This document shows, piece by piece, positions 1 to 64,000 of a DNA stretch of 64,000 nucleotides. Made by a program: the position numbers and the translations under genes. The stretch is taken from positions 324,017 to 388,016 of the forward strand of contig CAWJKH010000007.1 in NCBI GenBank assembly GCA_963843515.1, read 5' to 3'. Every line of letters begins with the position of its first letter. Within the stretch, counting starts at the first letter, position 1. The notes under the pieces are model-generated. The model was given only the letters and a program-made list of their open reading frames with translations. It was not told the DNA's origin and did not search any database. This DNA is from an uncultured Actinomycetota bacterium. Its GTDB lineage: Bacteria; Actinomycetota; Thermoleophilia; RBG-16-64-13.

Positions 1-1265
1 TCAAGCTCGACTACGGTGCCAGCGGTCTGATCGTCGACCTTCCTGACGACTGCACCGTCGTGCTGCCCGACGAAGCCCCCCCGCTCGTCGACCCCGACGG
101 AGCCTTGCTCGAGGCGTTGCGGCAGCCGGTGGCGGGGGCCGCGCTCGCGCGGCTGGCGCGGCCCGGGCAGCGGGTGGTCATCGCAGTACCCGACGGCACT
201 CGGCCCCATCCGCAGCGGGCCGTCCTCGAAGCCATGCTGACCGAGCTGGGCCGAGCCGGGGCAGACGGCGACGTGACCGTCCTCATCGCCGGGGGCACGC
301 ACTACGCGGACCCCCCGGAGGTCGTCGAGACCATACTGGGCCCGGAGGTGCGGCGCCGCTGCAAAGTGGCCATCCACGACTGCCGGGACAGCTCGCAACT
401 GGTTCCTCTCGGCCCCGCCGCGCCGCCTGCCTCCGACGTCCCGGTGGCCCTCGACCGGCGCTGGGTCGAGGCGGACTTCCGCATCTCCAGCGGGCTGGTG
501 GAACCCCACCTGTTCGCGGGCTTCAGCGGCGGCCCGAAGCTGGTGTCGATCGGTAGCGCCGGGCTCGAGACCGTCATGAGCCTGCACAAAGGCAGCCGAG
601 TGGGAGAGGAGAAGGCGACCTGGGGCATCGTCCAGGGAAATCCCGTCCACGACGCCATTCGGGCGGTCGCGGCGCTGGCTCCCCCCCACTTTTCGCTGGA
701 ACTCGTGATGGACTCCGCCAAACGCATCACCCATGCGTTCGCCGGTCCCACGGCCGCGGCCCATCAGGCCGCCGCCCGGATAGCCCGAAAGACCACCATG
801 CGCCGGGTGGAGCGCCGCTTCCCGTTGGTGATCTCCACGAGCGGGGGCTACCCTCTCGATCAGAACTTCTACCAGGCCATCAAGGGCGTGGCGGCGGCGG
901 CGGAGATCGTCACCGACGGGGGCACCATCGTGCTCGCGGCCGAATGCCGGTACGGGCTGCCGAACTCGTGTGTATACGAGGACATGCTGCAACCTGGCGA
1001 GGACATCCGCCTGGCCAATGCCAGGATCCTCGAGTGCGAGAAGGTGTTGCCCGACCAGTGGCAGATCCAGGTGCAGGCCCGCATCCAGGCGCGTGCCCGG
1101 GTACTGGTCTACTCGGCCGGTCTGAGTCCCGCCGACCTGGCGCTGGCCCGTCTGGAGCCTGTCGATGACATCAGCATTCTGGTCAGGCGTGCGCGAGAAG
1201 AAGACCCGGGTCTGCCCATAGCGGTGCTGCCGCACGGCCCCTACTGCGTGCCGTTCCTCGCCTAG
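1..1265 (+). CDS. larA: LarA-like (DUF2088) nickel-dependent racemase/epimerase family protein, 5' end off-window
   Basis: The frame is open from base 3 (KLDYGASGLIVDLPDDCTVVLPD precedes the first Met of ORF 60..1265). Family motifs PDGTRP, GGTH, VEPHLFAGFSGGPK and QGNPVH are present. Confidence 0.8.
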   Translation, partial: KLDYGASGLIVDLPDDCTVVLPDEAPPLVDPDGALLEALRQPVAGAALARLARPGQRVVIAVPDGTRPHPQRAVLEAMLTELGRAGADGDVTVLIAGGTHYADPPEVVETILGPEVRRRCKVAIHDCRDSSQLVPLGPAAPPASDVPVALDRRWVEADFRISSGLVEPHLFAGFSGGPKLVSIGSAGLETVMSLHKGSRVGEEKATWGIVQGNPVHDAIRAVAALAPPHFSLELVMDSAKRITHAFAGPTAAAHQAAARIARKTTMRRVERRFPLVISTSGGYPLDQNFYQAIKGVAAAAEIVTDGGTIVLAAECRYGLPNSCVYEDMLQPGEDIRLANARILECEKVLPDQWQIQVQARIQARARVLVYSAGLSPADLALARLEPVDDISILVRRAREEDPGLPIAVLPHGPYCVPFLA

Positions 1266-1293
1266 ACGCGACCCACTCAGCGCCCGGGGGCAG

Positions 1294-3954
1294 CTACTCC
1301 TCGCCTTCCTCCCAGGTGATCAGGGGCAGTTCGTGTGGCACCAGCACGTCGTCGTGGCGCGGCAGCACGCGGACCGCGTAGCCGTGCAGCCCTGAGGTCT
1401 GGGCGGGCACCGTCCCCCTGTAGAGGTAGTGCCCATCCTGATGTTCGGCCAGGTCGAGGGCCACGCCCCGGCCCGTCCGCAGGCTGCCGTCCGGACGCAG
1501 GCTGCCGTAGTAGGCCTCCACGGTCACATCCTCGGGCCGTAGTCCAGCCAGATCGACGCGCGCTGCGACGGCGATCTCCTCCCCCACCGGCACCTCGAAG
1601 CTGTCGGTGGCGCCCGGCGCCTGTTCGGTATCCGGCGTGGCGACGATCTTCACCCCAGGCCAGGCCTCGCGCACCCGGGCCTTCCAGGCGGCCAATTCCT
1701 TCGCCTCGGCGAATCCGTTCGCCGCGAGCCGCCGGTAGTGGTCTGCCGCGGGCAGATAGAAGCACTCGGCGTACTGCTTGACCATTCGGTCGCCGGAAAA
1801 CGAGGGGGCGAGCACCTTGATGGACTCCTTCATCATGGCGATCCAGCCTCGCGGCAGTCCATCGGCATCGCGAGAGTAGAAGAGGGGGACCACCTCGTTC
1901 TCGAGCAGGGAATAAAGGTGTTCCGAATCGAGCTGGTCCTGATGGGCGGGATGGTCCGCCTCCTGGCCGGAGCCGATAGCCCAGCCCACTCCGGGGCGGT
2001 ATCCCTCGACCCACCAGCCGTCGAGGACGGAGAGGTTGAGGCCCCCGTTCGGCACGACCTTCATGCCGCTGGTGCCGGACGCCTCGTAGGGGCGGCGGGG
2101 GGTGTTGAGCCAAACGTCCACCCCCTGCACCAGCATGGCGGCCTTGCTCAAGTCGTAGTCTTCGATGAACACCACGCTGTCGCGCAGACCTTCCCGCTTG
2201 ACCACGTCGAGCATCTCGCGGATGAACTCCTTGCCTGCCCCATCGCGGGGATGGGCTTTGCCGGACAGCAGCAACTGCACCGGCCGGGCCTCGTTCTGCA
2301 GGATGGCCTTCAGCCGGCAGACATCGCGGAACAACAGCGTCGCCCTCTTGTAAGTAGCGAAACGGCGGGCGAAGCCTATGGTGAGAGCGTCGGACCGCAG
2401 AGGCAGCCTCGACTCGGGACCCATGAACCCCCCGCCCGGGCGCCCCTCCGGAGAGCGGGCCTCCGCCTCTTCGCGGGCGTAGGCCACAAGGCGCTCGCGC
2501 AGGCGGCTGTGAGCCCGCCACAACTCCAGGTCGGGGATGTGGTCCACCCGTTGCCATGCCGACCGGTCGGACGCGTCTTCGCACCAGCCAGAACCTAGAT
2601 AGCGGTCGAATAGCTGGGCGATCTCGGCTGCCACCCAGGTCCGGGTGTGCACACCGTTGGTGACCGATCCCACCGGCATCTCGCTGGGCGGGAATTCCGG
2701 CCAGCCGGGCTGCATCATTCGGGCGGTCACCCGGCGATGGAGCCGGCTCACCGCGTTGCGGCGCGGGGACTGCCGGAGGGCGAGGACGGCCACATTGAAG
2801 TCCTCGTGATGGTCATCACGGTGCACCCGTCCCATGCGCATGAACTGCTCCACAGTAAGACCGAGCTCCTTGAGCGTCGGCCCCAGATCGTGGCTGATCA
2901 GCGACTCCGGGAACAGGTCGAACCCGGCCGAGACCGGCGTGTGGGTGGTGAAGAGGGTCCCCGCGCTCGTCGCCTGCCGGGCCTCCATGAAGCCGAGCTT
3001 CTCGGTCTCCATGAGGTGGCGCATCCGCTCCAGGCTGGTGAAGACCGCATGCCCCTCGTTGAGGTGGCAGACCTGGGGCCAAGCCTCGACGGCCCGCAGC
3101 GCCCTCATCCCGCCAATGCCGAGCACCAACTCCTGGGCAAGCCGATCCTCAGGCCCGCCGCCGTAGAGCTCGTTGGTGATGCGCTGCGCCGTCGGGTCGT
3201 TCTCGGGCACGGCCGTGTCGAGCAGATAGAGCGGGATGCGTCCCACCTGCGCCCTCCAGACCTGGGCCCATACCGTTCGCCCGGCGATGTCCAGCGAGAT
3301 CTTGAGAGGCTTGGCGTGGCCAGCTCCCGCATCGTGCCGCTCCGCTTGGCCCGGCTCGGACGCCCAGGTCCGGGCATGCAGCCACGTCTCCCCGGTCATG
3401 ACCGGCCTGATCGGAAGAGTGCCGAGATCCTGCACCCGGTACTTCTCGCGCTGCCAGCCGTTGTCGTCCAACTGCTGGACGAAGTAGCCCCGGTTGTAGA
3501 GGAGGCCCACTGCCACCAAGGGGATATCGAGCCCGCTGGCAGATTTGAGGTGGTCCCCGGCAAGTACCCCGAGACCTCCCGAGTAGATGGGGAGACACGA
3601 CGCAAGCCCGAACTCCATGCAGAAGTAGGCAACGCAGGTGTCGGCGTGCTCGGGATGATGGGTCCGGAACCAGCCCGGCTCTCTCAGGTAGCAGTGGAGG
3701 TCGTCGAGATCGCCGTCGAGATGGGCCAGGAAGGTGGGGTCGAGAGCCGCGCGCTCGAGCTTGTCCCGGGACACCCGGCGCAGCAACAGCACGGGGTTCC
3801 CCCCACACTTCTCGAGCATCTCGGCATCGAGGTGCTGGAACAGTCGGTAGGTCCTGTCGTCCCAGCTCCAGCGAAGGTTGTAGGCGAGTTCCTCCAGCCC
3901 GCCGATCCTGGCCGGGATATGAGGATAGACACCGAACTGATGGATCTTTCGCAT
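1294..3954 (-). CDS. glgP: alpha-glucan (glycogen/maltodextrin) phosphorylase, GT35 family
   Basis: 903-aa ORF. The conserved N-terminus MRKIHQFGVYPHIPARIGGLEELAYNLRWSWD begins at the Met at 3954. Long GT35-type body, e.g. GGLGVLAGDHLKSASGL and GTSGMKVVPNGGLNLSVLDGWW. Confidence 0.9.
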   Translation of the reverse strand: MRKIHQFGVYPHIPARIGGLEELAYNLRWSWDDRTYRLFQHLDAEMLEKCGGNPVLLLRRVSRDKLERAALDPTFLAHLDGDLDDLHCYLREPGWFRTHHPEHADTCVAYFCMEFGLASCLPIYSGGLGVLAGDHLKSASGLDIPLVAVGLLYNRGYFVQQLDDNGWQREKYRVQDLGTLPIRPVMTGETWLHARTWASEPGQAERHDAGAGHAKPLKISLDIAGRTVWAQVWRAQVGRIPLYLLDTAVPENDPTAQRITNELYGGGPEDRLAQELVLGIGGMRALRAVEAWPQVCHLNEGHAVFTSLERMRHLMETEKLGFMEARQATSAGTLFTTHTPVSAGFDLFPESLISHDLGPTLKELGLTVEQFMRMGRVHRDDHHEDFNVAVLALRQSPRRNAVSRLHRRVTARMMQPGWPEFPPSEMPVGSVTNGVHTRTWVAAEIAQLFDRYLGSGWCEDASDRSAWQRVDHIPDLELWRAHSRLRERLVAYAREEAEARSPEGRPGGGFMGPESRLPLRSDALTIGFARRFATYKRATLLFRDVCRLKAILQNEARPVQLLLSGKAHPRDGAGKEFIREMLDVVKREGLRDSVVFIEDYDLSKAAMLVQGVDVWLNTPRRPYEASGTSGMKVVPNGGLNLSVLDGWWVEGYRPGVGWAIGSGQEADHPAHQDQLDSEHLYSLLENEVVPLFYSRDADGLPRGWIAMMKESIKVLAPSFSGDRMVKQYAECFYLPAADHYRRLAANGFAEAKELAAWKARVREAWPGVKIVATPDTEQAPGATDSFEVPVGEEIAVAARVDLAGLRPEDVTVEAYYGSLRPDGSLRTGRGVALDLAEHQDGHYLYRGTVPAQTSGLHGYAVRVLPRHDDVLVPHELPLITWEEGEE

Positions 3955-4193
3955 CGCGACATTATCCCACATGGTTCGCATACCGGCCGCCGTCCACCAT
4001 GTCACACGCCAAGCCCATTACGACGTTTTGCAGGTATTTCCTTCTTTCGGCCCGGGGTCTCGGCCGGCTGCTGCGCCGTTCCCTAGCATTATTCGCTGCT
4101 CATCCTTACTCTATGAAGGCAATGGGGCGGTGGCCCGCGCAGGGCGAGGCACGATGTTAACCGCCGACCCGACCGACCGTAGATGGGGGCACG

Positions 4194-5543
4194 ATGGAAC
4201 AGGCACCTCTCAGCGGCGTGAACGGCTCCGTGACCGGCTCCTCGGGCGCTCAGCCGCCGCCCGGTGCCAATGGCGCCTCCGGCCCATCAGAAACGCTCCC
4301 ACCCGCTCCGAGTCCGGCGCGCCCGGCGGGAGCCGCCGGCGCCGCGCAGGCTCTAGCCGAGCAACTGCAGCCCTGGCATGCGGCAGTGGCCGATCCGGTC
4401 CGGGCTCAAGAGACTGTCCTTCGCCGGATCCTCGCCGCCTTCGCCGCCACCACCTATGGCGCCGACCACGGGGCCGCGAAGGTGGCCCAGACCGGAACAC
4501 AAGCACTCGCCGACGCCGGCGGACCAGCGGCCGGTGCGCCGGCAGCGGCCGCCCTTGCCGCGCTCGCCGACGCCTACCGTCGGGCCTTTCCGATCATGAC
4601 CTACGACGACTACAAGCCGCTCATCGAAGCGGTCATGTCCGGAGAGACCGGGCTGCTCCTCAACGAAGAGCCGGTGGGATGGGCCATCACCCGAGGGACA
4701 GTGGAGGGTGAGTCTAAGTTCATCCCCATGACCCCCACCGACCTGCAGATGCGCATCAGCGCCGGGCGGGCCATGATGTCCTACGTCGCCGCCACCCAGC
4801 GCCTGGACCTCTTTGCCGGGGTGAACCTCAACCTCAACTTCCCCTCTACAGTCGGCACTGTTCGAGTGGGCGACCGCGACCTCGAATACGGCTACAGCTC
4901 CGGCATCTACACCAAGCACGTGTCCAAGTTCACGCCCATTCGTTCGGTCCCCGCCCAGGAGGAGATCGACGCGCTAGGCGGGGGGACATCCCGCCAGGAT
5001 TGGGACAACCGCTTCGAGTTGGCGATCGAGAAGTGCCGCGGCGAGAACGTCACGCTGGTGGGAGGGGTGTGCCAGACAGCCCTCGAGTTCGGCCGCTATT
5101 TGCGGAAACGGCACGGCGTCTATCCCAAGCAGTGGTGGAAGACCCAGATCATGACCCTGGGCAGCACCCCCGGCATCAACACCAGGCACGCCGCCACGCT
5201 CACCGCGATGTACGGGCCGGTCGCCATCCGGGAGATCTACGGCGCCACCGAGGGCATGTTCGGCCAGCAGCGCGACGACCGCAAGGCCTGGGTGCCAAAC
5301 TACGACCTCTTCTTCTTCGAAGTGCAGACGCGTTCGGGCATCAAGATGCTCCATGAGATGAAGCCGGGCGAGGTGGGCAGCCTGGTGGTGACCACTCCTA
5401 TCCTGGCGCGCTATCGCATCGGCGACACCATCCTGGCCGTCCGCCCCCCGTACTTCCGCTGCATCGGGAGGGAGAGCAACTGGTGGACCAGCCTGGACTA
5501 CTATTGGCGGGAGTTCACCAGTTTGAATATGGGTCGGCTGTGA
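4194..5543 (+). CDS. GH3 (auxin-responsive promoter / acyl-acid amido synthetase) family protein
   Basis: 449-aa ORF with GH3-like FPIMTYDDYKPLIE, FIPMTPTD, YGATEG and RYRIGD segments. Low-complexity Ala/Pro N-terminus, so the start is uncertain. Ends about 30 nt before the convergent AKR gene. Confidence 0.7.
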   Translation: MEQAPLSGVNGSVTGSSGAQPPPGANGASGPSETLPPAPSPARPAGAAGAAQALAEQLQPWHAAVADPVRAQETVLRRILAAFAATTYGADHGAAKVAQTGTQALADAGGPAAGAPAAAALAALADAYRRAFPIMTYDDYKPLIEAVMSGETGLLLNEEPVGWAITRGTVEGESKFIPMTPTDLQMRISAGRAMMSYVAATQRLDLFAGVNLNLNFPSTVGTVRVGDRDLEYGYSSGIYTKHVSKFTPIRSVPAQEEIDALGGGTSRQDWDNRFELAIEKCRGENVTLVGGVCQTALEFGRYLRKRHGVYPKQWWKTQIMTLGSTPGINTRHAATLTAMYGPVAIREIYGATEGMFGQQRDDRKAWVPNYDLFFFEVQTRSGIKMLHEMKPGEVGSLVVTTPILARYRIGDTILAVRPPYFRCIGRESNWWTSLDYYWREFTSLNMGRL

Positions 5544-5571
5544 GCGCCACATGAGGATCCGCTAGCGGCCC

Positions 5572-6501
5572 TCAGACCGGCTGCGGGAGCTCCTCCAGAT
5601 CGGCCGCGGTCAGCCGCCAAACTTGGCCGGCCCGCGCGTTCTCCCCCACCTGCTCGGGCGTCATAGCCCCGGCTATCACCGACGCCACGCCCTCCTGGGC
5701 GAGGAGCCAACCGAACGCGAGCTCGAGGAGCGTGTGGTCGTGCTGTTCGGCAAACTGCGCCAGGCGCTCGATGTACGCGAAGGTCTGCTCCGAAGCCAAC
5801 TCGCCGAAGCGCGGAGAGGTCACCAGCCGGGACCCCTCCGGATAGGCCCCGACCTGGTACTTGCCGGTAAGCAGGCCGGATTCCAGCGGGAAATAGGGCA
5901 CGATGCCCATGCCGTGGCGCCGGACCGCCGGGATGTGCTCCGCTTCCTCGCTCCTGAACAGCAGGTTCCAGTGGATCTGCGAGGCTACGAAGGCGGGCAG
6001 GCTGCGGGAGGTCGAGATCCGGGCGGCCTCGTCGATCTGGGCGGCGCTGAAGTTCGAGCAGGCCACCTTCACCACTTTGCCCGCGGCCACCAGTTTCCCG
6101 AGGGCTTCGAGGGCCTCCTCTTCCGGGGCCCGGGGATCGGGGCGGTGCTGATAGTAGAGGTCGATTCGGTCGGTGCCGAGCCGCCTGAGGCTGAGCTCGC
6201 ACCCCTCGAAAATGCGCCGGCTGAGCGCCCCTGGCTCGTAGACCTCGCCCGCCGGCCGCGGGGCGAACTTCGTGGACACGATCACCCGGTCCCTATTCGA
6301 TCCCAGACCTTTGCCGAGGAAGACTTCGGACTGACCGCCGCCGTAGCTCTCCGCCGTGTCGAAGTGGGTGATGCCCGCGTCGACCGCGGCCCGGACCACG
6401 CGCCGGGCCTGGGCCTCATCCATACGCGAGCCGAAGTTGTTGCAGCCCAAACCCACCAGTGACAGTTCGGGCCCGGTCGCGCCCAGGCGCCTGGTCTGCA
6501 T
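5572..6501 (-). CDS. aldo/keto reductase
   Basis: MQTRRLGATGPELSLVGLGCNNFG...THFDTAESYGGGQSE is a typical AKR N-terminus. The Met at 6501 avoids overlap with the upstream gene. Confidence 0.85.
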   Translation of the reverse strand: MQTRRLGATGPELSLVGLGCNNFGSRMDEAQARRVVRAAVDAGITHFDTAESYGGGQSEVFLGKGLGSNRDRVIVSTKFAPRPAGEVYEPGALSRRIFEGCELSLRRLGTDRIDLYYQHRPDPRAPEEEALEALGKLVAAGKVVKVACSNFSAAQIDEAARISTSRSLPAFVASQIHWNLLFRSEEAEHIPAVRRHGMGIVPYFPLESGLLTGKYQVGAYPEGSRLVTSPRFGELASEQTFAYIERLAQFAEQHDHTLLELAFGWLLAQEGVASVIAGAMTPEQVGENARAGQVWRLTAADLEELPQPV

Positions 6502-6512
6502 CAGGGCTGCCA

Positions 6513-7076
6513 TCAGCGCCGGGGCGCCAGCCGCCCCAGAAGGATGGCCACACCGACGGCGATGATAACTATGGGCCCGATGATCTCCCAATTCCCGTAC
6601 CAGAGTCCGAACCCGATTCCCAGCCAAATGGCTCCCCATACGACGGAGCCCACGATCGGGCGCCTCCACCGCGGGACTGCCAGACGCAGGAGCGCCACCG
6701 CGAGGATCAAGGCCCCGCCGCCCCAGAAGAAGATGGCCCAGCCGTGGTCGCTGGTCGAGATGACTCCGGCGTTCTGCAGGAGGAGGGTGATCCCTAGCCA
6801 GATGACCAGAATGGCGAACGTCACGAAGCCCAGGGGGTTGCGGCGGTACTTCTCGTCGAGCCCCTGCCCTTTCTCCTGCTGCTTCTCCTGCTCCTTCTCC
6901 CCCTGCTTCTCGTCCTGCTTTTCATGCCGGTGGTGCGGGGGCGGATACTGCGGCGGCTGCTGCGGGGGATACTGGGGCGGATATTGGAGCGGCTGCTCCG
7001 GCTGCTGGCCGCCGTAGGGCGGCGGGTTCTGTGCCTGTGGGCCCTGCTCGGGATCCATATCGCCCTCCCCCATCAA
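6513..7076 (-). CDS. membrane protein with Pro/Gln-rich and Glu/Lys/Gln-rich N-terminal tail (unknown function)
   Basis: 187-aa ORF. The N-terminus has PPQYPPQQPPQYPP and KQDEKQGEKEQEKQQEK repeats, followed by about 4 hydrophobic helices. Confidence 0.6.
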   Translation of the reverse strand: MMGEGDMDPEQGPQAQNPPPYGGQQPEQPLQYPPQYPPQQPPQYPPPHHRHEKQDEKQGEKEQEKQQEKGQGLDEKYRRNPLGFVTFAILVIWLGITLLLQNAGVISTSDHGWAIFFWGGGALILAVALLRLAVPRWRRPIVGSVVWGAIWLGIGFGLWYGNWEIIGPIVIIAVGVAILLGRLAPRR

Positions 7077-7125
7077 AGAACCACATCCACTATACGATTG
7101 TACTCGTTTCGCCGGGGCGAAGGCG

Positions 7126-7818
7126 TCAGCGGATGCCGAGGTACTTGTGGGTCTGGAGAGACAGCCTCCACTCAGGATGATCCATCACCAGTCTGTAAGC
7201 CCGTCGCGCAGCGGGCCCGCTGTCTCCGACCCATACCGGCTGGATCGAGATGATGGCTTCGGCGTGCGCGGCGGCCAGCCGCTCCGCGGTAGCCGCGTCC
7301 AGCCATTCGTCGGTCACCAGCTTCAGCTCGTCGACGATACCCCCCCATCCCGGGGCGATGAAGTAGTCCGGAGGCTTGGGACTGACGACCGCCCAGTCGA
7401 ACAGAGGCTCGGCGGCTGAGCCGCCCGGCACGCGCCCCTCCCCTCGCACCGCCGGTTGCCCATCGCGCTGCCCCTGCCCGGCCGCCGCGCGAGGCGGGTC
7501 GAGGGTTCCGTTGGTCTCCAGGTGCACTCTGATCCCTCGGGCATGGGCCGCGGCGACCAGCGCGACGACGCCCTCCGCCTGCAGCAGCGGTTCGCCCCCG
7601 GTAAGGCATAGGCGCGGCAGCCCCACCCGGTCGGCTATCTCCTCCGGAAACAGCTCCGTCCCGGATCCAGCTTCCCAACTTCCGGAAGTGTCGCACCACC
7701 GGACGCAACCCAGCCCCAGTGCCGGCGCATTGCAGCCGGCCAGGCGGACGAAGGTCATGGGAACGCCGGCCCAGTAACCCTCGCCCTGAAGGGAATCGAA
7801 GATCTCGAGAACTCTCAG
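7126..7818 (-). CDS. queE: 7-carboxy-7-deazaguanine synthase (radical SAM)
   Basis: FVRLAGCN...CDT cluster and LTGGEPLL. The conserved EIFDSLQGEGYWAGVP motif lies in-frame upstream of the first ATG (7758). The real start is therefore a non-ATG codon near 7809-7818 (CTG at 7818 overlaps the queD stop). Confidence 0.75.
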   Translation of the reverse strand: MRVLEIFDSLQGEGYWAGVPMTFVRLAGCNAPALGLGCVRWCDTSGSWEAGSGTELFPEEIADRVGLPRLCLTGGEPLLQAEGVVALVAAAHARGIRVHLETNGTLDPPRAAAGQGQRDGQPAVRGEGRVPGGSAAEPLFDWAVVSPKPPDYFIAPGWGGIVDELKLVTDEWLDAATAERLAAAHAEAIISIQPVWVGDSGPAARRAYRLVMDHPEWRLSLQTHKYLGIR

Positions 7819-8177
7819 GCAGTCACCTCGACGTACGAATTCGGCCCCTCCGCCAGACGCACCCGCACCACCGGCAGCCCGGCGTCTTCCAGTTGCTGGA
7901 AGATCCAGCCGGCCACAGCCTCCGACGTGGGCACGAAGTCGAACTGGTCGTTGAGCAACTGATGGTCGAGCCGTGCAACAACCAGTTCATCCACCCGCGC
8001 ACGCAGGTCGGCGAAGTCCATCACCATGCCGGCGGCGGGGCCGGAGATCTGGGGAGTCCCCGCGACCGTGACTTCCAACCCGTAGGTGTGCCCGTGCAGC
8101 CGGAAGCACTTGCCTTCGTGGTTGGGTAGTCGGTGGGCGGCGGCGAACGTGGCCGCGACGGTTATGGTGGTCGTCAT
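7815..8177 (-). CDS. queD: 6-carboxy-5,6,7,8-tetrahydropterin synthase
   Basis: 120 aa from the Met at 8177. AAHRLPNHEGKCFRLHGHTY motif. Confidence 0.9.
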   Translation of the reverse strand: MTTTITVAATFAAAHRLPNHEGKCFRLHGHTYGLEVTVAGTPQISGPAAGMVMDFADLRARVDELVVARLDHQLLNDQFDFVPTSEAVAGWIFQQLEDAGLPVVRVRLAEGPNSYVEVTA

Positions 8178-8191
8178 CGGCGCACCACGCC

Positions 8192-8854
8192 TCAGGGCCT
8201 TGGCCGGTACGGGATCGGGTCGGCGGCACCGGCGGCTGTGAAGGCACCCAAGCGGGCCTGGCAGGTATCGCACACGCCGCAGGCCGGGCTGAGACCCTGG
8301 TAGCAGGAGTGGGTCAACCCGTAGGGCACGCCGTGGGAGAGGCCCCAGAGGACGATCTCCGCCTTGGTCCACTGCACGAACGGCGCCCGGACCCGGAGCT
8401 GATACTGCGTTCCCAACCGCACCGCCTGGTCGGCGGCGTCCACGAACTCAGGACGGCAATCGGGATAGCCGGTGTGATCGTCGTGGTGCACGCCCAGCCA
8501 TAGCACCGCCGGGCCGTCGGCGTCCTGCAGGCTGGCCATCTCCGCTAGGAACACGAGGTTGCGCGCAGGTACGTACGAGGGCGCCACGCCCGTGGCCGCG
8601 GTCAGGTCCCGTCCCTCCGGCAGGGTCTCGTCGGCGTCGGTGAGCGCCGACCCGCGGATGGGCGGCAGTTGCACCAGGAAATGCTCCATCCCGTAGAAGA
8701 TCGCCACGTTGCGAGCCGCTTCTAGCTCGACCGCATGCTTCTGTCCATAGAGGAAGGTGTAGGCCTTGACGGTCTGCCCCGGGTGCTGCTCTTTGACCCA
8801 AGCCGCCAGGGTGGTGGAGTCGAGCCCGCCGCTCAGCAGCAGGCAGTGGGTCAT
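8192..8854 (-). CDS. queC: 7-cyano-7-deazaguanine synthase
   Basis: LLSGGLDSTT PP-loop and a C-terminal Cys cluster (CYQGLSPACGVCDTC). The Met at 8854 fits just after the queF stop. Confidence 0.9.
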   Translation of the reverse strand: MTHCLLLSGGLDSTTLAAWVKEQHPGQTVKAYTFLYGQKHAVELEAARNVAIFYGMEHFLVQLPPIRGSALTDADETLPEGRDLTAATGVAPSYVPARNLVFLAEMASLQDADGPAVLWLGVHHDDHTGYPDCRPEFVDAADQAVRLGTQYQLRVRAPFVQWTKAEIVLWGLSHGVPYGLTHSCYQGLSPACGVCDTCQARLGAFTAAGAADPIPYRPRP

Positions 8855-8862
8855 GCCGCCGT

Positions 8863-9267
8863 TCACGCCCGTTCCCGGCAGCCGTGCTCCACCGTCACCA
8901 CCGTCTTGATGTTGCCTCGCACGGTGAAATCGGCCGTCACCCGCATCCACCGGGGCTGGAGCAGCGTCACGAGATCGTCCAGGATCTGGTTGGCCGCAGC
9001 CTCATGCGATATCGGGCGGTCCCGGTAGCCGTTGATATAGAGTTTGAGCGAACGGAGCTCCACGATCCAATCCCGGGGCTGGTAGCGTACTTTGATGAGG
9101 GCGAAATCGGGAAAGCCGGAGCGCGGACAGAGGCAGGTGAACTCCGGGATGTCGAGCGACACCAGGTAAGGCCGTTCCGGGTGGGGGTTCGGCCAGGGCT
9201 CGAGCTTGTTCTCCCGAATCGCGGCTGCGCCGTACGGCTCACCGGCCTGATGTGTGGACTCGTTCAT
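8863..9267 (-). CDS. queF: NADPH-dependent 7-cyano-7-deazaguanine reductase
   Basis: 134 aa. EFTCLCPRSGFPDF and SLKLY motifs of unimodular QueF. Confidence 0.9.
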   Translation of the reverse strand: MNESTHQAGEPYGAAAIRENKLEPWPNPHPERPYLVSLDIPEFTCLCPRSGFPDFALIKVRYQPRDWIVELRSLKLYINGYRDRPISHEAAANQILDDLVTLLQPRWMRVTADFTVRGNIKTVVTVEHGCRERA

Positions 9268-9274
9268 ATGGGGA

Positions 9275-9280
9275 AGTATA
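9275..9280 (-). promoter_or_regulatory. candidate -10 hexamer (TATACT) for a leaderless queF transcript
   Basis: On the minus strand TATACT sits 7 nt upstream of the queF ATG. No Shine-Dalgarno sequence lies between them. No convincing -35 was found. Confidence 0.3.
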
Positions 9281-9383
9281 CCGTGCTGCTATAGTGACGG
9301 CGCCCAGGAAGCGCCCCGGAAGCGCCCGGACCCGAGGCCGGGAGGGACCATCGAATGACGCTACAGGCCCGCATGACGGCCCC

Positions 9384-10169
9384 ATGGAGAAGGCAGTGAA
9401 CAAGCCGTCCGGCCCCTCCCCCAGCCGGAGCGACCGGCGCTTCCTTTTGATCGTCGGCGTCGTCCTTGTCGTCGTGTCGGCCGTCCTCTATGCACTCAAC
9501 TACCTGGTGTTCAGGGACGGCCGCAACCTCTTCTTCTACCTGTGGATCGACCTGGCCTTCCTGCCGATCGAGGTGCTGGTCGTGGGCGTCATCGTCGAGC
9601 GAATCATCTCCCGGCGCGAGAAGGGAGCCATCGCTCAGAAGCTCAACATGGTGATAGGAGCCTTCTTCGGCGAGCTGGGGACCCCTTTGCTGGCCCGGCT
9701 CCTGCCCGCCATGTGCGGAGGCACCGAGATCCGGGAGCGTCTGCATCTGAAGGCTTCCTGGAAAAAGGACGATTTCTCCCGGGCCTCCCAGTTCGCGCGG
9801 ACCCTCCAGTGTGAGGTCGACCTGAGCCAAGTGGATCTCGACGATCTGAGGGTGTACATGCTCGAGAAGCGTGACTTCATCCTGCGCCTATTGGAAAACC
9901 CCAATCTCATCGAGCACGATCGCTTCACCGACCTGCTGTGGGCTGTGATGCACGTAGTGGACGAGCTCGAGGCCCGGGAAGTATTGATCGGCCTGGCGCC
10001 CGCCGACGAGGCCCACCTGGAGATCGACATCCGCCGGGCCTACACTGCCGTCATGGCCGAGTGGGTGCTGTACGCGGAACACCTCAAGACGAACTACCCC
10101 TATCTCTTCTCGCTGGTGGTACGGATGCACCCGTTCCAGGAGGCTCCCACCGCCGCGGTGAGCTCCTAG
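9384..10169 (+). CDS. membrane-anchored protein of unknown function (2 N-terminal TM helices plus a helical domain)
   Basis: ORF 9252..10169. The Met at 9384 precedes hydrophobic FLLIVGVVLVVVSAVLYAL and LAFLPIEVLVVGVIV. No family recognised. Confidence 0.6.
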   Translation: MEKAVNKPSGPSPSRSDRRFLLIVGVVLVVVSAVLYALNYLVFRDGRNLFFYLWIDLAFLPIEVLVVGVIVERIISRREKGAIAQKLNMVIGAFFGELGTPLLARLLPAMCGGTEIRERLHLKASWKKDDFSRASQFARTLQCEVDLSQVDLDDLRVYMLEKRDFILRLLENPNLIEHDRFTDLLWAVMHVVDELEAREVLIGLAPADEAHLEIDIRRAYTAVMAEWVLYAEHLKTNYPYLFSLVVRMHPFQEAPTAAVSS

Positions 10170-10188
10170 GCTAGGAGGCTGCAGCCTG

Positions 10189-11376
10189 CTAGCGCGGGGC
10201 AGCGCGGTCCACGGACGGCGAGGCGAGGAGCTTCACCGTCGACTTGACCCGCTCCTGGTAGCTTTCGGTGATCTTGAGGCGCACGTCGGCGAGTAACTCC
10301 TGGTGGGCCTCCATCACGTAGCGCACCACCTGGGGTCGGGCCGTGGACATGAAGCGCATCAGCTCTGCCTGCATGCTCTCGCGCATGCGGCCGGTGGGGT
10401 TGACCAGGCGGTCGACCGCCCCGCCCAACGCCGCGCCCGCCACCGCCACCGCGGCGGGTACGGCCAGCCCACCCGCCGCGGCACTCCCCAGGAAGAGCCC
10501 GGCCATTCCCAGCGCCGCCGTCGTGCGCCGCCCCTGGCGAAGGGTGGCCTCGGTCTGAAACTGAGCGTCCCGGGGGATCTCGAAGGGCACGATGCTCAGC
10601 GCCTCCACCTTCTGTCGCACCTTGCGGCGCCCCCGTGCCGACCGCCAATGGACCAGGAAGGCCAGCCCGAAAGCGATCGCCAGCACCGCGATCGATATCC
10701 AGCGGCGTGGTTCCCCCCAGCCGATGACCACGGTCAGCGCACCAGCGATAGCTCCGAGGACCAGGAACACCTCCCAGAAGCGGCGGCGGCGTGCGAAGGA
10801 GAGCAGGTCCCTGCGGTACATGTCGTCGAACACCGCCTGCGTGCTCTCCGAATACCAGCTCTCGTAGCGCCGGAGGATCTCATCGCTCTGTGCGTTGCAT
10901 CTATCAAATAATGCACGAAGTATTGCATCCCACGAGGTGCGAAACACACCGCCGAACTGACGCAGTTCGGCGCGGGTGGCCTTCTGGATGTACCGGGTCA
11001 TGTGTGCCTCGAAGGCTGCGAGTTGCGCCAGGGTCTCCTGTTCCGCCCAGCGCTGGTGCTGCCTGAACTCAGCCACGATCTGATCGATCACGGCGCGGAG
11101 GTCATCGGGGATGGGGATGTCGTCGTCCTGCTCGGCGCGGGCAGCCGCGGCTCCCTGCGCCTCGCCCGCGGGCGCCCGCGCTCCGGCCGAGGTCGGAGCC
11201 TCCTTCAAGAAGCCCAGCAGGATCTCGTAGGCGGCGCGGACCTTTATGAACTCGGACGCGCTGCCGCCCCGGTCGGGATGGGCTCGGACCACCCGGCGCC
11301 GGTAGGCGGCCTTGACGTCGGCGGCGGTAGCCTCCTCCGACAGTCCCAGCGTCGCGTATGCCTCCGAAAGCGTCAT
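10189..11376 (-). CDS. J-domain (DnaJ-like) membrane protein
   Basis: The N-terminus LSEAYATLGLSEEATAADVKAAYRRRVVRAHPDRGG has the HPD motif. Central and C-terminal hydrophobic segments are present. Confidence 0.75.
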   Translation of the reverse strand: MTLSEAYATLGLSEEATAADVKAAYRRRVVRAHPDRGGSASEFIKVRAAYEILLGFLKEAPTSAGARAPAGEAQGAAAARAEQDDDIPIPDDLRAVIDQIVAEFRQHQRWAEQETLAQLAAFEAHMTRYIQKATRAELRQFGGVFRTSWDAILRALFDRCNAQSDEILRRYESWYSESTQAVFDDMYRRDLLSFARRRRFWEVFLVLGAIAGALTVVIGWGEPRRWISIAVLAIAFGLAFLVHWRSARGRRKVRQKVEALSIVPFEIPRDAQFQTEATLRQGRRTTAALGMAGLFLGSAAAGGLAVPAAVAVAGAALGGAVDRLVNPTGRMRESMQAELMRFMSTARPQVVRYVMEAHQELLADVRLKITESYQERVKSTVKLLASPSVDRAAPR

Positions 11377-11520
11377 CGGGTGTGCATTCTACCGGGAGCG
11401 GGCGCCGGACGGGCGAGCCGGGGCGGCCCCTGCCGCCGGCCGCCTCGCTGTTGGAACCCGGGCCGGCTGCTGATATTGTGGCCTGGAGCGTTAGGGGGAA
11501 GCGCGAGGCAGAGGAGCCCT

Positions 11521-13088
11521 ATGAGTCTGGTGGATTCGGTCCTACCACGCGGCACCAGAGCGTCCCGCCTCGCGCTGGCCACGCTCAGCGGCATCCTCTT
11601 CCTGACGTTCCTCGATACGACCATCATGAGCGTCGCGCTGTACGACCTGCAGCAGACGCTCCACACCACCGTGGCCGACCTCCAGTGGATCGTCAACGCC
11701 TACGCACTCATGTTCGCCAGTCTCATGCTGGCCTTCGGTAGCCTGGGCGACCGGCTGGGGCGGCGCAAGGTGATGCTGGCCGGCGTGGGGGTCTTCGTGG
11801 CCGGGTCTGTCCTCGGGGCGCTGGCGCCCAACACCGAGGTGCTCATCGCCTCCCGCGGCATCATGGGCATCGGGGCGGCCGCCTGCGAGCCCGGTACGCT
11901 CTCCATCCTGCGGCACGTGTATCCGGAACGGCGCGACCGGGCCCGGGCCCTGGGCATCTGGGCTGCCGTCGCCGGCCTCGCCCTGGCCATGGGACCGGTG
12001 ATAGGCGGCATCCTGGTGGGCTTGGGCGGTTGGCCGGCCATCTTCTGGTTCAACGTAGCCGCCGGGGTGATCGCCTTCGCGGCGGCCCTGCGGACGGTCC
12101 CGGAAAGCTCCGACCCCGAGGCCGGCCGCTTCGATTGGCCCGGCTTCATCCTGGGGCCCGTCGCTCTGGGCACCGTCGTCTTCGCCATCATCATCGGCGA
12201 GAATGCCGGGATACACCGCGCCCCACGTCCTGGCCCTCTTCGCGATCGGCATCGCCACCGGAGCCTTGTTCACGTTCTTCGAGTTGCGCAGCAAAGCTCC
12301 CATGCTCCAGGTGAGGTACCTGCGAAAGCCGGCGTTCTCGGGATCTCTGGCCGTCGCGTTCGCAACCTACTTCGGGGTGTTCTCCATCTTCTTCCTGACC
12401 GCGCTCTACCTCCAGGTGGTCCTGGGATACACCGCCTACCAGACGGCCGCGCTCTTCGTGCCCATGGCCGTGGGGATGATCGTGGCCTCTACCGTGGCCG
12501 GAAGATGGGTGGCCGATTCCGGCCCCCGCATCCCCGTGACCGTCGGCTGCTTCTGCGCCGGGGCGGGCGTGCTTTTCACCGACCTCTCCCTCAGCGGGAG
12601 CGTCACGTATCTGCCCATGGTGTTTTCGCTACTTCTGGCCGGGATCGGGTTCGGGATCGCGGTGGTGCCGATCACCTCGGTGGCGCTGTCGGCCCTGCCG
12701 GCCAGACACTCGGGTATGGCCGCCTCGGCGACGACCACCGCGCGGGAGGTGGGCACGGTGATAGGCGTGGCTGCGCTCGGCTCCCTGTTCAACAACAAGC
12801 TCATCGACTTCCTCACCACGCGTCTTATCCAGCTGGAGGTGCCGGAGGAGTGGCGCAAGTTCGTGATCGACGCGGTACTGACCGGTCAGTTCTCGGGCGA
12901 AGCAGGCCAAGCAGGCCGAGGCGCAGTTCGGGGACGTGGTGACCAAGGTGGTGGGCGCAGCCTATGCCGCCGTCCACAGCGGGGTGAGCTTCTCCCTGAT
13001 AGTCGCGGGAGGGGTCATTCTGGCCTCGGGGATCGTGGCCTACTTCACGTTCACGCCCAGACGTCTCGAGCTCGAACAGGCCGAGTAG
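11521..13088 (+). pseudogene. MFS transporter (14-TMS DHA2/EmrB-QacA-like), frame broken twice (sequencing indel or pseudogene)
   Basis: Three consecutive frames carry one continuous MFS sequence: MSLVDS...IIIGENAG, then YTAPHVLALF...VLTGQFSGE, then QAKQAEAQFGDVV...RRLELEQAE*. Breaks at ~12208-12211 (GGG run) and ~12897-12903. Confidence 0.8.
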
Positions 13089-13107
13089 GGATCGCGGGCG
13101 CCAGGGC

Positions 13108-14145
13108 TCACAGCGACGCCGGTAGCGCGAGCTTGAGAAGTCTGGCCACGTTGCCGCCCAGAATCTTCGCCTTGTCCTCGTCGCTGATTTCCATGGCGTC
13201 GATGGCGCCGATGGTCTGGGGGTAGCTCCTCAGGCCGAAGGAGGGGTCGCCCAGCGGCATGTCGGCGGCGAAGATGATGCGGTCCGCTCCCCAGAAGCTG
13301 TAGGCCAGCATCAGCGCCGACGTGTTCCCGTGGATGGCCGTGTCGTTGTAGAACATCTTGAAGTAGTCCAGGGGAGCCTTCTTCAGCCGGCTCGCAGATC
13401 TCGCCGTAGTCGTGGTAGGCGCTTTCGAAGCAGACCGTAGTGCTGTACATCCGCTGCTCGAAAAACGACACCATGCCGCCGCCGTGGTGGGTGACGATCT
13501 TCAGGTTGGGGAAGTGTTCGAACAGGCCGCTGAAGACGATGCGGGTCATGGCCGCGGTGGTCTCGTACGGCCAGCCGAAGGTGCTGGCGATGGCGTACTT
13601 CGACTCGTCCTCGGTCGCATACTCCGGCGAAATCGTTGCCCCGCCACGGGATGGATGTAGATGGGCAGATCGTAGGCGCCATCTTCTCGAAGAGGGGCAG
13701 AAACTCCGGCGCATCGAGGGGCTTGCCGTTGATGTTGCTGTGAACGTAGATGCCTTTGAATCCCAGCTCCTTGATGGCCCGGTCGGTCTCGTCGAGAGCC
13801 GCCTGCGACGTCGTTCATGGGAAGGAGGGCGATGGCGGCCACGAAGCGATCCGGGTACTTGGCGATCAGTTCCGCCATCTCGTCGTTGGCCAGGCGGGCC
13901 AGCGCCGCTGCTCGGGCGGGGTCGGCGAAGTGCTCCAGCGGCGGTACCGGACCCACGGTCAGCACCTGGGCGATGGGGGCGAAGGCGTCCATCACCTTGA
14001 AGCGCGTCTCCATGTCGAAGAGGGGTGGGGTGATCCCGAGGATCTGTTTGTAGAAGCCCGGGAACTCGCGGCGCAGGGCTTCGGTGTATCGGGCCGGCGA
14101 GATGTGGGCGTAGCCGTCGATCTTGAGCGTGGGTGTGGCGGTCAT
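13108..14145 (-). pseudogene. amidohydrolase-2 (ACMSD-like decarboxylase/hydratase) family gene, at least 4 frame breaks
   Basis: AGGAGG then ATG at 14145 (MTATPTLKIDGYAHISP). Segments QAALDETDRAIKELGFKGIYVHSNINGKPLD, YDLPIYIHP, ISPEYATEDESKYAIASTFGWPYETT...VTHHGGGM and LKKAPLDYFKMFYNDTAIHGNT...AADMPLGDP lie in alternating frames. Breaks near 13388, 13640, 13678 and 13806. Confidence 0.75.
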
Positions 14146-14400
14146 GTCGATCCTCCTGGATGACGGTGACGCGTGTATCCACACTCTAGCAGCCGGACAC
14201 CGCGCCACCCGTGCCGGACCGCTGGCCAACTGCAACCCAGGGCGGCTGGTACCCGTCGGTTGGCCGTCGCGCCGGCTGGGGAAGGTTTGGGCGCCCATCC
14301 CGCCGGGGATAAAGACACAGTCGGCGTGTTCCATTGTTGCCGGCTTGCTAGTCCTCCGCGGACCGGAGGGGAAGTCGTTCGAGACGAGAGAGGTGCGGCG

Positions 14401-16114
14401 ATGGCGCGTATGACACGGCGGCAGTTCCTGAGCACGGCGGCGGCGCTTGCCGTGGGAGCCGCGGTCACCAAGCCGGCTGAGGCGCTGGCCGCTCTCGCCC
14501 GCGGCACGACGACCACCACGACCACCGGCGGCATGGGCGGGGGCATGATGGGTGGCGGCATGATGGGTGGCGGCATGATGGGTGGGGGCATGGGCGGCGG
14601 CGGCATGGGCGGCGGCGGCATGATGGGTGGGGGCGTCGTCGATCCCCCGGTCGGCGCCGCCTACCGAGACCCGGTCACCCTGACCAACGCGAGCAAGACG
14701 CCCGGCGTGGTGGAGGTAGCGCTCGATGCGAGAATGGCCCCCATCAACGTGAACGGGACCACTGCCAATCTCATGACCTATAACGGGCTCTTTCCGGGAG
14801 GCACCATCCGGGCCCGCACGTCCGATTTGCTGCGGGTCAAGTTCAGCAACAGCCTCCCCAGTGACGGGGCCACGAACTTCCTGGGGCACCCCAAGTACAT
14901 GACCAACCTGCACACTCACGGTCTACACGTGACCCCGGGCGACAATCCCGACCCGGTGACCCCACCGATGATGCCCTTCACGCCGGGCAGCCACGGCGAC
15001 AACATGCTGGTGATGCTCGAGCCGGGCGAGAGCACGCTTTACGAGTACGACCTGTCCAAGCACTATCCGGGGACGCTCAACTTCTACCACCCGCACATCC
15101 ACGGGTCGGTCAGCGATCAGATGTGGGCCGGCATGTCCGGCTGCCTGGTGGTGGAGGACCAGGTCTCGGCACTCGAGCAGCTACGAGACCCACATCATGA
15201 TGCTCAAGGACATCACCCTCTCGGGCTCCGAACCCGGCCCCGCACACCTCGCAGATGGACTACATGCACGGGCTCGAGGGCGAGCACCGTGATGGTCAAC
15301 GGACAGGTCAACCCGCGGCTGCACCATAAAGCCCGGGCAGGTGCAGCGCTGGCGCATCGTCAATGCCTGCACCGCCCGGTTCTTCCGGCTGAGCCTCTCC
15401 GGCCACACCATGTACCTGGTGGGAACCGAGGCCGGCCTGCTCGACAAGCCCTACGCGATCACCGAGGTGCTGCTCTCCCCCGGGGAGCGCGTCGACCTGC
15501 TCATCAAGGCCGACAAGACCACGGCTTCCTACAAGTTCCTCAGCCTGCCCGTACAGCCGGATGGGGATGATGTCGAGCGCCGCAGGTCACCCTGCTCACG
15601 CTCACTTACAGCGGGAGTAGGGTCACGCAGTCTCTACCGACGACCGTCGAACCCGGACGCCAAGCGTCTGTCGATGGACACCAGCATGCTCGCCGAAAAA
15701 GAACCTCACCCTTTCCATGGGCATGGCCGCGGGCTACATCAACGGAGTCACCTTCGTGGACCATGAGAACTGCTACACCGCCATGTCCGACGTAGGGCAC
15801 GTACGAGGTGTGGGAGGTCACCAACCCAACGAACATGGACCATCCTTTCCACCACCACGTGAACGCGGCCCAGGTGCTTGTCGATTTCGGGCGGCGACGC
15901 CAAGTACGCCTCCCTCTACACCACGACCCCGGCGATGAAGGACGTGACCATCGTGCCCAAGGGCGGTGTCGTGCGCCTGCTCATGCCGGTGATGGATTAC
16001 GCGGGCATGTGCATGTTCCACTGCCACATCATCGAGCACGAGGACATCGGGATGATGGGTATGTGGCACCTCATGGCCGACGGCATGCCCATGCCGCCTA
16101 CTACTACCATGTAG
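14401..16114 (+). pseudogene. Tat-secreted three-domain multicopper oxidase with Met/Gly-rich N-terminal region, about 10 frame breaks
   Basis: Tat signal MARMTRRQFLSTAAALAVGAA. All four copper motifs are present (HTHGLH, YHPHIHG, HPFHHH, HCHIIEHEDIGMM) but spread over frames that step +1 about ten times between 15180 and 15880. Confidence 0.8.
14527..14634 (+). repeat. in-gene tandem GGCATGATGGGTGGC-type repeat encoding (M/G)n
   Basis: Encodes GGMGGGMMGGGMMGGGMMGGGMGGGGMGGGGMMGGG after a poly-Thr run. Met-rich segments are known in copper-handling MCOs. Confidence 0.8.
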
Positions 16115-16159
16115 TCAGCGCCGGGCGGTGGGTGGCGGCGGGATGCCGCCGCGGCGGAC

Positions 16160-16696
16160 CTACGCGGCGGTTCGCGGCGCCGCCGGCCTGCCGGGCTTGC
16201 CCTTCTTGGTTTTCGGCTGCCCCGTCCCGGAGGCCCCGCTGGCCGCCGCCGGGGCCTCCGGGCGCGCCGGCTCTATCCAGAAGGTCCCGATCCACGTCAC
16301 GATGAGTAGGGCCTCCGTTACCAGGCAGTACGTGCAGAAGGCCTTGAGCACCACCGCCTGGAGGAGAAACAGAGGAATGGCGGCGAGAGCTCCCAGATAG
16401 GCGAGCACCTTGTACGTGATCACCAGCCTCCGCTTTCTCGTCGCGGTGAGACCTATGCCCAGATAGAACATGAGAGCGAAATACACCGTGCCGAGAAGCG
16501 CAACTGGAACACCGAGGACCACCGAATACTGGCTCGTCTGCACCGCGCCGCAGCCCTGGACCAGGTAGCATCGGGGCACCACCCCTTGATAATGCACGAA
16601 CGTGAGATACAGCGAGGCGACGACCCCGATGAACGACGCGAGCACGAGCCCCCAAACGACGCCCCTGCGATAGCCCGCCCTGTTACCTGGCTTCAC
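16160..16696 (-). CDS. vitamin K epoxide reductase (VKOR) family membrane protein
   Basis: 178 aa, 4-5 TM helices, Cys pairs (CYLVQGC and CTYC) typical of bacterial VKOR. Confidence 0.8.
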   Translation of the reverse strand: MKPGNRAGYRRGVVWGLVLASFIGVVASLYLTFVHYQGVVPRCYLVQGCGAVQTSQYSVVLGVPVALLGTVYFALMFYLGIGLTATRKRRLVITYKVLAYLGALAAIPLFLLQAVVLKAFCTYCLVTEALLIVTWIGTFWIEPARPEAPAAASGASGTGQPKTKKGKPGRPAAPRTAA

Positions 16697-17327
16697 GTTT
16701 CTCCTCGAAGATCTTCTCGAAGTCCGCCGCGCTCCTCGGAATCACCACCTGGTCGTTCGCTATGAACCAGGGGGTGTGGCTGACGCCAGCGGCTTCACCC
16801 GCCTTCTTCTGCTCCTGGATGAAGGCGATCGCCGACGGGGCGTCGATATCCTGGTGGAACTTGTCCAGGTCGAGGCCCAAGTACTCCGCCATAGCGTCGA
16901 AATACGGACGGGGATCCGATGATTCGACCCACGCCTGCTGGTTCTCGAACAGCAGATCGTGCATCTCCCAGAACTTTCCCTGGAGGCCCGCGGCATATGC
17001 GGCCTGAGCCGACAGCATGCCGTACTCATGATTCGCGAGAGGGAAGAAGCGGAACACAAAACGCACCCGATCGCCGTACTGCGCTCGGAGTGGCTTGAGC
17101 ATGCTGGAATAGGCCGCGCAGTAGCCACACTGAAAGTCGGAGTACTCGATGAGCACCACGGGGGCCCCTACCGGCCCGAAGCTCAGATCGCCGGCGCTTG
17201 CCGGCGGTGCTTGGGAAACGCCGCCCGCTGCTTCGCCGGTGAAGAGGTACAGGGCCGCCACTGCAGCCAGCAGTGCGACGGTGCCCAGCACCCAGCGAGT
17301 GCCTCCCCAGGTGACCAGCCTTCTCAT
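16683..17327 (-). CDS. DsbA-family thiol:disulfide oxidoreductase (secreted/anchored)
   Basis: N-terminal anchor, thioredoxin-fold CGYC active site (YSDFQCGYCA). Overlaps the VKOR gene by 14 nt. Confidence 0.85.
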   Translation of the reverse strand: MRRLVTWGGTRWVLGTVALLAAVAALYLFTGEAAGGVSQAPPASAGDLSFGPVGAPVVLIEYSDFQCGYCAAYSSMLKPLRAQYGDRVRFVFRFFPLANHEYGMLSAQAAYAAGLQGKFWEMHDLLFENQQAWVESSDPRPYFDAMAEYLGLDLDKFHQDIDAPSAIAFIQEQKKAGEAAGVSHTPWFIANDQVVIPRSAADFEKIFEEKREAR

Positions 17328-17637
17328 GGGTTTCTCATACTCCCCGCATTCTTAGCATTTCCTATGTTTGCATTGTACCGGCATCGGGTAGAGGAAGTGC
17401 ACTCTCCGGCCAGAAACGGGGGAATCCTCGGGCCGGCATGTTGCTATTGTGGGTATCCACGACTGCAAGACCGATCGATTGAGGGGTTGCACAGCTTGTC
17501 CGATTGTCGAGGCCTGATCGGCCCGAGGGATGAGAAGGGAGGCGTGAGGCAGATATTCGGTCCGGCAGACCGCGCTGTTATTGTTGCTCCGACCCCGGCC
17601 GTTGTTGGTCGGGGAGGAAGTTGAGGGGGCTATCGCG

Positions 17638-20600
17638 ATGAGCAGAAGGATCATTAGGCGATCCAGCACAACCAAGCTCAGCATCGTTTTCTTTGTCGTC
17701 TTGGCGGCTGCTTTGACGGTTGTATCGTTAGGCTTGGGCGGCGACACCTTTGCCGCACCAACGAACCCACAGGATGCCACCAAGGTGCCGCATTACTTTG
17801 GGCCGTGGCCGAACTGGGCGCTCAGCCCATTGACTGTTGCCGACGCGAACGTAGTGATCACCGGCACCGGCGGCACCGGCGCCACAGCCAGGGCGACGGT
17901 GGGAGCTGACGGCAAGATCACCGCCATCGACGTACTCACCCCCGGTCACGACTACACCAGCGCGACGGTGAATATCACGGGCGCCGGCAGCGGCGCCAGC
18001 GCCACCGCCAATATCACCGCGTCCGGCGCAGTCATCGCAGTGACGGTGACCAACGCCGGGGCGAACTACACGACGCCCGCGGTGAGCTTCACCGGCGGCG
18101 GGGCCATCACTCAGGCGACGGCTACCGCCTACGGACATCTCAACGCGATCACGCTGACCGACGGCGGGTCTGGATACACCGCGCCTACGGTCGACTTCGA
18201 CATGCCCGACGATCCGAATGGCGTGCAGGCCACCGGCCACGCCGACATGGACGCCAACGGCACGATCACCGCCGTCGTGTTGGACAACCCGGGTTCGGGC
18301 TATTCCTCCGCGCCGAATGTCGTCGTTCGCAACGGCACCCTGAGCGATCCGGTCACGCCTCCGCAAGGCGCTCCGCCTGTAGAATTGGCTGCTGCTAAGG
18401 CCACGATCGCCATCGACTCGGTGGCTGTCGATACGGTCGGCGCGGGCTACACCTCCGCCCCGACGGTGAATATCAATGAGACCGCCGCCGGCGGCGCCGG
18501 CAGCGGCGCGACCGCTACCGCGACTGTGGACAACGGCGCCATCTCGTCGATCACTCGTTATCAATGGCGGCTCGGGCTATATCACGGCCGGCGGCATCGA
18601 GAAGTTCAAGGACGGCCTGCCCGGTCTGTGCGGCCCCGGCGGCTACGCGGGGCTTCCGGTATGTCCGGACCACGGGCAAGGCCATTCCTGTGGCAGTACC
18701 CGATCTCGGCGTCTATCCGAACCAGGCGGCGAACGACGCGATCACCCCCGCCGACACCTATGTAGTCGCATTGGTCCAGTACAAGATGCAGTTCTCCAGC
18801 GAGCTGCCCGCCACGACACTCGTTCGCGGCTACGTGCAGGTCGACACCGGCGGTATCACGGGAAGCCAGCACGTCGCGCTGGTCAACCAGTTCAACGGCA
18901 AGGCGGACCAGGCGATTCTTGACGCAAACGGTCAACAGGTCTACGGCGTCACCCGTCCGCAGTACCTCGGCCCGACGATCGTGGCCAATAAGGACAAGGC
19001 GGTAAGGATCGTCTTCCACAACTACCTGCCCAAAGGGGTGGACGGCGGCCTGTTCCTGCCCGTCGACTCCACCCTGATGGGTTCCGGCGCCTTCGGGATG
19101 GCCGAGTACGATCCCACCCCGGTCCCCGGTGGAACGGTGGTTGACCTAATCCGTAACCCCGTGTGCACCGACCAGGCGGGGTTGTCAAGCACATGCTTCT
19201 CCCAGAACCGCGCGACCCTCCACCTGCATGGCGGCAACACTCCGTGGATCAGCGACGGCACGCCGCACCAGTGGATCACCCCGCGCGCCCAGGGCGATGC
19301 CTGGCCGCAGGGCGTAAGCGTTGAGAACGTCCCCGACATGAACGTCTGCACCGCGAACGACGACGGTTGCCAGACCTTCTACTACACCAACCAGCAGAGC
19401 GCCCGCCTGATGTTCTACCACGACCACGCGTGGGGCATCACCCGGCTCAACGTCATGGCTGGTGAAGCGGCCGGCTATCTGATCACCGACCAGACCGAGC
19501 AGAAGCTCATGGCCGACCCCAACCCGGCGACCCTCGGGGAGGCCGGTTCGGGTGCGCTCGAGGGCCTGGGGCTCGGCATCCCGCTGATCATCCAGGACAA
19601 GACGTTCGTCCCCGAGGACAGCCAGCTGTACGACGTCAAGGACGGCGCCGGCAACATCGTCACCTACGGGCAAGACCCGACCTGGGACAAGGCTCGTTGG
19701 GGCGGTCTACGGTAGCCTCTGGTACCACCATGTCTATATGCCGGCTCAGAACCCCGGCGACCCGAGTGGCATGAGCGCCTTCGGTCGCTGGATGTATGGA
19801 CCGTGGTTCTGGCCTCCGGCCGGAGACGCCAAGTACGGCCCGATCGCCAACCCGTACTACGATCCCGCGTGCAACCTCGACGACCCGGCGACATGGAAAT
19901 ACGACACCGACCCGTACTGCGAGCCGCAGCTCATCCCGGGTACCCCGAACATCTCTGCCGGGATGGAGCAGTTCAACGACACGCCGCTCGTCAACGGTAC
20001 TGTCTACCCCACCGTCACTCTCGAGCCCAAGACCTACCGCCTGCGGATCCTCAACGCGGCCAACGACCGCTTCTGGAACCTGCAGTGGTATGTGGGTGAC
20101 CCGAGCACGGTAAGTGCCCGACTCAACAGCGCGGGCCAGGCCATCGGCGCCACCGAGGTAGCCCTCAAGGAAGCGGAAGTCGCCGCGGCTCAGACCGACC
20201 CGGTCGTGTTCCCGACCCCGGACATGGTCGGCGGCCCAGGCAGTGCGGACCCGACCGACCTGAGCTTCAGCGTGGCCGGACCGGACTGGATCCAGATCGG
20301 GACTGAGGGCGGCTTCCTGCCGGCGCCGACGACGATCGACGGCCAGCAGCCCATCACCTGGATCACCGACCCGACCCGGTTCGACGTAGGCAACGTGGAC
20401 CAGCACTCGCTGGCCCTCGCGCCCGCTGAGCGGGCCGACGTCGTGGTCGACTTCTCCAAGTTCGCCGGACAGACGCTCATCCTGTACAACGATGGTCCGG
20501 CAGCGTGGCCGGCCAGGATCCCGAGCTACGACTACTACACCGGCGCTCCGGACCTCAGCCCGGTCGGCGCCCCCGGCGTTCTGCCCGGGTACGGGCCCAA

Positions 20601-23196
20601 CACCCGCACCATCATGCAGGTGAAGATCGCGGCGGCGGCTCCGGCGCCGACCTTCAACCTGACCAAGCTGCGCACCGCCTTCTCGCACAAAGCAGACGGC
20701 TCCGGTGTGTTCGAGTCAGGCCAGCACCCGATCATCGTCGGTCAGGCCCCGTACAACTCCGCGTACGGCGCGACCTTCGCGGCGTCGGGATACTGCAACG
20801 CCGATGGCAGCACCAGCACGCGGTGCGACGGCTATGCCCGCATCAACGACCAGGGTGGCGACATGTTCAAGTTCAACACCCTGAGGACCGGGACCGGCGC
20901 AACGATCTCGGTGAAGATCGAGCCCAAGGCCATCCACGACGAGACGAACGCCTCAGCCTTCGATGAGTTCGGTAGAATGCAGGCCAACCTGGGCGTCGAG
21001 GTCGTCCCGGCCACTCCCGGCCTGCAGAACGTGGTCCTGCACCCGTACACCTTCCCGATAACAGAGATAATCGACACTTCCGGATTGCCGACAGCGGACG
21101 TCAAGGTGACGCCCATCTCATCGGGTGCCGATGGAACGCAAATCTGGAAGATCACCCACAACGGCGTCGACACACACCCGATCCACTTCCACGCCTACGA
21201 CGTGCAGGTGCTGAACCGGGTAACGTGGGACAACATCATCATTCCGCCGGATGCCAACGAGCTCGGCTGGAAAGACACGCTGCGGATCAGCCCGCTGCAG
21301 GACACCATCGTGGCCCTGCGGCCGGTGATCCCCAAACTGCCCTTCGACGTGCCGAACAGCATCAGGCTGCTCAGCCCGATGGCGGACAACGAATGCGCCC
21401 ATAGCCCTGTCGACAGTTGATCTCGCCGCCGGCATCGCCCCAAGGGCGGTCGCGCCGGACGGAAACCCGGTCGACATCTACAACCACTACGTCAACTTCG
21501 GCGCCGAGTACGTCTACCACTGCCATATCCTCAGCCATGAGGAAATGGACATGATGCGTCCCGTCTCGCTGGCCAACCTGCCGAAAGCTCCGACAGGGCT
21601 CACGGCGGCCAAGGTCGGCAACGGCGTCCTGCTCACCTGGACCGACAACTCGTTGGCCGACACAGCGTTCGCGGTCCAGCGCCAGCCCCTCGGCAGCGCG
21701 AGCATGGGAGGACGCCGGCGTCATCCTGATGTCGCTGAACCGCCGCTCTGCCGGTGACCGATCTGTCGAATCCGAGGTTCATGGGTACCCGGACCTTCAC
21801 CGACACGACCGCGACCGGGTCGGTGACCTACAAGTACCGGATCGAAGCTCGTAACACCGTGGGTGACACGGTCGATTACGGCGCGGCCGGTCCGGTAGCC
21901 AACTTCCCGACTGTCACCACCCGGGCGTACAGCAACATCGTCGACGGTCCGGTTGCTCTCACCCGATATGACAACACCGACAGTCGCATCTTCTACACCA
22001 CCGGCACGCCCAACACCACCTGGGAGAGATTCCCCGCTACCGGGACCACGACAGGTCCGTATCAGGGAAGCTACCAGCGCACCCGGTCCAACAATGCCTG
22101 GTCGATGATCGCCTTCAACGGCACCCAGTTGTCTGTGATCGCTACCAAAGGCACGACCCGGGCACCATGCTGGTGTCCGTCGATGGAGGACCGAACCACC
22201 CAGGTCAACCTGAGCAACGGTCGGTCGTCCAGTACCAGCAGAACGTCTTCACTACCCCCGTGCTGCCTGCAGGAATCCATACGGTGAAGCTCAGCCGGTC
22301 GACCACCCAAGCCAACGACCCGTACATCAGCCTCGACGCGGTTGACGTGATCGGCGACTCTGGTATCGTTCACCCGAGTCGACGCCGCGTACACCGCGAG
22401 CGCGTCGAGCCAGATCCGCTTCTCCGGTCCTCGACCCAATCCGTGGGCGAACTTCGAGCCCGGGGGTAGCACCGCCTGGAACATCAACTACGCTCGCGCG
22501 AACGTGAACGGCTCCACGGTCACCATCCCCTTCACCGGTGTCCGGCTCGACTGGATCGCCACGAAGGGCACGACTCTGGGCATCGCCAACGTGTCCGTCG
22601 ACGGAGGAGCGACCACTCAGGTCAACCTGAACAACGCGGTCGTCCAGTACCAGCAGAGGGTGTTCAGCACCGGTACCCTTCCGAGCGGTCCCCACACTCT
22701 GACCATCAGCTGGGCCAATGTGGCGTCTAACACCACGCCCACCACGGACTTGTACGTCAGCATCGACGCCGTCGAGATCTTCGGCGGCGGACTGGTGGCG
22801 AATACCAGGACGCAGCAGACCGCGATACCGCCGCTCGACTACACCGGTCCGTGGGCGATGTTCACGACGGCCAATGCGTCCGGAGGCAGCTACACTCGAC
22901 TCAACGCCAACGGTCAGATCAGCATCGATTTCACCGGCGTGCGGCTCGGGTGGATCTCCACCGTCGGCTCGACCCTGGGTCTGGCTCAGGTGTCCGTCGA
23001 TAACGGAGCCTGGCAGGACGTCAACCTGAACGACCCCAACAACACGTGGTACCAGCAGGACGTGTGGAGCGTCGTGGTTCCCTACGGCGTCCACAACGTG
23101 AAGATCAGATGGGCCAACGTGGCATCTAACACCACTCCCAACCCGGATAGGTACATCAGCGTCGACGCGATCGATGTGGCAGGGACCCTGCAGTAA
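17638..23196 (+). pseudogene. giant secreted multicopper oxidase (~1850 aa if repaired): Gly/Thr/Ala-rich repeats, MCO core, FN3-like domain and 3 CBM-like beta-sandwich repeats; about 10 frame breaks
   Basis: Signal/anchor MSRRIIRRSSTTKLSIVFFVVLAAAL. Copper motifs HLHGG, YHDHAWG, HPIHFHAYD and HCHILSHEEMDMM. One continuous protein runs through ORFs 17581, 18476, 18564, 19738, 21545, 21754, 22167 and 22504. Breaks near 18560, 18650, 19715, 21390, 21700, 21755, 22160, 22195, 22225 and 22355. Confidence 0.8.
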
Positions 23197-23224
23197 GGGA
23201 ACCACCAGCCACCTCGGTGCCCAA

Positions 23225-23265
23225 GGGAGGGCCGGCCGCAAGGCCGGCCCTCCCTTTTCTTCTTT
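23225..23265 (+). terminator. rho-independent terminator after the giant MCO
   Basis: Perfect 13-bp stem GGGAGGGCCGGCC / GGCCGGCCCTCCC, GCAA loop, then TTTTCTTCTTT. Confidence 0.85.
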
Positions 23266-23449
23266 GGGGAGCATGTTCCATTGAGAAGCATCCGGCCATA
23301 CTGGCGCCAGACTGGTTTATGCTGGTCAGCAGGCGAGGGGACAAGAGCGGCCCGCCGGCGACCCCGCTACTCTGCAGTGGCGGGGCAGAGCCTGGATCGG
23401 CGGAGTCTCGAATGGCGGTAACTTCCGAAGAAGGGAATCGAGGGCGACC

Positions 23450-24709
23450 ATGGGCAACAGGAATGCGTTCTACGCGCAGTCGGGCGGGGTGACGGCCGTC
23501 ATTAACGCCTCCGCTTGCGGTGTCATCGAGACGGCCCGCCTGCACGGGGATGTGATAGGCACCGTCTTTGCCGGCCGCAACGGCATCATCGGAGCCCTGA
23601 TCGAGGATCTGATCGACACCGGTCAGGAGTCCGACGCCGCCATCGCTGCGCTGCGATACACCCCGTCCGGCGCCTTCGGGTCGGCTCGGTACAAGCTCAA
23701 GAGCGTCGAGAAGGACCCGCGCGAGTACGACCGGCTCCTGGAGGTGTTCAAAGCCCACGACATCGGCTACTTCTTCTACAACGGCGGCGGCGACTCCGCC
23801 GACACCTGCCTCAAGGTGTCGCTTCTGTCGGAGAGCGGCGGCTATCCCATCCAGGCCATCCACGTCCCCAAGACGGTGGACAACGACCTCCCCATCACCG
23901 ACAGCTGCCCCGGGTTCGGTTCCGTGGCCAAGTACATCGCGGTATCCACGCGGGAGGCCAGCTTCGACGTGCGCTCCATGGCGAAGACGTCTACCAAGGT
24001 CTTCGTGCTCGAGGTGATGGGTCGGCACGCAGGCTGGATCGCCGCGGCGGGTGGCCTGGCATCGGACGCCGGGACCGAGATCCCCATCATCATCCTTTTT
24101 CCGGAGATCGACTTCGACCGGGCGCGGTTTCTCGCCAAAGTGCAGGCGTTCGTGGATAGGTTCGGCTACTGCACGGTGGTGGTTTCCGAAGGGGTCAAGA
24201 GCCCGGATGGCACCTTCTTGGCCGACCAAGGGCTGAAGGACGCCTTCGGTCATGCCCAACTGGGCGGCGTGGCCCCAGTGGTGGCAGACATCGTCCGCCA
24301 AGGGCTGGGTTTCAAGTACCACTGGGGGGTCGCCGACTACCTGCAGCGCGCAGCCCGCCACATCGCGTCCCGCACCGATGTCGAGCAGGCCTATGCCATG
24401 GGCAAGGCGGCTGTGGAACTGGCCCTGGCCGGGGAGAACTCGGTGATGCCCACCATCGTGCGGACCTCCACCCACCCCTACGTGTGGGACGTGGGTGCCG
24501 CCCCACTCTCGGAGGTGGCCAACGTGGAGAAGATGATGCCGCGCGACTACATCACCGAGGATGGCTTCGGCATCACCCAGGCCTGCCGAGACTACCTGAC
24601 CCCGCTCATCCAGGGCGAAGACTACCCACCTTACGAGGACGGCCTCCCAGCCTACGTGACCCTGAAGAACGTGGCGGTCGCGAAGAAGTTGCCGGAGTTC
24701 ACTTTGTAG
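23450..24709 (+). CDS. 6-phosphofructokinase (~420-aa PfkA/Pfp group; ATP versus PPi donor not assignable from sequence alone)
   Basis: MGNRNAFYAQSGGVTAVINAS, NGGGDS, PKTVDNDL and MGRHAGW motifs. Confidence 0.85.
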   Translation: MGNRNAFYAQSGGVTAVINASACGVIETARLHGDVIGTVFAGRNGIIGALIEDLIDTGQESDAAIAALRYTPSGAFGSARYKLKSVEKDPREYDRLLEVFKAHDIGYFFYNGGGDSADTCLKVSLLSESGGYPIQAIHVPKTVDNDLPITDSCPGFGSVAKYIAVSTREASFDVRSMAKTSTKVFVLEVMGRHAGWIAAAGGLASDAGTEIPIIILFPEIDFDRARFLAKVQAFVDRFGYCTVVVSEGVKSPDGTFLADQGLKDAFGHAQLGGVAPVVADIVRQGLGFKYHWGVADYLQRAARHIASRTDVEQAYAMGKAAVELALAGENSVMPTIVRTSTHPYVWDVGAAPLSEVANVEKMMPRDYITEDGFGITQACRDYLTPLIQGEDYPPYEDGLPAYVTLKNVAVAKKLPEFTL

Positions 24710-24800
24710 AACGACGCACGGCGACGGGCGCCGCGTTGGCGCCAGGCCGACCGCCGCACCTGGTGGGGCGCGGGGCGGTGCCCGCCAATGAGAGGCGAGG

Positions 24801-25961
24801 TCACGCCTCCCCGACCAGCTCCTTCCAGGCCTGGTGCTTCTCCCGTGGCCAGCGGGCGCAGATCGCCGGCCTACCCGCGGCGACCGACTTGTTGCACGCA
24901 TCGGCGCAGTCGCAGCGGATGATCTCGTCTTCCCGTCCTTCGCGGACCTTGACCACCCATTCGGGATCGGCCCAGAGCATCCGCCCCAGCCCCACCAGAT
25001 CCGCCTGTCCCTCTGCGATGATGCGCTCCGCCAGTTCTCCCGAGTCGATGCGGCCTGCAGTCACAACCGGAATCCCTACCGAGGCTTTCACGGTGGCTGC
25101 CAGGTCCGTCATATACCCGGACTTCTGGCCTCTCTCGATAACGGGCGGGGTGCCGAAGGACTCATACGTGCCGCCCATCACCGACAGGTACACGAGTCCG
25201 GCTGCCTCCAGCAACTGTGCCGCAAGGCGCGACTCCGCGAGGGTCAAGCCGTCGGGCAGCCACTCGTCGGCCAGGAAGCGGTAACCCACCGGCATATCCC
25301 CCACCGTGTCCTTGACGGCGCCGATGACCTCCAGCGGGAAGCGGCAGCGGTTCTCGAGCGACCCGCCGTACGCGTCGGTGCGGCGGTTGGTCCGCGGCGA
25401 GATGAACTCCGACAGTAGGTAGCCGGTACCTCCGTGCAGTTCGACCATGTCGAATCCGGCCTGCTGCGCCCGGCGAGCGGTCTCGGCGAACTTCTGAGCG
25501 ACGCCCGGCAATTCGTCGGCGTCGAGCGCCCGAGGAGTGCGGCCAAAGGCCGGCACTGCGGACGGCGCGACCGGCTCCGGGGCAGCCTTGGCGAAGCGGC
25601 CGGCGTGGTTCAGCTGAATACAGGCCAGCGCCCCCTCGTCCTTGACGGTCCGCGCCAGGCGGGTCAGGCCTTCGAGACAGCCATCGGTGTCGGCTCGCAG
25701 TTCCAGCAGGGATCCGCTGGCCACCGGGTGGTCGATACTCACGTTCTCGACGACCACCAAGGCCACCCCACTGCGGGCCATGAGGCGGTAGTGCTCCAGC
25801 AGCGCCGGGGTCACCGCACCGGCCGGCCCGGCGTAGCCCAGAAAGAGCGGGACCATCATCAACCTGTTCTTGAGCTTGAGCCCTCCGACCTCGAAGGGAG
25901 AGAACAATCGTCCAAACTTCTCGCGCGTCACCGCGTCACCCCCGTCACTCGCTGGCGTCAC
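24801..25961 (-). CDS. NADH:flavin oxidoreductase, Old Yellow Enzyme family
   Basis: 386 aa. LKNRLMM, QLNHAGR, HGGTGYLLSEFISPRTNRRTDAYGGSLENR. The GTG start overlaps the upstream stop (GTGA). Confidence 0.85.
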   Translation of the reverse strand: MTPASDGGDAVTREKFGRLFSPFEVGGLKLKNRLMMVPLFLGYAGPAGAVTPALLEHYRLMARSGVALVVVENVSIDHPVASGSLLELRADTDGCLEGLTRLARTVKDEGALACIQLNHAGRFAKAAPEPVAPSAVPAFGRTPRALDADELPGVAQKFAETARRAQQAGFDMVELHGGTGYLLSEFISPRTNRRTDAYGGSLENRCRFPLEVIGAVKDTVGDMPVGYRFLADEWLPDGLTLAESRLAAQLLEAAGLVYLSVMGGTYESFGTPPVIERGQKSGYMTDLAATVKASVGIPVVTAGRIDSGELAERIIAEGQADLVGLGRMLWADPEWVVKVREGREDEIIRCDCADACNKSVAAGRPAICARWPREKHQAWKELVGEA

Positions 25962-26542
25962 CGCTCGTCGCCCTCATCGTGGTAGCCCCGGCCCACGCTC
26001 CAGGCGTCGGCGATGTGCTCTCCGATGGCCCAGTAGCGGTTGTCGGGCATGGTGAGGACGAACGGCCGCAACTTCTCGACGTCGGGCTTGCTGTCGTCGA
26101 GCAGGAAGCGCTTCTCCGTCCAGGTCCCGACGATGTCGGCCACGAACAACTCGTGGGTGATCAGGTCCACCATCTGATACACCCGGCACTCCAGGCAGAG
26201 CGGACATTCGGCGATCATGGGCGCATGCTCCAAGGATCCCCGAAAGATGGTGAAGGGCGAGGCCTTGTCGGTGCCCCGCTTGGCCGACACGATGCCGCAC
26301 CAGTCCGTCACCGCCACCTGATCGACGCTGGGGATGCACACGCTGAACTCCCCGTGCTCGCGGATGCCGGCGTTGGTGGCGTGAGCCGCATTCAACGCGG
26401 CTACCAGGCGCGGAGGATTGGGCTGACAGCGGGTGACCCACGCAGCGGCGAGGAAGTTGGGTCCGATGGGAAGGTCGGCCCCGACCAGGGTCATGGGCAT
26501 CGGATAGAGGAAACCCTGAGGACCGAGATCGATCTTGTCCAT
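25958..26542 (-). CDS. flavin reductase-like FMN-binding (split-barrel) protein
   Basis: MDKIDLGPQGFLYPMPMTLVGA from the Met at 26542. Co-oriented and translationally coupled to the OYE gene. Confidence 0.75.
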   Translation of the reverse strand: MDKIDLGPQGFLYPMPMTLVGADLPIGPNFLAAAWVTRCQPNPPRLVAALNAAHATNAGIREHGEFSVCIPSVDQVAVTDWCGIVSAKRGTDKASPFTIFRGSLEHAPMIAECPLCLECRVYQMVDLITHELFVADIVGTWTEKRFLLDDSKPDVEKLRPFVLTMPDNRYWAIGEHIADAWSVGRGYHDEGDER

Positions 26543-26682
26543 GTTCGCCCTCCGCGGGGATAGGGATCGCCTCCCTCCGGATGATAGCAAGCAAGGCCTC
26601 GCGGGGCTTCGCCGCCCGCGGCCTTGCAGCGCGCGCCCTGGCGCTCTCGCGGCCCGGGCCGCCCGGTGATAGTGTGACCGGC

Positions 26683-27690
26683 ATGCGATATCTGGTCACA
26701 GGGGCGACCGGTTTCGTCGGTCGGGAAGTGGTCCGCCAGCTTCTGGGCGCGTCGTTCGAGGTGGTGGCGCTCGCCCGCGACCCGGCGGCAGCCGCGGCCG
26801 GGTACGCCGATCCGCTGGCCCGGCCCGGTGTGACTCTGGCTCGCGGCGACGTGACCGACAAAGAGTCCATGCGGGCCGCCATGACCGGGGTCGACGGCGT
26901 GTTCCACGTGGCCGGCTGGTACCGGATCGGCGCTCGGCACAAGACTCCGGCCTTCACCACCAACGTGGACGGCAGCCGCAACGTGCTCGAGTTGGCCGGC
27001 GAGCTTGGGGTGGCCAAGACGGTCTACACCAGCAGCCTGGCCGTCAATTCCGACACTCACGGCCGGATGGCGGACGAGAGCTACCACTTTACCGGCCGGC
27101 ACCTCAGCGCGTACGATCTGACAAAGTGGCGGGCTCACTACGAGGTGGCGGTGCCGCTCATGGCCGCAGGGCTGCCGCTGGTCATCGTCGCGCCCGGCGC
27201 CGTGTACGGCCCGGGCGACCATGGTCCGCTCGCCGACGTCTTTCGTCTCTACCTCAGGGGGGAGCTTCCCCTCCTCCCCAAGCGCTGCGCGTACTGCTGG
27301 GGATATGTCACAGACATCGCGCGGGCTCATCTCGTCGCCATGGAGAAGGGGGTCGCCGGCCAGTCGTACATCATCTCCGGACCCTGCCACGAGCTCAGCG
27401 AGGCCCTGAGACTGCTCCAGAAGATGACCGGCCTCCCCCTCCCCCGTCGGAGCCCGCCTCCGGCCCTGCTGAAAGGCGTGGCCGCAGCGCTGAGCCTGAT
27501 CGAGCGCTTCCACCCCGGGCAGGACATGACGTCGGCCGAAGCCATCCGGGTGATGGCCGGGGTGACCTATCTGGGCTCAAACGCCAAGGCCAAGCGGGAA
27601 CTGGGGATCGAGATGAGGCCCCTCGAAGAGGGACTGAGACAATCGCTTTCGTGGTATCGGGAGTACGCGCATACTCATGGGAATCACTAG
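26683..27690 (+). CDS. NAD-dependent epimerase/dehydratase family protein
   Basis: MRYLVTGATGFVGREV Rossmann start at 26683. The YxxxK region (SAYDLTKW) is present. Confidence 0.8.
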   Translation: MRYLVTGATGFVGREVVRQLLGASFEVVALARDPAAAAAGYADPLARPGVTLARGDVTDKESMRAAMTGVDGVFHVAGWYRIGARHKTPAFTTNVDGSRNVLELAGELGVAKTVYTSSLAVNSDTHGRMADESYHFTGRHLSAYDLTKWRAHYEVAVPLMAAGLPLVIVAPGAVYGPGDHGPLADVFRLYLRGELPLLPKRCAYCWGYVTDIARAHLVAMEKGVAGQSYIISGPCHELSEALRLLQKMTGLPLPRRSPPPALLKGVAAALSLIERFHPGQDMTSAEAIRVMAGVTYLGSNAKAKRELGIEMRPLEEGLRQSLSWYREYAHTHGNH

Positions 27691-27740
27691 CAGGCTGCGT
27701 GAATGGAGGGATCGTGGACTTCAAGCCCGAAGCACAGCGC

Positions 27741-28520
27741 ATGAAAGACAAGGTGGTGCTGGTCACAGGAGGCGGAGGCACCAACAGCATCGGACGCTCG
27801 ATATCGCTTCGCTTCGGCCTCGAAGGGGCAAAGATCGGCGTGCTCGATATCGACGAGCCGAGCGCGGTATCGGTGGCCGGCGAGATCAAGGCGGCCGGCG
27901 GGGAGGCGATCCCCATCCACTGTGACATCACCCACCTCGACCAGTGCCACGCGGCGGCCAAGCTCCTTGCCGACACCTACGGCGGCCGTATCGACGTCCT
28001 CGTGAACAACGCCGCTGCCTTCCGTGGCGTCCTCTCGAAGCAGGGGTTCCGGAAGTTCACCGAGTGGTCGGTGGAGGATTGGGACTACATGCTGGACGTC
28101 AACCTGCGGGGCATGTGGTTCTGCGCCCAGGCCGTCTATCCCTACATGCAGCCCTTCGGATACGGAAAGATCGTCAACATGACCTCCACGACCTTCTGGG
28201 AGGGCGTGCCCGGCTTCATCCACTACGTGTCGAGCAAGGGCGGCATCATCGGGTTAACGCGGGCGCTGGCCCGCGAGCTGGGGCCCGAAGGCATCCGGGT
28301 GAACGCCATCGCCCCCGGCTTCACGCTGACCGAGGCCAACATGGAACAGGCGGCGGACGCCCGCGAGCACTGGGACGAGGTGCTGCGCCAGCAGTGCCTG
28401 CCTCAGCGCCACGAGGTGGCCGACGATCTCGCCGGACCGGCATTCTTCCTGGCGTCGCCGGACAGCGACTTCATGACCGGGCAGACCTTCCTCGTCGACG
28501 GAGGCCTGCGCCACAACTAG
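27741..28520 (+). CDS. short-chain dehydrogenase/reductase (SDR)
   Basis: MKDKVVLVTGGGGTNSIG, NNAA, YVSSKGG, IRVNAIAPG. Confidence 0.85.
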   Translation: MKDKVVLVTGGGGTNSIGRSISLRFGLEGAKIGVLDIDEPSAVSVAGEIKAAGGEAIPIHCDITHLDQCHAAAKLLADTYGGRIDVLVNNAAAFRGVLSKQGFRKFTEWSVEDWDYMLDVNLRGMWFCAQAVYPYMQPFGYGKIVNMTSTTFWEGVPGFIHYVSSKGGIIGLTRALARELGPEGIRVNAIAPGFTLTEANMEQAADAREHWDEVLRQQCLPQRHEVADDLAGPAFFLASPDSDFMTGQTFLVDGGLRHN

Positions 28521-28572
28521 ACGCCCACGCCGCGCCGCCCCGCACCGACAACCGACAAGGAGTCACTGCAGC

Positions 28573-29479
28573 ATGGCCAGCAAGCCCCTCGAGTACCAGG
28601 TCTTACATGCATAGCCACCCCGGCTTCAACAGCACGTCCACGCTGTTCTACGGGGAGCGGGACGCCGTTCTCATCGACGCCACCCAACTCCTGAGCGACG
28701 CCCACCGGCTGGCCGCCGACCTCATCGACATCGGCAAGAACATCACCCACATCTACGTGTCCCACTTTCACCCCGACCATCACTTCGGCGCGGGGGTGCT
28801 CAAGAGCGCCTTCCCCCGAGCCCACGTGGTCGCCCTGCCCAGCGTGGTGAAGGACATCGTGTTCACCACCAACGACAAGGTCGACATGTGGGGCGACTTC
28901 TTCGGCAAGAACGAGCCCGAGACGGTCACTCTTCCCCATGCCTCTCAGCGAGCCCCGGCTCGAGGTGGAAGGACACGTCATCGAGTTCTCCGACGACTGG
29001 GAGGGCGACAGCGCCAACAACAGCGCTGGTCTGGGTCCCGTCGCTGGGCGTGGTCTGCGCCACCGACGTCGCTTATCTCGACTGCCACGTGTGGATGACC
29101 GAGAGCAACGCGGCCCGCCGGAAGAAATGGCGCGCGGACCTCAAGAGACTGCGCGAGTTCGACGCCCAGGTGATCGTCCCCGGACACGTGAGCCCGGAGA
29201 AGCTGGCCGTCAGAGACACCTCGTGTGTGGACTGTCCCCTCCGCTACATGGACGTCTACGAAGAGGTGCTGGCGCGTGCCAAGACCGGGCTCGAGCTCTG
29301 GGAGGGCGTGGAACAAGGCCTATCCCGGCATGAAGGCCGTGGATTTCGGCCTGCAGTGGAACGCCCGCCTGCTCTTCCCGCACAGTTGCCCCGACTGGTT
29401 CGCGCCGCTGCCGGGCGAGCCGGGCACCATCTTCCTCGATCCCAGCGGGGTGTTCGGCGGCGACCCGCCGCGAGACTAG
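28573..29479 (+). pseudogene. MBL-fold metallo-hydrolase, 4 frame breaks
   Basis: MASKPLEYQV then HPGFNSTSTLFYGE...SHFHPDHHFG, then MPLSEPRLEVEGHVIEF, then LVWVPSLGVVCATDVAYLDCHVW, then NKAYPGMKAVDFGLQWN...PPRD*. Breaks near 28608, 28934-28937 (CCCC run), 29025 and 29308. Confidence 0.7.
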
Positions 29480-29590
29480 CGGGGTCTGCAGGCCGGCGCC
29501 AGGGGCGGCGATCTGTCGCGCGATCAGCGCAGGCGGGCAGCCCGGTAGGCGCGCCGCAGCCCGGCAAGAGTCCCGCCCGCAGCCTGTCCC

Positions 29591-32002
29591 TTACGGCCCG
29601 GACTCGATCGTCCCCCAGATGTCCACCGCGTCCACGGTGAGGAACTTGCCCGCCGCACTGGCCGGGCTGCGCACGATCTGCACCGTATGCTTCCCCTCGG
29701 GGAGAATGCCGGTGGACCAGACCTTCACCTGATAGGTGGCTGTGGCGGCTGCTAGGTCGATGGGCGTTGGGGTCATCTTTACCCCGTCCAGGTATACGTC
29801 GGCCTTACCCGTGGTGGTGCCCTTTGTGGCAATCCAGTCGAGGCGGGTACCGGTGAAATAGATGGTGGCCGAGGCGCCGCTCGTCGTGGAGCGGCCGTAG
29901 CTTCCTCCCGATGCCGCCTCCTTATAGAAGGCATCCCAGGCGCCCGAGTAGACGATGAGGGGATCGGTCTGCTCATGACGGGGCAGGTAGGCATAGTTGT
30001 TGGCCGTCCCGGTCGGGCTGCTCGAGCCCCAGGCCGTGGTCACTACCACGTCCACCGTGCCGACGGCATGGGCGGGGGCCACGGCCGTGATCTGGCCGGA
30101 CGAGTTCGCCACATAGCTCGCGGCCGGAGTGCCCCCGAAGGTGACGGCCGTCACATCCGTGAAGCCGGCGCCGGAGATGGCGACCGAGGTACCACCGGCC
30201 GCCGCGCCCGAGGCCGGAGCGACGCCGCTCACCGCCGGCGGAGCGTGACCGAGGCTGCCCACGACCTCGATCGCGTCCAATGTCAGGTACTTGCCCACCG
30301 CGCTCGCGGAGTTGCGCACGATCCTGACGGTGTGCGAGCCCTTGGAAAGCGTTCCGCTGGACCAGACCTTCACCTGATAGGTGGCGGTGGCAGCGGCCAA
30401 GTTGATGGGGGTCGGGGTGACCTTCGCTCCATCCACGTACACGTCGGCCTTTCCGGTGCTGGTGCCCTTCATGGCGATCCAATCGAGACGGGTGCCGGTG
30501 AAGTAGATGGTGGCCGAGGCGCCGCCGGTCGCGGAACGGCCGTAGCTTCCCCCGGAGGCGGATGTCTTCGCGAAGCTGTCCCAGGTGCCCGAATAGACAA
30601 GGTGCGGATCGGTCTGCTCGTACCGAACGGTGTGGGCCGTGTCGCTGTAGGTGAAGTCATCGGAGGCGGTGTCCTCGGAACTGCCCCCCGCGGTGGAGAC
30701 CTGCACTCTCGCGGCGCCTTCGGCATGGGCGGGAGCGAGCGCGGTGATCTGGGTGGGCGAGTGGACGGTGTAGCTCGTGGCCGGGACGCCGTCGAAGGTG
30801 ACCGCCGTCACATCGACGAAGCCGGTGCCGGAGATGGTGACCGAGGTGCCGCCGGCGACAGCACCGAAAGCCGGGGTGAGCGCGGTGATGCCGGGTGGAC
30901 CGTAGCTCAGACTGCCTACCACATCGACCGCGTCCACGGTCAGGTACTTGCCCGACGCGCTTGCCGGGCTCCGGACGATCTCCACCTTGTGTTGCGCCTC
31001 AGGGAGGACCCCCGTGGACCAGACTTTCACCCGATAGGTGGCCGTGGCGGCAGCCAAGTCGATGGGCGTCGGGGTCACCTTCACCCCGTCCAGGTATACG
31101 TCGGCCTTGCCGGTAGTGGTGCCCTTCGAGGCGATCCAGTCCAGGCGGGTGCCGGTGAAGTAGATGGTAGCCGAGGCGCCGCTCGTCGAAGAACGGGTGT
31201 AGCTTCCCGCGGAAGCCGCCTCTTTCAAGAAGGCATCCCAGTGGCCCGAGAAGCGGATACGTGGATCAGGCTCCTCGCGACGACGGCATTGGCCGAAATC
31301 GGGGGCGGTCACCGTGAGCCTGTCGACGTAGATGCCACCGATCTTGTACGTCGCCGTGTTCTGACGCATTTGCGCGTAGGGATGCCAACCTCGGGAGTCG
31401 AGCCACGCCGTGGTCTGACAGAGGTAGGTCGCCAGCCCATGCTGATACACCCAGTCGACGGCGTCGTATTCGCCGTAGACGCCTATCTGAGACAGGGGCA
31501 CCACCGAGCCGACTCCCCGAAAATACGCGTCTATCAGACTACCGTCGGTGAGGTTGAAGTCAACCGTGTAGTAGACGGGCGTGGTGGTGGGGACCCCCAG
31601 GCTTGCCAGGGCGGCCAGTGCGTCGTGCGCATCCGCCACGCCGGCGGCGAAGCCCTCAGTCGCCCGCCCGTGGTTGCCCGAATCCTCCAGCCAGAAGAAG
31701 TAGTCGACGCCGGCCGCCGTGGCCGCTTCGAGCTCGGCGGTGGTGACACGCCGCCACGCTGCCCCCTCCACCGGCAGATACCGCCCGATGAAGTCGCGCC
31801 CCGTGGCCTTGAGCTCGCGGAAGAACGCAGGCCAGTCGACTTTGGTGCTGGAGTAGTCCACGCCGCGGCGGCTGAAGTCTTGCGCGACCGCCTCCGAGCC
31901 GGACGTGGCCAGCCCGGCGATGAAGACAGCCACCGCGACCGTCAGAAGGAGGATCCACCGTCCGGCAACGGCCCTCGTAGAGACGCGAGTGTGCTTCTTC
32001 AC
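29591..32002 (-). CDS. secreted DUF1906 (Rv2525c-like glycoside-hydrolase-like) protein with 3 CBM-like and 2 IPT/TIG repeats
   Basis: GGAGG then GTG at 32002, signal-like RWILLLTVAVAVFIAGLATSGSEAVA. DUF1906-like RGVDYS...FIGRYL...VYYTVDF...GVYG. Then (CBM-like + IPT) x2 plus a third CBM-like unit at about 80 percent identity between units. Intact frame. Confidence 0.8.
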   Translation of the reverse strand: MKKHTRVSTRAVAGRWILLLTVAVAVFIAGLATSGSEAVAQDFSRRGVDYSSTKVDWPAFFRELKATGRDFIGRYLPVEGAAWRRVTTAELEAATAAGVDYFFWLEDSGNHGRATEGFAAGVADAHDALAALASLGVPTTTPVYYTVDFNLTDGSLIDAYFRGVGSVVPLSQIGVYGEYDAVDWVYQHGLATYLCQTTAWLDSRGWHPYAQMRQNTATYKIGGIYVDRLTVTAPDFGQCRRREEPDPRIRFSGHWDAFLKEAASAGSYTRSSTSGASATIYFTGTRLDWIASKGTTTGKADVYLDGVKVTPTPIDLAAATATYRVKVWSTGVLPEAQHKVEIVRSPASASGKYLTVDAVDVVGSLSYGPPGITALTPAFGAVAGGTSVTISGTGFVDVTAVTFDGVPATSYTVHSPTQITALAPAHAEGAARVQVSTAGGSSEDTASDDFTYSDTAHTVRYEQTDPHLVYSGTWDSFAKTSASGGSYGRSATGGASATIYFTGTRLDWIAMKGTSTGKADVYVDGAKVTPTPINLAAATATYQVKVWSSGTLSKGSHTVRIVRNSASAVGKYLTLDAIEVVGSLGHAPPAVSGVAPASGAAAGGTSVAISGAGFTDVTAVTFGGTPAASYVANSSGQITAVAPAHAVGTVDVVVTTAWGSSSPTGTANNYAYLPRHEQTDPLIVYSGAWDAFYKEAASGGSYGRSTTSGASATIYFTGTRLDWIATKGTTTGKADVYLDGVKMTPTPIDLAAATATYQVKVWSTGILPEGKHTVQIVRSPASAAGKFLTVDAVDIWGTIESGP

Positions 32003-32210
32003 GTCGGCCCTCCTCCCTCCGCGGTGGGCGGCGCGCCCCAACCGGGCGGCCCTAAGTCCATTCTAAGGAGTCGGGGAGACCTGCGCAAAGGGGCGCCGAA
32101 ACATGTCCCGCTTCGATCTTGGTGGGCTTTCCCGGATAGGTCTACTGGCCGCGGCCCGGACGCGTTACTATGCCGTGGAGGTTGCGTCGACGCCGGGAGG
32201 CGACCGGAGA

Positions 32211-33509
32211 ATGGCCATTGCGATAGTCGGCATGCTTGACGAGCGCGAAGAAGCGCTCAGGATGATCCGCGACCGCATCGGCAGAGAGGACACGCCACCT
32301 GCCTGATTGACATTAGCATCGGGACCGGAGCCATGATCCCCACGCTCGAGGCGGATGTGAGCTCCGCGGAGCTCGAGGAGCTGGCCGGCTCCGGCGCCGG
32401 TGCCGGGCCGCTGGTCGGCGCCGGCGCCAAGACCGGCGGACAGGGCCCCGCGGCAGCAAGGGGCACGACGTCGACTTCAGTCGTTGCCGACGGCCTGAAG
32501 GCCAAGATCGTCGACCTGTACCGGCGGGGCGAGCTCGAAGGGATCATCGCCATCACCGGCATGACGGGCGCGCTCATCGTGCTGCCGGCCATGAGGGAAC
32601 TACCTTTCGGCGTCCCCAAGGTGCTCGTCTCGGGCGCCACGGCCAGCCGGTCCACGCCGCCAAGTTCGGCAGCTTCTTCTCCGCCCGCGACATCACGGTG
32701 ATGCACACCGTGGTCGACACCGTGGGCATGAACCCCCTGGTGAGGGCTCTGGCGCTGAATGGGGCCGACGCCATCTCGGGCATGGTGGAGGGCGGGCCGG
32801 TCTCCTGCAGGGCGAAAAGCCCTCCATCGGCGTCACGGAGTTCGGCTACTGCGACAGGGCGCGTACCACCTCCGCCAGAACCTGGAGGCGGAATACGAGA
32901 TCGTCTCCATCCACGCGATGGGGATAGGAGACAGGGCCGGCCTCGAGCTCGCCCGCCAGGGGATCTTCAAAGCCTTCGTCGACCTGGTGCCCGGGGCTTT
33001 CAGCGAGAACCTCCTCGGGGGAACCGGGATGCGGGGCCGGCCGCCTGGACGTGGCCGCCGCGCTGGACATCCCCTACATCTTCTGCCCGGGCGGCTTCGA
33101 CATCATCAGCTGCGGTCCCCTCGAAAGAAGAGACAGAGATGATCCGCTCTGGCAGTCGAGAAGGATCGCCGAGAGAAAGCTGTACCTGGAGGAACCGCCC
33201 AGGGTCCAGGCCAGAACGAGCGCTCAGGAGATGGAGCAGGTCGCCGCCGCGGTGGCGGATAGGCTCGGTCGCTACCGGAACAAGGCGAGGGTCAAGGCGC
33301 TCATCCCCCTGAGGGGTTTCTCCTCTCTTAGCGTGGAGGGCGCCCCGCTCTACGATCCCGACTCGGACAGGGCCTTCGCCCTCGCGCTCGAGTCCCGGCT
33401 CGACCCGGCGATAGAGCTGATCGAGGTGGATGCCGACATCAACAGCCCGGTGTTCGCGACGGCGGTCGCGGATGCCCTGGCCCGCGCGTTCATGGAGGTC
33501 GAAGCGTAG
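32211..33509 (+). pseudogene. UPF0261 (Tm-1-like ATP-binding) family gene, copy 1, at least 5 frame breaks
   Basis: MAIAIVGMLDEREEALRMIRDRIGR, GHATCLIDISIGTG...ITGMTGALIVLPAMRELPFGVPKVLVSGATA, DITVMHTVVDTVGMNPLV, EKPSIGVTEFGYCD, LEAEYEIVSIHAMG and AAALDIPYIFCPGGFDII...LRGFSS lie in alternating frames. Confidence 0.7.
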
Positions 33510-35296
33510 TGGACAAGGTGCAATTCGTCGACCAGACCATCCGGGACGCCCAGCAGAGCCTCTGGGGCAACATGATGCGGACCGACCACATCGTTCCCAT
33601 CGCCGAGATCATGGACAAGGTCGGGTACTTCGGGATCGCCACGGTGGGCTCGCAGGCGTTCACCATCCAGGTGCGCAACCACGGCGAAGACCCCTGGGAA
33701 AGGATCAGGCTTCTGTCGAGCCTGATGCCGCACACCCCTCTCCGGGGCTCGTACCAGACGGCGAGTCTCTCCTCCTTCGACCTGAGCACCCCTCGAGACC
33801 TGATTTCGCTGTGGATCAAGAGGTCGGTGGCCAACGGGGTGCGCAGCTTCTGGATCTGCGACTACCAGGAGAACATGGAGCGGTTCAAGTACTTCGCCCG
33901 GATCGCCAAGGCCGAGGGGGCCCAGGTGGTTACCTCGCTGATGTGGACGAGCAGCCCGCTCCACACGGCCGCCCACTGGGTGGAGAAGACCCGGCTGATA
34001 GCCGACGCCAAGGACTGCGTGGACCGGATCATGATCTCGGACGAGTCGGGGGTCATCACCCCCGAGCAAACGCGGGAACTCATCTCCCTCGTGCAGCGAC
34101 ACTGCGACGAGATACCGCTCGAGTTCCACTGCCACTGCAGTTCGGGGCTCGCCCCGCTCTGCTATCTGGAGGCCGTGAAAGCCGGGGTCACCACCCTGCA
34201 TACGGCAGTGGCGCCGCTGGCGAACGGAACGTCCCTGCCGTCCACCGAGGCGGTCCTCAAGAACCTGCGGCATCTGGGTTTCGAGTCCGACCTGGACGAA
34301 GACGCTCTGGCAGCCGTGTCCGCGCACTTCCGTGGCATCGCCGAGAGGGAGGGACTGCCAACCGGAAGGCCGGCGGAGTACGACCTTTTCTATCTGGAGC
34401 ATCAGGTGCCGGGCGGTATGATGACCAACCTCACCCGCCAACTCCGCGAGATCGGCATGGAAGACCGCCTGCCGCAGATCCTCGAAGAGACCGTCCGCGT
34501 GCGCCGCGACTACGGGTATCCCGTCATGGCCACCCCCTACTCCCAGATCGTGGGCGCGCAGGCGTTCGAGAACGTCGTCTCTGGAGAGCGATACGGGAAG
34601 GTGACCGACGAGTCCATCAAGTATCTGCTGGGCTACTACGGCGAGCCGTCGTTCCCGCTGGATCCGGAGCTGATGGCCAAGGTCATGAGCCTGCCCAGGA
34701 CGCGCGAGTTCCTCGACTGGAAACCGGAGGGGTATTTGAAGACCGTCGACGAACTGCGTCAGGAGCTCGGCCCTGATCTCTCCGACGACGACCTCCTGTT
34801 GAAGGCGCTGATCCCGGGGAGGCCCGTCAAGCGAGGCGGTCCGGAAAGACAAGCGCCGGCCGGCGCGGCGGCGCCTGAGGCGACGGCCGCGACCGCGGCG
34901 GCGACGGCCCTTGGGGGGGCGGTTCCCGCAGCGCCCGCCCTCCCGCGGGAGTTCAGCGTCGAGGTGGACGGCGAGGTCTTCCGCGTCAAGGTCTCCCCCG
35001 TGGGCGCCACTCTGGGCGACACCCGCGGCAGCGCCATCGAGGCCGAAGCCGAGCAGGCGCCGTCCCCCCCGGAGGAGCTACCCGAGGGCGCCATCGTGTG
35101 CGGCCTGGCGGGACTGGTGCTCTCCATCCCCGTGAAGGTGGGCGATTGCGTAGCCGAGGGCGACGAGATAGCCATGCTCGAGACCATGAAGATGAAGAGG
35201 TCGATCGCCGCGCCCAGGCCGGGGGTGGTGGTGGAGATCCGAGTGCACGAGGGCGAGATGCTGGTCGCCGAAGACGTCCTCATGGTAGTGGCGTGA
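33509..35296 (+). CDS. divergent carboxyltransferase (PycB/OadA 5S-like) with a C-terminal biotinyl domain
   Basis: 595 aa, intact. DQTIRDAQQSL and EFHCHCSSG (HxH) metal-site motifs, and a biotinyl motif IAMLETMKMK. The canonical IKDMAG reads ISDESG here. Confidence 0.8.
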   Translation: MDKVQFVDQTIRDAQQSLWGNMMRTDHIVPIAEIMDKVGYFGIATVGSQAFTIQVRNHGEDPWERIRLLSSLMPHTPLRGSYQTASLSSFDLSTPRDLISLWIKRSVANGVRSFWICDYQENMERFKYFARIAKAEGAQVVTSLMWTSSPLHTAAHWVEKTRLIADAKDCVDRIMISDESGVITPEQTRELISLVQRHCDEIPLEFHCHCSSGLAPLCYLEAVKAGVTTLHTAVAPLANGTSLPSTEAVLKNLRHLGFESDLDEDALAAVSAHFRGIAEREGLPTGRPAEYDLFYLEHQVPGGMMTNLTRQLREIGMEDRLPQILEETVRVRRDYGYPVMATPYSQIVGAQAFENVVSGERYGKVTDESIKYLLGYYGEPSFPLDPELMAKVMSLPRTREFLDWKPEGYLKTVDELRQELGPDLSDDDLLLKALIPGRPVKRGGPERQAPAGAAAPEATAATAAATALGGAVPAAPALPREFSVEVDGEVFRVKVSPVGATLGDTRGSAIEAEAEQAPSPPEELPEGAIVCGLAGLVLSIPVKVGDCVAEGDEIAMLETMKMKRSIAAPRPGVVVEIRVHEGEMLVAEDVLMVVA

Positions 35297-35297
35297 C

Positions 35298-36759
35298 GTG
35301 ATCGAGAAGATCCTCATCGCCAACCGGGGCGAGATAGCCGTCCGCGTCATGCGCGCCTGCCGCGAGATGGGCATTCGCTCGGTGGCCGTGTATTCCGAGG
35401 CGGACAAGGACGCCCTCTTCGCCAAGTACGCCGACGAGGCGTTCCTCATCGGGCCGGCGCCGGCTTCGCAGAGCTACCTGGCCACTCAGAAGATCATCGA
35501 TACCGCCAAGGGATGCGGCGCCGACGCGATCCATCCCGGTTACGGCTTCCTGGCCGAGAACCCGAGCTTCGCCGCCGCCTGCGAACGGGAAGGGATCAGG
35601 TTCATAGGGCCTTCGAGCAGGGTGCTGGAACTCATGGGCGACAAGACGGCCGCCAGGCGGGAGATGGTGAAGGCCGGCGTTCCCGTCGTCCCGGGCGGCA
35701 CCGAGTGCGTCACCGCGCCGGCGCAGGCAACAGCCGTCGCTCGCGACCTCGGTTATCCCGTGATCGTCAAGCCCTCGGGAGGCGGGGGAGGCATCGGGAT
35801 GACCGTCGTGGCCGGTGAAGAGGAGTTGCTGGACGCCCTCGCATCCACCCAAGCCATCGCCGCCAACACCTTCGGCATCGGGGACGTGTACCTGGAGAAG
35901 TACCTGCCCGATCCCCGCCACATCGAGTTCCAGATTCTCGCCGACTCCCACGGGCAACGTGGTGCATCTGGGCGAGCGGGAGTGCTCCATACAGCGCCGG
36001 CATCAGAAGCTCATCGAGGAATCCCCCTCCCCCGCGCTCGACGCCGAGACCCGCGGCGCCATGGGCGCGGTGGCGGTGAACGCCGCCCGGGCGGTAGGCT
36101 ACGAGGGCGCGGGAACGGTCGAGTTCCTCTGGTCCGACGGTGAGTTCTACTTCCTGGAGGTGAACGCCCGCGTGCAGGTGGAGCACCCGGTCACCGAGAT
36201 GGTCACCGGCATCGACATCGTCAAGGAGCAGATCCGCATCGCCTCGGGGCTCCCCCTGGGCTTCACCCAGGAGGACGTCAGGATGACCGGCGCGGCGATC
36301 GAATGCCGCATCAACGCCGAAGATCCGTTGAACGGCTTCGTCCCCACACCGGGCAAGATCAGGGGCTACAGTCCTCCCGGGGGGACCGGCATCAGGGTGG
36401 ACGGCGGAGTGTACACCTCCTACACCATCCCCCCTATCTACGACTCCCTGATGGCCAAGCTGATCGTCTGGGGCCGCGACCGGGACGAGGCCATCAGCCG
36501 GATGCAGCGGGCCCTCTACGAGTACGCGATCACCGGCATCAAGACCAACATCCCCTTCCACCAGGCGGTCATGGGAAACGAGAGATTCAGGCGAGGGGAG
36601 CTGGGGACGCATTTCCTGGAGCAGGAGACGAGCCTTATCGACGACATGAAGAAGTTCGCCGAGCAGGAGCAGAGCCTGGGAGAAAAGCTCTCCGGTCTGG
36701 GGGAAGACAAGAGGAAGATCGCGGCGATAGCCGCTGTGGCAGCCGTGATCCAAGGCTGA
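35298..36759 (+). pseudogene. accC: biotin carboxylase (AccC/PycA-type), single frame break at a GGG run
   Basis: MIEKILIANRGEIAVRVMRAC...ILADSHG, then [22 protein letters not shown]...[16 protein letters not shown]. Deleting one G of GGG at 35952-35954 restores CAC GGC AAC GTG. Confidence 0.85.
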
Positions 36760-36794
36760 CAGGCATCACCACGGGAACGATTGGGGGGCTACGC

Positions 36795-38039
36795 ATGGGT
36801 GAGAAGCCGAGAGTACTGTTGATCGCTACCCTCGATTCCAAAGAGGTCGAGACGCGGTTCATCCGCGACCGCCTCGAGGAGGCCGGACTGGAGGTCTACC
36901 TCCTCGACGCCAGCATCCGCCGCACGGTCGAGAGCGACGCCGCCATCACGCCCGACCAGATAGCCGCGGCGGTGGGGATGAGCATGTCCGAGATCCGCGC
37001 CTTGAATCACGAGGGCAAGTGCATGGCCCTCATGATCCAGGGCGCGATCGTACGGGCTCACGAGCTTGACGAGGTCGTCGGCTTCAGCGGCATCATCGCT
37101 GCTGGGGGCTCCGGGGGGACCACCCTGGGCACGGCTATCATGCGCACCTTCCCGTTCGGACTGCCCAAGGTCATGATCTCGACCATGGCTTCGGGCATGA
37201 CCAAGCCCTTCGTGGGCACCAAAGACATCGTCATGCTCAACTCGGTCTGCGACGTGGCCGGCCTCAACACGGTCACCCGAAGAGTGTTCCGCAACGGGGC
37301 CCTGGCGCTGGCGGGGATGGCGCACGGCTACGAGGCCTCCGTGGGCTCGGGCAAGCCGGTGGTGGCCATGTCGACCCTCAGCACCACCGACCGCTGCTGC
37401 AGCAGGGTCCGGGCGGCACTCGAGGGGCGGGGGGCTGAGGTCATGGTCTTCCATTCCCAGGGGACCGGCGGGCAGGCCATGGACGAGACCGTGCGGGAGC
37501 AGGACGTCTCGCTCGTGATAGATCTGTCGCTGATCGAGGTGGGCGACTATCTCGCCCAGGGCCTGTACGACGGCGGCCCCGACCGATGCAAGGCGGCCCT
37601 CGAGAAGGGGGTGCCGGTCATCTTCGCCCCGGGCAACATCGACTTTCTCGTCGACGGTCCCATCGAGGGGGCGAGGGCCCGCTTCCCCGGAAGGATGTAC
37701 CACATCCACAATGCCTCGGTCACCGCGGTCCGGGCGGATGCCGACGACTTCAGGCGTCTGGCCGAGCATATGGCGGGCCTCATCGCGAAGGCGAAGGGCC
37801 CGGTCGCCTTCTTCGTCCCTCTGCGCGGCTTCTCCTCACACGACAGCCCCCAGGGCCACCTGTACGACCCGTCGCTGCCACCGGTCTTCGCCGAGCATCT
37901 GCAGAAGGTGATGCCCGCCGGAGTCCCGGTGATCGTGCTGGACTACCACATCAACGACGAGGGCTTCGCCGACGCCATCATCGAGCAGGCGCTGCTGTTG
38001 CAGGGTCGGCAGCCGGAGGCCGAGAAGCTATCCTCATAA
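36795..38039 (+). CDS. UPF0261 (Tm-1-like ATP-binding) family protein, copy 2, intact
   Basis: MGEKPRVLLIATLDSKEVE...GGSGGTTLGTAIMRTFPFGLPKVMISTMASG...DVAGLN...FAPGNIDF. Confidence 0.8.
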   Translation: MGEKPRVLLIATLDSKEVETRFIRDRLEEAGLEVYLLDASIRRTVESDAAITPDQIAAAVGMSMSEIRALNHEGKCMALMIQGAIVRAHELDEVVGFSGIIAAGGSGGTTLGTAIMRTFPFGLPKVMISTMASGMTKPFVGTKDIVMLNSVCDVAGLNTVTRRVFRNGALALAGMAHGYEASVGSGKPVVAMSTLSTTDRCCSRVRAALEGRGAEVMVFHSQGTGGQAMDETVREQDVSLVIDLSLIEVGDYLAQGLYDGGPDRCKAALEKGVPVIFAPGNIDFLVDGPIEGARARFPGRMYHIHNASVTAVRADADDFRRLAEHMAGLIAKAKGPVAFFVPLRGFSSHDSPQGHLYDPSLPPVFAEHLQKVMPAGVPVIVLDYHINDEGFADAIIEQALLLQGRQPEAEKLSS

Positions 38040-38053
38040 CAGGGAGCTGCCCC

Positions 38054-39652
38054 GTGGTCGAAGAGGTGTTCCGCAACGAGCCCGCCGCCGACTTCTCGCA
38101 GGCGGCCGATCGAGAGAGCATGACAGCCGCTCTCACGACAGTGCGCGCCTCATTCGGGCAGACATATCCCCTCTTCATCGATGGCAGAGACGAGCCCGGG
38201 CGGCCTACGGCCGCCTCCATCAACCCGGCCCGTCCCGCGGAGGTGGTCGGCCACGCATGCCAGGCGACCGCCGACGACCTCGACGCGGCCGTGGCCGCGG
38301 CAGGAGTCGCCTTTTCGACGTGGCGTGAGATCGACGCCAAGTCTCGGGCGGCCTATCTGCTTCGAGCGGCCTCCGCACTCCGCAGCCGCGTGTGGGAGGC
38401 GACCGCCCTGCTCGTGTTCGAGGTGGGGAAGCCGTGGGAGCAGGCGAGCCACGACGTCGCGGAGGCCATCGATTTCCTCGAGTACTACGCGCGGGAGATG
38501 GTGCGGCTTGCGACGCCGGTGGCACTTCCCTCGGGACCCGGGGAGCCGGAGACGAACCGGCTCTTCTACGAGCCGAGAGGGGTGGCGGCCGTCATCGCCC
38601 CCTGGAACTTTCCGCTTGCCATAAGCTGCGGGATGGTCTCGGCGGCGGTCGTCACCGGCAACTGCGTCGTCTACAAACCCTCCAGCCTGTCCCCCGTGAC
38701 CGGCCATCTGCTCGTGGACATCTTCCGCGAGGCGGGACTTCCGCCCGGAGTCTTCAACTACGTGCCCTGCAGCGGAGCAGGTCTGGGCGATCGCCTGGTG
38801 GACCACGCCGAGGTCGCTCTGATCGCGTTCACCGGTTCGATGGAGGTGGGGCTCAGGATCTGCGAGCGGGCCGCCAGGCCGCAACCGGGACAGCGCCACA
38901 TCAAGAAGGTCATCACGGAACTCGGAGGCAAGAACGCCATCATCGTCGACGAGGATGCCGACATCGAGGCGGCGGTGCCGCGCATCGTGCGCTCGGCGTT
39001 CTCGTTCCAGGGGCAGAAGTGCTCGGCGTGTTCGCGGGTGATCGTGCTGGACAGCGTCTACGATGAACTGCTCGAGAGACTGGTCCCGGCAGTGCGCTCG
39101 CTCCGGATGGGCCCGCCCGAGTCGTACGGCAATGATGTCGGCCCCGTGGTGGACGCGGCCGCTCAGGCCAGGATCATGGGCTACATCGATTCGCCGGAGC
39201 TGGCAGGCCGAATCGTCTACCGCAGCGAGGTGCCCGACCCCGCGGTCGCCGCCGGCGGATTCTATGTGCCTGTGACCATCGTCGGAGATGTCACCCCTGC
39301 CGATCGCGTGGCCCAGGACGAGCTCTTCGGGCCGGTGCTGTCCGTGATGCGGGCGAAAGATTTCGACCATGCGCTCGACCTGGCCGTCTCGACGCCGTTC
39401 GCCCTCACCGGAGGCGTGCTCTCGTCAAACCCGGAACACTTGGCCAGGGCAGTCCTGCGATTCCGGGTGGGCAATCTCTACCTGAACCGAGCGATAACGG
39501 GGGCGGTGGTCGGCCGCCAGCCGTTCGGCGGTTTCGGCCTCTCCGGAGGGGGAACAAAGGCCGGCGGTCCGGACTACCTTCCCCATTTCATGAATCCGCG
39601 AGTCGTCACGGAACGGCATCTGGGGGCGGGGACTTTTCGAGTCCTCGACTGA
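38054..39652 (+). CDS. aldehyde dehydrogenase, L-glutamate gamma-semialdehyde (P5C) dehydrogenase-like
   Basis: AGGGAG then GTG at 38054. FTGS, ELGGKN, catalytic [11 protein letters not shown], and a C-terminal [22 protein letters not shown] typical of the PruA/RocA group. Confidence 0.8.
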
Positions 39653-40196
39653 GCCCGCCAAGGTCCGGGCTGAGGTCGATGGAGGCCCAGCATTCCTTGG
39701 TGAGGTCCATCGCGACCGGAGGGAAGCAGCCATGGATAAGCTTCCGGCCATGTGCCTGGAGATACCGGACCACCGGGATGATCCCCAGGTCACTGGAGAC
39801 GACGACTGCCCAGTCGAATCCGTCTTCGCGGGCGAGTTTGAGGAGATCGTTGGCAATCGGATTGTCGCGGCCCCGCCCGCCCCGGCCCTTGGTGCCCTCC
39901 ACGCAGTGCGTGCACGCCTTATAGCAGCTCCAGCAGGCGCGCTTGACCTCGGTCTCCTGTTGCCTGAAGACCACCCGCTGAGCCCCGCGCGGCTTGTCGG
40001 CCTCGAGATGCGAGTACACGTAGACGACGCCGAACGGAAGCCGCGCTTCCGGCGCCGGAAGCATCTTCGCCACGCCGGCCTCCAATAGCTCGACGACCGC
40101 GGTCACGTCGCGCCCGAACGCGCCCCCGCCCCGCTCCACCTGCCACCGGAGATCGGGCAGATCGATCAACGCTATGACCCGTGGACTGAAGGTCAC
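39606..40196 (-). CDS. NYN/LabA-like domain protein with an inserted Cys4 ribbon
   Basis: The GTG at 40196 overlaps the SDR stop (GTGA). IALIDLPD...[11 protein letters not shown]...[28 protein letters not shown] resembles the NYN acidic core (weak, motif-level only). Confidence 0.55.
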
Positions 40197-40943
40197 CCCC
40201 GCCCCACGAGTGGCATGTTCGTCGCCATCAAGGTCATGAACTGGACGTTCGCATCCAGCGGAAGCTCGGCCATGTAGAGGACAGCGTCGCCGACATGACG
40301 CAGGTCGATCCGTGGTTCCGGCCGTATCGAGCCGTCGGCTTGGAGAGCCCCTCTGCCGAAGGCGTCGGACAGCTCGGTGGCTGCATTGCCTATGTCTATC
40401 TGGCCGCACGCGATCCCATAGAGCTCGTCCCTCGAGCGAAATCGACTTGGTGAGGCCGGTAATAGCGTGTTTGGACGCCGTGTAGGCGACCGCATGAGGC
40501 CTGGGGACCTGAGCCGAGACGGAGCCGTTGTTGATAATGCGGCCTCCTTGCGGGCGCTGCTCCTTCATCAGACGAAAGGCCTCGCGGGCGCAGAGGAAGG
40601 AACCGGTCAGGTTGGTGTCCAGAACGGCCCGCCACTGTTCAAGGCTCATGTGCTCAACCGGGGCCGGGGTGCCGAAGATGCCGGCATTGTTGAAGAGGAC
40701 ATCCACTCGGCCGTATTCCTCGCGAGCTCGCTCGAAAAGGGACCGGACCGAGGACTCCTGGGTGACGTCCGTCGGCACCACCAGTCCATGGGATTCGTGA
40801 CCGGCCAGGGTGGTGCGGAGGGCTTCTTCTCGTCGCCCTGCCAGCACCACCCGATATGCCGCCTCAAGAAGCGCCGCGGCAACAGCGCGCCCAATGCCGG
40901 ATCCCGCGCCGGTGACAACGGCCACTCGGCTATCCTGTCTCAT
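40193..40943 (-). pseudogene. SDR-family oxidoreductase, single frame break
   Basis: [18 protein letters not shown]...[20 protein letters not shown], then [15 protein letters not shown]...MPLVGRG*. Break near 40425-40435 at a CCC/GGG run. Confidence 0.75.
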
Positions 40944-41015
40944 CGTTCACCTACTCCCAGTCTCTGGCCTCGGGTTTTGGCTGCGATTCTGGGCCCGGAT
41001 TCAAGTGTCTCACGA

Positions 41016-41723
41016 CTAGGCGGGCTCGATCTCGGGGACGAGCCTACGCTTTGGCCGCTCGCTCATGCGGAGCATGGTGATCCCAAGCCACACGAACCAC
41101 GCGATCTGAAGCAGCCCAAACACGTACGCCACGTCCTTCGCCGGTGGGATCACCGAGAGGATCCCTACAGTGCCGACCGCCAGTCCGAACCAGGCGAGAG
41201 GCCTGGGGAGCCCGGTCGCGCGGAGGCCCGCGAGGCTGACGAGCAGCACCCACATGCCGCCCAGGATCTCGCCGCCGGAGCCACCGAGGCCCTGGGCGAC
41301 CGGCTCGATCGCCTGCCACATGGACACCGCTTGGCCTGGGTCCGTGGGGTAAAGGGCAACGACCGCCCCCATGCCCGCGTTGAAGACCAGGCCGCTCGCA
41401 ACGAGGACGAATGCCCACATCAGGCCCACAACGGTCGCCACCTGCATCACAACCGGCGCCGCCGGCTTCAGTCGCCTGTACAGCGCGAGGGACAGGACGG
41501 CCAGGACGATGCCGAAGAACACGTAGGTGATGAGGTACATGAAGTGCATGCTCCAGTGCTTGGACAGGAGCAGCGCGACCTTCTCGGCCGGGTCTGTCAC
41601 GCTGGGGTACTTGACCACGACGAGGAAGAAGGGCATCGCGAGCAGATACGCGGCGGCCAGGTACAGCGCGGCCAAGCCGCCCGTCTTCCGCCCCCCAGTG
41701 GTGGTTTGGCCGACTGTGTTCAT
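41016..41723 (-). CDS. DUF4386-like membrane protein (copy 1)
   Basis: Starts at the Met at 41723. Multi-TM; its pattern resembles the second copy at 44623. Confidence 0.65.
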   Translation of the reverse strand: MNTVGQTTTGGRKTGGLAALYLAAAYLLAMPFFLVVVKYPSVTDPAEKVALLLSKHWSMHFMYLITYVFFGIVLAVLSLALYRRLKPAAPVVMQVATVVGLMWAFVLVASGLVFNAGMGAVVALYPTDPGQAVSMWQAIEPVAQGLGGSGGEILGGMWVLLVSLAGLRATGLPRPLAWFGLAVGTVGILSVIPPAKDVAYVFGLLQIAWFVWLGITMLRMSERPKRRLVPEIEPA

Positions 41724-41774
41724 CGTTCTCTCCGTTCTGGCCTGCAACTCGCCCTCCTTGCGGGCGGGCCGCAA

Positions 41775-41886
41775 AACCGCTAGACTGGAATTACACTGTA
41801 AGTATTATACATACAACGTAAGTTTGTCAAGCCCTGTCATCTTGGTGGCCGACACCGAGTGTGACCGGAAGTAACGAAGGTGGCTG
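41775..41886. promoter_or_regulatory. AT-rich divergent promoter/operator region between the DUF4386 gene and TetR
   Basis: The most AT-rich stretch in the area. GTAAGT hexamers at 41798 and 41818 (20-bp spacing) within ACACTGTAAGTATTATACATACAACGTAAGTTTGT. Confidence 0.4.
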
Positions 41887-42564
41887 ATGAGCAGACGACC
41901 GAAATCGAATCCAAAACCGCGGATTCCGCTCAGTCGAGAACGCGTGCTGCGAGCAGCGCTGGACCTCGTTGACGAGAGTGGCATCGACTCCCTCACGATG
42001 CGGGAACTCGGCCAGCGGCTTGGGGTCGAGGCCATGTCGCTGTACAACCACGTCGAAAACAAGGACGACATCCTGGACGGCATGATCGACCTCGTTGTGA
42101 GCGAGATCGACCTACCGTCTGACGACGTCGGCTGGCGGGAGGCGATGCGGAGGCGAGCCGTTTCGGCCCGGGAGGCGTTCGCCCGCCATCCCTGGGCGAG
42201 CGCCCTAATCGACTCGCGAGAGACCAGCGGACCCGAAAGGCTGCATTACTTCGATTGGGTGATCGGCACCCTTAGACGGGCCGGGTTCTCCGTAGAGTTG
42301 GCCGTTCACGCGTTCTCGGTGATGGACAGCTACGTCTATGGTTTCGGCCGCCAGCAACTCAACGCGTCCGCCGGCGAGGCCGACACTCACGAGACAGCCG
42401 AAACATTCCTGTCCGCGATTCCCGCCGACGAGTTTCCGTATCTCACCGAGGTCTTCACCGAGTACATCCTGCGAACCGGGTATGACGAGCGTGCCGACTT
42501 CGATTTCGGCCTGGGCCTGATACTCGACGGCCTGGAGCGAGTTCTCGATTCAGCGACCAGGTAG
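41887..42564 (+). CDS. TetR/AcrR-family transcriptional regulator
   Basis: N-terminal HTH (LSRERVLRAALDLVDESGIDSLTMRELGQRLGVEAMSLYNHV) plus a TetR C-terminal domain. Confidence 0.85.
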   Translation: MSRRPKSNPKPRIPLSRERVLRAALDLVDESGIDSLTMRELGQRLGVEAMSLYNHVENKDDILDGMIDLVVSEIDLPSDDVGWREAMRRRAVSAREAFARHPWASALIDSRETSGPERLHYFDWVIGTLRRAGFSVELAVHAFSVMDSYVYGFGRQQLNASAGEADTHETAETFLSAIPADEFPYLTEVFTEYILRTGYDERADFDFGLGLILDGLERVLDSATR

Positions 42565-42700
42565 GCGATGGCCACTCATCGAGGGCTGCCATCAGGTCTC
42601 TGCCCCTCGTGCCGCTCAAATGGGCAAGGTGACACCAATGAGGCTGGTGGCGTACCCGCACAACCCGAGCCCGGGCTCAGTGTCGTAAGGATGTTTCTGA

Positions 42701-42940
42701 CTAGTAATCCCGATGGGATCCGTCACACTGCGGTGCGTTCTTTGACAGACCGCACATGCAGATTGCCATCGGCGTCTTGCCGTCTGCCTCGAACTCCAGA
42801 GGGGTGAACCTCGATCCCTCGTGAGAACCGTCGCAGAACGGCGGTGTCTGCGTCTGTCCACAGCTGCACCAGTAATGCGTGCCCTTTTCCAGGGTGACCA
42901 TTGCCGGCTTGTCCAAGTCGGCCGCATTCACAAATCTCAT
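42701..42940 (-). CDS. CDGSH iron-sulfur domain protein (two CDGSH motifs)
   Basis: 79 aa with CSCGQTQTPPFCDGSH and CMCGLSKNAPQCDGSH. Confidence 0.85.
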   Translation of the reverse strand: MRFVNAADLDKPAMVTLEKGTHYWCSCGQTQTPPFCDGSHEGSRFTPLEFEADGKTPMAICMCGLSKNAPQCDGSHRDY

Positions 42941-43027
42941 CTCTACCTCCTATGGCGATGCCACCAAGCCGAGGATACCCGACATAGCGCCGCGCCACGC
43001 ACATGTGTCCTTCCTGTCCGCCCACCC

Positions 43028-43291
43028 CTACTCGTAGTGGGTCCCCATGCGAAGCACCTTCACTATCCGCTCCTCGTCCAGGATCTGGTAGACCAGACGA
43101 TGCTGGATGTTGATCCGGCGGGAATATGCTCCCGACAGATCGCCGACCAACTTCTCGAACGGGGGCGGGGTCAGATAGGGGTCTTGCTCTAGGATCTCGA
43201 GCAAAGCCTGGGCCTTGGCCTTGAGACCGGCCGCCGCTGGCTTCTTGGCGTCCTTCTGGGCGGCCTTCGTGTAGACGAGCCGCCAGCTCAC
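43028..43291 (-). CDS. yoeB: YoeB/Txe-family toxin
   Basis: 87 aa. LVGDLSGAYSRRINIQHRLVYQI...H(Y)E C-terminus. 4-nt overlap with the upstream antitoxin. Confidence 0.85.
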   Translation of the reverse strand: MSWRLVYTKAAQKDAKKPAAAGLKAKAQALLEILEQDPYLTPPPFEKLVGDLSGAYSRRINIQHRLVYQILDEERIVKVLRMGTHYE

Positions 43292-43530
43292 CAGTCAAGC
43301 TGGTCTTCGAGATCCTCGACTGGCGTTGCCATACCCTCGAGGATGGATTCCCGCATGCCCGGAATGGAGACGAGATGCAGGGTCTCCTGTACTGCCCGCC
43401 AGTCGTCCTCGCCGACGAGAACGGCGTTGCCCCTCTTGCCCGTGATCTGCACAGGCTCGTGCGAATCCGCCACGTCGTCGATCAGCTTGTAGAGCCGCTT
43501 TCGTGCTTCGGTCGCGGTAACCGTGGTCAT
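43288..43530 (-). CDS. yefM: Phd/YefM-family antitoxin
   Basis: MTTVTATEARKRLYKLIDDV...PVQITGKRGNAVLV from the Met at 43530. Confidence 0.85.
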   Translation of the reverse strand: MTTVTATEARKRLYKLIDDVADSHEPVQITGKRGNAVLVGEDDWRAVQETLHLVSIPGMRESILEGMATPVEDLEDQLDW

Positions 43531-43544
43531 CCCATACCTCCAGA

Positions 43545-43588
43545 CTATACGTACGGCAAAGCGTACGCTCATCGCAGGTGAATGTCAA
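43545..43588 (-). promoter_or_regulatory. candidate yefM-yoeB promoter with paired GTAC-core operator half-sites
   Basis: Minus strand: TTGACA (43588-43583), 17 nt, TACGCT (43565-43560). Palindromic GCGTACGC and CCGTACGT GTAC cores lie 12 bp apart over the -10 region. Confidence 0.45.
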
Positions 43589-43592
43589 GTTC

Positions 43593-43651
43593 GGGGCCTG
43601 AGAAGACAAAGTGCCCATTTGCAGGCCAAATAGGCCGACAGGTGGCGGGGC
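43593..43651 (+). repeat. mosaic repeat copy: H1 head plus core, no tail
   Basis: TCGGGGCCTGAGAAGACAAAGTGCCCATTTGCAGGCCAAATAGGCCGACAGGTGGCGGGG aligns to the heads at 59533 and 63549. Homology stops 1 nt from the ADH stop codon. Confidence 0.7.
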
Positions 43652-44596
43652 TCAGCGGTCGACGTGTCCCACAGTGATCGCCACGCCGCCCCTCTTATGC
43701 CCGGCCTCCACGTACCCGTGGGCCTCGACAATCTCCTCGAACGGGTAGCATCTGTCAAGGACTGGTTTGATGTGGCCCGCTTCGACCAACTCCCTCATCA
43801 GGTCCAGTCGCCGGGATTCCAGCAACAAACTGCCGTCATCGATCGAAGCGTACGCGCCCCGAGGGACCAGCGCCTTCCTGCATTCCACCTTCAGCTTTGA
43901 GGTCTTGACCTTGCCGACCGCGTCGAGCATGAAGTCGAACTGGGCGCCCGGCCCCGGGGAGTCCTCTTTGGTGTAGTCGATCACTCGGTCGGCCCCCAGG
44001 GACTTCACCAATTCCAGATTCGCCGTGCTGCAAACCCCGGTGACCTCCGCCCCTAGGTATTTGGCATACTGCACGGCCGTCGTCCCCGATGTGCCCGAAG
44101 CTCCGTAGATGAGTACCCTTTGCCCGGGCTGGATGTTCCCCTTTGCCGTGAACTGCAGCGCCAAGAGCCCACCATACGCGGCCGCGGTGGCCTCTTCGTA
44201 GGTGAGATTTGCGGGTTTCAGTGCCAAGCATCCATGCTTGGAGTCCGTTTCCTTCATGCATTTGTACTCGGCGTAGGCGCCAAGCCCGAAGCCCGTAAGA
44301 CCATAGACTTGGTCACCGGTCTTGAATCTCTTGATGTCGGCGCCCACCGATTCGATCTCTCCCGCCAGTACCAAGCCGATGATGGACTTTCGCGGCTTCG
44401 TCAGGCCGATCATCAATCGCATGGGGATCAAGAACCGGATGGGTATCTGGCTGCCGCGAATGAATATGTCGCTCGCCGTCACCGCCGTGGCATGCACCTT
44501 GATGCAGACTTCATCGTTCGTCGGGACAGGCTTGGCGACATCCTCGAGTCGCAGGACTTCCGGTGGGCCGTATTTCGGGCAGACGATGGCTTTCAC
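43652..44596 (-). CDS. zinc-type/MDR alcohol dehydrogenase or quinone oxidoreductase
   Basis: 314 aa. MKAIVCPKYGPPEVLRLEDV...LIYGASGTSGTTAVQYAK. Confidence 0.8.
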   Translation of the reverse strand: MKAIVCPKYGPPEVLRLEDVAKPVPTNDEVCIKVHATAVTASDIFIRGSQIPIRFLIPMRLMIGLTKPRKSIIGLVLAGEIESVGADIKRFKTGDQVYGLTGFGLGAYAEYKCMKETDSKHGCLALKPANLTYEEATAAAYGGLLALQFTAKGNIQPGQRVLIYGASGTSGTTAVQYAKYLGAEVTGVCSTANLELVKSLGADRVIDYTKEDSPGPGAQFDFMLDAVGKVKTSKLKVECRKALVPRGAYASIDDGSLLLESRRLDLMRELVEAGHIKPVLDRCYPFEEIVEAHGYVEAGHKRGGVAITVGHVDR

Positions 44597-44622
44597 GACG
44601 ATCCCCCTCTGGCCGCCAGCAA

Positions 44623-45351
44623 TCAGGCGATCGCAGCCTCCGCGGAAGCCTTGACATGCACGCTGCTATCGGACGTCATCGCCGACGTATTGAACCCCTT
44701 GGCTATCAGCCACACCGCCAGAACCATTTCCTGCAGGCCTATCGGGGCATTCAGAGCCATCTGGACCGGCGACATCGAACCGGTGACGCCGAACAGAACC
44801 AGCAGGGCCGCCGCTGCACCCAAGATCACTCCGCCAACGCCCCAAGCCGCCAACCAGCGAGGAACGAGCCGGGTTTGATAGAAGACACGGTAGTAGAGCA
44901 GACCGCCCACGTAGAAGGCGAATATTCCCGCGAGCCCGGCCCAATCGTCGAGCGCCTTCAGAAGCGTCCCCGACTGATTGAAATACGCCGGATCGCCGGC
45001 GCCGGTCTTCACGAATTCCTGGCTCAGCGTCAGCAGCAGTAGGACGCTGACTGCGCCAAGCGTATAGAACGTCCCCTCGATGACCCTGAAACCGACTGCG
45101 CCAAGAGCCAGACCTTGACGGTATCTTCTCAGAACTGGATAGAGCGAGATCGCAATGGCGGCAGACGCGAACGCTGCAATGAAACGAACAAGCACGCCTA
45201 CTGTCACCTGGCCTTCGTTCGCAGCGATCTTGGTGAGATAGTCCGGACTACCCACTGATCCCAAAAAAGCGACGCTCAGCAGGCTGGCCGCTGTCGCGAT
45301 GATGAAGAGTACTCCCGAGATCCTCGCGATAGACCTGTGTGTATTCGTCAT
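44623..45351 (-). CDS. DUF4386-like membrane protein (copy 2)
   Basis: Starts at the Met at 45351 (MTNTHRSIARISGVLFIIATAASLL). Confidence 0.65.
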   Translation of the reverse strand: MTNTHRSIARISGVLFIIATAASLLSVAFLGSVGSPDYLTKIAANEGQVTVGVLVRFIAAFASAAIAISLYPVLRRYRQGLALGAVGFRVIEGTFYTLGAVSVLLLLTLSQEFVKTGAGDPAYFNQSGTLLKALDDWAGLAGIFAFYVGGLLYYRVFYQTRLVPRWLAAWGVGGVILGAAAALLVLFGVTGSMSPVQMALNAPIGLQEMVLAVWLIAKGFNTSAMTSDSSVHVKASAEAAIA

Positions 45352-45374
45352 GGTTGTCTCCCTACTTTGCCTGA

Positions 45375-46358
45375 GTGATCTCACCTGACCCTGCGACTCC
45401 ATGTCTAGCTTCCTCTGGCTCTCACCGAGATCCAATAGTCACGTGGTGGGTCTTGAAGCTGGCCGGATGGCCAGTTCGCTATGTCGATGACACGTTCTAC
45501 GAGCGGAACTGGTATATCGGGGTGCCCGATGACCAGTGGTATCACTGCACTCCATGGGACAACGGAGGCGCCCTCGATGGCTTCAACCCGTCTGAGTGGC
45601 TTCCTCAGGCACGCGCGGAAATGCTGGGTGAAGGCCTTCTCGACCTTGTGACGAGCGCGTCGGGCTTCACCCAAGCGGTGAGCGACAACGGCGACCACAT
45701 CTACAAAGGCACCCTCACCGTAGCCACGCTCGCCGATCACAATCTCGGCCTCTCCGGCGCGCCCTTCGCTGGGGCCCCCATGAAAGGCCTCGCGGCCACG
45801 GCCCGCGACCCGCAGGCGAACGAAGAGTTCCGCACCGCCATAGGCGACATCCCGGTCACAATGGAGGTGACCGTTGGCGCGGACGGACTAGTCAAGGCGG
45901 CGACTCTCGCGTACACGACGGGTGGCGAGGAGATGCGCATCAAGCCCAACGGGAGGTTGGGCGCGGCGCCATATGAGAGCCACTTCATTTTCGGCCTTAC
46001 GTACAGTCAGTTCGGCTCGGCGCCGGCCATCGAACTACCGGATGCCGCCCAGACCGTGACTACCGACAAGCCGGCCGGATACCACGTGAAGTGGAGGGAC
46101 CCGGGGTCCCCACGTGACGATTCGGAAGATCGGTGCGCTCGCCGCTCTCCTGGCCCTCTTTGCGGCAGTAGGTCTCATGCCGGCCGGCTGCGCGGGGGAG
46201 GAGACCCCGCGGCGCCGCTACGTCGGGCGCGCCGCTTTCGGCAGGTCTACTGCCGGGCCATGGCGATCCGCAAGTCGGCTTCGGTATCCGGGATCAGCTC
46301 ACCGGACACATCCACCGTCACCCGTTTGATAGTCCCGGTGAAGTGGAATGCGCCCTGA
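45375..46358 (+). CDS. hypothetical protein, ends uncertain (possibly a 5'-truncated lipoprotein paralog)
   Basis: Long ORF with non-repetitive composition up to about 46110 (…TVTTDKPAGYHVKWRDPGSP). No signal peptide or recognised motif. The tail after 46114 overlaps another frame and the antisense of the sulfatase gene. Confidence 0.3.
   Translation: MISPDPATPCLASSGSHRDPIVTWWVLKLAGWPVRYVDDTFYERNWYIGVPDDQWYHCTPWDNGGALDGFNPSEWLPQARAEMLGEGLLDLVTSASGFTQAVSDNGDHIYKGTLTVATLADHNLGLSGAPFAGAPMKGLAATARDPQANEEFRTAIGDIPVTMEVTVGADGLVKAATLAYTTGGEEMRIKPNGRLGAAPYESHFIFGLTYSQFGSAPAIELPDAAQTVTTDKPAGYHVKWRDPGSPRDDSEDRCARRSPGPLCGSRSHAGRLRGGGDPAAPLRRARRFRQVYCRAMAIRKSASVSGISSPDTSTVTRLIVPVKWNAP
46114..46245 (+). 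pseudogene. orphan lipoprotein signal peptide (5' gene fragment)
   Basis: The GTG at 46114 encodes TIRKIGALAALLALFAAVGLMPAGCAGEE with a lipobox. The frame then runs straight into the antisense of the sulfatase 3' end. Confidence 0.4.
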
Positions 46359-48619
46359 TACTCCTCGGGCGCCGCCGGCTCGCGGCCGTCGTAGCCGCAG
46401 GTCAGACCCTGTGTCCCGAACATCGCAAGGACCGAGTGGGGCATGTCGATGCTGGCAGCCAGCTTGCGATCGACATAAAGCTGGCCCCGGGCCGGCACCC
46501 CGTGCCCCTGTGCGGGATCGGGCTTGCCGATGGGTTCGAACTCGTAACGCAATTCGACTTCACCCTCCGGGATCACCGCATCGGACTTGAGCCAGAACTT
46601 GTCGCGGCCCAGCCAGTTGTAGAGGAAGTACAGTCTCCGCTCCTTGACGAAAAAGGTGTACCCGCCAGTGCGGCCACCCAGAGCCAGTAGGACGCCCTCC
46701 GCGCCACCCTCGGGGATCACCACATCTGCGGTGATGCTCCAGGGCCTGTTGTACAACTTGGGCGCGGCGGTGAAGGGGACCGACGCTCCGCCCGGGTACA
46801 AGACGAACTTGTTCCTGGGCTTGGCGATGGTCGGGCGTTCCACGTTCATTCGCTCGAATGCGCTGCCGTCGATCGGCAACACCTGATACTTGCCGGCCTC
46901 GGCCCACCAGCGGCCGATCATCTCGATCAACTTCTCGCGATGCTCGGCGGCCAGGTTATGGGATTCGGAATAGTCCTCGGCGATGTGGTAGAGCTCCCAG
47001 TCGTGGGCCTCGAGATCCGAGAGCACGTCGTTGGGGATAGACGAGCCGAACTTGCGGCCCTTCTCGGCGGCCTCGGTGAAGCTCGGGCCCGGCCACGGAC
47101 AGACCGCCCGCCAGCCATCATGATCAATGGCCCGGTGACCGATCATTTCGAAGTACTGAGTGTGGTGATTAGTTGGCGCAGCCGCGTCGTCGAACGTGTG
47201 CGCGAAGCTGACACCGTCAATCGGCGCCTGGCCGACTCCGCGGATGTCTTGCGGAGCCTCGGTGCCCAGCGCCTCCAGTACTGTCGGGACGAAGTCGATG
47301 ATGTGCCCGTACTGCGTCCGCAGTTCCCCACGGGCCTTGATGCCCTTGGGCCATGACACGATGCACGGGTCGGTGGTGCCGCCCCGATAGGTCTCGCGCT
47401 TCCAACGGCGGAACGGCGTGTTGCCGGCGTTGGTCCAGGCCCAGGGATAGTGGTTGCAGCTCTCAACGCCACCCAACTTGTCGATCATCGCAAGATTGTC
47501 TTCGAGCGATTCCTTGGCGTTGTTGAAGAAGAACATCTCGTTGAGCGAGCCGACCGGCCCCCCCTCGGAGCTGGCGCCGTTGTCCGAGACGACCATGATC
47601 AGCGTGTTGTCCAACTCGCCGATCTCTTTCAGGAACTCGAGGACGCGCCCGAAGTGATGATCGGTGAAGCTGACAAACCCCGCGTAGACCTCCATGAACC
47701 GCGCGTCGAGCCGCTTCGCTTCGTCCGGCAGCGTGCCCCATGCGGGCACGTCGGGGTCGTGTGCGGATAGCGCGGTGCCCGGGGGGATGATGCCCATATC
47801 GAGCTGGCGCTGGTGGACTATCTCGCGGTACTTGTCCCACCCCATGTCGAACTTGCCCTTGTACTTGTCCGCCCACTCCTTGGGCACATGGTGCGGCGCG
47901 TGGCCGGCGCCCGTCGCGTAGTAGAGGAAGAAGGGCTTGTCGGGCGCGGTGACCTGCGAGTCCTGGATGAACTCGATGGCCTTGTCGGCCAGGTCGATGC
48001 TCAGGTGATAGCCCTCCTCAGGCAACTTGGGCTGATCCACCTCGTGATTGTCGTAGGTCAGTTCCGGATACCACTGGTTGGTCTCGCCCCCTATGAAACC
48101 GTAGAAGCGCTCGAAGCCCCGACCGAGGGGCCAGCGGTCGTAAGGACCAGCTGCCGTGGTGTGTTCGGGAGGTGTCAGGTGCCACTTGCCCACGCAGAAC
48201 GTGTTGTAGCCCTGGGGCAACAGGATCTCGCTCAGCATGCCCCTGTCAAAGGGCAGGATGCCGTTGTAGCCAGGATAGCCGGTAGAGAACTCGGTGATCA
48301 TCGCGAGCCCGAGGGAGTGGTGGTTGCGCCCGGTGAGGATGCAGCCCCGCGATGGCGAGCACAACGCCGTGGTGTGCATGTTGGTGTAGCGCAGGCCATT
48401 GGCGGCCAGGCTGTCTATGACGGGGGTCTCGACGAGCCCGCCGAAGCACGACAGCTGCCCGTAGCCCACATCGTCCAGCACGAAGAAGAGGACATTCGGC
48501 GCGCCCTCAGGAGGACGCGGCGGCTCCGGCCACGCCGGCGACGACTCCTCGGTGGTCCGCCCAATAACCCCGGTGAACGGCGCCCCGTCCTTGTAGGTCT
48601 TGATGGCCATCCGGCTCAC
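46247..48619 (-). CDS. arylsulfatase (formylglycine-dependent, large AtsA-type)
   Basis: 790 aa, intact. NVLFFVLDDVGYG and the CSPSRGCILTGR sulfatase signature. Confidence 0.9.
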   Translation of the reverse strand: MSRMAIKTYKDGAPFTGVIGRTTEESSPAWPEPPRPPEGAPNVLFFVLDDVGYGQLSCFGGLVETPVIDSLAANGLRYTNMHTTALCSPSRGCILTGRNHHSLGLAMITEFSTGYPGYNGILPFDRGMLSEILLPQGYNTFCVGKWHLTPPEHTTAAGPYDRWPLGRGFERFYGFIGGETNQWYPELTYDNHEVDQPKLPEEGYHLSIDLADKAIEFIQDSQVTAPDKPFFLYYATGAGHAPHHVPKEWADKYKGKFDMGWDKYREIVHQRQLDMGIIPPGTALSAHDPDVPAWGTLPDEAKRLDARFMEVYAGFVSFTDHHFGRVLEFLKEIGELDNTLIMVVSDNGASSEGGPVGSLNEMFFFNNAKESLEDNLAMIDKLGGVESCNHYPWAWTNAGNTPFRRWKRETYRGGTTDPCIVSWPKGIKARGELRTQYGHIIDFVPTVLEALGTEAPQDIRGVGQAPIDGVSFAHTFDDAAAPTNHHTQYFEMIGHRAIDHDGWRAVCPWPGPSFTEAAEKGRKFGSSIPNDVLSDLEAHDWELYHIAEDYSESHNLAAEHREKLIEMIGRWWAEAGKYQVLPIDGSAFERMNVERPTIAKPRNKFVLYPGGASVPFTAAPKLYNRPWSITADVVIPEGGAEGVLLALGGRTGGYTFFVKERRLYFLYNWLGRDKFWLKSDAVIPEGEVELRYEFEPIGKPDPAQGHGVPARGQLYVDRKLAASIDMPHSVLAMFGTQGLTCGYDGREPAAPEEYQGAFHFTGTIKRVTVDVSGELIPDTEADLRIAMARQ

Positions 48620-48744
48620 CCTCTCTTCCGACTCGGCTGTCGCTGCTCACTAGATACGGCTCCTTCAGGATAGGGCAAGAATCGGGGAGTGGAAAGCCCG
48701 CGTGACGGCTGGTGGTTGGAAAGCGGACGGAGCCGACCGCCTGA

Positions 48745-49299
48745 TGCTCCCTGCCAAGCGGGCTGGGGGAAAACCCAGTCCTCAACGTCAAGAACAAGTC
48801 GCACGCGATCACCGCGCAGGTCGTGGTACCCAAAGACGGGGCCAAGGGCGTCATCCTCGCGCAGGGAGGCCTCTTTGGAGGGTGGAGCCTCTACACTAAG
48901 GACGGCCGGCCCGTCTATTGCTACAACCTGCTCGGGCTACAGAAGTTCAAGATCGAAGGCAAGACACAGATCCCGGCCGGCGAGCACCAGGTGCGGATGG
49001 AGTTCGCCTACGACGGAGGTGGCTTGGGTAAGGGCGGCACCGTCTCCCTCTACATCGACGGCGAGAAGAGCGGCGAGGGACGAGTCGAGCGGACCCAGCC
49101 GATCATCTTCTCCCTGGACGACAAGACAGACGTCGGCAGCGACCGTCTCACGCCGGTCAGCGATGACTACGAAGCTCCCGACTCGGCCTTCAACGGGCGG
49201 ATCAAATGGATCCAGCTCGATCTCGGCGCCGACGCAGAAGACGCCGACCACCTGATCACTCCGGAAGAGCGGTATACGGTCGCACTGGCCCTGCATTAG
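48745..49299 (+). pseudogene. 3' remnant of a second arylsulfatase (C-terminal beta-sandwich domain only)
   Basis: The frame opens after a stop at 48742. ENPVLNVKNKSHAITAQVVVPKDGAKGVILAQGGLFGGWSLYTKDGRPVYCYN parallels ...WSITADVVIPEGGAEGVLLALGGRTGGYTFFVKERRLYFLYN of the neighbouring intact gene. The ~600 N-terminal residues are absent. Confidence 0.7.
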
Positions 49300-49420
49300 C
49301 TGCGGGGCCGCAGCCAATCCCGGGGTCCCCATATGCCAGGAGGAAGTTGACTTGCTGGAAGAACGGCATACGCTTGAGTCATGCACCACACGGTGACGCT
49401 CTAGCAGAAAGGGGACTCCC

Positions 49421-49876
49421 GTGAAACGCCGCAGGTATGTCATGCTCGGGCTGGCAGTGTTGACATTGACCATGGTCTCGGTAGGGCTGGGGGCGTGTGG
49501 CGGTGGGAGCGATGACCCGGCGGCCATCTACGAGAAAGCGAGAATGGCCTTTGTCAACAATGATGTCGCCGCCGCCAAGGAAGTCTTTGCAGATGATGCC
49601 GTTATTAAGTGGCCACAAGGCACCGATCCGGCCGTGTCCACTGGCATCGATGAGATCACCGCCATGGTAAAGGACTATCCGGTCGACCCCATGGAGGTGG
49701 GAGACCCGTGGACCTACGTCCCCTCCGCCAAGGACCTAGAGCCTTTGCCCAACTCGTACAAGGGAGCATCGTACGTAGCCAGCCTGGTAAGAGTTGAGGG
49801 TAATCTCTACATGAATCTGGTGCAGATTGTTGACGGGAAGATCGTCAACAATTGGATCACGCCCATGTATCGCTAG
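49421..49876 (+). CDS. lipoprotein, possibly NTF2/SnoaL-like fold
   Basis: GTG start; signal plus lipobox (LTMVSVGLGACGG). 151 aa. Confidence 0.65.
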   Translation: MKRRRYVMLGLAVLTLTMVSVGLGACGGGSDDPAAIYEKARMAFVNNDVAAAKEVFADDAVIKWPQGTDPAVSTGIDEITAMVKDYPVDPMEVGDPWTYVPSAKDLEPLPNSYKGASYVASLVRVEGNLYMNLVQIVDGKIVNNWITPMYR

Positions 49877-49999
49877 TGAACCGCTTTGGCCATCTTCCCC
49901 ACATGGTCTGAGGTTGTCTCCCAATGCAGCGGGCCCCCCGGCCGGCGTGACTTGGAAGCAGCCAATCCGGGGGGCCCTAGCGATCGTGATGACCAGGGG

Positions 50000-50324
50000 T
50001 CAGTGCTTGGCCATGCCAGCCATCATGGTCTGGAAGGCGTTCGTGGCGGTATCTATCGACTTGTCGAAGTCCGCCAAGGCGTAGACAGTCACATGCGAAA
50101 ACGGTTGGAAGGGGAACTCCGCCGCGATCTGGTCGAGCTCCTCGTGGGAGTCAGCGTTCACGACGCCGGCGCCCCCCGCCAGGCCGGCGAAGCCCCATAT
50201 GTGTTCTATCTTGCCCGAAGCGGTGTAGCGGGCTTTCCACGCCTTCGTGGCGGCAAGGCTTGGTAGCAGCCAATCCAGGGCGGTGCACACGATCAGGCTA
50301 GTGGGTGCGGAAGATCTTCACCAT
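50000..50324 (-). pseudogene. muconolactone-isomerase-like small protein, probable frame break near the N-terminus
   Basis: SGKIEHIWGFAGLAGGAGVVNADSHEELDQIAAEFPFQPFSHVTVYAL resembles the MLI-like pattern. A plausible ATG (50324, MVKIFRTH) is out of frame with the body by one base near 50295. Confidence 0.45.
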
Positions 50325-50541
50325 GCCACCCTAGCTGTAGGGGGCGTCGTAGCAGCGACGCCCCCTAGTTTCACCGGCGCTGGTCTGTCTCGCTCGGCCG
50401 CGGCTGACGGCATGTAGACTCCCGGACCTAAGTGGTTGACCTCGCACTGCCCCGGGTATTCATTGATCCGAAGCGCGGACGGCTGGGGGGCAAGTGCCCG
50501 GCGGACTCGCCGTCCGGGAACCAGAGCGGGGGCTGCACGGA

Positions 50542-51504
50542 ATGGGCGAGACACTGCAATTGGGACGGAGCGGCCTCTTGGTGCCGAGGATGGGGCTTGG
50601 TGCCATGATCTGGGGTCGGGCGCAGGGTATGGCGCGGTGGACACCCGCCCAACTTTCTTATGGCCCGACGGACAGCGCGGAGGACGAGGAGCGTGCGCTG
50701 GAGGTGAGCTTGGCGGCTGGAGTCAATCTCATCGACACCGCTGCCATGTACAGTCGCGGCACCTCCGAGCGCCGCGTCGGTGAGCTGATCCAGGGGAAGG
50801 ACGTCATCGTGGCGACGAAGTTCCCTCCGGCCATCCGGTCAGGAACCGAAGACTTCCCGGAGGCCCTTCGGGCAAGCCTTGCCCGCTTGCGGCGCCAGCA
50901 GATCGATCTTTATCAGCACCACTATCCGTCAAAGCGCGTCTCGATTCCACGGCTGATGGATTTCATGGCAGATGCTGTGGAAGCAGGGAAGATCAGGGCC
51001 GTTGGAGTCAGCAACTACTCGGCTGAGCAGATGCTGATCGCCCACAAGGCACTCGCCGAGCGCGGCATCTCTCTTGCTTCGAATCAGGTGCAATACTCGC
51101 TGCTGCATCGCGGTCCGGAGGCAGACGGAGTGCTCGATGCATGCCGGGAGCTAGGGATCACCCTCATCGCATACATGCCTTTGGCCAGCGGGGCTCTCTC
51201 TGGCAAATACGTGACCGGAACGCGCCCACGCGGGTTCTTCCGCCGGTTCATGCCCTATTTCAGGCGAGGGGGAAGAGAGGCGCTAGCACCCGTAATCGCG
51301 CTGCTCCAAGAGATCGGGCAGGGGTACGATAAGACCCCCGCCCAGGTTGCCTTGCGCTGGCTGCTCGAGGACAAGACCGTCCTTCCAATACCGGGGGCCA
51401 AGAATGGAAGGCAGGCAGCCGAGAACGCCGGTGCGTTGTCATTCAATCTGGTCGACGCAGAAAGAGAGGAACTGAGTCGAGCTACCCTCGCCTGGCGGCA
51501 CTAG
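50542..51504 (+). CDS. aldo/keto reductase
   Basis: MGETLQLGRSGLLVPRMGLGAM...IDTAAMYSRGTSE...DLYQHH...GVSNY. Confidence 0.85.
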   Translation: MGETLQLGRSGLLVPRMGLGAMIWGRAQGMARWTPAQLSYGPTDSAEDEERALEVSLAAGVNLIDTAAMYSRGTSERRVGELIQGKDVIVATKFPPAIRSGTEDFPEALRASLARLRRQQIDLYQHHYPSKRVSIPRLMDFMADAVEAGKIRAVGVSNYSAEQMLIAHKALAERGISLASNQVQYSLLHRGPEADGVLDACRELGITLIAYMPLASGALSGKYVTGTRPRGFFRRFMPYFRRGGREALAPVIALLQEIGQGYDKTPAQVALRWLLEDKTVLPIPGAKNGRQAAENAGALSFNLVDAEREELSRATLAWRH

Positions 51505-51711
51505 CCCGGCTAGCCGCTTGGGGTGACTTTTGAGCCAGCTCCCGGACCGGTAAGAGCGAGCCGTTGGCGAGGTGGTCGATCCCTTGGCGCCCACAATTCG
51601 TGTCGACGGATCCATCCCCGACTCTATGTCCACCCTCCCTGGCGTTTACTCCGGCTGCGCGTCAAGCTTCATTCCCGCAGTTCTGAGAATGCGGCCCCGG
51701 GGGACCGGCGT

Positions 51712-51830
51712 GGCCGCGCAGCACCGGCGCGGCCTGGGAGCGCCGGCGGCGGACCGAAAGCCCAAGCGGCGGCCGCGCGGCACCGGCGAACCGGCCAGGG
51801 GCGGCCAGGGGCGCCGGCGGCGGACCGAAA
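51712..51830 (+). repeat. GC-rich imperfect tandem duplication in the cupredoxin upstream region
   Basis: GCGCCGGCGGCGGACCGAAA occurs at 51740 and 51811. GGCCGCGC(A/G)GCACCGGCG occurs at 51712 and 51771. Confidence 0.6.
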
Positions 51831-51887
51831 CGAGTAGAATAACGGCGATTTGTGGAGCCTGCTCCCGGGACTGTTAAGGAGGCCGAT

Positions 51888-52331
51888 ATGGGACCACGGC
51901 ATCTACGGAGCCGATCCGATCGGGCGACGAAACTCGCCGTTGCGCTGGCCCTGGCGGCAGTTCTCGTGATCGCCGCATTCGCGACAAGTTGCGGCGGCTA
52001 CGGAAGCACCACGACCACTGCCGGCGGACCGGCGACCACTACTGGCGGACCGGCGACCACTGCCGGTTCATCCGGCGACGCAATTGGGGCACAAGTGGTG
52101 ATGAAGGGCTTGGCCTTCGATCCGGCCTCGGTTACGATCAAGGTCGACGAGACCGTGAAGTGGCTCAACCAAGACAGCACCGCGCACACGGTCGTCGCCG
52201 ACAATGGGGAGTTCCAGAGCGAGAATCTCCGCCCAGGCGGTGACTACACGTACACGTTCCCCGAGGCCGGCACCTACCCGTTCCACTGTAGCATCCACCC
52301 GACCATGACGGGTACCGTGATCGTGCAGTAG
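51888..52331 (+). CDS. cupredoxin (plastocyanin/amicyanin-like blue copper) lipoprotein
   Basis: AAGGAGG then ATG at 51888. Lipobox (AFATSCGG), Thr/Gly linker, and type-1 Cu ligands in HTVV...FHCSIHPTM. Confidence 0.85.
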   Translation: MGPRHLRSRSDRATKLAVALALAAVLVIAAFATSCGGYGSTTTTAGGPATTTGGPATTAGSSGDAIGAQVVMKGLAFDPASVTIKVDETVKWLNQDSTAHTVVADNGEFQSENLRPGGDYTYTFPEAGTYPFHCSIHPTMTGTVIVQ

Positions 52332-52477
52332 AGGTCGCGTTTCGCGCGAAGGTGGCTAGCCCGAAGGCGACATCTTCTTCAGCGCGTGTTCCGCGAACCG
52401 TGAGCGGATCTGCTCGCTCGCCAGCAGGCGCTCGGCGGGAGGCAGGGAGGCTATCGTCCGGATGACCGCGTTGGCGA

Positions 52478-52630
52478 ATGCCGGACCCCGGAGCGAATCG
52501 ATGGGGGACAGAATTCGGGGTTTTGCGTTCATCGGGCGGGTGGGCCAAGGCGGGATAAAGTAGCGACTTTGCAGGAATTGTGTTGCTGGCCGGACCCGGA
52601 ACTTAACCAGCCACCCACATTTCACGTTGG
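52478..52630 (+). repeat. mosaic repeat copy: degenerate core plus Y tail (Y2, with ~30-nt internal insertion)
   Basis: CCGGACCCCGGAGCGAATCGATGGGGGACAGAATTCGGGGTTTTGCGTTC...CCAGCCACCCACATTTCAC aligns to 61746-61856. It ends 3 nt inside the stop codon of the sensor gene. Confidence 0.75.
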
Positions 52631-55600
52631 GGGGTGCGCTGCTTGTCCCGGCCGCGGAGAAATGACTCCGTCGCCTCGTGGCGCGGATATCATCAACCCA
52701 GGAGCTTCTCCTGGGTCAAGGGTTTCTTCTTCGGTGCGGCGGCCTCGGCTTTGGCTTTTGAGCTGTAGCGTGAGGATCGCCAGGTCGTCTTGAAGCATCC
52801 CTTCCGAGAAGGCGAGCACCCGATCGAGAATGACATCGGGAAGACGCTCGGCTGGGATACGCTTGCGCTTGACGAGCGACTCGAGGCGCTTCTCCCCGAA
52901 CAGTTCGCCTTTGCGACGGGCCTCGATGACCCCGTCGGTGAAGAGAACGAGAAGGTCATCAGCCTGCAATTCGACCGCGGATGGCTTCCACGCGGCATCG
53001 GCATAGATGCCCAGCGGGGCGGAGCCGGCCCCGAGGTGCTCGATCTCCGCTGACGCCCTTCTCAGTAACATGTCCGGATGCCCCGCCGACGAATACCGCA
53101 GTTCGCCCGTTTGAGGGTCGAGGATGCCGAGGAAAAGGGTGACGTAGCCGGGCAGCTGCTTCTCGATGAGCAGCGTATTGGTGCGCTTGAGTACCTCGTG
53201 TGTCCGAAGCGTCTGATGGATGAAAGCATGGACGACGTCCTTGACGAGCGTCGCGGCACGGGCGGCCTCGATGCCGTGGCCGGCCACATCACCGATCAGA
53301 AGGGCGATCTTGCCCTCTTTGACCTGAAAGACATCGTAGAAGTCCCCGCCCACCCGGGCCGCCTCGGTCGCTGAGCGATAGAGATGTCCGAGACGGACCG
53401 GGCCCACCTCGGAGGGAATGTGGAGAAGGGCGCCCTGCAGGTTCTCGGCGATGTCGAGTTGCTGGCGGTAGAGACGTTCGTTCTCCTCCGCCAAGGTCCG
53501 GAGGCGCTCCTCCGCCTGCTTGCGCTCGGTGACATTCAGAGTGATACCGAAAGCGCTTCTAATCTTGCCTTGGGCGTCTCGAACAACTCGGTCCGTGATT
53601 GCCTGGAGATGACGAACAGACCCATCGGGCCGGACGATCCTATAGTCGACAGCACCCAGCCGTCCCTCGAGGCGCACCGACTCCACGTAATCCCGGTAGC
53701 TGTCCAGGTCGTCCGGATGGATCATGCCCCAAACATCGTCCATGAAGGTCGGGGTGCCAGGCTCCAAACCGTAGATCCGGTAATCCTCGTCCGATGCTTG
53801 GAACAGTCCCGTGTCCCAATCGACTGTCCAACTTCCGAGATGAGCGATCTCCTGGGACTTCTCGAGCACCGCAAGGTTTTCCTTGAGGACCTCATCGGCC
53901 TTCTTGCGCTCGGTGATGTCGCGGCCATAGGCGAAGAGGTACTCCTGCCCCTCGTAGACCACGTGGTTGACAAGGACCTCAGCCTGGTACTCGGTGCCGT
54001 CCTTGCGGCGGTGCGTGACCTCCAGGGTGAAGGACCTGCGCTTTCGGACCTCTTCCCAATGCTCGGCGTACTGTGCCCAGATCATGCCGGGGGTGAAATC
54101 CAGAGCCGTCATGTTCATCAGTTCGTCGCGGCTGTATCCAAGCGTCCGGCAGGTGGCGTCGTTTGCGTAGCGGACGCGGCCGTCGGGCGTGAACCAGGCG
54201 ACCATTTCCGGCGCCACATCGATCGAGGCGTGCGTCAGCCTCAGCGCCTCCTCGGCCCGTTTGCGCTCGGTGATGTCGGCGCACACCCCGACGATCCGCA
54301 CCGGGCGGCCCTGATCGTCATGGTGAAATCGCCCGGTCGACATGAACCACCCGGTGCTGCCGTCAACCCGGCGCATTCGTCCTTCCACATACATTTCGGT
54401 CTTTCCCTCAGCGGGCGTGTGAGCCTCAATAACCTTCTCGTGGTCCTCGGGCGACACATGCCGCAACGCGACCTCCATAGTCCATTCCGGCTGAAGCTCC
54501 TCGTAGCCGAAGATCTGGTCATGCCGCAAAGACCGGACGGCCTGGCCTGTGACCAAGTCGAGGTCCCATGTGCCGTACTCAGCGGCCTCCAGGGCAAGAC
54601 GCAGCCGTTCCTCGCTCTCACTTAGCGCCTCCTCGGCCTGCTTGCGCTCGGTGATGTCGCGGTAGACCACCTGGCTCGCGAGTCTGCCTCCGAACTCGAC
54701 CCTGGAGCCGCTCGCCTCCACGGCGACGGGGATGCCGTCCAGCCTGAGCAAGCGCATCTCTCGAGGCGGTGAGACCGCACCGGCAATCACCTCTTCCATT
54801 TGCTGACGGAATAACTCGCGGTCCTCGAGGTGAACGCGGTCGAGCGCGTTCTCGCCGATAAGCTCGCTTGGAGACCGGGCGCCGTAAAGCCTGGCGGCCG
54901 CCGCGTTCGCGAACACATGCGTGCCGTCTACGTCGACCAAGAGGGCGTCGGGGCTCACGTCCACAAGGTTCTTGTAGCGGTCCTCGCTCTCCTCCAAGGC
55001 GCGTTCTAACGGAAGGATTGAGGACGCCTCGCCGTGTTGGAGACTGAAGATGCCGCCAAGGAGGTAGAGGCCCGCCAGCCATTGGCCGGAGCGTACCAGC
55101 CACGATACGGGGCTGGCCGTGGGCGCTTGCGAAATAACGGCGATGGCGAAAGCCGCCCCCATCAACCCTAACCCGGAGAGCCACCACAAAAGGAACGGTG
55201 ACTTCAACCGGCGGTACGTCAGGGCGAAAATGAACGATGCAGCAATAAGGCCAGCCGCCGCGAGACCGAATGAGGCGTTTCTCCACGCAGTGAAACCTTG
55301 CCCGGGGATGAAGAAGGCCGGGATCAGCCCGGCGAGGGTCAGCGCTATGACGACTCCCATGAAGACCACCACTGCGGCATACGTCGCACCGATGGCCGGC
55401 ACCCGTGAAATCGTTCTTCTCCCGCGCCTTTCGAAGACAGTTTGGATCGCACTCCACAGAAACAAGAGGCTTCCGGCGCAGATAGCGATGTCAGCGACGG
55501 TTATGGCGTGGTTGGGGTCCGTAATCAACGGTCCCCCTATAAGGTACGCGAGGCCTACGAGGAGCGAACCGGCCCCCAGAAAGACGAGCGCCTGCATGCG

Positions 55601-56263
55601 AGAACGGCCGTAGCTGCGCGCCGCAAGGTAGCTGACGATGAGCATCGGGGCCACGATGAATAGGACGTTGAAGGTGGTGAATACTGACGATTCCTCGTGA
55701 ACCGCGCGGAGACCCAAGACAATGAACACGAAGACAGCGGCGATCAGCAGCGGGATAGGCAGCCAGATGAGGCTTGCAGGCCGCCAGAAAGACCAGGCCT
55801 GCTCGCTCTGCTTCGCTCCGTCTGACAAGGCGCTCCCGAGCAGGCCAACGTCAGGGTCGCGCTGTACGCCAAAGAACGTGAGCGAAACACGCGTCTTGCC
55901 TCCGACCATGCGGGACACACTCACGTGGTCGGCCAGGGACACCATGAGGGGAAGCCCGAGGCCCCGGCGTCGGCCCCCGTGGTCCTTGTAGAGGCCGGGC
56001 TGGAAGACCCCGTCGTTGGTTATCTCCACGATCAGACGATCGGGGAGGATCCAGGCGACGAGCTCCACCTCGCTGGCGGCGTGCTCTATGCCGTTGGCGG
56101 TAGCCTCGGAGGCGGCCACTTGTAGGTCGAAGATGCGGGACTCGGACAGCGAGCCACTCGCCCCCACGTCTCCGAGCCAAGCTCTCACCTCAGCCACGCG
56201 GGAGAGGTCGGCGGGGATGCTCAGCCGAAGAGAGGTTACCCCGTTCGGCGGGGTCGGGCTCAC
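52622..56263 (-). CDS. fusion protein: RsbW-like HATPase_c_2 kinase, multi-TM region, ~4 PAS domains and a PP2C/SpoIIE phosphatase
   Basis: 1213 aa, intact. N-terminus EATANGIEHA...RGLGLPLM. About 8-9 hydrophobic helices (residues ~150-410). Repeated PAS-type segments each end in YRDITERK, CADITERK, GRDITERK or TLNVTERK. C-terminus VGGDFYDV...LLIGDVAGHG...AGHP...TDGV. Confidence 0.85.
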   Translation of the reverse strand: MSPTPPNGVTSLRLSIPADLSRVAEVRAWLGDVGASGSLSESRIFDLQVAASEATANGIEHAASEVELVAWILPDRLIVEITNDGVFQPGLYKDHGGRRRGLGLPLMVSLADHVSVSRMVGGKTRVSLTFFGVQRDPDVGLLGSALSDGAKQSEQAWSFWRPASLIWLPIPLLIAAVFVFIVLGLRAVHEESSVFTTFNVLFIVAPMLIVSYLAARSYGRSRMQALVFLGAGSLLVGLAYLIGGPLITDPNHAITVADIAICAGSLLFLWSAIQTVFERRGRRTISRVPAIGATYAAVVVFMGVVIALTLAGLIPAFFIPGQGFTAWRNASFGLAAAGLIAASFIFALTYRRLKSPFLLWWLSGLGLMGAAFAIAVISQAPTASPVSWLVRSGQWLAGLYLLGGIFSLQHGEASSILPLERALEESEDRYKNLVDVSPDALLVDVDGTHVFANAAAARLYGARSPSELIGENALDRVHLEDRELFRQQMEEVIAGAVSPPREMRLLRLDGIPVAVEASGSRVEFGGRLASQVVYRDITERKQAEEALSESEERLRLALEAAEYGTWDLDLVTGQAVRSLRHDQIFGYEELQPEWTMEVALRHVSPEDHEKVIEAHTPAEGKTEMYVEGRMRRVDGSTGWFMSTGRFHHDDQGRPVRIVGVCADITERKRAEEALRLTHASIDVAPEMVAWFTPDGRVRYANDATCRTLGYSRDELMNMTALDFTPGMIWAQYAEHWEEVRKRRSFTLEVTHRRKDGTEYQAEVLVNHVVYEGQEYLFAYGRDITERKKADEVLKENLAVLEKSQEIAHLGSWTVDWDTGLFQASDEDYRIYGLEPGTPTFMDDVWGMIHPDDLDSYRDYVESVRLEGRLGAVDYRIVRPDGSVRHLQAITDRVVRDAQGKIRSAFGITLNVTERKQAEERLRTLAEENERLYRQQLDIAENLQGALLHIPSEVGPVRLGHLYRSATEAARVGGDFYDVFQVKEGKIALLIGDVAGHGIEAARAATLVKDVVHAFIHQTLRTHEVLKRTNTLLIEKQLPGYVTLFLGILDPQTGELRYSSAGHPDMLLRRASAEIEHLGAGSAPLGIYADAAWKPSAVELQADDLLVLFTDGVIEARRKGELFGEKRLESLVKRKRIPAERLPDVILDRVLAFSEGMLQDDLAILTLQLKSQSRGRRTEEETLDPGEAPGLMISAPRGDGVISPRPGQAAHPPT

Positions 56264-56610
56264 AGGGCAGTATCCCGAAGAGCCTCGGAAGCGTCCTCCG
56301 TGCTGGCAAAGATCCGGAAGGAGGGTCGACTGGTGAGACCCACGATCTCGAAAATTCGGAGGAGGTTCCCGTTGGCTCCGATGACGCCTAGCCAGCCCCG
56401 CGCCTGCATGTCTTTATCCAGCGTGAGAAAGACGCCCGCGCCCCCGCTATCGAGATAGCGCACAGCAGTCAGGTCAAAGAGGAGACGCCCGCTGTCTAGG
56501 GCAAGGGCCTCGCGAGCCGCCGCTTCAAGCGCGGGCGCAGTGAAGTGATCGACGTCCCCGACGATTCGGAACAAAGGAATGCCGGAAAGAGACGCTTGGA
56601 AGACTTCCAT
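56260..56610 (-). CDS. STAS-domain anti-sigma-factor antagonist (RsbV/SpoIIAA-like)
   Basis: 116 aa. LFDLTAVRYLDSGGAGVF carries the phosphorylatable Ser context. The stop overlaps the GTG of the downstream fusion gene (GTGA). Confidence 0.85.
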   Translation of the reverse strand: MEVFQASLSGIPLFRIVGDVDHFTAPALEAAAREALALDSGRLLFDLTAVRYLDSGGAGVFLTLDKDMQARGWLGVIGANGNLLRIFEIVGLTSRPSFRIFASTEDASEALRDTAL

Positions 56611-56766
56611 CTGCTCCTAGCAATAACCGGCCATCGCGCAGTAGTGGCAGCGCATTCTCCGTTGCCGGACACATGGCGTCAAGTGAGCAGCGTGAAAGGT
56701 ATCCAGGGCCCCGGCCCTGCAGGGAGTTCCCGATATGCTGTTTCCGAAACCCCCCGAGGAAATGTC

Positions 56767-56940
56767 CCCGGTTCAAGCCGGGGTATGCCATTTATGGACT
56801 TTGTAAATATGGCCTATGCTGGGCTTTCCTGGGTGGCGGGACCCGGACTTGTATGGTCTGCCGACATTCCGTTCCGACTGGTGACGGCCTAGGAAGCACA
56901 AAACCCTGCACGCGGGTGACTTTTCGCCGGCTGCCGCCTC
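56767..56940 (+). repeat. mosaic repeat copy: H2 head plus core plus X tail
   Basis: TCCCCGGTTCAAGCCGGGG hairpin, ACTTTGTAAATATGGCCTATGCTGGGCTTTCCTGG, GTGGCGGGACCC, then the X tail GGACTTGTATGGTCTGCCGACATTCCGTTCCGACTGGTGACGGCC... Confidence 0.8.
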
Positions 56941-57055
56941 CGTTGTCCTTGCCCTCGGAACGCCGAGAAGCCCCGCCCCGGCAGTTGGGAGCTATTGGCG
57001 ACGTGGTCAAATGCACTGGCGCCCGCCCCGCTGTCTCCGCCGTCCGTTCTTCCGC

Positions 57056-58045
57056 TCAGCTGAGTCGGCGGCGCACCCACCAGAAGCAGAGCCCAGCCAG
57101 GAGAAGAGCGAGGGCAAGGAAGACGGCTGTCTCGATTCCTTGGAAGACCCAGAAACGGTCGGCGGGTTGAAGGGTGACGACGGCGTGATACGTAGCGGCG
57201 AGTTTTGCGGCGACCGCTTCAGGGTTCCCCGCGGGCGCTCCGTCCCTCACGGCGCTCCACAAAGCTTCCGCGGAAGCTCGATTTCCAGCCTGGTCGACAA
57301 TGTCGACCGAGTAGACCCAGGCATTCGGTATGTGGGCGAAGGGTTTCAGATGCGCGTCCCCGGTGCTAGCCCTCATGAGGCCCAGCCCAACGAGGTCGGA
57401 CGTGAGTGACAAGCTCGTCTTCGTGGGGATCATGAAGTAGGGACGCACCCAATACGTCACCGCGATACGGACGGCGGCGAAGACCGCGAGGGTAACACCC
57501 ATGGCTGGCAGCGTGCGCCGGAAGAGCAGACCGGCCGTGACGCCCACCATGAAGCCGAAGGGTGCGTAGCCCAGCGGCACGAGCCACCCGGTGCCGAAGA
57601 GTAGGAGATCGAATCGGTTGGGAGTGGCTGGGCCCGTGAGGCTGAGGCCATAGATGGGGTTCGACCACCAGGTGACGATGAGACTGAGCAGACCCGTGAC
57701 GGCAACGCTGGCGAAGCCGACAACCAGGAGCTTCACAGCCAACCACCGCGCGCGGGTGACGCTCTGGGTCCACACCAGGCGAAACGTGCCCGTTTCCAGC
57801 TCGCGCGCGATGAGAGGCGCTCCCCAGAACACGCCGGCAAGGATGGGAGCCCCGAGGACAATCACCGTGAAGGCTCCTCGCAGAAAGCGAAGCGGGCCTT
57901 CGAATAGTGCTCCCCTGGCGGACGCCTCAGAGAGAAGATCGACCAAGTACGGCCGAGTGACCGCGGCAATCACGGCAACCACCACCAAGGCCCCAAGCGC
58001 CACGAACGCCTGAGAGCGGAACTGCCGCCAGGAGAGTCTGATCAT
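57056..58045 (-). CDS. ABC-2-type transporter permease
   Basis: The Met at 58045 (ATGA overlap with the ATPase stop). 6 hydrophobic helices. Confidence 0.75.
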   Translation of the reverse strand: MIRLSWRQFRSQAFVALGALVVVAVIAAVTRPYLVDLLSEASARGALFEGPLRFLRGAFTVIVLGAPILAGVFWGAPLIARELETGTFRLVWTQSVTRARWLAVKLLVVGFASVAVTGLLSLIVTWWSNPIYGLSLTGPATPNRFDLLLFGTGWLVPLGYAPFGFMVGVTAGLLFRRTLPAMGVTLAVFAAVRIAVTYWVRPYFMIPTKTSLSLTSDLVGLGLMRASTGDAHLKPFAHIPNAWVYSVDIVDQAGNRASAEALWSAVRDGAPAGNPEAVAAKLAATYHAVVTLQPADRFWVFQGIETAVFLALALLLAGLCFWWVRRRLS

Positions 58046-58938
58046 TTGACGACCGCCAATCTGGACGTTGAGTCGGACTCCACTTCGTTCGCCGCTTTCA
58101 TGTAGGCGAGCACCAGATCCTCGAGACTGACTTCTTCCGCGGTCCAAGCCGGGTCGTAGATCGGGTCTTCCGTGCGTACGATGAGCGTGCTCTGCCGCGC
58201 GGCGTGGCTGGCCTCGATGACCTCGAGACCGCCCGGCATGGTGCCGGGATCACGGCGTGGCCCAGTCAGCCGACGATGCGAGGCCAGTAGGGCATCGACC
58301 TCCCCCGTCAGCCGCACTTGCGAGGAGGCCAGCACAACCAGGTAGTCGCAGGTCCGCTCTAGGTCGGATAGCAGGTGGGAGGAGAACACGATACTCAGTC
58401 GTTGGTCCGCGACGACCTCCATCAGGGACTGCAGGAACTCGCGACGGGCGAGCGGGTCCAGACTGGCCACCGGCTCGTCTAGGATCAGCAGTTCCGGGCG
58501 CTTGGCCAATGCCAGGGTGAGAGCCAGCTGAGCCCGTTGGCCACCTGACAGCCGCCCCGCCCGCTGGGTGAGATCGAGACCGAGCTTGCCGACCCGGTGC
58601 CGGGCCGCCTCGTCATCCCAATGGGGGTTGAGCCATGCACCTAACCGGAGATGATCGCCGACGGACAGTCCCGGGTAGAGCGGCGTCTCCTGACCGACGA
58701 AGCCTATCCGCTCCAGTTGTCTGGATCCAGCCGCCGGCTCAGCGCCGAGCACTCTTATCGCGCCCGTTGTGGGAGCAAGCAGGCCGACGGCAAGCTGGAG
58801 CAACGTCGTCTTGCCGGCCCCGTTCGGACCGACCAGGCCGACGACCCGCCCGGCAGGCACGTCGAGCGTGCAGTCGGTCAGGGCCCAGAGCCGCCCAAAG
58901 CGTTTGCCCAACCCACGGGCCTCGATAACCGCGCTCAC
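58042..58938 (-). CDS. ABC transporter ATP-binding protein
   Basis: Walker A GPNGAGKTT, signature LSGGQRAQ, Walker B LLILDEP. Confidence 0.9.
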   Translation of the reverse strand: MSAVIEARGLGKRFGRLWALTDCTLDVPAGRVVGLVGPNGAGKTTLLQLAVGLLAPTTGAIRVLGAEPAAGSRQLERIGFVGQETPLYPGLSVGDHLRLGAWLNPHWDDEAARHRVGKLGLDLTQRAGRLSGGQRAQLALTLALAKRPELLILDEPVASLDPLARREFLQSLMEVVADQRLSIVFSSHLLSDLERTCDYLVVLASSQVRLTGEVDALLASHRRLTGPRRDPGTMPGGLEVIEASHAARQSTLIVRTEDPIYDPAWTAEEVSLEDLVLAYMKAANEVESDSTSRLAVVK

Positions 58939-59327
58939 GCTACGTTCTCCTGAGAGACGGACCGAAAGGCGTCCCGAAAGAGCGCCTCGATGCTCTCATC
59001 GTCGAGTCCGGCGCCACGCGCTTTGGTCAGCCAGCGGTTGAGGTCTTCTCGAAGGGGCCCTTGTGCCGCGAGGGAAGAGCCGCTGAGACTCGCTATCACG
59101 AACGTTCCGACGCCCGGCCGGACTCCCACAAGTCCCTGGTGCTCAAGCTCTCGGTAAGCCTTCAGCACAGTGTTTGGGTTCAACGCAAGGCGGCCGACGA
59201 CATCCTTGACCGTCGGGAGTTGGTCACCCTTTCGCAGCAGGCCCAGCCGGAGAGCGTGGCGCACCTGATGGACGAGCTGCAGATAGGGCGAGACGCCTGA
59301 ACGGCTGTCCAAATGGAACTCGATCAT
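58935..59327 (-). CDS. GntR-family (YtrA-like) transcriptional regulator
   Basis: 130 aa. LPTVKDVVGRLALNPNTVLKAYRELEHQGLV winged HTH. First gene of the GntR-ABC operon. Confidence 0.85.
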   Translation of the reverse strand: MIEFHLDSRSGVSPYLQLVHQVRHALRLGLLRKGDQLPTVKDVVGRLALNPNTVLKAYRELEHQGLVGVRPGVGTFVIASLSGSSLAAQGPLREDLNRWLTKARGAGLDDESIEALFRDAFRSVSQENVA

Positions 59328-59342
59328 GTTCGCCTCGATTCA

Positions 59343-59386
59343 CCTAGCGACTACAGCTATACTAACTAGCATACTATATAGCTAGG
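59343..59386. promoter_or_regulatory. AT-rich inverted-repeat operator candidate upstream of the GntR gene
   Basis: AGCTATA (59355-59361) pairs with TATAGCT (59377-59383), and CCTAGC (59343) pairs with GCTAGG (59381). CTAG-rich. Confidence 0.45.
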
Positions 59387-59520
59387 TTTACGCTACGTCA
59401 AGCTGCCAAGGAGCATTCGGAAAGATGGCCGAAGGCTGGACGGCAGGCCCCGCCTGCTGGCGCTGCAGCCCAAGCTGGCAGGCTCCTGGGCGCGGCGTGG
59501 GCTTTCCCGATTGGGAAAAG

Positions 59521-59660
59521 TCCCCGGTTAAAATCGAGGTCTGAGGGGCCAAAATGTGCCTATTGGCAGGGCAAAAGCGGCCGTTAGGTGGCGGGACCCC
59601 GGTTCGTACTAATAACAGACGGAATTGCGGAATATGCGGGCGTTTGAGAGGTATCCGGGC
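59521..59660 (+). repeat. mosaic repeat copy: H1 head plus core plus unique Z tail
   Basis: TCCCCGGTT...GGGGCCAAAATGTGCCTATTGGCAGGGCAAAAGCGGCCGTTAGGTGGCGGGACCCC, then GGTTCGTACTAATAACAGACGG, which is seen nowhere else in the window. Confidence 0.7.
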
Positions 59661-59969
59661 GCCGCTTTGGAATGACTTTCCTCGAACCAGTCACGCACAT
59701 CTTCACGCTGCCTGGTCTCTTGCACACAAATCAGCACACTACCCAGCCCCGCCATGTGGCCAGGCAAGAACTCGCCAAGAAGCTCTCCTCCAACCCCCCA
59801 GGCGTCTGATATCGCAGTTTAGACCGAGCGATAGACTTGAGTCCATGAAACGCGCACTTGGCGCGGTGTGGCGAGGGAAGGAGAGGATCATGAAGCTCGC
59901 CATCTCTGGAGCAACGGGGGGCACGCGATCCGGACAGTCGAGGGCCTGTAACTCACTGATCACGAAAGG

Positions 59970-61361
59970 ATGAGTCCCGTGAACATCACCGTCCTCAACG
60001 GCAGTCCCAAAGGCGAACTCAGTGTCACGATGCAGTCGGTGGCCTATCTGGCCAAACACTACCCCGAGCACACGTTCGACGTCCTGCACATCGCGCAACG
60101 CGCGAAGCGCCTGGAGAACAACCGGGAAGAGTTCGACCAGGTCATCGACAAGGTGCGGGCCGCGGACGCGGTCATCTGGGGCTTCCCCCTCTACATCCTG
60201 CTCGTCCACGGGAACTACAAGCGTTTCATCGAGCTGGTCTTCGAACGCGACGTGCAGGACGCCTTCGCCGGCAAATACACCGCCGCGCTGTCCACCTCCA
60301 TCCACTACTTCGACCACACCGCCCACAACTACATCCACGGCATCTGTGACGACCTGGGGATGCGCTTCGTGGACTCCTTCGCCGCCGACATGTACGATCT
60401 GCTCGGGGAGGAAGGCCGCGCCCAACTGCTCGGGTTCGGCCAACAGTTCCTGGACGCCGTGCAGACCCAGGCGCCCACCCAGCGCCGCTTCCCGCCCCTT
60501 TCCCGCCGGGAGTTCGCGTACCAGCCGGGACTCCCCTCCCACCCCGTCTCCTCTGGCGGCAAGAAGGTCGTGATCCTGCACGACGAGCAATCGTCCGACA
60601 GCAACCTGGCAAAGATGGTGGCCCGCTGCCGCGCCGCGGTCGACGGCGACGTGACCGTGGTCAACATCCGCGACCTCGACATCAAAGCCGGCTGCCAGGG
60701 GTGCCTGGAGTGCGCCGCGAAGTACCGCTGCTTCTATACAGGCAAAGACGCGTTCATAGACTTCTACGGGTCCACAGTCATGACCGCCGACGTGCTCGTC
60801 TACGCCGGGACCATGGTCGACCGGTACCTCTCGGCGCGCTGGAAGACGTTCTTCGACCGCACGTTCTTCAACACCCACACGCCGGTCCTGGTCGGCAAAC
60901 AGGTGGCGCTGGTCGTTTCAGGCCCGCTCGGACAGACACCGAACCTGATGGAGATCTTCGACGGATACTTCCAATACCAGGGCGCCAGTGTCGTCGGCGT
61001 CGTAAGCGACGAGACCGGGGACTCAGCCGAACTCGACCGCCTGCTCGACGGGTTGATGACGCGCGCCCTGGCGAACGCCCAAGCCGGCTACGTCCACCCG
61101 ATGACTTTCCTCGGCGCCGCGGGGATGAAGGTCTTCCGCGACGACATGTACGGGCGTCTGCGCGTCGTCTTCGCGGCCGACCACAACGCGTACCGCCGTT
61201 CGGGCCTCTACAAGACGTTCCCGCAGCGGCAACTGGGGACGCGGATGCTCAACACGTTCGGGGCGCCGATCATCAACCTGCCCCCGATCCGCAAGAAGTT
61301 CGACCCGATGATCAAGCCTCAGATGGTGTCTTCACACAAGAAGGCGGTGGCCAAGTATTAG
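59970..61361 (+). CDS. tandem flavodoxin-like-fold NAD(P)H-dependent oxidoreductase
   Basis: 463 aa, intact. Two NADPH-FMN-reductase-like halves (ITVLNGSPKG...VIWGFPLY and KVVILHDE...CQGCLEC...VLVYAGTMVDRY). Confidence 0.7.
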   Translation: MSPVNITVLNGSPKGELSVTMQSVAYLAKHYPEHTFDVLHIAQRAKRLENNREEFDQVIDKVRAADAVIWGFPLYILLVHGNYKRFIELVFERDVQDAFAGKYTAALSTSIHYFDHTAHNYIHGICDDLGMRFVDSFAADMYDLLGEEGRAQLLGFGQQFLDAVQTQAPTQRRFPPLSRREFAYQPGLPSHPVSSGGKKVVILHDEQSSDSNLAKMVARCRAAVDGDVTVVNIRDLDIKAGCQGCLECAAKYRCFYTGKDAFIDFYGSTVMTADVLVYAGTMVDRYLSARWKTFFDRTFFNTHTPVLVGKQVALVVSGPLGQTPNLMEIFDGYFQYQGASVVGVVSDETGDSAELDRLLDGLMTRALANAQAGYVHPMTFLGAAGMKVFRDDMYGRLRVVFAADHNAYRRSGLYKTFPQRQLGTRMLNTFGAPIINLPPIRKKFDPMIKPQMVSSHKKAVAKY

Positions 61362-61704
61362 GCGCCGCGCGACTCATCGCGGCGGCGGAGCATGACTGCA
61401 ACAGGCGTCTTCATGATCCCTCCCTTCTCGTTCCCTCTCGCAGGTCTGTGCCGCCTCAACGCCCGCGCTTCAGACCACACCTCGAGACAGCCGGCGCGCG
61501 TTTCAAGAGTCTTTCTCTCTCGGGAATTGCTGCCAGTCGGAAGACTCCGCCGTCCTGCGTCAAGCAGAGAGACACTCGTTCGAAGAGGGGGTGAGAGGGC
61601 CAACCTCCACGGAGCACCCGTTAGAACGCTGATCTAGACAGGCTCTACTGCGCGCGCCTACCGATTGGCGGGCGTTCTCGTTCAAGTCGAGCGTGCCGTC
61701 TATT

Positions 61705-61860
61705 CACTTTATAAACATATGGTATATGCAGGGCTTTCCTGTGGCGGGACCCCGGAGCGAACGGATGGGGGACAGAATTCGGGGCTTTGCGTTCCTTGGG
61801 CGGGTGAGCTGATCTGGGGGCCAGACCCAGAGTTGAACCAGCCACCCGCATTTCACACTA
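61705..61860 (+). repeat. mosaic repeat copy: H2 head plus core plus Y tail (Y1)
   Basis: ACTTTATAAACATATGGTATATGCAGGGCTTTCCTGTGGCGGGACCCC, then GGAGCGAACGGATGGGGGACAGAATTCGGGGCTTTGCGTTCC...CCAGCCACCCGCATTTCAC. Confidence 0.8.
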
Positions 61861-61947
61861 TCTGGTCTGTCGCTCAGCGCGAGTCTCGCCGGCCGCGACC
61901 CTCATAGCCAACCGGGCGACCCCACCACTTGGGCTGGGATTCACTCC

Positions 61948-62235
61948 TCATCCGACTGCCGCGAGATGCTCCACCGCCTGTGTTGGACGGCACCGGGCCA
62001 GATCATATGCCGACTGGAGATTGATCCAGAACTCGGGAGTGGTGTTGAGCGCTTGAGCAAGGAGCCAGGCGGTCTCCGGCGTAATTCCGCGCTTACCGCG
62101 AACCAGCTCGTTGATGCGCTGCACCGGCACGCCCAGGTGGGCCGCGAGGGCCACCTGAGAAACGCCCAAAGGCGCTAGGAACTCCTGGCTCAACACGACC
62201 CCCGGATGGGTCGGAATCCGGTTCTCCGGAATCAT
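61948..62235 (-). CDS. higA: HigA-family antitoxin (XRE HTH)
   Basis: 95 aa. PTHPGVVLSQEFLAPLGVSQVALAAHLGVPVQRINELVRGKRGITPETA. Confidence 0.85.
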   Translation of the reverse strand: MIPENRIPTHPGVVLSQEFLAPLGVSQVALAAHLGVPVQRINELVRGKRGITPETAWLLAQALNTTPEFWINLQSAYDLARCRPTQAVEHLAAVG

Positions 62236-62248
62236 GGCTTCGCCTCCT

Positions 62249-62541
62249 TCAAACGTGATAATCCATTAGCCGAACGTCGTGGGCATTGTTGCCTTCCCAA
62301 CGGAACACCACTCGCCACTGGTCGTTCACTCGGATAGAGTGACGGCCCTCGAGGTCACCCTTCAATGCTTCGAGTCTATTGCGGGGGGAGACCTGAGGTC
62401 CAGTACCGTCGAGGCCGCGTTGAGCATGTCCAGCTTGACCAAAGCCGGGGCGACGATGTCGTGCGGGAACCGGCGTGCCCGGCCGGTGGGCCGGTTGTGG
62501 TACAGATCCTCTGCGGCGCGGTCGCCGAACGAGACAATCAT
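62249..62541 (-). pseudogene. higB: HigB-type (plasmid maintenance killer, RelE-fold) toxin, single frame break next to a C6/G6 run
   Basis: MIVSFGDRAAEDLYHNRPTGRARRFPHDI...DLRSPP, then NRLEALKGDLEGRHSIRVNDQWRVVFRWEGNNAHDVRLMDYH. Break at ~62381-62388 beside GCGGGGGGAG. Confidence 0.8.
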
Positions 62542-62679
62542 TGTCCCTCCTGCCAATCACCCAGCAAGAATATCGCTATCACGGTTACCGTGCAAGTATT
62601 TATAGATGGGAGACGCGGGAAAAGACGAGCAACTCGGAAGCGAGTAGCCCCGGATCGAGTCGGTATCTGGGACGCACAC

Positions 62680-62780
62680 CCCTGTATGGGAAGAAAGTGG
62701 CGGGACCCGGACTTGTATGGTCTGCCGACATTCCCTTCCGACTGGTGATGGCCTAGAAAGCACAAAAACCCCTGCAACCG
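62680..62780 (+). repeat. mosaic repeat copy: short H3 head plus core plus X tail
   Basis: CCCTGTATGGGAAGAAAGTGGCGGGACCCGGACTTGTATGGTCTGCCGACATTCCCTTCCGACTGGTGATGGCCTAGAAAGCACAAAAACC. Confidence 0.8.
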
Positions 62781-62882
62781 GCCTGAATCTGGTTCAAATA
62801 CAGTGGCGCCCACGTTCACAAGCAAGACAACTCTTTCCCGGGCAGTGGATACGCAGCACTCGGTCGCTCTCCAACGCTCGAG

Positions 62883-63179
62883 CTACCCTCGCCCGCGCCA
62901 GTAGAAGGGGCGTTTGCGCTGGGGTGCTATGGCGAGGATTGTAATGAAGTCGTCGCGCACCTCGTAGAAGAGCGTGTAGGGAAAGCGCGCCAAGACAAGC
63001 TTGCGAACATTGGGCGCGACTTCGGGGGCGGCTTCGGGATGCTGTCGAATCCGCGCGAAACCGGCCTCCACCTCACCGATGAACACCGAGCCGAGGCCGG
63101 GGCTCTCGCGGTCGTAGTAGTCGACGGTGTCGTTGAACTCCCGCAGCGCGTCGTCGTGAAGACGCAGTTGCCGAGTCAC
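62883..63179 (-). CDS. ParE/RelE-family toxin
   Basis: 98 aa. HDDALREFNDTVDYY...FPYTLFYEVRDDFITILAIAPQRKRP. Confidence 0.8.
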   Translation of the reverse strand: MTRQLRLHDDALREFNDTVDYYDRESPGLGSVFIGEVEAGFARIRQHPEAAPEVAPNVRKLVLARFPYTLFYEVRDDFITILAIAPQRKRPFYWRGRG

Positions 63180-63400
63180 TTCAGGCGGGCCCGAGCCTGT
63201 GCGATCGCCTCGTCCGCCGGAGTTGTGTTGGCGTTGCCGGCGTCGATCTCGGCGCTGCGCCGCATCGCTTCCTCAATCCAGAGCTGCTCGACTTCTGCTT
63301 CCGAAAGAGATTCCAGGCTATTGAGCAGCTCGTGGGCCATGGAGGCACGATCAGCGGCGTTGAGCCGCAACGCTTCGCGCAGGAGTTCGTCGACGGTCAT
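63176..63400 (-). CDS. putative addiction-module antitoxin component (small helical, TIGR02574-like)
   Basis: 74 aa. LSEAEVEQLWIEEAMRRSAEIDAG pattern. 4-nt overlap with the toxin gene. Confidence 0.7.
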   Translation of the reverse strand: MTVDELLREALRLNAADRASMAHELLNSLESLSEAEVEQLWIEEAMRRSAEIDAGNANTTPADEAIAQARARLK

Positions 63401-63548
63401 CTCAATACCTCACAAGTCCGAGCGGAACCAAGATAATTCTACGCTCCCGCGGGTCCAATGCCCACGCACCAAAGGTGGAGATAGGCGAAGTCCGCCTCAC
63501 CTTACTTCCGGCGCGAGCTTTCTGGCTTGGCAGATATCCCCGGTGCAA

Positions 63549-63700
63549 ATCGGGGTGAGAGGGCAAGACAATGCCTATTTGCAGGGACAAGTGGCGGGAC
63601 CCGGACTTGTATGGTCTGCCGACATTCCCTTCCGACTGGTGACGGCCCAGAATGCACAAAAACGCTGCATCCGGGTGACTATTCGCCGGCCGCTGCCACG
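63549..63700 (+). repeat. mosaic repeat copy: H1 head plus core plus X tail
   Basis: ATCGGGGTGAGAGGGCAAGACAATGCCTATTTGCAGGGACAAGTGGCGGGACCCGGACTTGTATGGTCTGCCGACATTCCCTTCCGACTGGTGACGGCC...GGGTGACTATTCGCCGGC. Confidence 0.8.
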
Positions 63701-64000
63701 TTGCGCTGGGCCGTGCCCAACCCGACTACGGCGCGCGTGGACGCCCGGCGACCGCCGAGGACATACCCGATGATGAGCGAGCCGATGACGAAGATGATCA
63801 GCGCCAAGAATCCTCTCGAGCCGATCAGGCTGATGATGTTGGAGATGTTCAGCCCCAACCCGGTCACCAGAAGAACCAGCAGGGAGACGCCAGACAGCTT
63901 GTTCATCAGGGGGGCCCATCGCTGAGCGCTCTCCTCGGAGTGCGACCGCCATAGCAGCCCGATCACGATGGGAGCCAGCATCGTCACGATCAGGGATTTC
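63679..64000 (-). CDS. bile acid:sodium symporter (BASS)-like membrane protein fragment; N-terminus off-window, C-terminus apparently cut short
   Basis: The frame is open to the window edge. LLVLLVTGLGLNISNIISLIG...VVGLGTAQRNVAAAGE* ends right after the conserved QRN motif, and the last codons and stop lie inside the X repeat. Confidence 0.55.
   Translation of the reverse strand, partial: KSLIVTMLAPIVIGLLWRSHSEESAQRWAPLMNKLSGVSLLVLLVTGLGLNISNIISLIGSRGFLALIIFVIGSLIIGYVLGGRRASTRAVVGLGTAQRNVAAAGE

Follow-up and report, generated by a model that had tools for sequence, protein, structure and literature searches.

Our analysis points to a set of four adjacent genes in an uncultured Actinomycetota bacterium that probably encodes a kinase and a biotin-dependent carboxylase for hydroxyphenyl ketones, as a variant of the Acv/Hpe/MarK systems. 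Judging from homology and gene context, the substrate would most likely be a hydroxyphenyl alkyl ketone, a lignin-type phenolic such as 4-hydroxyacetophenone or acetovanillone. The features that would set this variant apart are a BCCP fused to the carboxyltransferase (CT), glutamate or serine in place of a carbamylated lysine, the lack of a phosphatase gene and a second, divergent UPF0261 protein (U1). The original prediction had proposed an undescribed carboxylation or decarboxylation route. However, a related pathway was described between 2022 and 2025, and since MarK, the orthologue of the second UPF0261 protein (U2), works with a biotin carboxylase (PMC12624787), the route is not undescribed in kind and the cassette most likely represents a variant of it.

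Gene content and conservation of the cassette

Table 1. Genes of the locus, with positions in the window, i.e. the whole stretch of 64,000 nucleotides that was analysed.
Gene	Position	Strand	Assignment	Source of assignment
U1	32211..33509	+	divergent UPF0261 (Tm-1-like) paralogue	Pfam UPF0261 fragments
CT-BCCP	33509..35296	+	HMGL-like, PYC_OADA and Biotin_lipoyl domains	Pfam, NCBIfam
BC	35298..36759	+	PycA/AccC-type biotin carboxylase	Pfam and NCBIfam, both halves
U2	36795..38039	+	MarK-type UPF0261 orthologue, putative phenolic kinase	Pfam, NCBIfam
ALDH	38054..39652	+	PruA/RocA-type L-glutamate gamma-semialdehyde (P5C) dehydrogenase	NCBIfam

The predicted order of five co-oriented genes and their junctions were borne out by ORF coordinates, Pfam and NCBIfam. 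The U1 stop and the CT start share base 33509, and the following genes are spaced by 1 nt (CT/BC), 35 nt (BC/U2) and 14 nt (U2/ALDH). CT-BCCP (595 aa) and U2 (414 aa, with N- and C-terminal UPF0261 domains in Pfam) have unbroken reading frames. The BC domains Biotin_carb_N, CPSase_L_D2 and Biotin_carb_C (Pfam) are spread across two frames, and the protein comprises 486 aa when the frame break is read through. Also as predicted, no PF09370-type TIM-barrel partner was detected among the flanking ORFs scanned.

The gene order U1, CT-BCCP, BC, U2 recurs in about 36 loci from Actinomycetota and Acidobacteriota. Of 80 genome loci with the CT clade of the window, about 33 have this order, all carriers belonging to one or the other of these phyla, and it was seen again in six loci that were retrieved independently. 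Because the core order recurs this often, the adjacency is not incidental, and the four genes form a conserved functional unit. A neighbourhood not conserved in other genomes had been named as grounds for rejecting the original prediction; the four-gene order is present in dozens of genomes. The carriers are uncultured soil bacteria. The surroundings of the cassette in many Acidobacteriota are housekeeping genes, so that no particular substrate is indicated by the context, and most Type I loci have no adjacent CoA ligase or thiolase. In anaerobes with the same CT clade (Thermodesulfobacteriota, Syntrophorhabdales) the CT gene is followed by a UPF0261 gene and a PPDK_N plus PEP-utilizer pair, which constitutes an HpeHI-like dikinase, and further along these loci encode a CoA ligase as well as an OB-fold/thiolase pair.

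Frame breaks in U1 and BC

The original prediction had counted at least five frame breaks in U1 and one in BC, and both numbers held. Frameshift-aware alignment to intact orthologues revealed exactly five single-base breaks in U1. One base is lacking at each of four sites (near 32278, 32640, 32797 and 32856), and one is surplus near 33028. In BC, tblastn against orthologues placed the frame shift at a single surplus C around 35953, and related contigs are one base shorter at 35952. These breaks are probably indel errors of long-read metagenome assembly. Alternatively, the cassette might be genuinely decaying, with U1 and BC as real, recently inactivated pseudogenes and a locus that is non-functional in this genome. 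We consider this unlikely, though it draws on several observations: all six breaks fall within 2.8 kb, frame switches are strongly clustered throughout the genome (variance 45 vs mean 4.9 per 20 kb), and in every MAG of the same genus U1 is broken more often than U2. Furthermore, the region of about 13 kb with rpoBC, rpsLG, fusA and tuf contains no break, so the breaks are not uniformly distributed. Against decay, however, about 449 stop-less frame switches occur across this one 1.76-Mb, 70%-complete MAG, and its housekeeping-type transcarboxylase cluster is broken as well. Long-read MAGs from the same genus carry single-base breaks too, independently and elsewhere in the genes. In five related MAGs all 33 events were single-base, each at a different position and mostly insertions (24 vs 9), with neither nonsense codons nor larger deletions, and the loci L006, L002 and L005 are free of breaks. 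U1 is 71-72% identical to intact orthologues without an in-frame stop, and its dN/dS (0.15-0.22) is similar to that of BC and of CT (0.15-0.23), with 0.11 among the intact U1 copies themselves. A dead U1 pseudogene had been named as a second ground for rejection; at a dN/dS of about 0.2, U1 does not behave like a long-dead gene.

U2, U1 and the candidate substrate

The original prediction had treated UPF0261 proteins as uncharacterised, but U2 is an orthologue of MarK, a published ATP-dependent acetovanillone kinase of this family. MarK acts with a biotin carboxylase, and its kinase activity, its structure (PDB 9MPY) and its operon with acvCDEF in Novosphingobium aromaticivorans (Saro_1862-1858) have been described (Hall et al. 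2025, PMC12624787). U2 matched 9MPY with an E-value of 1.4e-139 and 54.6% identity (BLASTP) and exceeded the cut-off of NF002674 (NCBIfam; 485 bits, cut-off 335). Identities to MarK and plasmid-encoded MarK-like proteins together range from 55 to 57%, and all of these are nested within the U2 clade in our tree. The D-S/T-K nucleotide motif is kept in U2, as are the equivalents of MarK Lys16, His219, Phe283, His304 and His348 (site table). In 9MPY, H219 contacts the phenolic oxygen of acetovanillone, H304 stacks on the ring and H348 contacts the ketone oxygen.

The same phosphorylation and carboxylation chemistry could also serve another substrate class, for instance different phenolics, an endogenous metabolite or aliphatic ketones (e.g. 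acetone). The described promiscuity of MarK (PMC12624787), the replacement of its G195 and I285 by Ser and Val in U2 and the location of many cassettes amid housekeeping genes would be in line with this. So would two observations from the CT clade: a member occurs with several UPF0261 paralogues in the acetone-oxidiser Desulfosarcina cetonica, and the Type IV loci have no kinase within 10 kb, so that phosphorylated substrates may not be universal in the clade. However, the acetovanillone-binding residues are retained in U2 and sister CT clades are found in aromatic-ketone clusters, and we regard another substrate class as a rather improbable alternative to hydroxyphenyl ketones.

Alongside the putative ketone kinase U2, U1 represents a clade of its own and is invariably found with U2 in this cassette type (trees, site table), and it carries D-E-R(-E) where MarK has the D-T-K nucleotide motif. 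U1 might form a heteromer with U2 or, because no phosphatase gene is present in the cassette, act as a phosphate-removing enzyme.

Placement of the carboxyltransferase

The original description of a PycA/PycB-like enzyme was appropriate only at the domain level. CT-BCCP and BC share their domain architecture with PycB and PycA, and a CT with C-terminal BCCP is likewise found in Methylobacillus flagellatus PycA/PycB (5KS8), which gave the best PDB match (290 bits), and in OadA (2NX9; 257 bits). The CT passed the domain-level profile NF006761 'pyruvate carboxylase subunit B' narrowly (419 vs 402 bits); for both halves of BC, PRK08654 was the best match (NCBIfam). The catalytic Asp, His-x-His and Thr positions of PycB, OadA and 5S (1RQB) are conserved as D13, H207, H209 and T306, together with R12 and Q16 (site table), and the biotinylation motif is MKM. 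On these grounds the two proteins might form a two-subunit carboxylase for pyruvate (or 2-oxoglutarate or another 2-oxo acid), with the UPF0261 pair as accessory or regulatory ATP-binding proteins. We think this very unlikely. The CT stayed far below the equivalog cut-offs for PycB, OadA and 5S (NCBIfam; e.g. 299 vs 734 and 392 vs 756). The suggested CT phylogeny was run with PycB, OadA and 5S and placed it outside their clade (support 0.95); the CT is not an orthologue of any of the three. It also lacks the canonical sequence signatures, with RDAQQSLWG for RDAHQSLxATR, S177 at the position of the carbamylated KDMAG lysine with E179 nearby, and Gln for the Arg of LLRGQN, which contacts the carboxylate of pyruvate in pyruvate carboxylase. 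A separate 12S/5S/1.3S-type CT with all canonical motifs (RDAHQSLLATR, LLRGQN, KDMAG) is encoded on contig C6 of the same genome, the CT clade of the window is found in the company of phenol kinases, CoA ligases and thiolases, and the membrane subunits OadB and OadG are absent from the cassette.

Our tree instead groups the CT with AcvE-type CTs of aryl-ketone carboxylases, which likewise have HMGL-like and PYC_OADA domains. The window clade joins the CT of Rhodococcus pRB98 with a support of 1.0 and AcvE with 0.95, and these clades have QSLWG in common and lack the LLRGQN Arg. The pRB98 cluster comprises a dikinase, BCCP, BC, CT, a thiolase and a phosphatase. Compared with CTs from aryl-ketone clusters that are characterised or annotated, however, identity is only 34% (AcvE-like) to 43% (pRB98), with raw scores about equal to those for PycB and OadA.

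Proposed reactions and related systems

In a hydroxyphenyl-ketone pathway, U2 would first phosphorylate the phenolic hydroxyl, converting ATP to ADP, as suggested by its 55% identity to MarK and the conserved pocket and ATP-site residues. BC would then charge the biotin of the CT-fused BCCP with a carboxyl group from bicarbonate at the cost of ATP, a reaction established for this family. Clade and gene context suggest that the metal-dependent CT may subsequently move CO2 to the methyl carbon beside the ketone, yielding a phospho-aroylacetate, with D13, H207 and H209 as well as E/S177 and E179 in place of the carbamylated lysine as candidate sites. The beta-keto acid would be processed elsewhere; a CoA ligase and a thiolase are clustered with the CT clade in other phyla, and BKACE genes are found with an HpeHI-like dikinase cluster on contig C6. 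The lack of a dedicated phosphatase (AcvF/HpeD), which is essential in the characterised systems, speaks against this pathway.

One of the most similar described systems is marK-acvCDEF, of which Sphingomonas bisphenolicum (pBAR1) and Pseudomonas putida YC-AE1 have plasmid copies. There, too, a UPF0261 kinase lies directly beside a biotin-dependent carboxylase with an HMGL-like plus PYC_OADA CT, and its ATP-site Lys and pocket His residues are those kept in U2. The cassette differs in its gene order, in the fused BCCP (a separate AcvC in the operon), in the Ser/Glu replacing the carbamylated Lys (retained in AcvE-like CTs), in the constant presence of U1 and in the absence of the HAD phosphatase AcvF. 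A further system is XccABC of Aromatoleum aromaticum EbN1. Rhodococcus rhodochrous GD02 uses the Hpe pathway with the HpeHI dikinase, the HpeCBA carboxylase and the HpeD phosphatase (PMC9618137), and Sphingobium sp. SYK-6 uses AcvABCDEF (bioRxiv 10.1101/2022.04.28.489975). Like the route proposed here, these systems start with phosphorylation of the phenolic hydroxyl, after which a biotin enzyme spends ATP to carboxylate the acetyl methyl group, and the anaerobe members of the window's CT clade resemble Hpe in adjoining HpeHI-like dikinases, CoA ligases and thiolases. The predicted kinase of the cassette differs in being of the ADP-forming MarK type and not an AMP-forming dikinase. The cassette also contains neither a phosphatase nor a CoA ligase or hydrolase, and its CT falls into a separate clade, with AcvE-like and pRB98 CTs serving as proxies for HpeB and XccC.

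The adjacent aldehyde dehydrogenase

ALDH is an unrelated bystander outside the conserved cassette. A PruA-type orthologue was found beside the cassette in none of roughly 85 other loci, not even in L029, the closest relative. That an undescribed carboxylase and UPF0261 route feeds its product to this semialdehyde dehydrogenase, as originally proposed, is highly improbable despite its co-orientation 14 nt downstream of U2, and its profile scores are those of an ordinary L-glutamate gamma-semialdehyde dehydrogenase (NCBIfam; 654 bits against NF002852, cut-off 648; 651.6 against TIGR01237, below the cut-off of 659.65).

Gene order and conservation of the cassette

Our analysis confirmed the gene order and junctions of the original prediction and supported its interpretation in part, in that the module is real and conserved. 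Five genes are closely packed between 32211 and 39652 of the window, all on the plus strand: two UPF0261 (Tm-1-like) genes (U1 and U2), a carboxyltransferase with fused biotinyl domain (CT-BCCP) and a biotin carboxylase (BC) between them, and a PruA-type aldehyde dehydrogenase (ALDH) at the 3′ end. Base 33509 is common to U1 and CT-BCCP, and gaps of 1, 35 and 14 nt separate CT-BCCP from BC, BC from U2, and U2 from ALDH. The at least five frame breaks reported for U1 and the one in accC were likewise recovered from open reading frames and frameshift-aware alignment. The source genome comprises 1.76 Mb on nine contigs with 66% G+C and is about 70% complete. No RNA family of Rfam was matched anywhere in the window, and a promoter and terminator scan around the cassette gave no signal exceeding the shuffled expectation. 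Directly upstream and divergent lies a gene for an 816-aa secreted protein with an Rv2525c-like glycoside-hydrolase-like domain, followed by three near-identical CE2_N-like module repeats that are interspersed with two IPT/TIG domains.

Coordinates of the features discussed in the text. Positions without prefix refer to the window; G000:C6 is another contig (C6) of the source genome (G000); L055 and L069 are loci of the same carboxyltransferase clade in other genomes.
Feature	Position	Strand	Description
816-aa protein	29591-32041	-	secreted, multidomain
U1	32211-33509	+	UPF0261 fragments across three frames
CT-BCCP	33509-35296	+	595 aa; HMGL-like, PYC_OADA and biotinyl domains
BC	35298-36759	+	biotin carboxylase, two frames
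U2	36795-38039	+	UPF0261, 414 aa, intact
ALDH	38054-39652	+	passes NCBIfam model for L-glutamate gamma-semialdehyde dehydrogenase
SDR	39606-40943	-	short-chain dehydrogenase/reductase-type gene
Second phenolic-type cluster	G000:C6:31746-47297 (outside window)		BKACE-like gene, HpeI-like PPDK_N, HpeH-like PEP-utilizer
12S/5S/1.3S transcarboxylase-like cluster	G000:C6:101246-104672 (outside window)		motifs RDAHQSLLATR, LLRGQN, KDMAG
Ligand-less CT genes	L055:1417-3192; L069:about 10001-11743		full length

Soil and sediment metagenomes contain thousands of close relatives of the window CT. Eighty genome loci of this CT clade were retrieved and sorted by tblastn into four types. Type I, with the strict order U1, CT-BCCP, BC, U2, accounted for about 33 of the 80 loci, all of them from Actinomycetota or Acidobacteriota, and the same order was seen in six loci that were found independently via CT or U1 proteins, so that the adjacency of UPF0261 and carboxylase genes is not incidental. 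Type II loci, from Thermodesulfobacteriota and Syntrophorhabdales, encode the CT-BC pair and then a different UPF0261 gene, followed by PPDK_N and PEP-utilizer swivel-domain proteins, an AMP-forming CoA ligase and an OB-fold/thiolase pair; their PPDK_N/PEP-utilizer pair is of the AcvAB/HpeHI type of phenol dikinase. Some loci carried a further UPF0261 clade together with a dikinase (Type III), and a few carried the thiolase set only (Type IV).

The ALDH scored 654.2 with NF002852 (cut-off 648) and 651.6 with the equivalog model TIGR01237, slightly under its cut-off of 659.65. A PruA-type gene adjoined the cassette in none of the other loci classified, and unrelated genes follow U2 in L029, the locus with the closest relative of the window cassette. 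We therefore regard the ALDH as an incidental neighbour and see no link to the proposed feeding of a product into a semialdehyde dehydrogenase. No fifth gene was found to be conserved in Type I loci. A 3-hydroxyacyl-CoA dehydrogenase and a protein of about 150 aa were considered as fifth and sixth cassette genes and rejected, as they adjoin the cassette in only two related genomes.

Several loci showed additional features. At L029:14467-17270, an unknown ORF of 395 aa comes after U2, and next an ORF for a B12-binding and URO-D-type methyltransferase, a kind employed in corrinoid-dependent O-demethylation of methoxylated aromatics. In L072:15909-18314 and similar Type IV loci of some Thermodesulfobacteriota, the genes after CT-BC encode the OB-fold/thiolase pair and a PFL-like glycyl-radical enzyme of 801 aa, and no kinase gene lies within 10 kb. 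The sole cultured and named carrier found was Desulfosarcina cetonica JCM 12296 (locus L084), an acetone- and aromatic-degrading sulfate reducer, in which three or four UPF0261 paralogues, belonging to different clades and including one of U1 type, surround the CT-BC pair.

U2 is related to the acetovanillone kinase MarK

The original prediction treated UPF0261 proteins as uncharacterised, which no longer holds. MarK (Saro_1862) of Novosphingobium aromaticivorans has been characterised as an ATP-dependent, ADP-forming kinase of acetovanillone and related phenolics, and its gene is the first of an operon that also encodes a biotin-dependent carboxylase (AcvCDE) and a phosphatase (AcvF) (Hall et al. 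2025, PMC12624787). Lys16 is critical for MarK activity, an E16K change bringing a 1600-fold increase, and the substrate in crystal structure 9MPY is held by Gly195, His219, His304 and His348 (PMC12624787). U2 contains both UPF0261 domains at full length (PF06792 with 188.8 bits, PF23189 with 214.3 bits), reached 485 bits with NF002674 (cut-off 335) and aligned to residues 1-398 of 9MPY with 54.6% identity (E 1.4e-139). The nucleotide-site motif D14-T15-K16 of MarK is D-S-K in U2 and D-T-K or D-S-K elsewhere in the U2 clade. Pocket residues H219, F283, H304 and H348 are identical in both proteins; I285 is replaced by Val and G195, which contacts the substrate in MarK via its backbone N, by Ser. 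The best 120 protein-search matches of U2 were all closer relatives than MarK, and MarK-type operons were reached via a plasmid collection. When all UPF0261 proteins of the loci were placed in one tree, MarK and two MarK-like plasmid proteins fell within the U2 clade, and from this nesting, by sequence, U2 is an orthologue of MarK and thus a predicted ATP-dependent hydroxyphenyl-ketone kinase.

The carboxyltransferase belongs with AcvE-type enzymes

All three modules of a biotin-dependent carboxylase, namely BC, BCCP and an HMGL-like/PYC_OADA CT, are present, with BCCP fused to CT. On plasmids of Sphingomonas bisphenolicum (pBAR1) and Pseudomonas putida YC-AE1 the operon order is MarK, BCCP, BC, CT, HAD phosphatase; their AcvE-like CTs also consist of HMGL-like and PYC_OADA domains and are 34% identical to the window CT. 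Among plasmid proteins the best match was a CT with 43% identity, encoded in a cluster of Rhodococcus oxybenzonivorans that comprises a PEP-utilizer/dikinase pair, CoA ligase, BCCP, BC, CT, OB-fold protein, thiolase and phosphatase. In a FastTree phylogeny of CT domains, rooted with Staphylococcus pyruvate carboxylase and with AcvE-like and Rhodococcus pRB98 CTs standing in for HpeB and XccC, the window clade grouped with the Rhodococcus (plasmid pRB98) and N. resinovorum CTs with support 1.0, and with the AcvE-like CTs added with support 0.95. PycB (5KS8), 5S (1RQB) and OadA formed a separate group (support 0.95). The CT, previously described as PycB-like, therefore falls outside that group and belongs with AcvE-type CTs. 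Its scores remained far below the equivalog cut-offs (TIGR01108 oadA 392 vs 756, PRK14041 299 vs 734, PRK14042 264 vs 1182, 5S 238 vs 827), and only the domain-level model NF006761 (PycB) was passed, barely, with 419 vs 402.

The active site of the window CT keeps Arg12, Asp13, Gln16, His207, His209 and Thr306. Three motifs deviate: RDAHQSLxATR reads RDAQQSLWG, with LWG common to AcvE-like CTs, the LLRGQN region is LRGSYQ with Gln at the Arg position, and the KDMAG region is ISDESG. At the position of the carbamylated Lys most of the CT clade has Glu, and the Actinomycetota subclade including the window has Ser177 and Glu179. The reference PycB, OadA, 5S and PC sequences all keep H, R and K at these motif positions, whose roles we take to be those known from PC, 5S and OadA structures. 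A separate transcarboxylase-type cluster with all canonical CT motifs is located on contig C6 (table), and the window CT is thus a distinct paralogue and not the housekeeping enzyme.

The CTs of L055 (Dethiobacter sp.) and L069 (Syntrophorhabdus sp.) are without all four metal ligands (D13 replaced by Leu, E177 by Gly, H207 and H209 by Gln). Their neighbours are BC, two FAD oxidoreductases, a glyoxalase-fold protein, a UPF0261 gene and a dikinase, and they may be pseudo-enzymes or perform altered chemistry.

A putative pathway for hydroxyphenyl alkyl ketones

Homology and gene context suggest that the cassette is probably a variant of the Acv/Hpe/MarK systems acting on hydroxyphenyl alkyl ketones. 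Orthology, residue conservation, clade membership and gene context are directly established for this reading. U2 would phosphorylate the phenolic OH of the ketone, BC would carboxylate the biotin on the fused BCCP domain, and CT would then carboxylate the methyl carbon adjoining the ketone to yield a phospho-aroylacetate, which enzymes encoded elsewhere might convert to aroyl-CoA or an aromatic acid. For the last step, the source genome encodes BKACE genes and, on contig C6, a cluster with BKACE and an HpeHI-like dikinase, the PPDK_N/PEP-utilizer pair of which is 41-45% identical to that of the Syntrophorhabdus locus L041; a thiolase of the clustered type was not found in this 70% complete genome. 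The same C6 cluster also encodes a regulator, an old-yellow-enzyme-type reductase, an SDR, an FAD protein that runs into a second BKACE, an acyl-CoA synthetase of the ADP-forming kind and a solute-binding protein.

The route had been suggested to be undescribed, which is not so in kind: phosphorylate-then-carboxylate systems of the Acv/Hpe type have been known since 2022 (PMC9618137; bioRxiv 10.1101/2022.04.28.489975) and the UPF0261 kinase of the route since 2025. Of the known systems, the marK-acvCDEF operon comes closest: like the cassette, it combines a MarK-type kinase with a biotin carboxylase whose PycB-fold CT is of the AcvE-related clade. As in known systems, a predicted phenol kinase is clustered with the carboxylase, U2 lying 35 nt downstream of BC and HpeHI-like dikinases being encoded at other loci of the CT clade. 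The cassette differs from marK-acvCDEF in the fusion of BCCP to CT, the loss of the carbamylated Lys, the gene order, an obligatory second UPF0261 paralogue, and the absence of the phosphatase that the characterised Acv/Hpe/MarK systems require. Neither an AcvF-like HAD nor a pRB98-like PTP phosphatase was detected by tblastn in at least 80 loci or in the 70% complete source genome. If the pathway is correct, phosphorylation and subsequent carboxylation of phenolic ketones from lignin would reach beyond a few cultured Sphingomonads and Rhodococci, and a compact four-gene form of the route would be widespread in uncultured soil Acidobacteriota and Thermoleophilia-like Actinomycetota. This would bear on aromatic carbon turnover in soil and supply lignin valorisation with new enzyme parts. 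One question posed by the variant is how a PycB-fold CT functions when Glu or Ser occupies the position of the carbamylated lysine.

U1 represents a divergent UPF0261 clade

U1 is only 26% identical to MarK (26-27% to U2 and MarK) and scored below every NCBIfam UPF0261 cut-off (269 vs 335). Soil metagenomes contain it in abundance, normally in intact form. The U1 clade (support 1.0) is sister to the UPF0261 proteins of Type II loci (joint support 1.0), which accompany the same carboxylase in anaerobes using an HpeHI-like dikinase. At MarK positions 15-16 all 21 members have E-R and never T-K (D-E-R in 20, E-E-R in L053), 19 of 21 have Q at the H304 position, and the H348 position is L, I or M. 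Of the MarK pocket residues only G195 and H219 are kept, and U1 thus has neither the D-T-K motif nor the H304/H348 pocket of a MarK-type kinase. Its motif is D-E-R-E, and Gln and Leu stand where MarK has the histidines that contact the ring and the ketone. In Type I loci U1 is always paired with a MarK-type U2; the exception seen is L084, where other D-T-K paralogues replace U2.

What a D-E-R-type UPF0261 protein does in a phosphatase-free system is a second question posed by the variant. Since U1 always accompanies a D-T-K-type protein and a cassette without the required phosphatase, we speculate, as a tentative and rather doubtful possibility, that it forms a functionally new UPF0261 class and not a redundant kinase. 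It could be an obligate heteromer partner of U2, or it could strip the phosphoryl group from the carboxylated phospho-product, by hydrolysis or by transfer back to ADP; either option might make it a stand-in for the missing AcvF/HpeD phosphatase.

Origin of the frame breaks

Frameshift-aware alignment to intact orthologues (71-72% identity) located exactly five single-base breaks in U1, four bases missing and one extra, and no in-frame stop. The break in BC is one extra C at about 35953. The single public run that shared 5% of sampled words contained low-depth relatives and not the source organism, and bears on the indels only in that these relatives are without one base at 35952.

These breaks are most probably due to assembly indels, and the pseudogene signals of the window are accordingly probable artefacts. 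A codon-usage HMM, which catches four of the five U1 breaks and the BC break, called about 449 stop-less switches of frame in the genome, or 0.26 per kb, with some on every contig. The C6 transcarboxylase-like cluster is itself split over several frames, so that the breaks also strike housekeeping-type genes. A real recent inactivation of the broken cassette genes may be considered instead, since the switches are strongly clustered and none occurred in 13 kb of rpoBC, rpsLG, fusA and tuf. However, single-base breaks of their own occur in U1, CT and BC (once in U2) of three same-genus MAGs and L029, which all stem from one soil survey and are assembled in few contigs, and the 33 events in these genomes and the window (five genomes, the six of the window counted) are all single-base and all at different positions, 24 of them insertions. 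L006, L002 and L005 were free of breaks, and L002 and L005 are more complete MAGs. Furthermore, dN/dS of U1 was 0.15-0.22, compared to 0.11 between intact copies and 0.15-0.23 for CT, which argues for purifying selection through essentially all of U1's divergence. With this ratio, U1 is not demonstrably a dead pseudogene, and assembly error remains the preferred explanation. In the window the HMM called 22 stop-less switches between 12209 and 46093, including those at 12209-13804, 18551-22357, 27634-29311 and 40428. The minus-strand SDR gene next to the ALDH reads through into an unrelated downstream frame.

Follow-up and report, generated by a model that had tools for sequence, protein, structure and literature searches.

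Between positions 43028 and 63712 of the window, the 64,000-nt stretch of DNA from an uncultured Actinomycetota bacterium analysed here, small blocks of genes are separated by intergenic junction copies of ~250–350 nt that contain hairpins (Table 1). Pfam matches bore out the genes lying between the copies: a SpoIIE/PAS sensor, STAS, GntR plus ABC, FMN_red, HigBA, ParE with an antitoxin, and Phd/YoeB.

The junctions share a 12-nt core, GTGGCGGGACCC, which occurs exactly five times in the window (starts in Table 1), always on the plus strand (5/5), as compared with 0.03 copies expected from shuffles; none of 100 shuffled sequences reached five. The repeat family described by the initial annotation is therefore real and co-oriented, its count of seven being reduced to these five full cores: the 52.5-kb copy is decayed, retaining a degenerate core and a Y tail with no head, and the 43.6-kb copy keeps 8 of the 12 core bases. 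Four further copies lie in the 14.5 kb past the window end (equivalent to positions 67054, 68376, 71570 and 75078), so that the family extends outside the window, with nine exact cores in a single orientation, spaced 894–3508 nt apart. A search of positions 1–43500 returned no repeat copies, and in each related MAG the matches were confined to a single region.

Table 1. Features of the repeat array and its cargo, in window coordinates.
Feature	Position	Strand	Remarks
att core	63591..63602	-	Reverse complement of last 12 nt of tRNA-Phe; with X tail, tRNA identity 19 nt (63591-63609)
X-type tail, P-arm-like	63603..63712	-	Overlaps last codons of SBF/BASS gene
H1 head, P'-arm-like	63481..63590	-	CCTGCAAATAGGCA motif and hairpin 63538-63555
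Cargo: Unstab_antitox antitoxin, ParE toxin	62883..63400	-	Pfam
att core	62697..62708	-	Exact match
X-type tail	62709..62781	-	
H3 head, diverged head variant	62600..62696	-	Accompanies HigBA cassette in L002
Cargo: HigB-like toxin, HigA HTH antitoxin	61948..62560	-	Toxin matches family in C-terminal half only
att core	61741..61752	-	HigBA-cassette homology to MAG locus L002 stops exactly at 61741
Y-type tail	61753..61905	-	Core-adjacent diverged tRNA-Phe 3' half; older decayed tRNA 3' half 61819-61856
H2 head	61640..61740	-	
Cargo: FMN_red/flavodoxin-like protein	59970..61361	+	Orientation opposite to array; Pfam
att core	59588..59599	-	Exact match
Z-type tail	59600..59726	-	
H1 head	59468..59587	-	Hairpin ~59522-59539 and second hairpin
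Cargo: GntR regulator, ABC ATPase, ABC-2 permease	57056..59327	-	Pfam; first cassette after tRNA-Phe in MAG locus L007
att core	56833..56844	-	Exact match
X-type tail, long form (~180 nt)	56845..57024	-	
H2 head	56713..56832	-	Hairpin 56766-56783
Cargo: STAS protein, HATPase_c_2/PAS/SpoIIE membrane sensor phosphatase	52622..56610	-	Pfam
Decayed junction, Y-type tail, no head	52477..52645	-	Degenerate core AATGCCGGACCC 52477-52488; older tRNA-like fragment 52588-52625
H1 head and partial core GTGGCGGG (43643-43650)	43584..43650	-	Fused directly to ADH stop codon; most distal recognisable junction
Cargo: Phd/YefM antitoxin, YoeB/ParE-fold toxin	43028..43572	-	Profile match

Each core is flanked by a tail on one side and a head on the other, largely of the types distinguished earlier. 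The X tails at 56831, 62695 and 63589 are 92–96% identical over 75 nt, and the Y tails at 52480 and 61744 are 89% identical over 66 nt; the H1 heads (43584–43649, 59493–59581 and 63509–63595) and H2 heads (56771–56844 and 61680–61752) show 73–86% identity. Two assignments had to be revised: H3, proposed as a separate kind, can be aligned to both H1 and H2 and is a diverged head of the same kind, and the supposedly unique Z tail is seen again just past the window (L131:12418) and in related MAGs. Almost every cassette has both arms intact, the arms being conserved between cassettes and between species, and tails of unlike type have only 12–19 nt in common. Cargo genes face both ways relative to the heads.

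Read on the opposite strand, the core is the 12-nt 3' end of tRNA-Phe(GAA): GGGTCCCGCCAC ends the tRNA-Phe(GAA) gene called by ARAGORN in related loci L002, L005, L007, L073 and L133. The array is thus built on a direct repeat whose sequence is that of a tRNA gene's 3' end, as in tandem tRNA-targeted att arrays. The central inference of the initial annotation, that modules of cassette-like blocks are shuffled at a fixed core by site-specific recombination, stands, although the identity of that core had been missed. Tail identity to the tRNA 3' end is graded, from 12 nt in Y, Z and W to 19 nt in X and 21–23 nt in V, and reaches 33 nt, back toward the anticodon loop, in fragments from L004 and L009, where 42 of the last 45 nt match. 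The tails (X, Y, Z and others) each consist of a diverged tRNA-Phe 3' half and the arm sequence next to it, and the heads have their homologue in the stretch immediately downstream of tRNA-Phe, heads being found behind the tRNA gene as well. One H2 head carries, on its plus strand (56763–56777), the T-arm in inverted form, with an exact match to tRNA-Phe positions 45–59. The junctions are ordinary tRNA-type att sites, attL/attR-like sites of tandemly integrated elements, rather than a new integron-like box, and the repeated core is the tRNA-Phe 3' end, presumably copied at each insertion of a small mobile segment there. The sequence common to all junctions is, however, only 12 nt long, which is little for the full core site of a tyrosine recombinase and counts against serial integration.

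Tyrosine integrases of the actinomycete integrative elements pSE211 and pMEA100, which are autonomous, plasmid-like and larger than 10 kb, also target tRNA-Phe, and the att identity segment of both covers the 3' part of the gene from the anticodon loop. Fragments of this type occur in L004, L009 and L107, and no similarity was found between the junction sequence and plasmid and phage records.

Arrays at an intact tRNA-Phe gene were recovered from four related uncultured Actinomycetota assemblies, comprising three MAGs and one metagenome contig. In L002, L005, L007 (with L006) and L073, the array starts at the tRNA gene and runs on downstream in co-oriented cores that bear the same tails and heads. 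The gene ends a Glu-Val-Asp-Phe tRNA cluster in L002, L007, L073 and L133, L005 including Asp-Phe only, and the cluster is preceded by an alanine racemase gene in L002 and by a SpoIIE/GAF protein gene in L007. In the genome of the window, the extending contig ends 3.4 kb past the last core and contains no tRNA.

Comparison of these arrays indicated that content between repeats varies among related genomes, with a breakpoint at the repeat: HigBA is 94.9% identical to its counterpart in L002, and the homology ends exactly at the core edge (61741). The GntR-ABC cassette, mid-array in the window, comes first after the tRNA in L007; its order with the nitroreductase cassette is swapped between the window genome and L007 plus L006, and that of the sulfatase and Phd/YoeB cassettes is swapped relative to L010. 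Array neighbourhood or order therefore differs among genomes for the HigBA, GntR-ABC, nitroreductase and Phd/YoeB cassettes.

Neither ~36 kb of array from the window genome nor ~70 kb of related arrays yielded an integrase (~60 array ORFs, Pfam/NCBIfam). Integrase domains were likewise absent from the window, including the ORFs of positions 1–43500 outside the array, from L131 and from the arrays of L002–L010, and tblastn searches with six integrases against the window and L001–L010 gave nothing better than E = 0.13. The units between armed cores lack integrase, relaxase and transfer genes (Pfam/NCBIfam), no recombinase was seen in association with the elements, and none adjoins the tRNA in L002, L005 or L007. 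The initial annotation had reported neither a recombinase nor attC R/L boxes in the window, and both absences were upheld.

Integrases do occur with related arms elsewhere. The head motif CCTGCAAA follows tRNA-Phe by 3–25 nt in at least 120 metagenome loci, which include 125 exact cores, most with the tRNA T-arm directly upstream and 21 with a full-length gene under a strict test. Many soil metagenome contigs have CCTGCAAA between tRNA-Phe and a tyrosine integrase gene of convergent orientation, and of 10 downstream ORFs tested, 6 encoded such an integrase (Phage_integrase plus SAM_3); the motif thus marks the integrase-side arm in other elements. L107 contains a complete integrase-bearing element of this kind, with a 45-nt repeat of the tRNA on its distal side, and L133, a more distant relative, carries a tyrosine integrase at its tRNA-Phe locus, with CCTGCTAAAG in place of CCTGCAAA in the P' arm.

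Together, these results make it highly probable that the region is the distal part of a genomic island anchored at tRNA-Phe and assembled by repeated site-specific integration of integrase-less, CIME-like islets. An incoming circular element would carry an attP consisting of tail, tRNA-Phe 3'-end core and head; recombination with the 3' end of tRNA-Phe, or with one of the att copies that the array already contains, would insert the element and add a copy of the tRNA 3' end. Each junction would then join the P arm of the upstream element (tail), 12–19 nt of tRNA 3' end (core) and the P' arm of the downstream element (head), and any tail type could stand beside any head type because exchange always falls within the core. 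A tyrosine integrase encoded elsewhere presumably moved the elements; this identity and the recombination chemistry are inferred, as is any present mobility of the cassettes. The elements measure 0.9–3.5 kb and contain one to four cargo genes (toxin-antitoxin pairs, regulators, transporters and redox enzymes) with no integrase, the STAS-sensor islet being ~4.3 kb, with a decayed distal junction. From their gene content they would be best described as integrase-less cis- or trans-mobilisable (CIME-like) elements, or as remnants of such elements.

Somewhat unlikely, in our judgement, is that nothing in the array is mobile now, and that it consists of relics of full-size integrative elements from which integrases and most other genes were deleted, with genomes differing through deletions and through homologous recombination, or gene conversion, between homologous arms of ~100–200 nt. 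Signs of decay are present: junctions are degenerate or reduced to cargo-free stacked tails (52477–52645, L001:3582–3652 and L001:6148–6239), the nitroreductase cassette holds an internal decayed Z-core-H1 junction, IS elements have accumulated in the arrays, and many metagenome tRNA-Phe loci retain only the last ~30 integrase codons. The nitroreductase gene, moreover, has different heads in different genomes; this loose linkage of head to cargo points to a further contribution of deletion, gene conversion or homologous recombination to the make-up of the array. However, the cores are exact (9 of 9 here and more than 25 in relatives) even though the adjoining tRNA-like tail sequence has diverged by more than 40%, and intact arms surround almost every cassette with no integrase remnant at all. 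Deletion alone cannot yield swaps of cassette order, and the 12–19 nt shared by unlike tails are too short for efficient RecA-dependent exchange, which is inefficient over homology of this length.

That a dedicated host recombinase uses tRNA-Phe as a fixed, integron-like acceptor, capturing integrase-less cassettes through recognition modules in their arms, seems most unlikely. It would fit the co-oriented, toxin-antitoxin-rich and integrase-free islets of 0.9–3.5 kb in six MAGs, the maintenance of arms across cassettes and species, and the variable array position of a given cassette. Like integron arrays, the region combines co-oriented recombination sites and small toxin-antitoxin-rich accessory units with contexts exchanged at a fixed crossover. 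Unlike them, it has no IntI/attI, its core is a tRNA end, and its cargo is often multigene, has its own regulators and lies in either orientation. No tyrosine recombinase or IntI was detected in the window, in the extension or beside the tRNA of relatives, where alanine racemase and SpoIIE/GAF genes lie upstream in L002 and L007. The crossover block GGGTCCCGCCAC, read by eye, has no GTT triplet and no R''(RYYYAAC) or R'(GTTRRRY) boxes of an attC site, and elsewhere the head motif is part of ordinary elements that encode an integrase. A MITE/REP-like interspersed repeat or a shared promoter-leader of minus-strand operons, which the initial annotation held equally open and which would suit intergenic, hairpin-containing copies of this size, is scarcely credible, because the copies lack terminal inverted repeats and form, in the window and the MAG loci searched, one co-oriented cluster per genome, which in relatives starts at the tRNA gene, instead of the dispersed bidirectional copies of a REP-BIME, and because heads stand before genes of both strands as well as behind the tRNA gene. 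The Rfam search that had been proposed returned no match for the window at the gathering threshold, nor for L001 (window 60398–64000 and the first 9.4 kb beyond) at E ≤ 1.

Island building at tRNA genes is already known; the case described here is one of unusually small, integrase-free islets in an uncultured soil actinobacterium. Among the closest parallels are the Dehalococcoides ssrA islands (PMC3146451), whose direct repeats exceed a dozen and which include CIME-like members. There too a hypervariable region begins at one small-RNA gene, whose 3' end recurs in about a dozen co-oriented repeats, the insertion point is marked by a conserved motif that lies upstream of every repeat and has no match in the RNA gene, and some islands without integration genes were proposed to be cis-mobilisable. 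Those islands, however, are phage-sized, with a 20-bp ssrA repeat and, in 16 of them, a serine-recombinase (CcrB-like) integration module, whereas here the target is tRNA-Phe, the islets span 0.9–3.5 kb with no integrase in those examined, and autonomous relatives carry tyrosine integrases. CIMEs retain attL and attR after losing integration and transfer genes, accumulate in tandem at a target gene's 3' end, where a neighbour's integrase can mobilise them (Pavlovic 2004 and Bellanger 2011, reviewed in PMC5704250). The units of the array, att-flanked without integration or transfer genes, agree with that definition; no functional partner was found in the arrays scanned. CIMEs are known from Firmicutes, as single decayed ICE/IME partners (PMC5704250), as compared with at least 9–12 units in a run here, with several arm types. 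In the tycheposon model of tRNA-seeded islands in Prochlorococcus (bioRxiv 10.1101/2020.12.28.424599), elements similarly integrate at the proximal tRNA and push older material distally, with partial tRNAs and degenerate elements piling up and content hypervariable among close relatives. Tycheposons carry large tyrosine recombinases and replication modules, and the partial tRNAs of those islands are scattered, whereas here the att repeats lie at regular intervals between small units that lack an integrase and whose arms are well preserved.

Beyond serial integration, a broader reading, which we hold to be unlikely, is that uncultured soil Actinomycetota might possess a tRNA-Phe cassette platform in which a recombinase supplied in trans captures, excises and re-orders minimal integrase-less elements. 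Such elements would consist of two att arms and one to four cargo genes, often toxin-antitoxin pairs, and the recognition modules would be the conserved CCTGCAAAT box, the inverted tRNA T-arm copy and several tail types. If true, the platform would represent integron-like gene shuffling built from classical tRNA att sites.

The mosaic repeat described in the initial annotation was confirmed as such. The window contains five copies of the core GTGGCGGGACCC, all of them on the + strand, as compared with 0.03 expected from dinucleotide shuffles, and the array itself sits on the minus strand. Of seven junction copies claimed, these five have full cores and the other two are partial: that at 52.5 kb comprises a Y tail and a decayed core with no head, and that at 43.6 kb a head whose core keeps 8 of its 12 bases and joins directly onto the stop codon of an ADH gene. 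A repeat finder recovered, in the window, the X tail (three copies, 92–96% identity over 75 nt), the Y tail (two copies, 89% identity over 66 nt) and a hairpin-containing block common to the heads. When all junctions were compared with the window by sensitive BLAST, the head groups H1 and H2 were reproduced and positions 1–43500 gave zero copies. Pfam analysis bore out the genes lying between copies, identifying a SpoIIE/PAS sensor, STAS, GntR with an ABC transporter, FMN_red, HigBA, ParE with its antitoxin, and Phd/YoeB. A near-core with one mismatch, having neither head nor tail and probably being coding sequence, was taken as chance. The family match of the HigB-like ORF (103 aa) is limited to residues 57–102, and the gene caller gave only 59 aa on an overlapping contig; this toxin may be N-terminally disrupted. 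Four copies of a ~32–48 nt repeat, spaced by ~360–380 nt, were read as tandem PAS domain boundaries of the sensor gene, ordinary and unrelated to the junctions.

With the core and head hairpin as query, a scan of the GTDB set, each species represented by one genome, found nine loci, spread over six MAGs that carry the title uncultured Actinomycetota or Actinomycetes. In three of these loci (L002, L005 and L007) one core copy is the 3′ end of a tRNA-Phe(GAA) called by ARAGORN, the last gene of a Glu-Val-Asp-Phe cluster in L002 and L007 (L005 spans only Asp and Phe). Likewise, the core is the tRNA-Phe 3′ end in the metagenome contigs L073 and L133. On the tRNA-sense strand it is GGGTCCCGCCAC, which we read as the T stem (its 3′ strand) and acceptor stem, with the discriminator base and one base more. 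The tails are identical to the tRNA end to graded extents: Y, Z and W over 12 nt, X over 19 nt, beginning in the T loop, a V type over 21–23 nt, and fragments in the related arrays L004 and L009 over 33 nt, toward the anticodon loop (42 of the last 45 nt match). Comparison with the tRNA indicated that Y is a diverged tRNA-Phe 3′ half (…GAATTCTGTCCCCCATCCGTTCGCTCCG followed by GGGTCCCGCCAC), and the Y arms contain a second, older decayed 3′ half ~70 nt upstream. Because the tails are such diverged halves, their apparent frame conservation is explained, and we dropped the idea that they are starts of small ORFs (MSAD...GPA, MNAKPRILSPIDSLRGPA); a 59-aa ORF at the 52.5-kb copy belongs to no family. 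ARAGORN called no tRNA in the window or in L001, the contig stretch that overlaps the window end, since the junction fragments are too short to be called, and Rfam gave no hits in the window (gathering threshold) or L001 (E ≤ 1).

In L006 and L004, two cores only ~100 nt apart enclose a conserved V unit of 91 nt (…GCTGTACTTGGTTCAAGTCC) that lacks cargo and may represent an empty cassette or an att-att unit of minimal size. The spacer between tRNA-Asp and tRNA-Phe is 45–80 nt in L002, L005 and L073 and ~750 nt in L007 and L133, and that of L133 contains an ORF matching the ArsR-type HTH families PF01022/PF12840.

Alignment of all heads revealed a common layout of core, 4–20 nt, CCTGCAAATAGGCAC, ~15 nt and the hairpin CCCCGRYTTGAACCGGGG, with a second hairpin and GAAGCTCACGC in some copies; H2 is this layout with an insertion, and H3 a diverged version. 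The same head trails the genuine tRNA-Phe gene in L002, L005, L007 and L073. Scanning metagenomes for the core followed by CCTGCAAA within 25 nt yielded at least 120 loci and, among the matches listed, nearly all were tRNA-Phe genes of other soil lineages, with the T loop TTCGAATCC. There, the tRNA-Phe is followed 3′ by a hairpin, short direct repeats such as GTCAACAGnnnGTCAACAG and the 3′ end of a convergent gene, which by Pfam was a tyrosine integrase (Phage_integrase plus SAM_3) in six of the ten cases tested. Many others of these loci (L011–L130) keep just the last ~30 integrase codons, and fossil P′ arms appear to be near-fixed 3′ of tRNA-Phe in those soil lineages. One locus, L107, is complete: a 6.2-kb element lies between tRNA-Phe and a distal repeat of 45 nt that begins in the anticodon loop. 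Given the association elsewhere of tRNA-Phe, head box and convergent tyrosine integrase, the heads probably correspond to the integrase-proximal (P′) arm of widespread tRNA-Phe-specific integrative elements, without the integrase.

The head hairpin, 50–70 nt from the core, reads as the tRNA-Phe T arm in inverted form. Four of nine heads give a 15–16 nt exact match to tRNA positions 44–59 on the opposite strand; the longest match in the remaining five is 6–10 nt, within the range of shuffled heads, which reach up to 10 nt. This inverted copy may serve as a terminator or an accessory binding site, or may be a relic. We rejected it as the true crossover, since the homology of the HigBA units in different genomes ends at the core and not at the hairpin. 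On inspection, the second hairpin of some heads shows apparent compensatory changes.

A look-up of the window antitoxin protein retrieved an 18-kb contig (ENA ERZ25039554, contig_89291) that covers window positions 60398–64000 at 99.8% identity and reaches 14.5 kb further. Along it, four further exact cores keep the orientation of the array, another tail type, W, appears and several junctions are decayed; core-to-core spacing along the array is 894–3508 nt, and the contig runs to its end without a tRNA-Phe. Its cargo genes, in both orientations, include TetR, rhodanese, SBF, nitroreductase, globin, CsbD and SHOCT, together with a second ParE pair in inverted orientation and an IS110 element that is disrupted. 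The IS110-family transposase is split into a DEDD part of 253 aa on one strand and a Transposase_20 fragment 2.6 kb off on the other; it adjoins the inverted ParE/antitoxin cassette copy, and its end abuts an X-type tail (…AGACCATACAG, then TAGCC) ~10 nt from the tRNA-identity block, suggesting insertion into, or inversion at, att-arm sequence. A 265-nt internal fragment of an aldo/keto reductase from the window has a second copy (95% identity) in the extension, beside a decayed W-type junction.

Coordinates of junctions and associated features (window coordinate = L131 position + 62671, L131 being a contig stretch that overlaps the window end)
Feature	Window position or equivalent	Position in other loci
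Exact cores, window	56833, 59588, 61741, 62697, 63591	
Exact cores, extension	67054, 68376, 71570, 75078	
Near-core, one mismatch	46092–46102	
59-aa ORF	52354–52530	
Older decayed 3′ halves, Y arms	61819–61856, 52588–52625	
Heads with 15–16 nt T-arm match (by core)	56833, 67054, 71570, 75078	
Inverted T-arm copies	56763–56777, 66998, 71513, 75022	
PAS-boundary repeats	53501–54668	
HigB-like ORF	62249–62560	
Aldo/keto reductase fragment	50832–51096	L001:3689–3952
Split IS110 transposase		L131:9234–10762, L131:13353–13748
Paired cores		L006:5168–5271, L004:3579–3689
tRNA-Asp to tRNA-Phe gap, ~750 nt		L007:2931–3665, L133:11768–12522
Tyrosine-recombinase C-terminal segment		L073:7–429, L133:9336–10354, L134:10001–10324
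Junction compared with phages and plasmids		L001:9660–9900

By comparison with species-level relatives, whose shared DNA is roughly 84–96% identical, the blocks behave as cassettes. The HigBA unit, made up of head H3, HigBA and tail Y, has a counterpart of 94.9% identity in L002, where both neighbours are different, and the homology stops at window position 61741, the outer core base. The GntR-ABC unit, 92.6% identical to that of L007, is the first unit after tRNA-Phe there and is preceded by at least eight units in the window genome. Nitroreductase is first after the tRNA in L002, second, after GntR-ABC, in the contiguous L007 and L006, and on the tRNA-proximal side of GntR-ABC in the window genome; it is also present in L008. 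The order is thus swapped, beyond what deletions alone could explain. The order of sulfatase and Phd/YoeB is also swapped with respect to L010. The four genomes with nitroreductase all retain its Z tail but differ in the head, and the window genome contains decayed junctions and stacked tails without cargo, indicating that deletion and recombination within arms also occur.

The reported absence of a recombinase from the window held up. We detected no tyrosine or serine recombinase among ~60 ORFs of this array and related arrays (Pfam or NCBIfam), among 20 further ORFs from window positions 1–43500, outside the array, or, by NCBIfam scan, among the unknown array ORFs; the only mobile-element enzymes of the array ORFs were IS transposases (IS110, Mutator and IS3-type HTH). 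Likewise, tblastn with six verified tRNA-Phe-linked integrases found no integrase remnant in the window or L001–L010 (best E = 0.13), and a whole junction had no BLAST match in phage and plasmid collections. Upstream of the tRNA cluster lies a housekeeping or unrelated gene, for alanine racemase in L002 and for a SpoIIE/GAF protein in L007. At its far end L073 contains a C-terminal tyrosine-recombinase fragment, and L133 a relative of it, a split integrase two genes from tRNA-Phe, with a different P′ arm (TCAGCCAAC direct repeats). L133, from the same sample, was rejected as the source contig because its identity to the window's nearest relative is only ~71–76%, so that it belongs to another, more distant organism. 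Tyrosine integrases thus do target this tRNA-Phe in the wider group, and none is yet tied to the X/Y/Z/W-H cassettes. The C-terminal segment (…LHLLRHTAAKLRRDAGESVEEVSRFLDHSSLAVTTTYIRRLEG…) has 765 database relatives, of which the best 120 are all short ORFs (74–130 aa, 74–94% identity) from many soil contigs of several phyla. The L133 gene consists of overlapping 240-aa and 117-aa ORFs. Taken together, these short and split ORFs suggest that the recombinase gene is repeatedly frameshifted or split at one and the same position.

In its anatomy the array matches tandem accretion at a tRNA gene, of which it is a clear but unsurprising example. Each junction would comprise a P arm, the tRNA 3′-end identity block and a P′ arm, and restriction of exchange to the identity block would account for the tail/head mosaic. 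Site-specific recombination at the core, as initially proposed, was right in principle, but at a classical tRNA att-site array and not at a new cassette site. The same mechanism has been described for CIMEs and accretion (PMC5704250), for tRNA-seeded islands of Prochlorococcus (bioRxiv 10.1101/2020.12.28.424599) and for Dehalococcoides ssrA islands, some of them proposed to be cis-mobilisable, which contain more than a dozen direct repeats, with a non-matching motif upstream of each (PMC3146451). Less usual here are the very small units, the presence of an integrase in no unit, the retention of both arms around almost every unit and a 12-nt core that is perfect beside strongly diverged tRNA-like sequence. 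The small integrase-less units, intact arms and perfect core suggest that the att-like sites are used now, or were recently. A fossil array, its junctions being relics that are no longer mobile, would fit the fossil P′ arms and integrase stubs at many soil tRNA-Phe loci, and we hold it possible, if rather unlikely. That the array is an actively serviced, integron-like cassette platform seems to us doubtful. Readings as a MITE, a shared promoter or an integron each failed at the defining test; for the integron, inspection of both strands near the cores by eye revealed no RYYYAAC or GTTRRRY, in agreement with the earlier failure to find attC-like R/L boxes.

The mosaic repeat with a fixed core can now be annotated as tRNA-Phe 3′ ends, displaced fragments that delimit islands and cassettes and escape standard tRNA and RNA-family scans. 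The accessory-gene region of this uncultured lineage of soil actinobacteria is hypervariable, its cassettes being reshuffled from species to species. To our knowledge, classical integrons are rare in Actinomycetota. An active integron-like platform, if real, would be considerably more interesting. If the small integrase-less units turn out to undergo active mobilisation in trans, arrays linked to tRNA genes would constitute an integron-like reservoir of toxin-antitoxin modules and niche genes in Actinomycetota.
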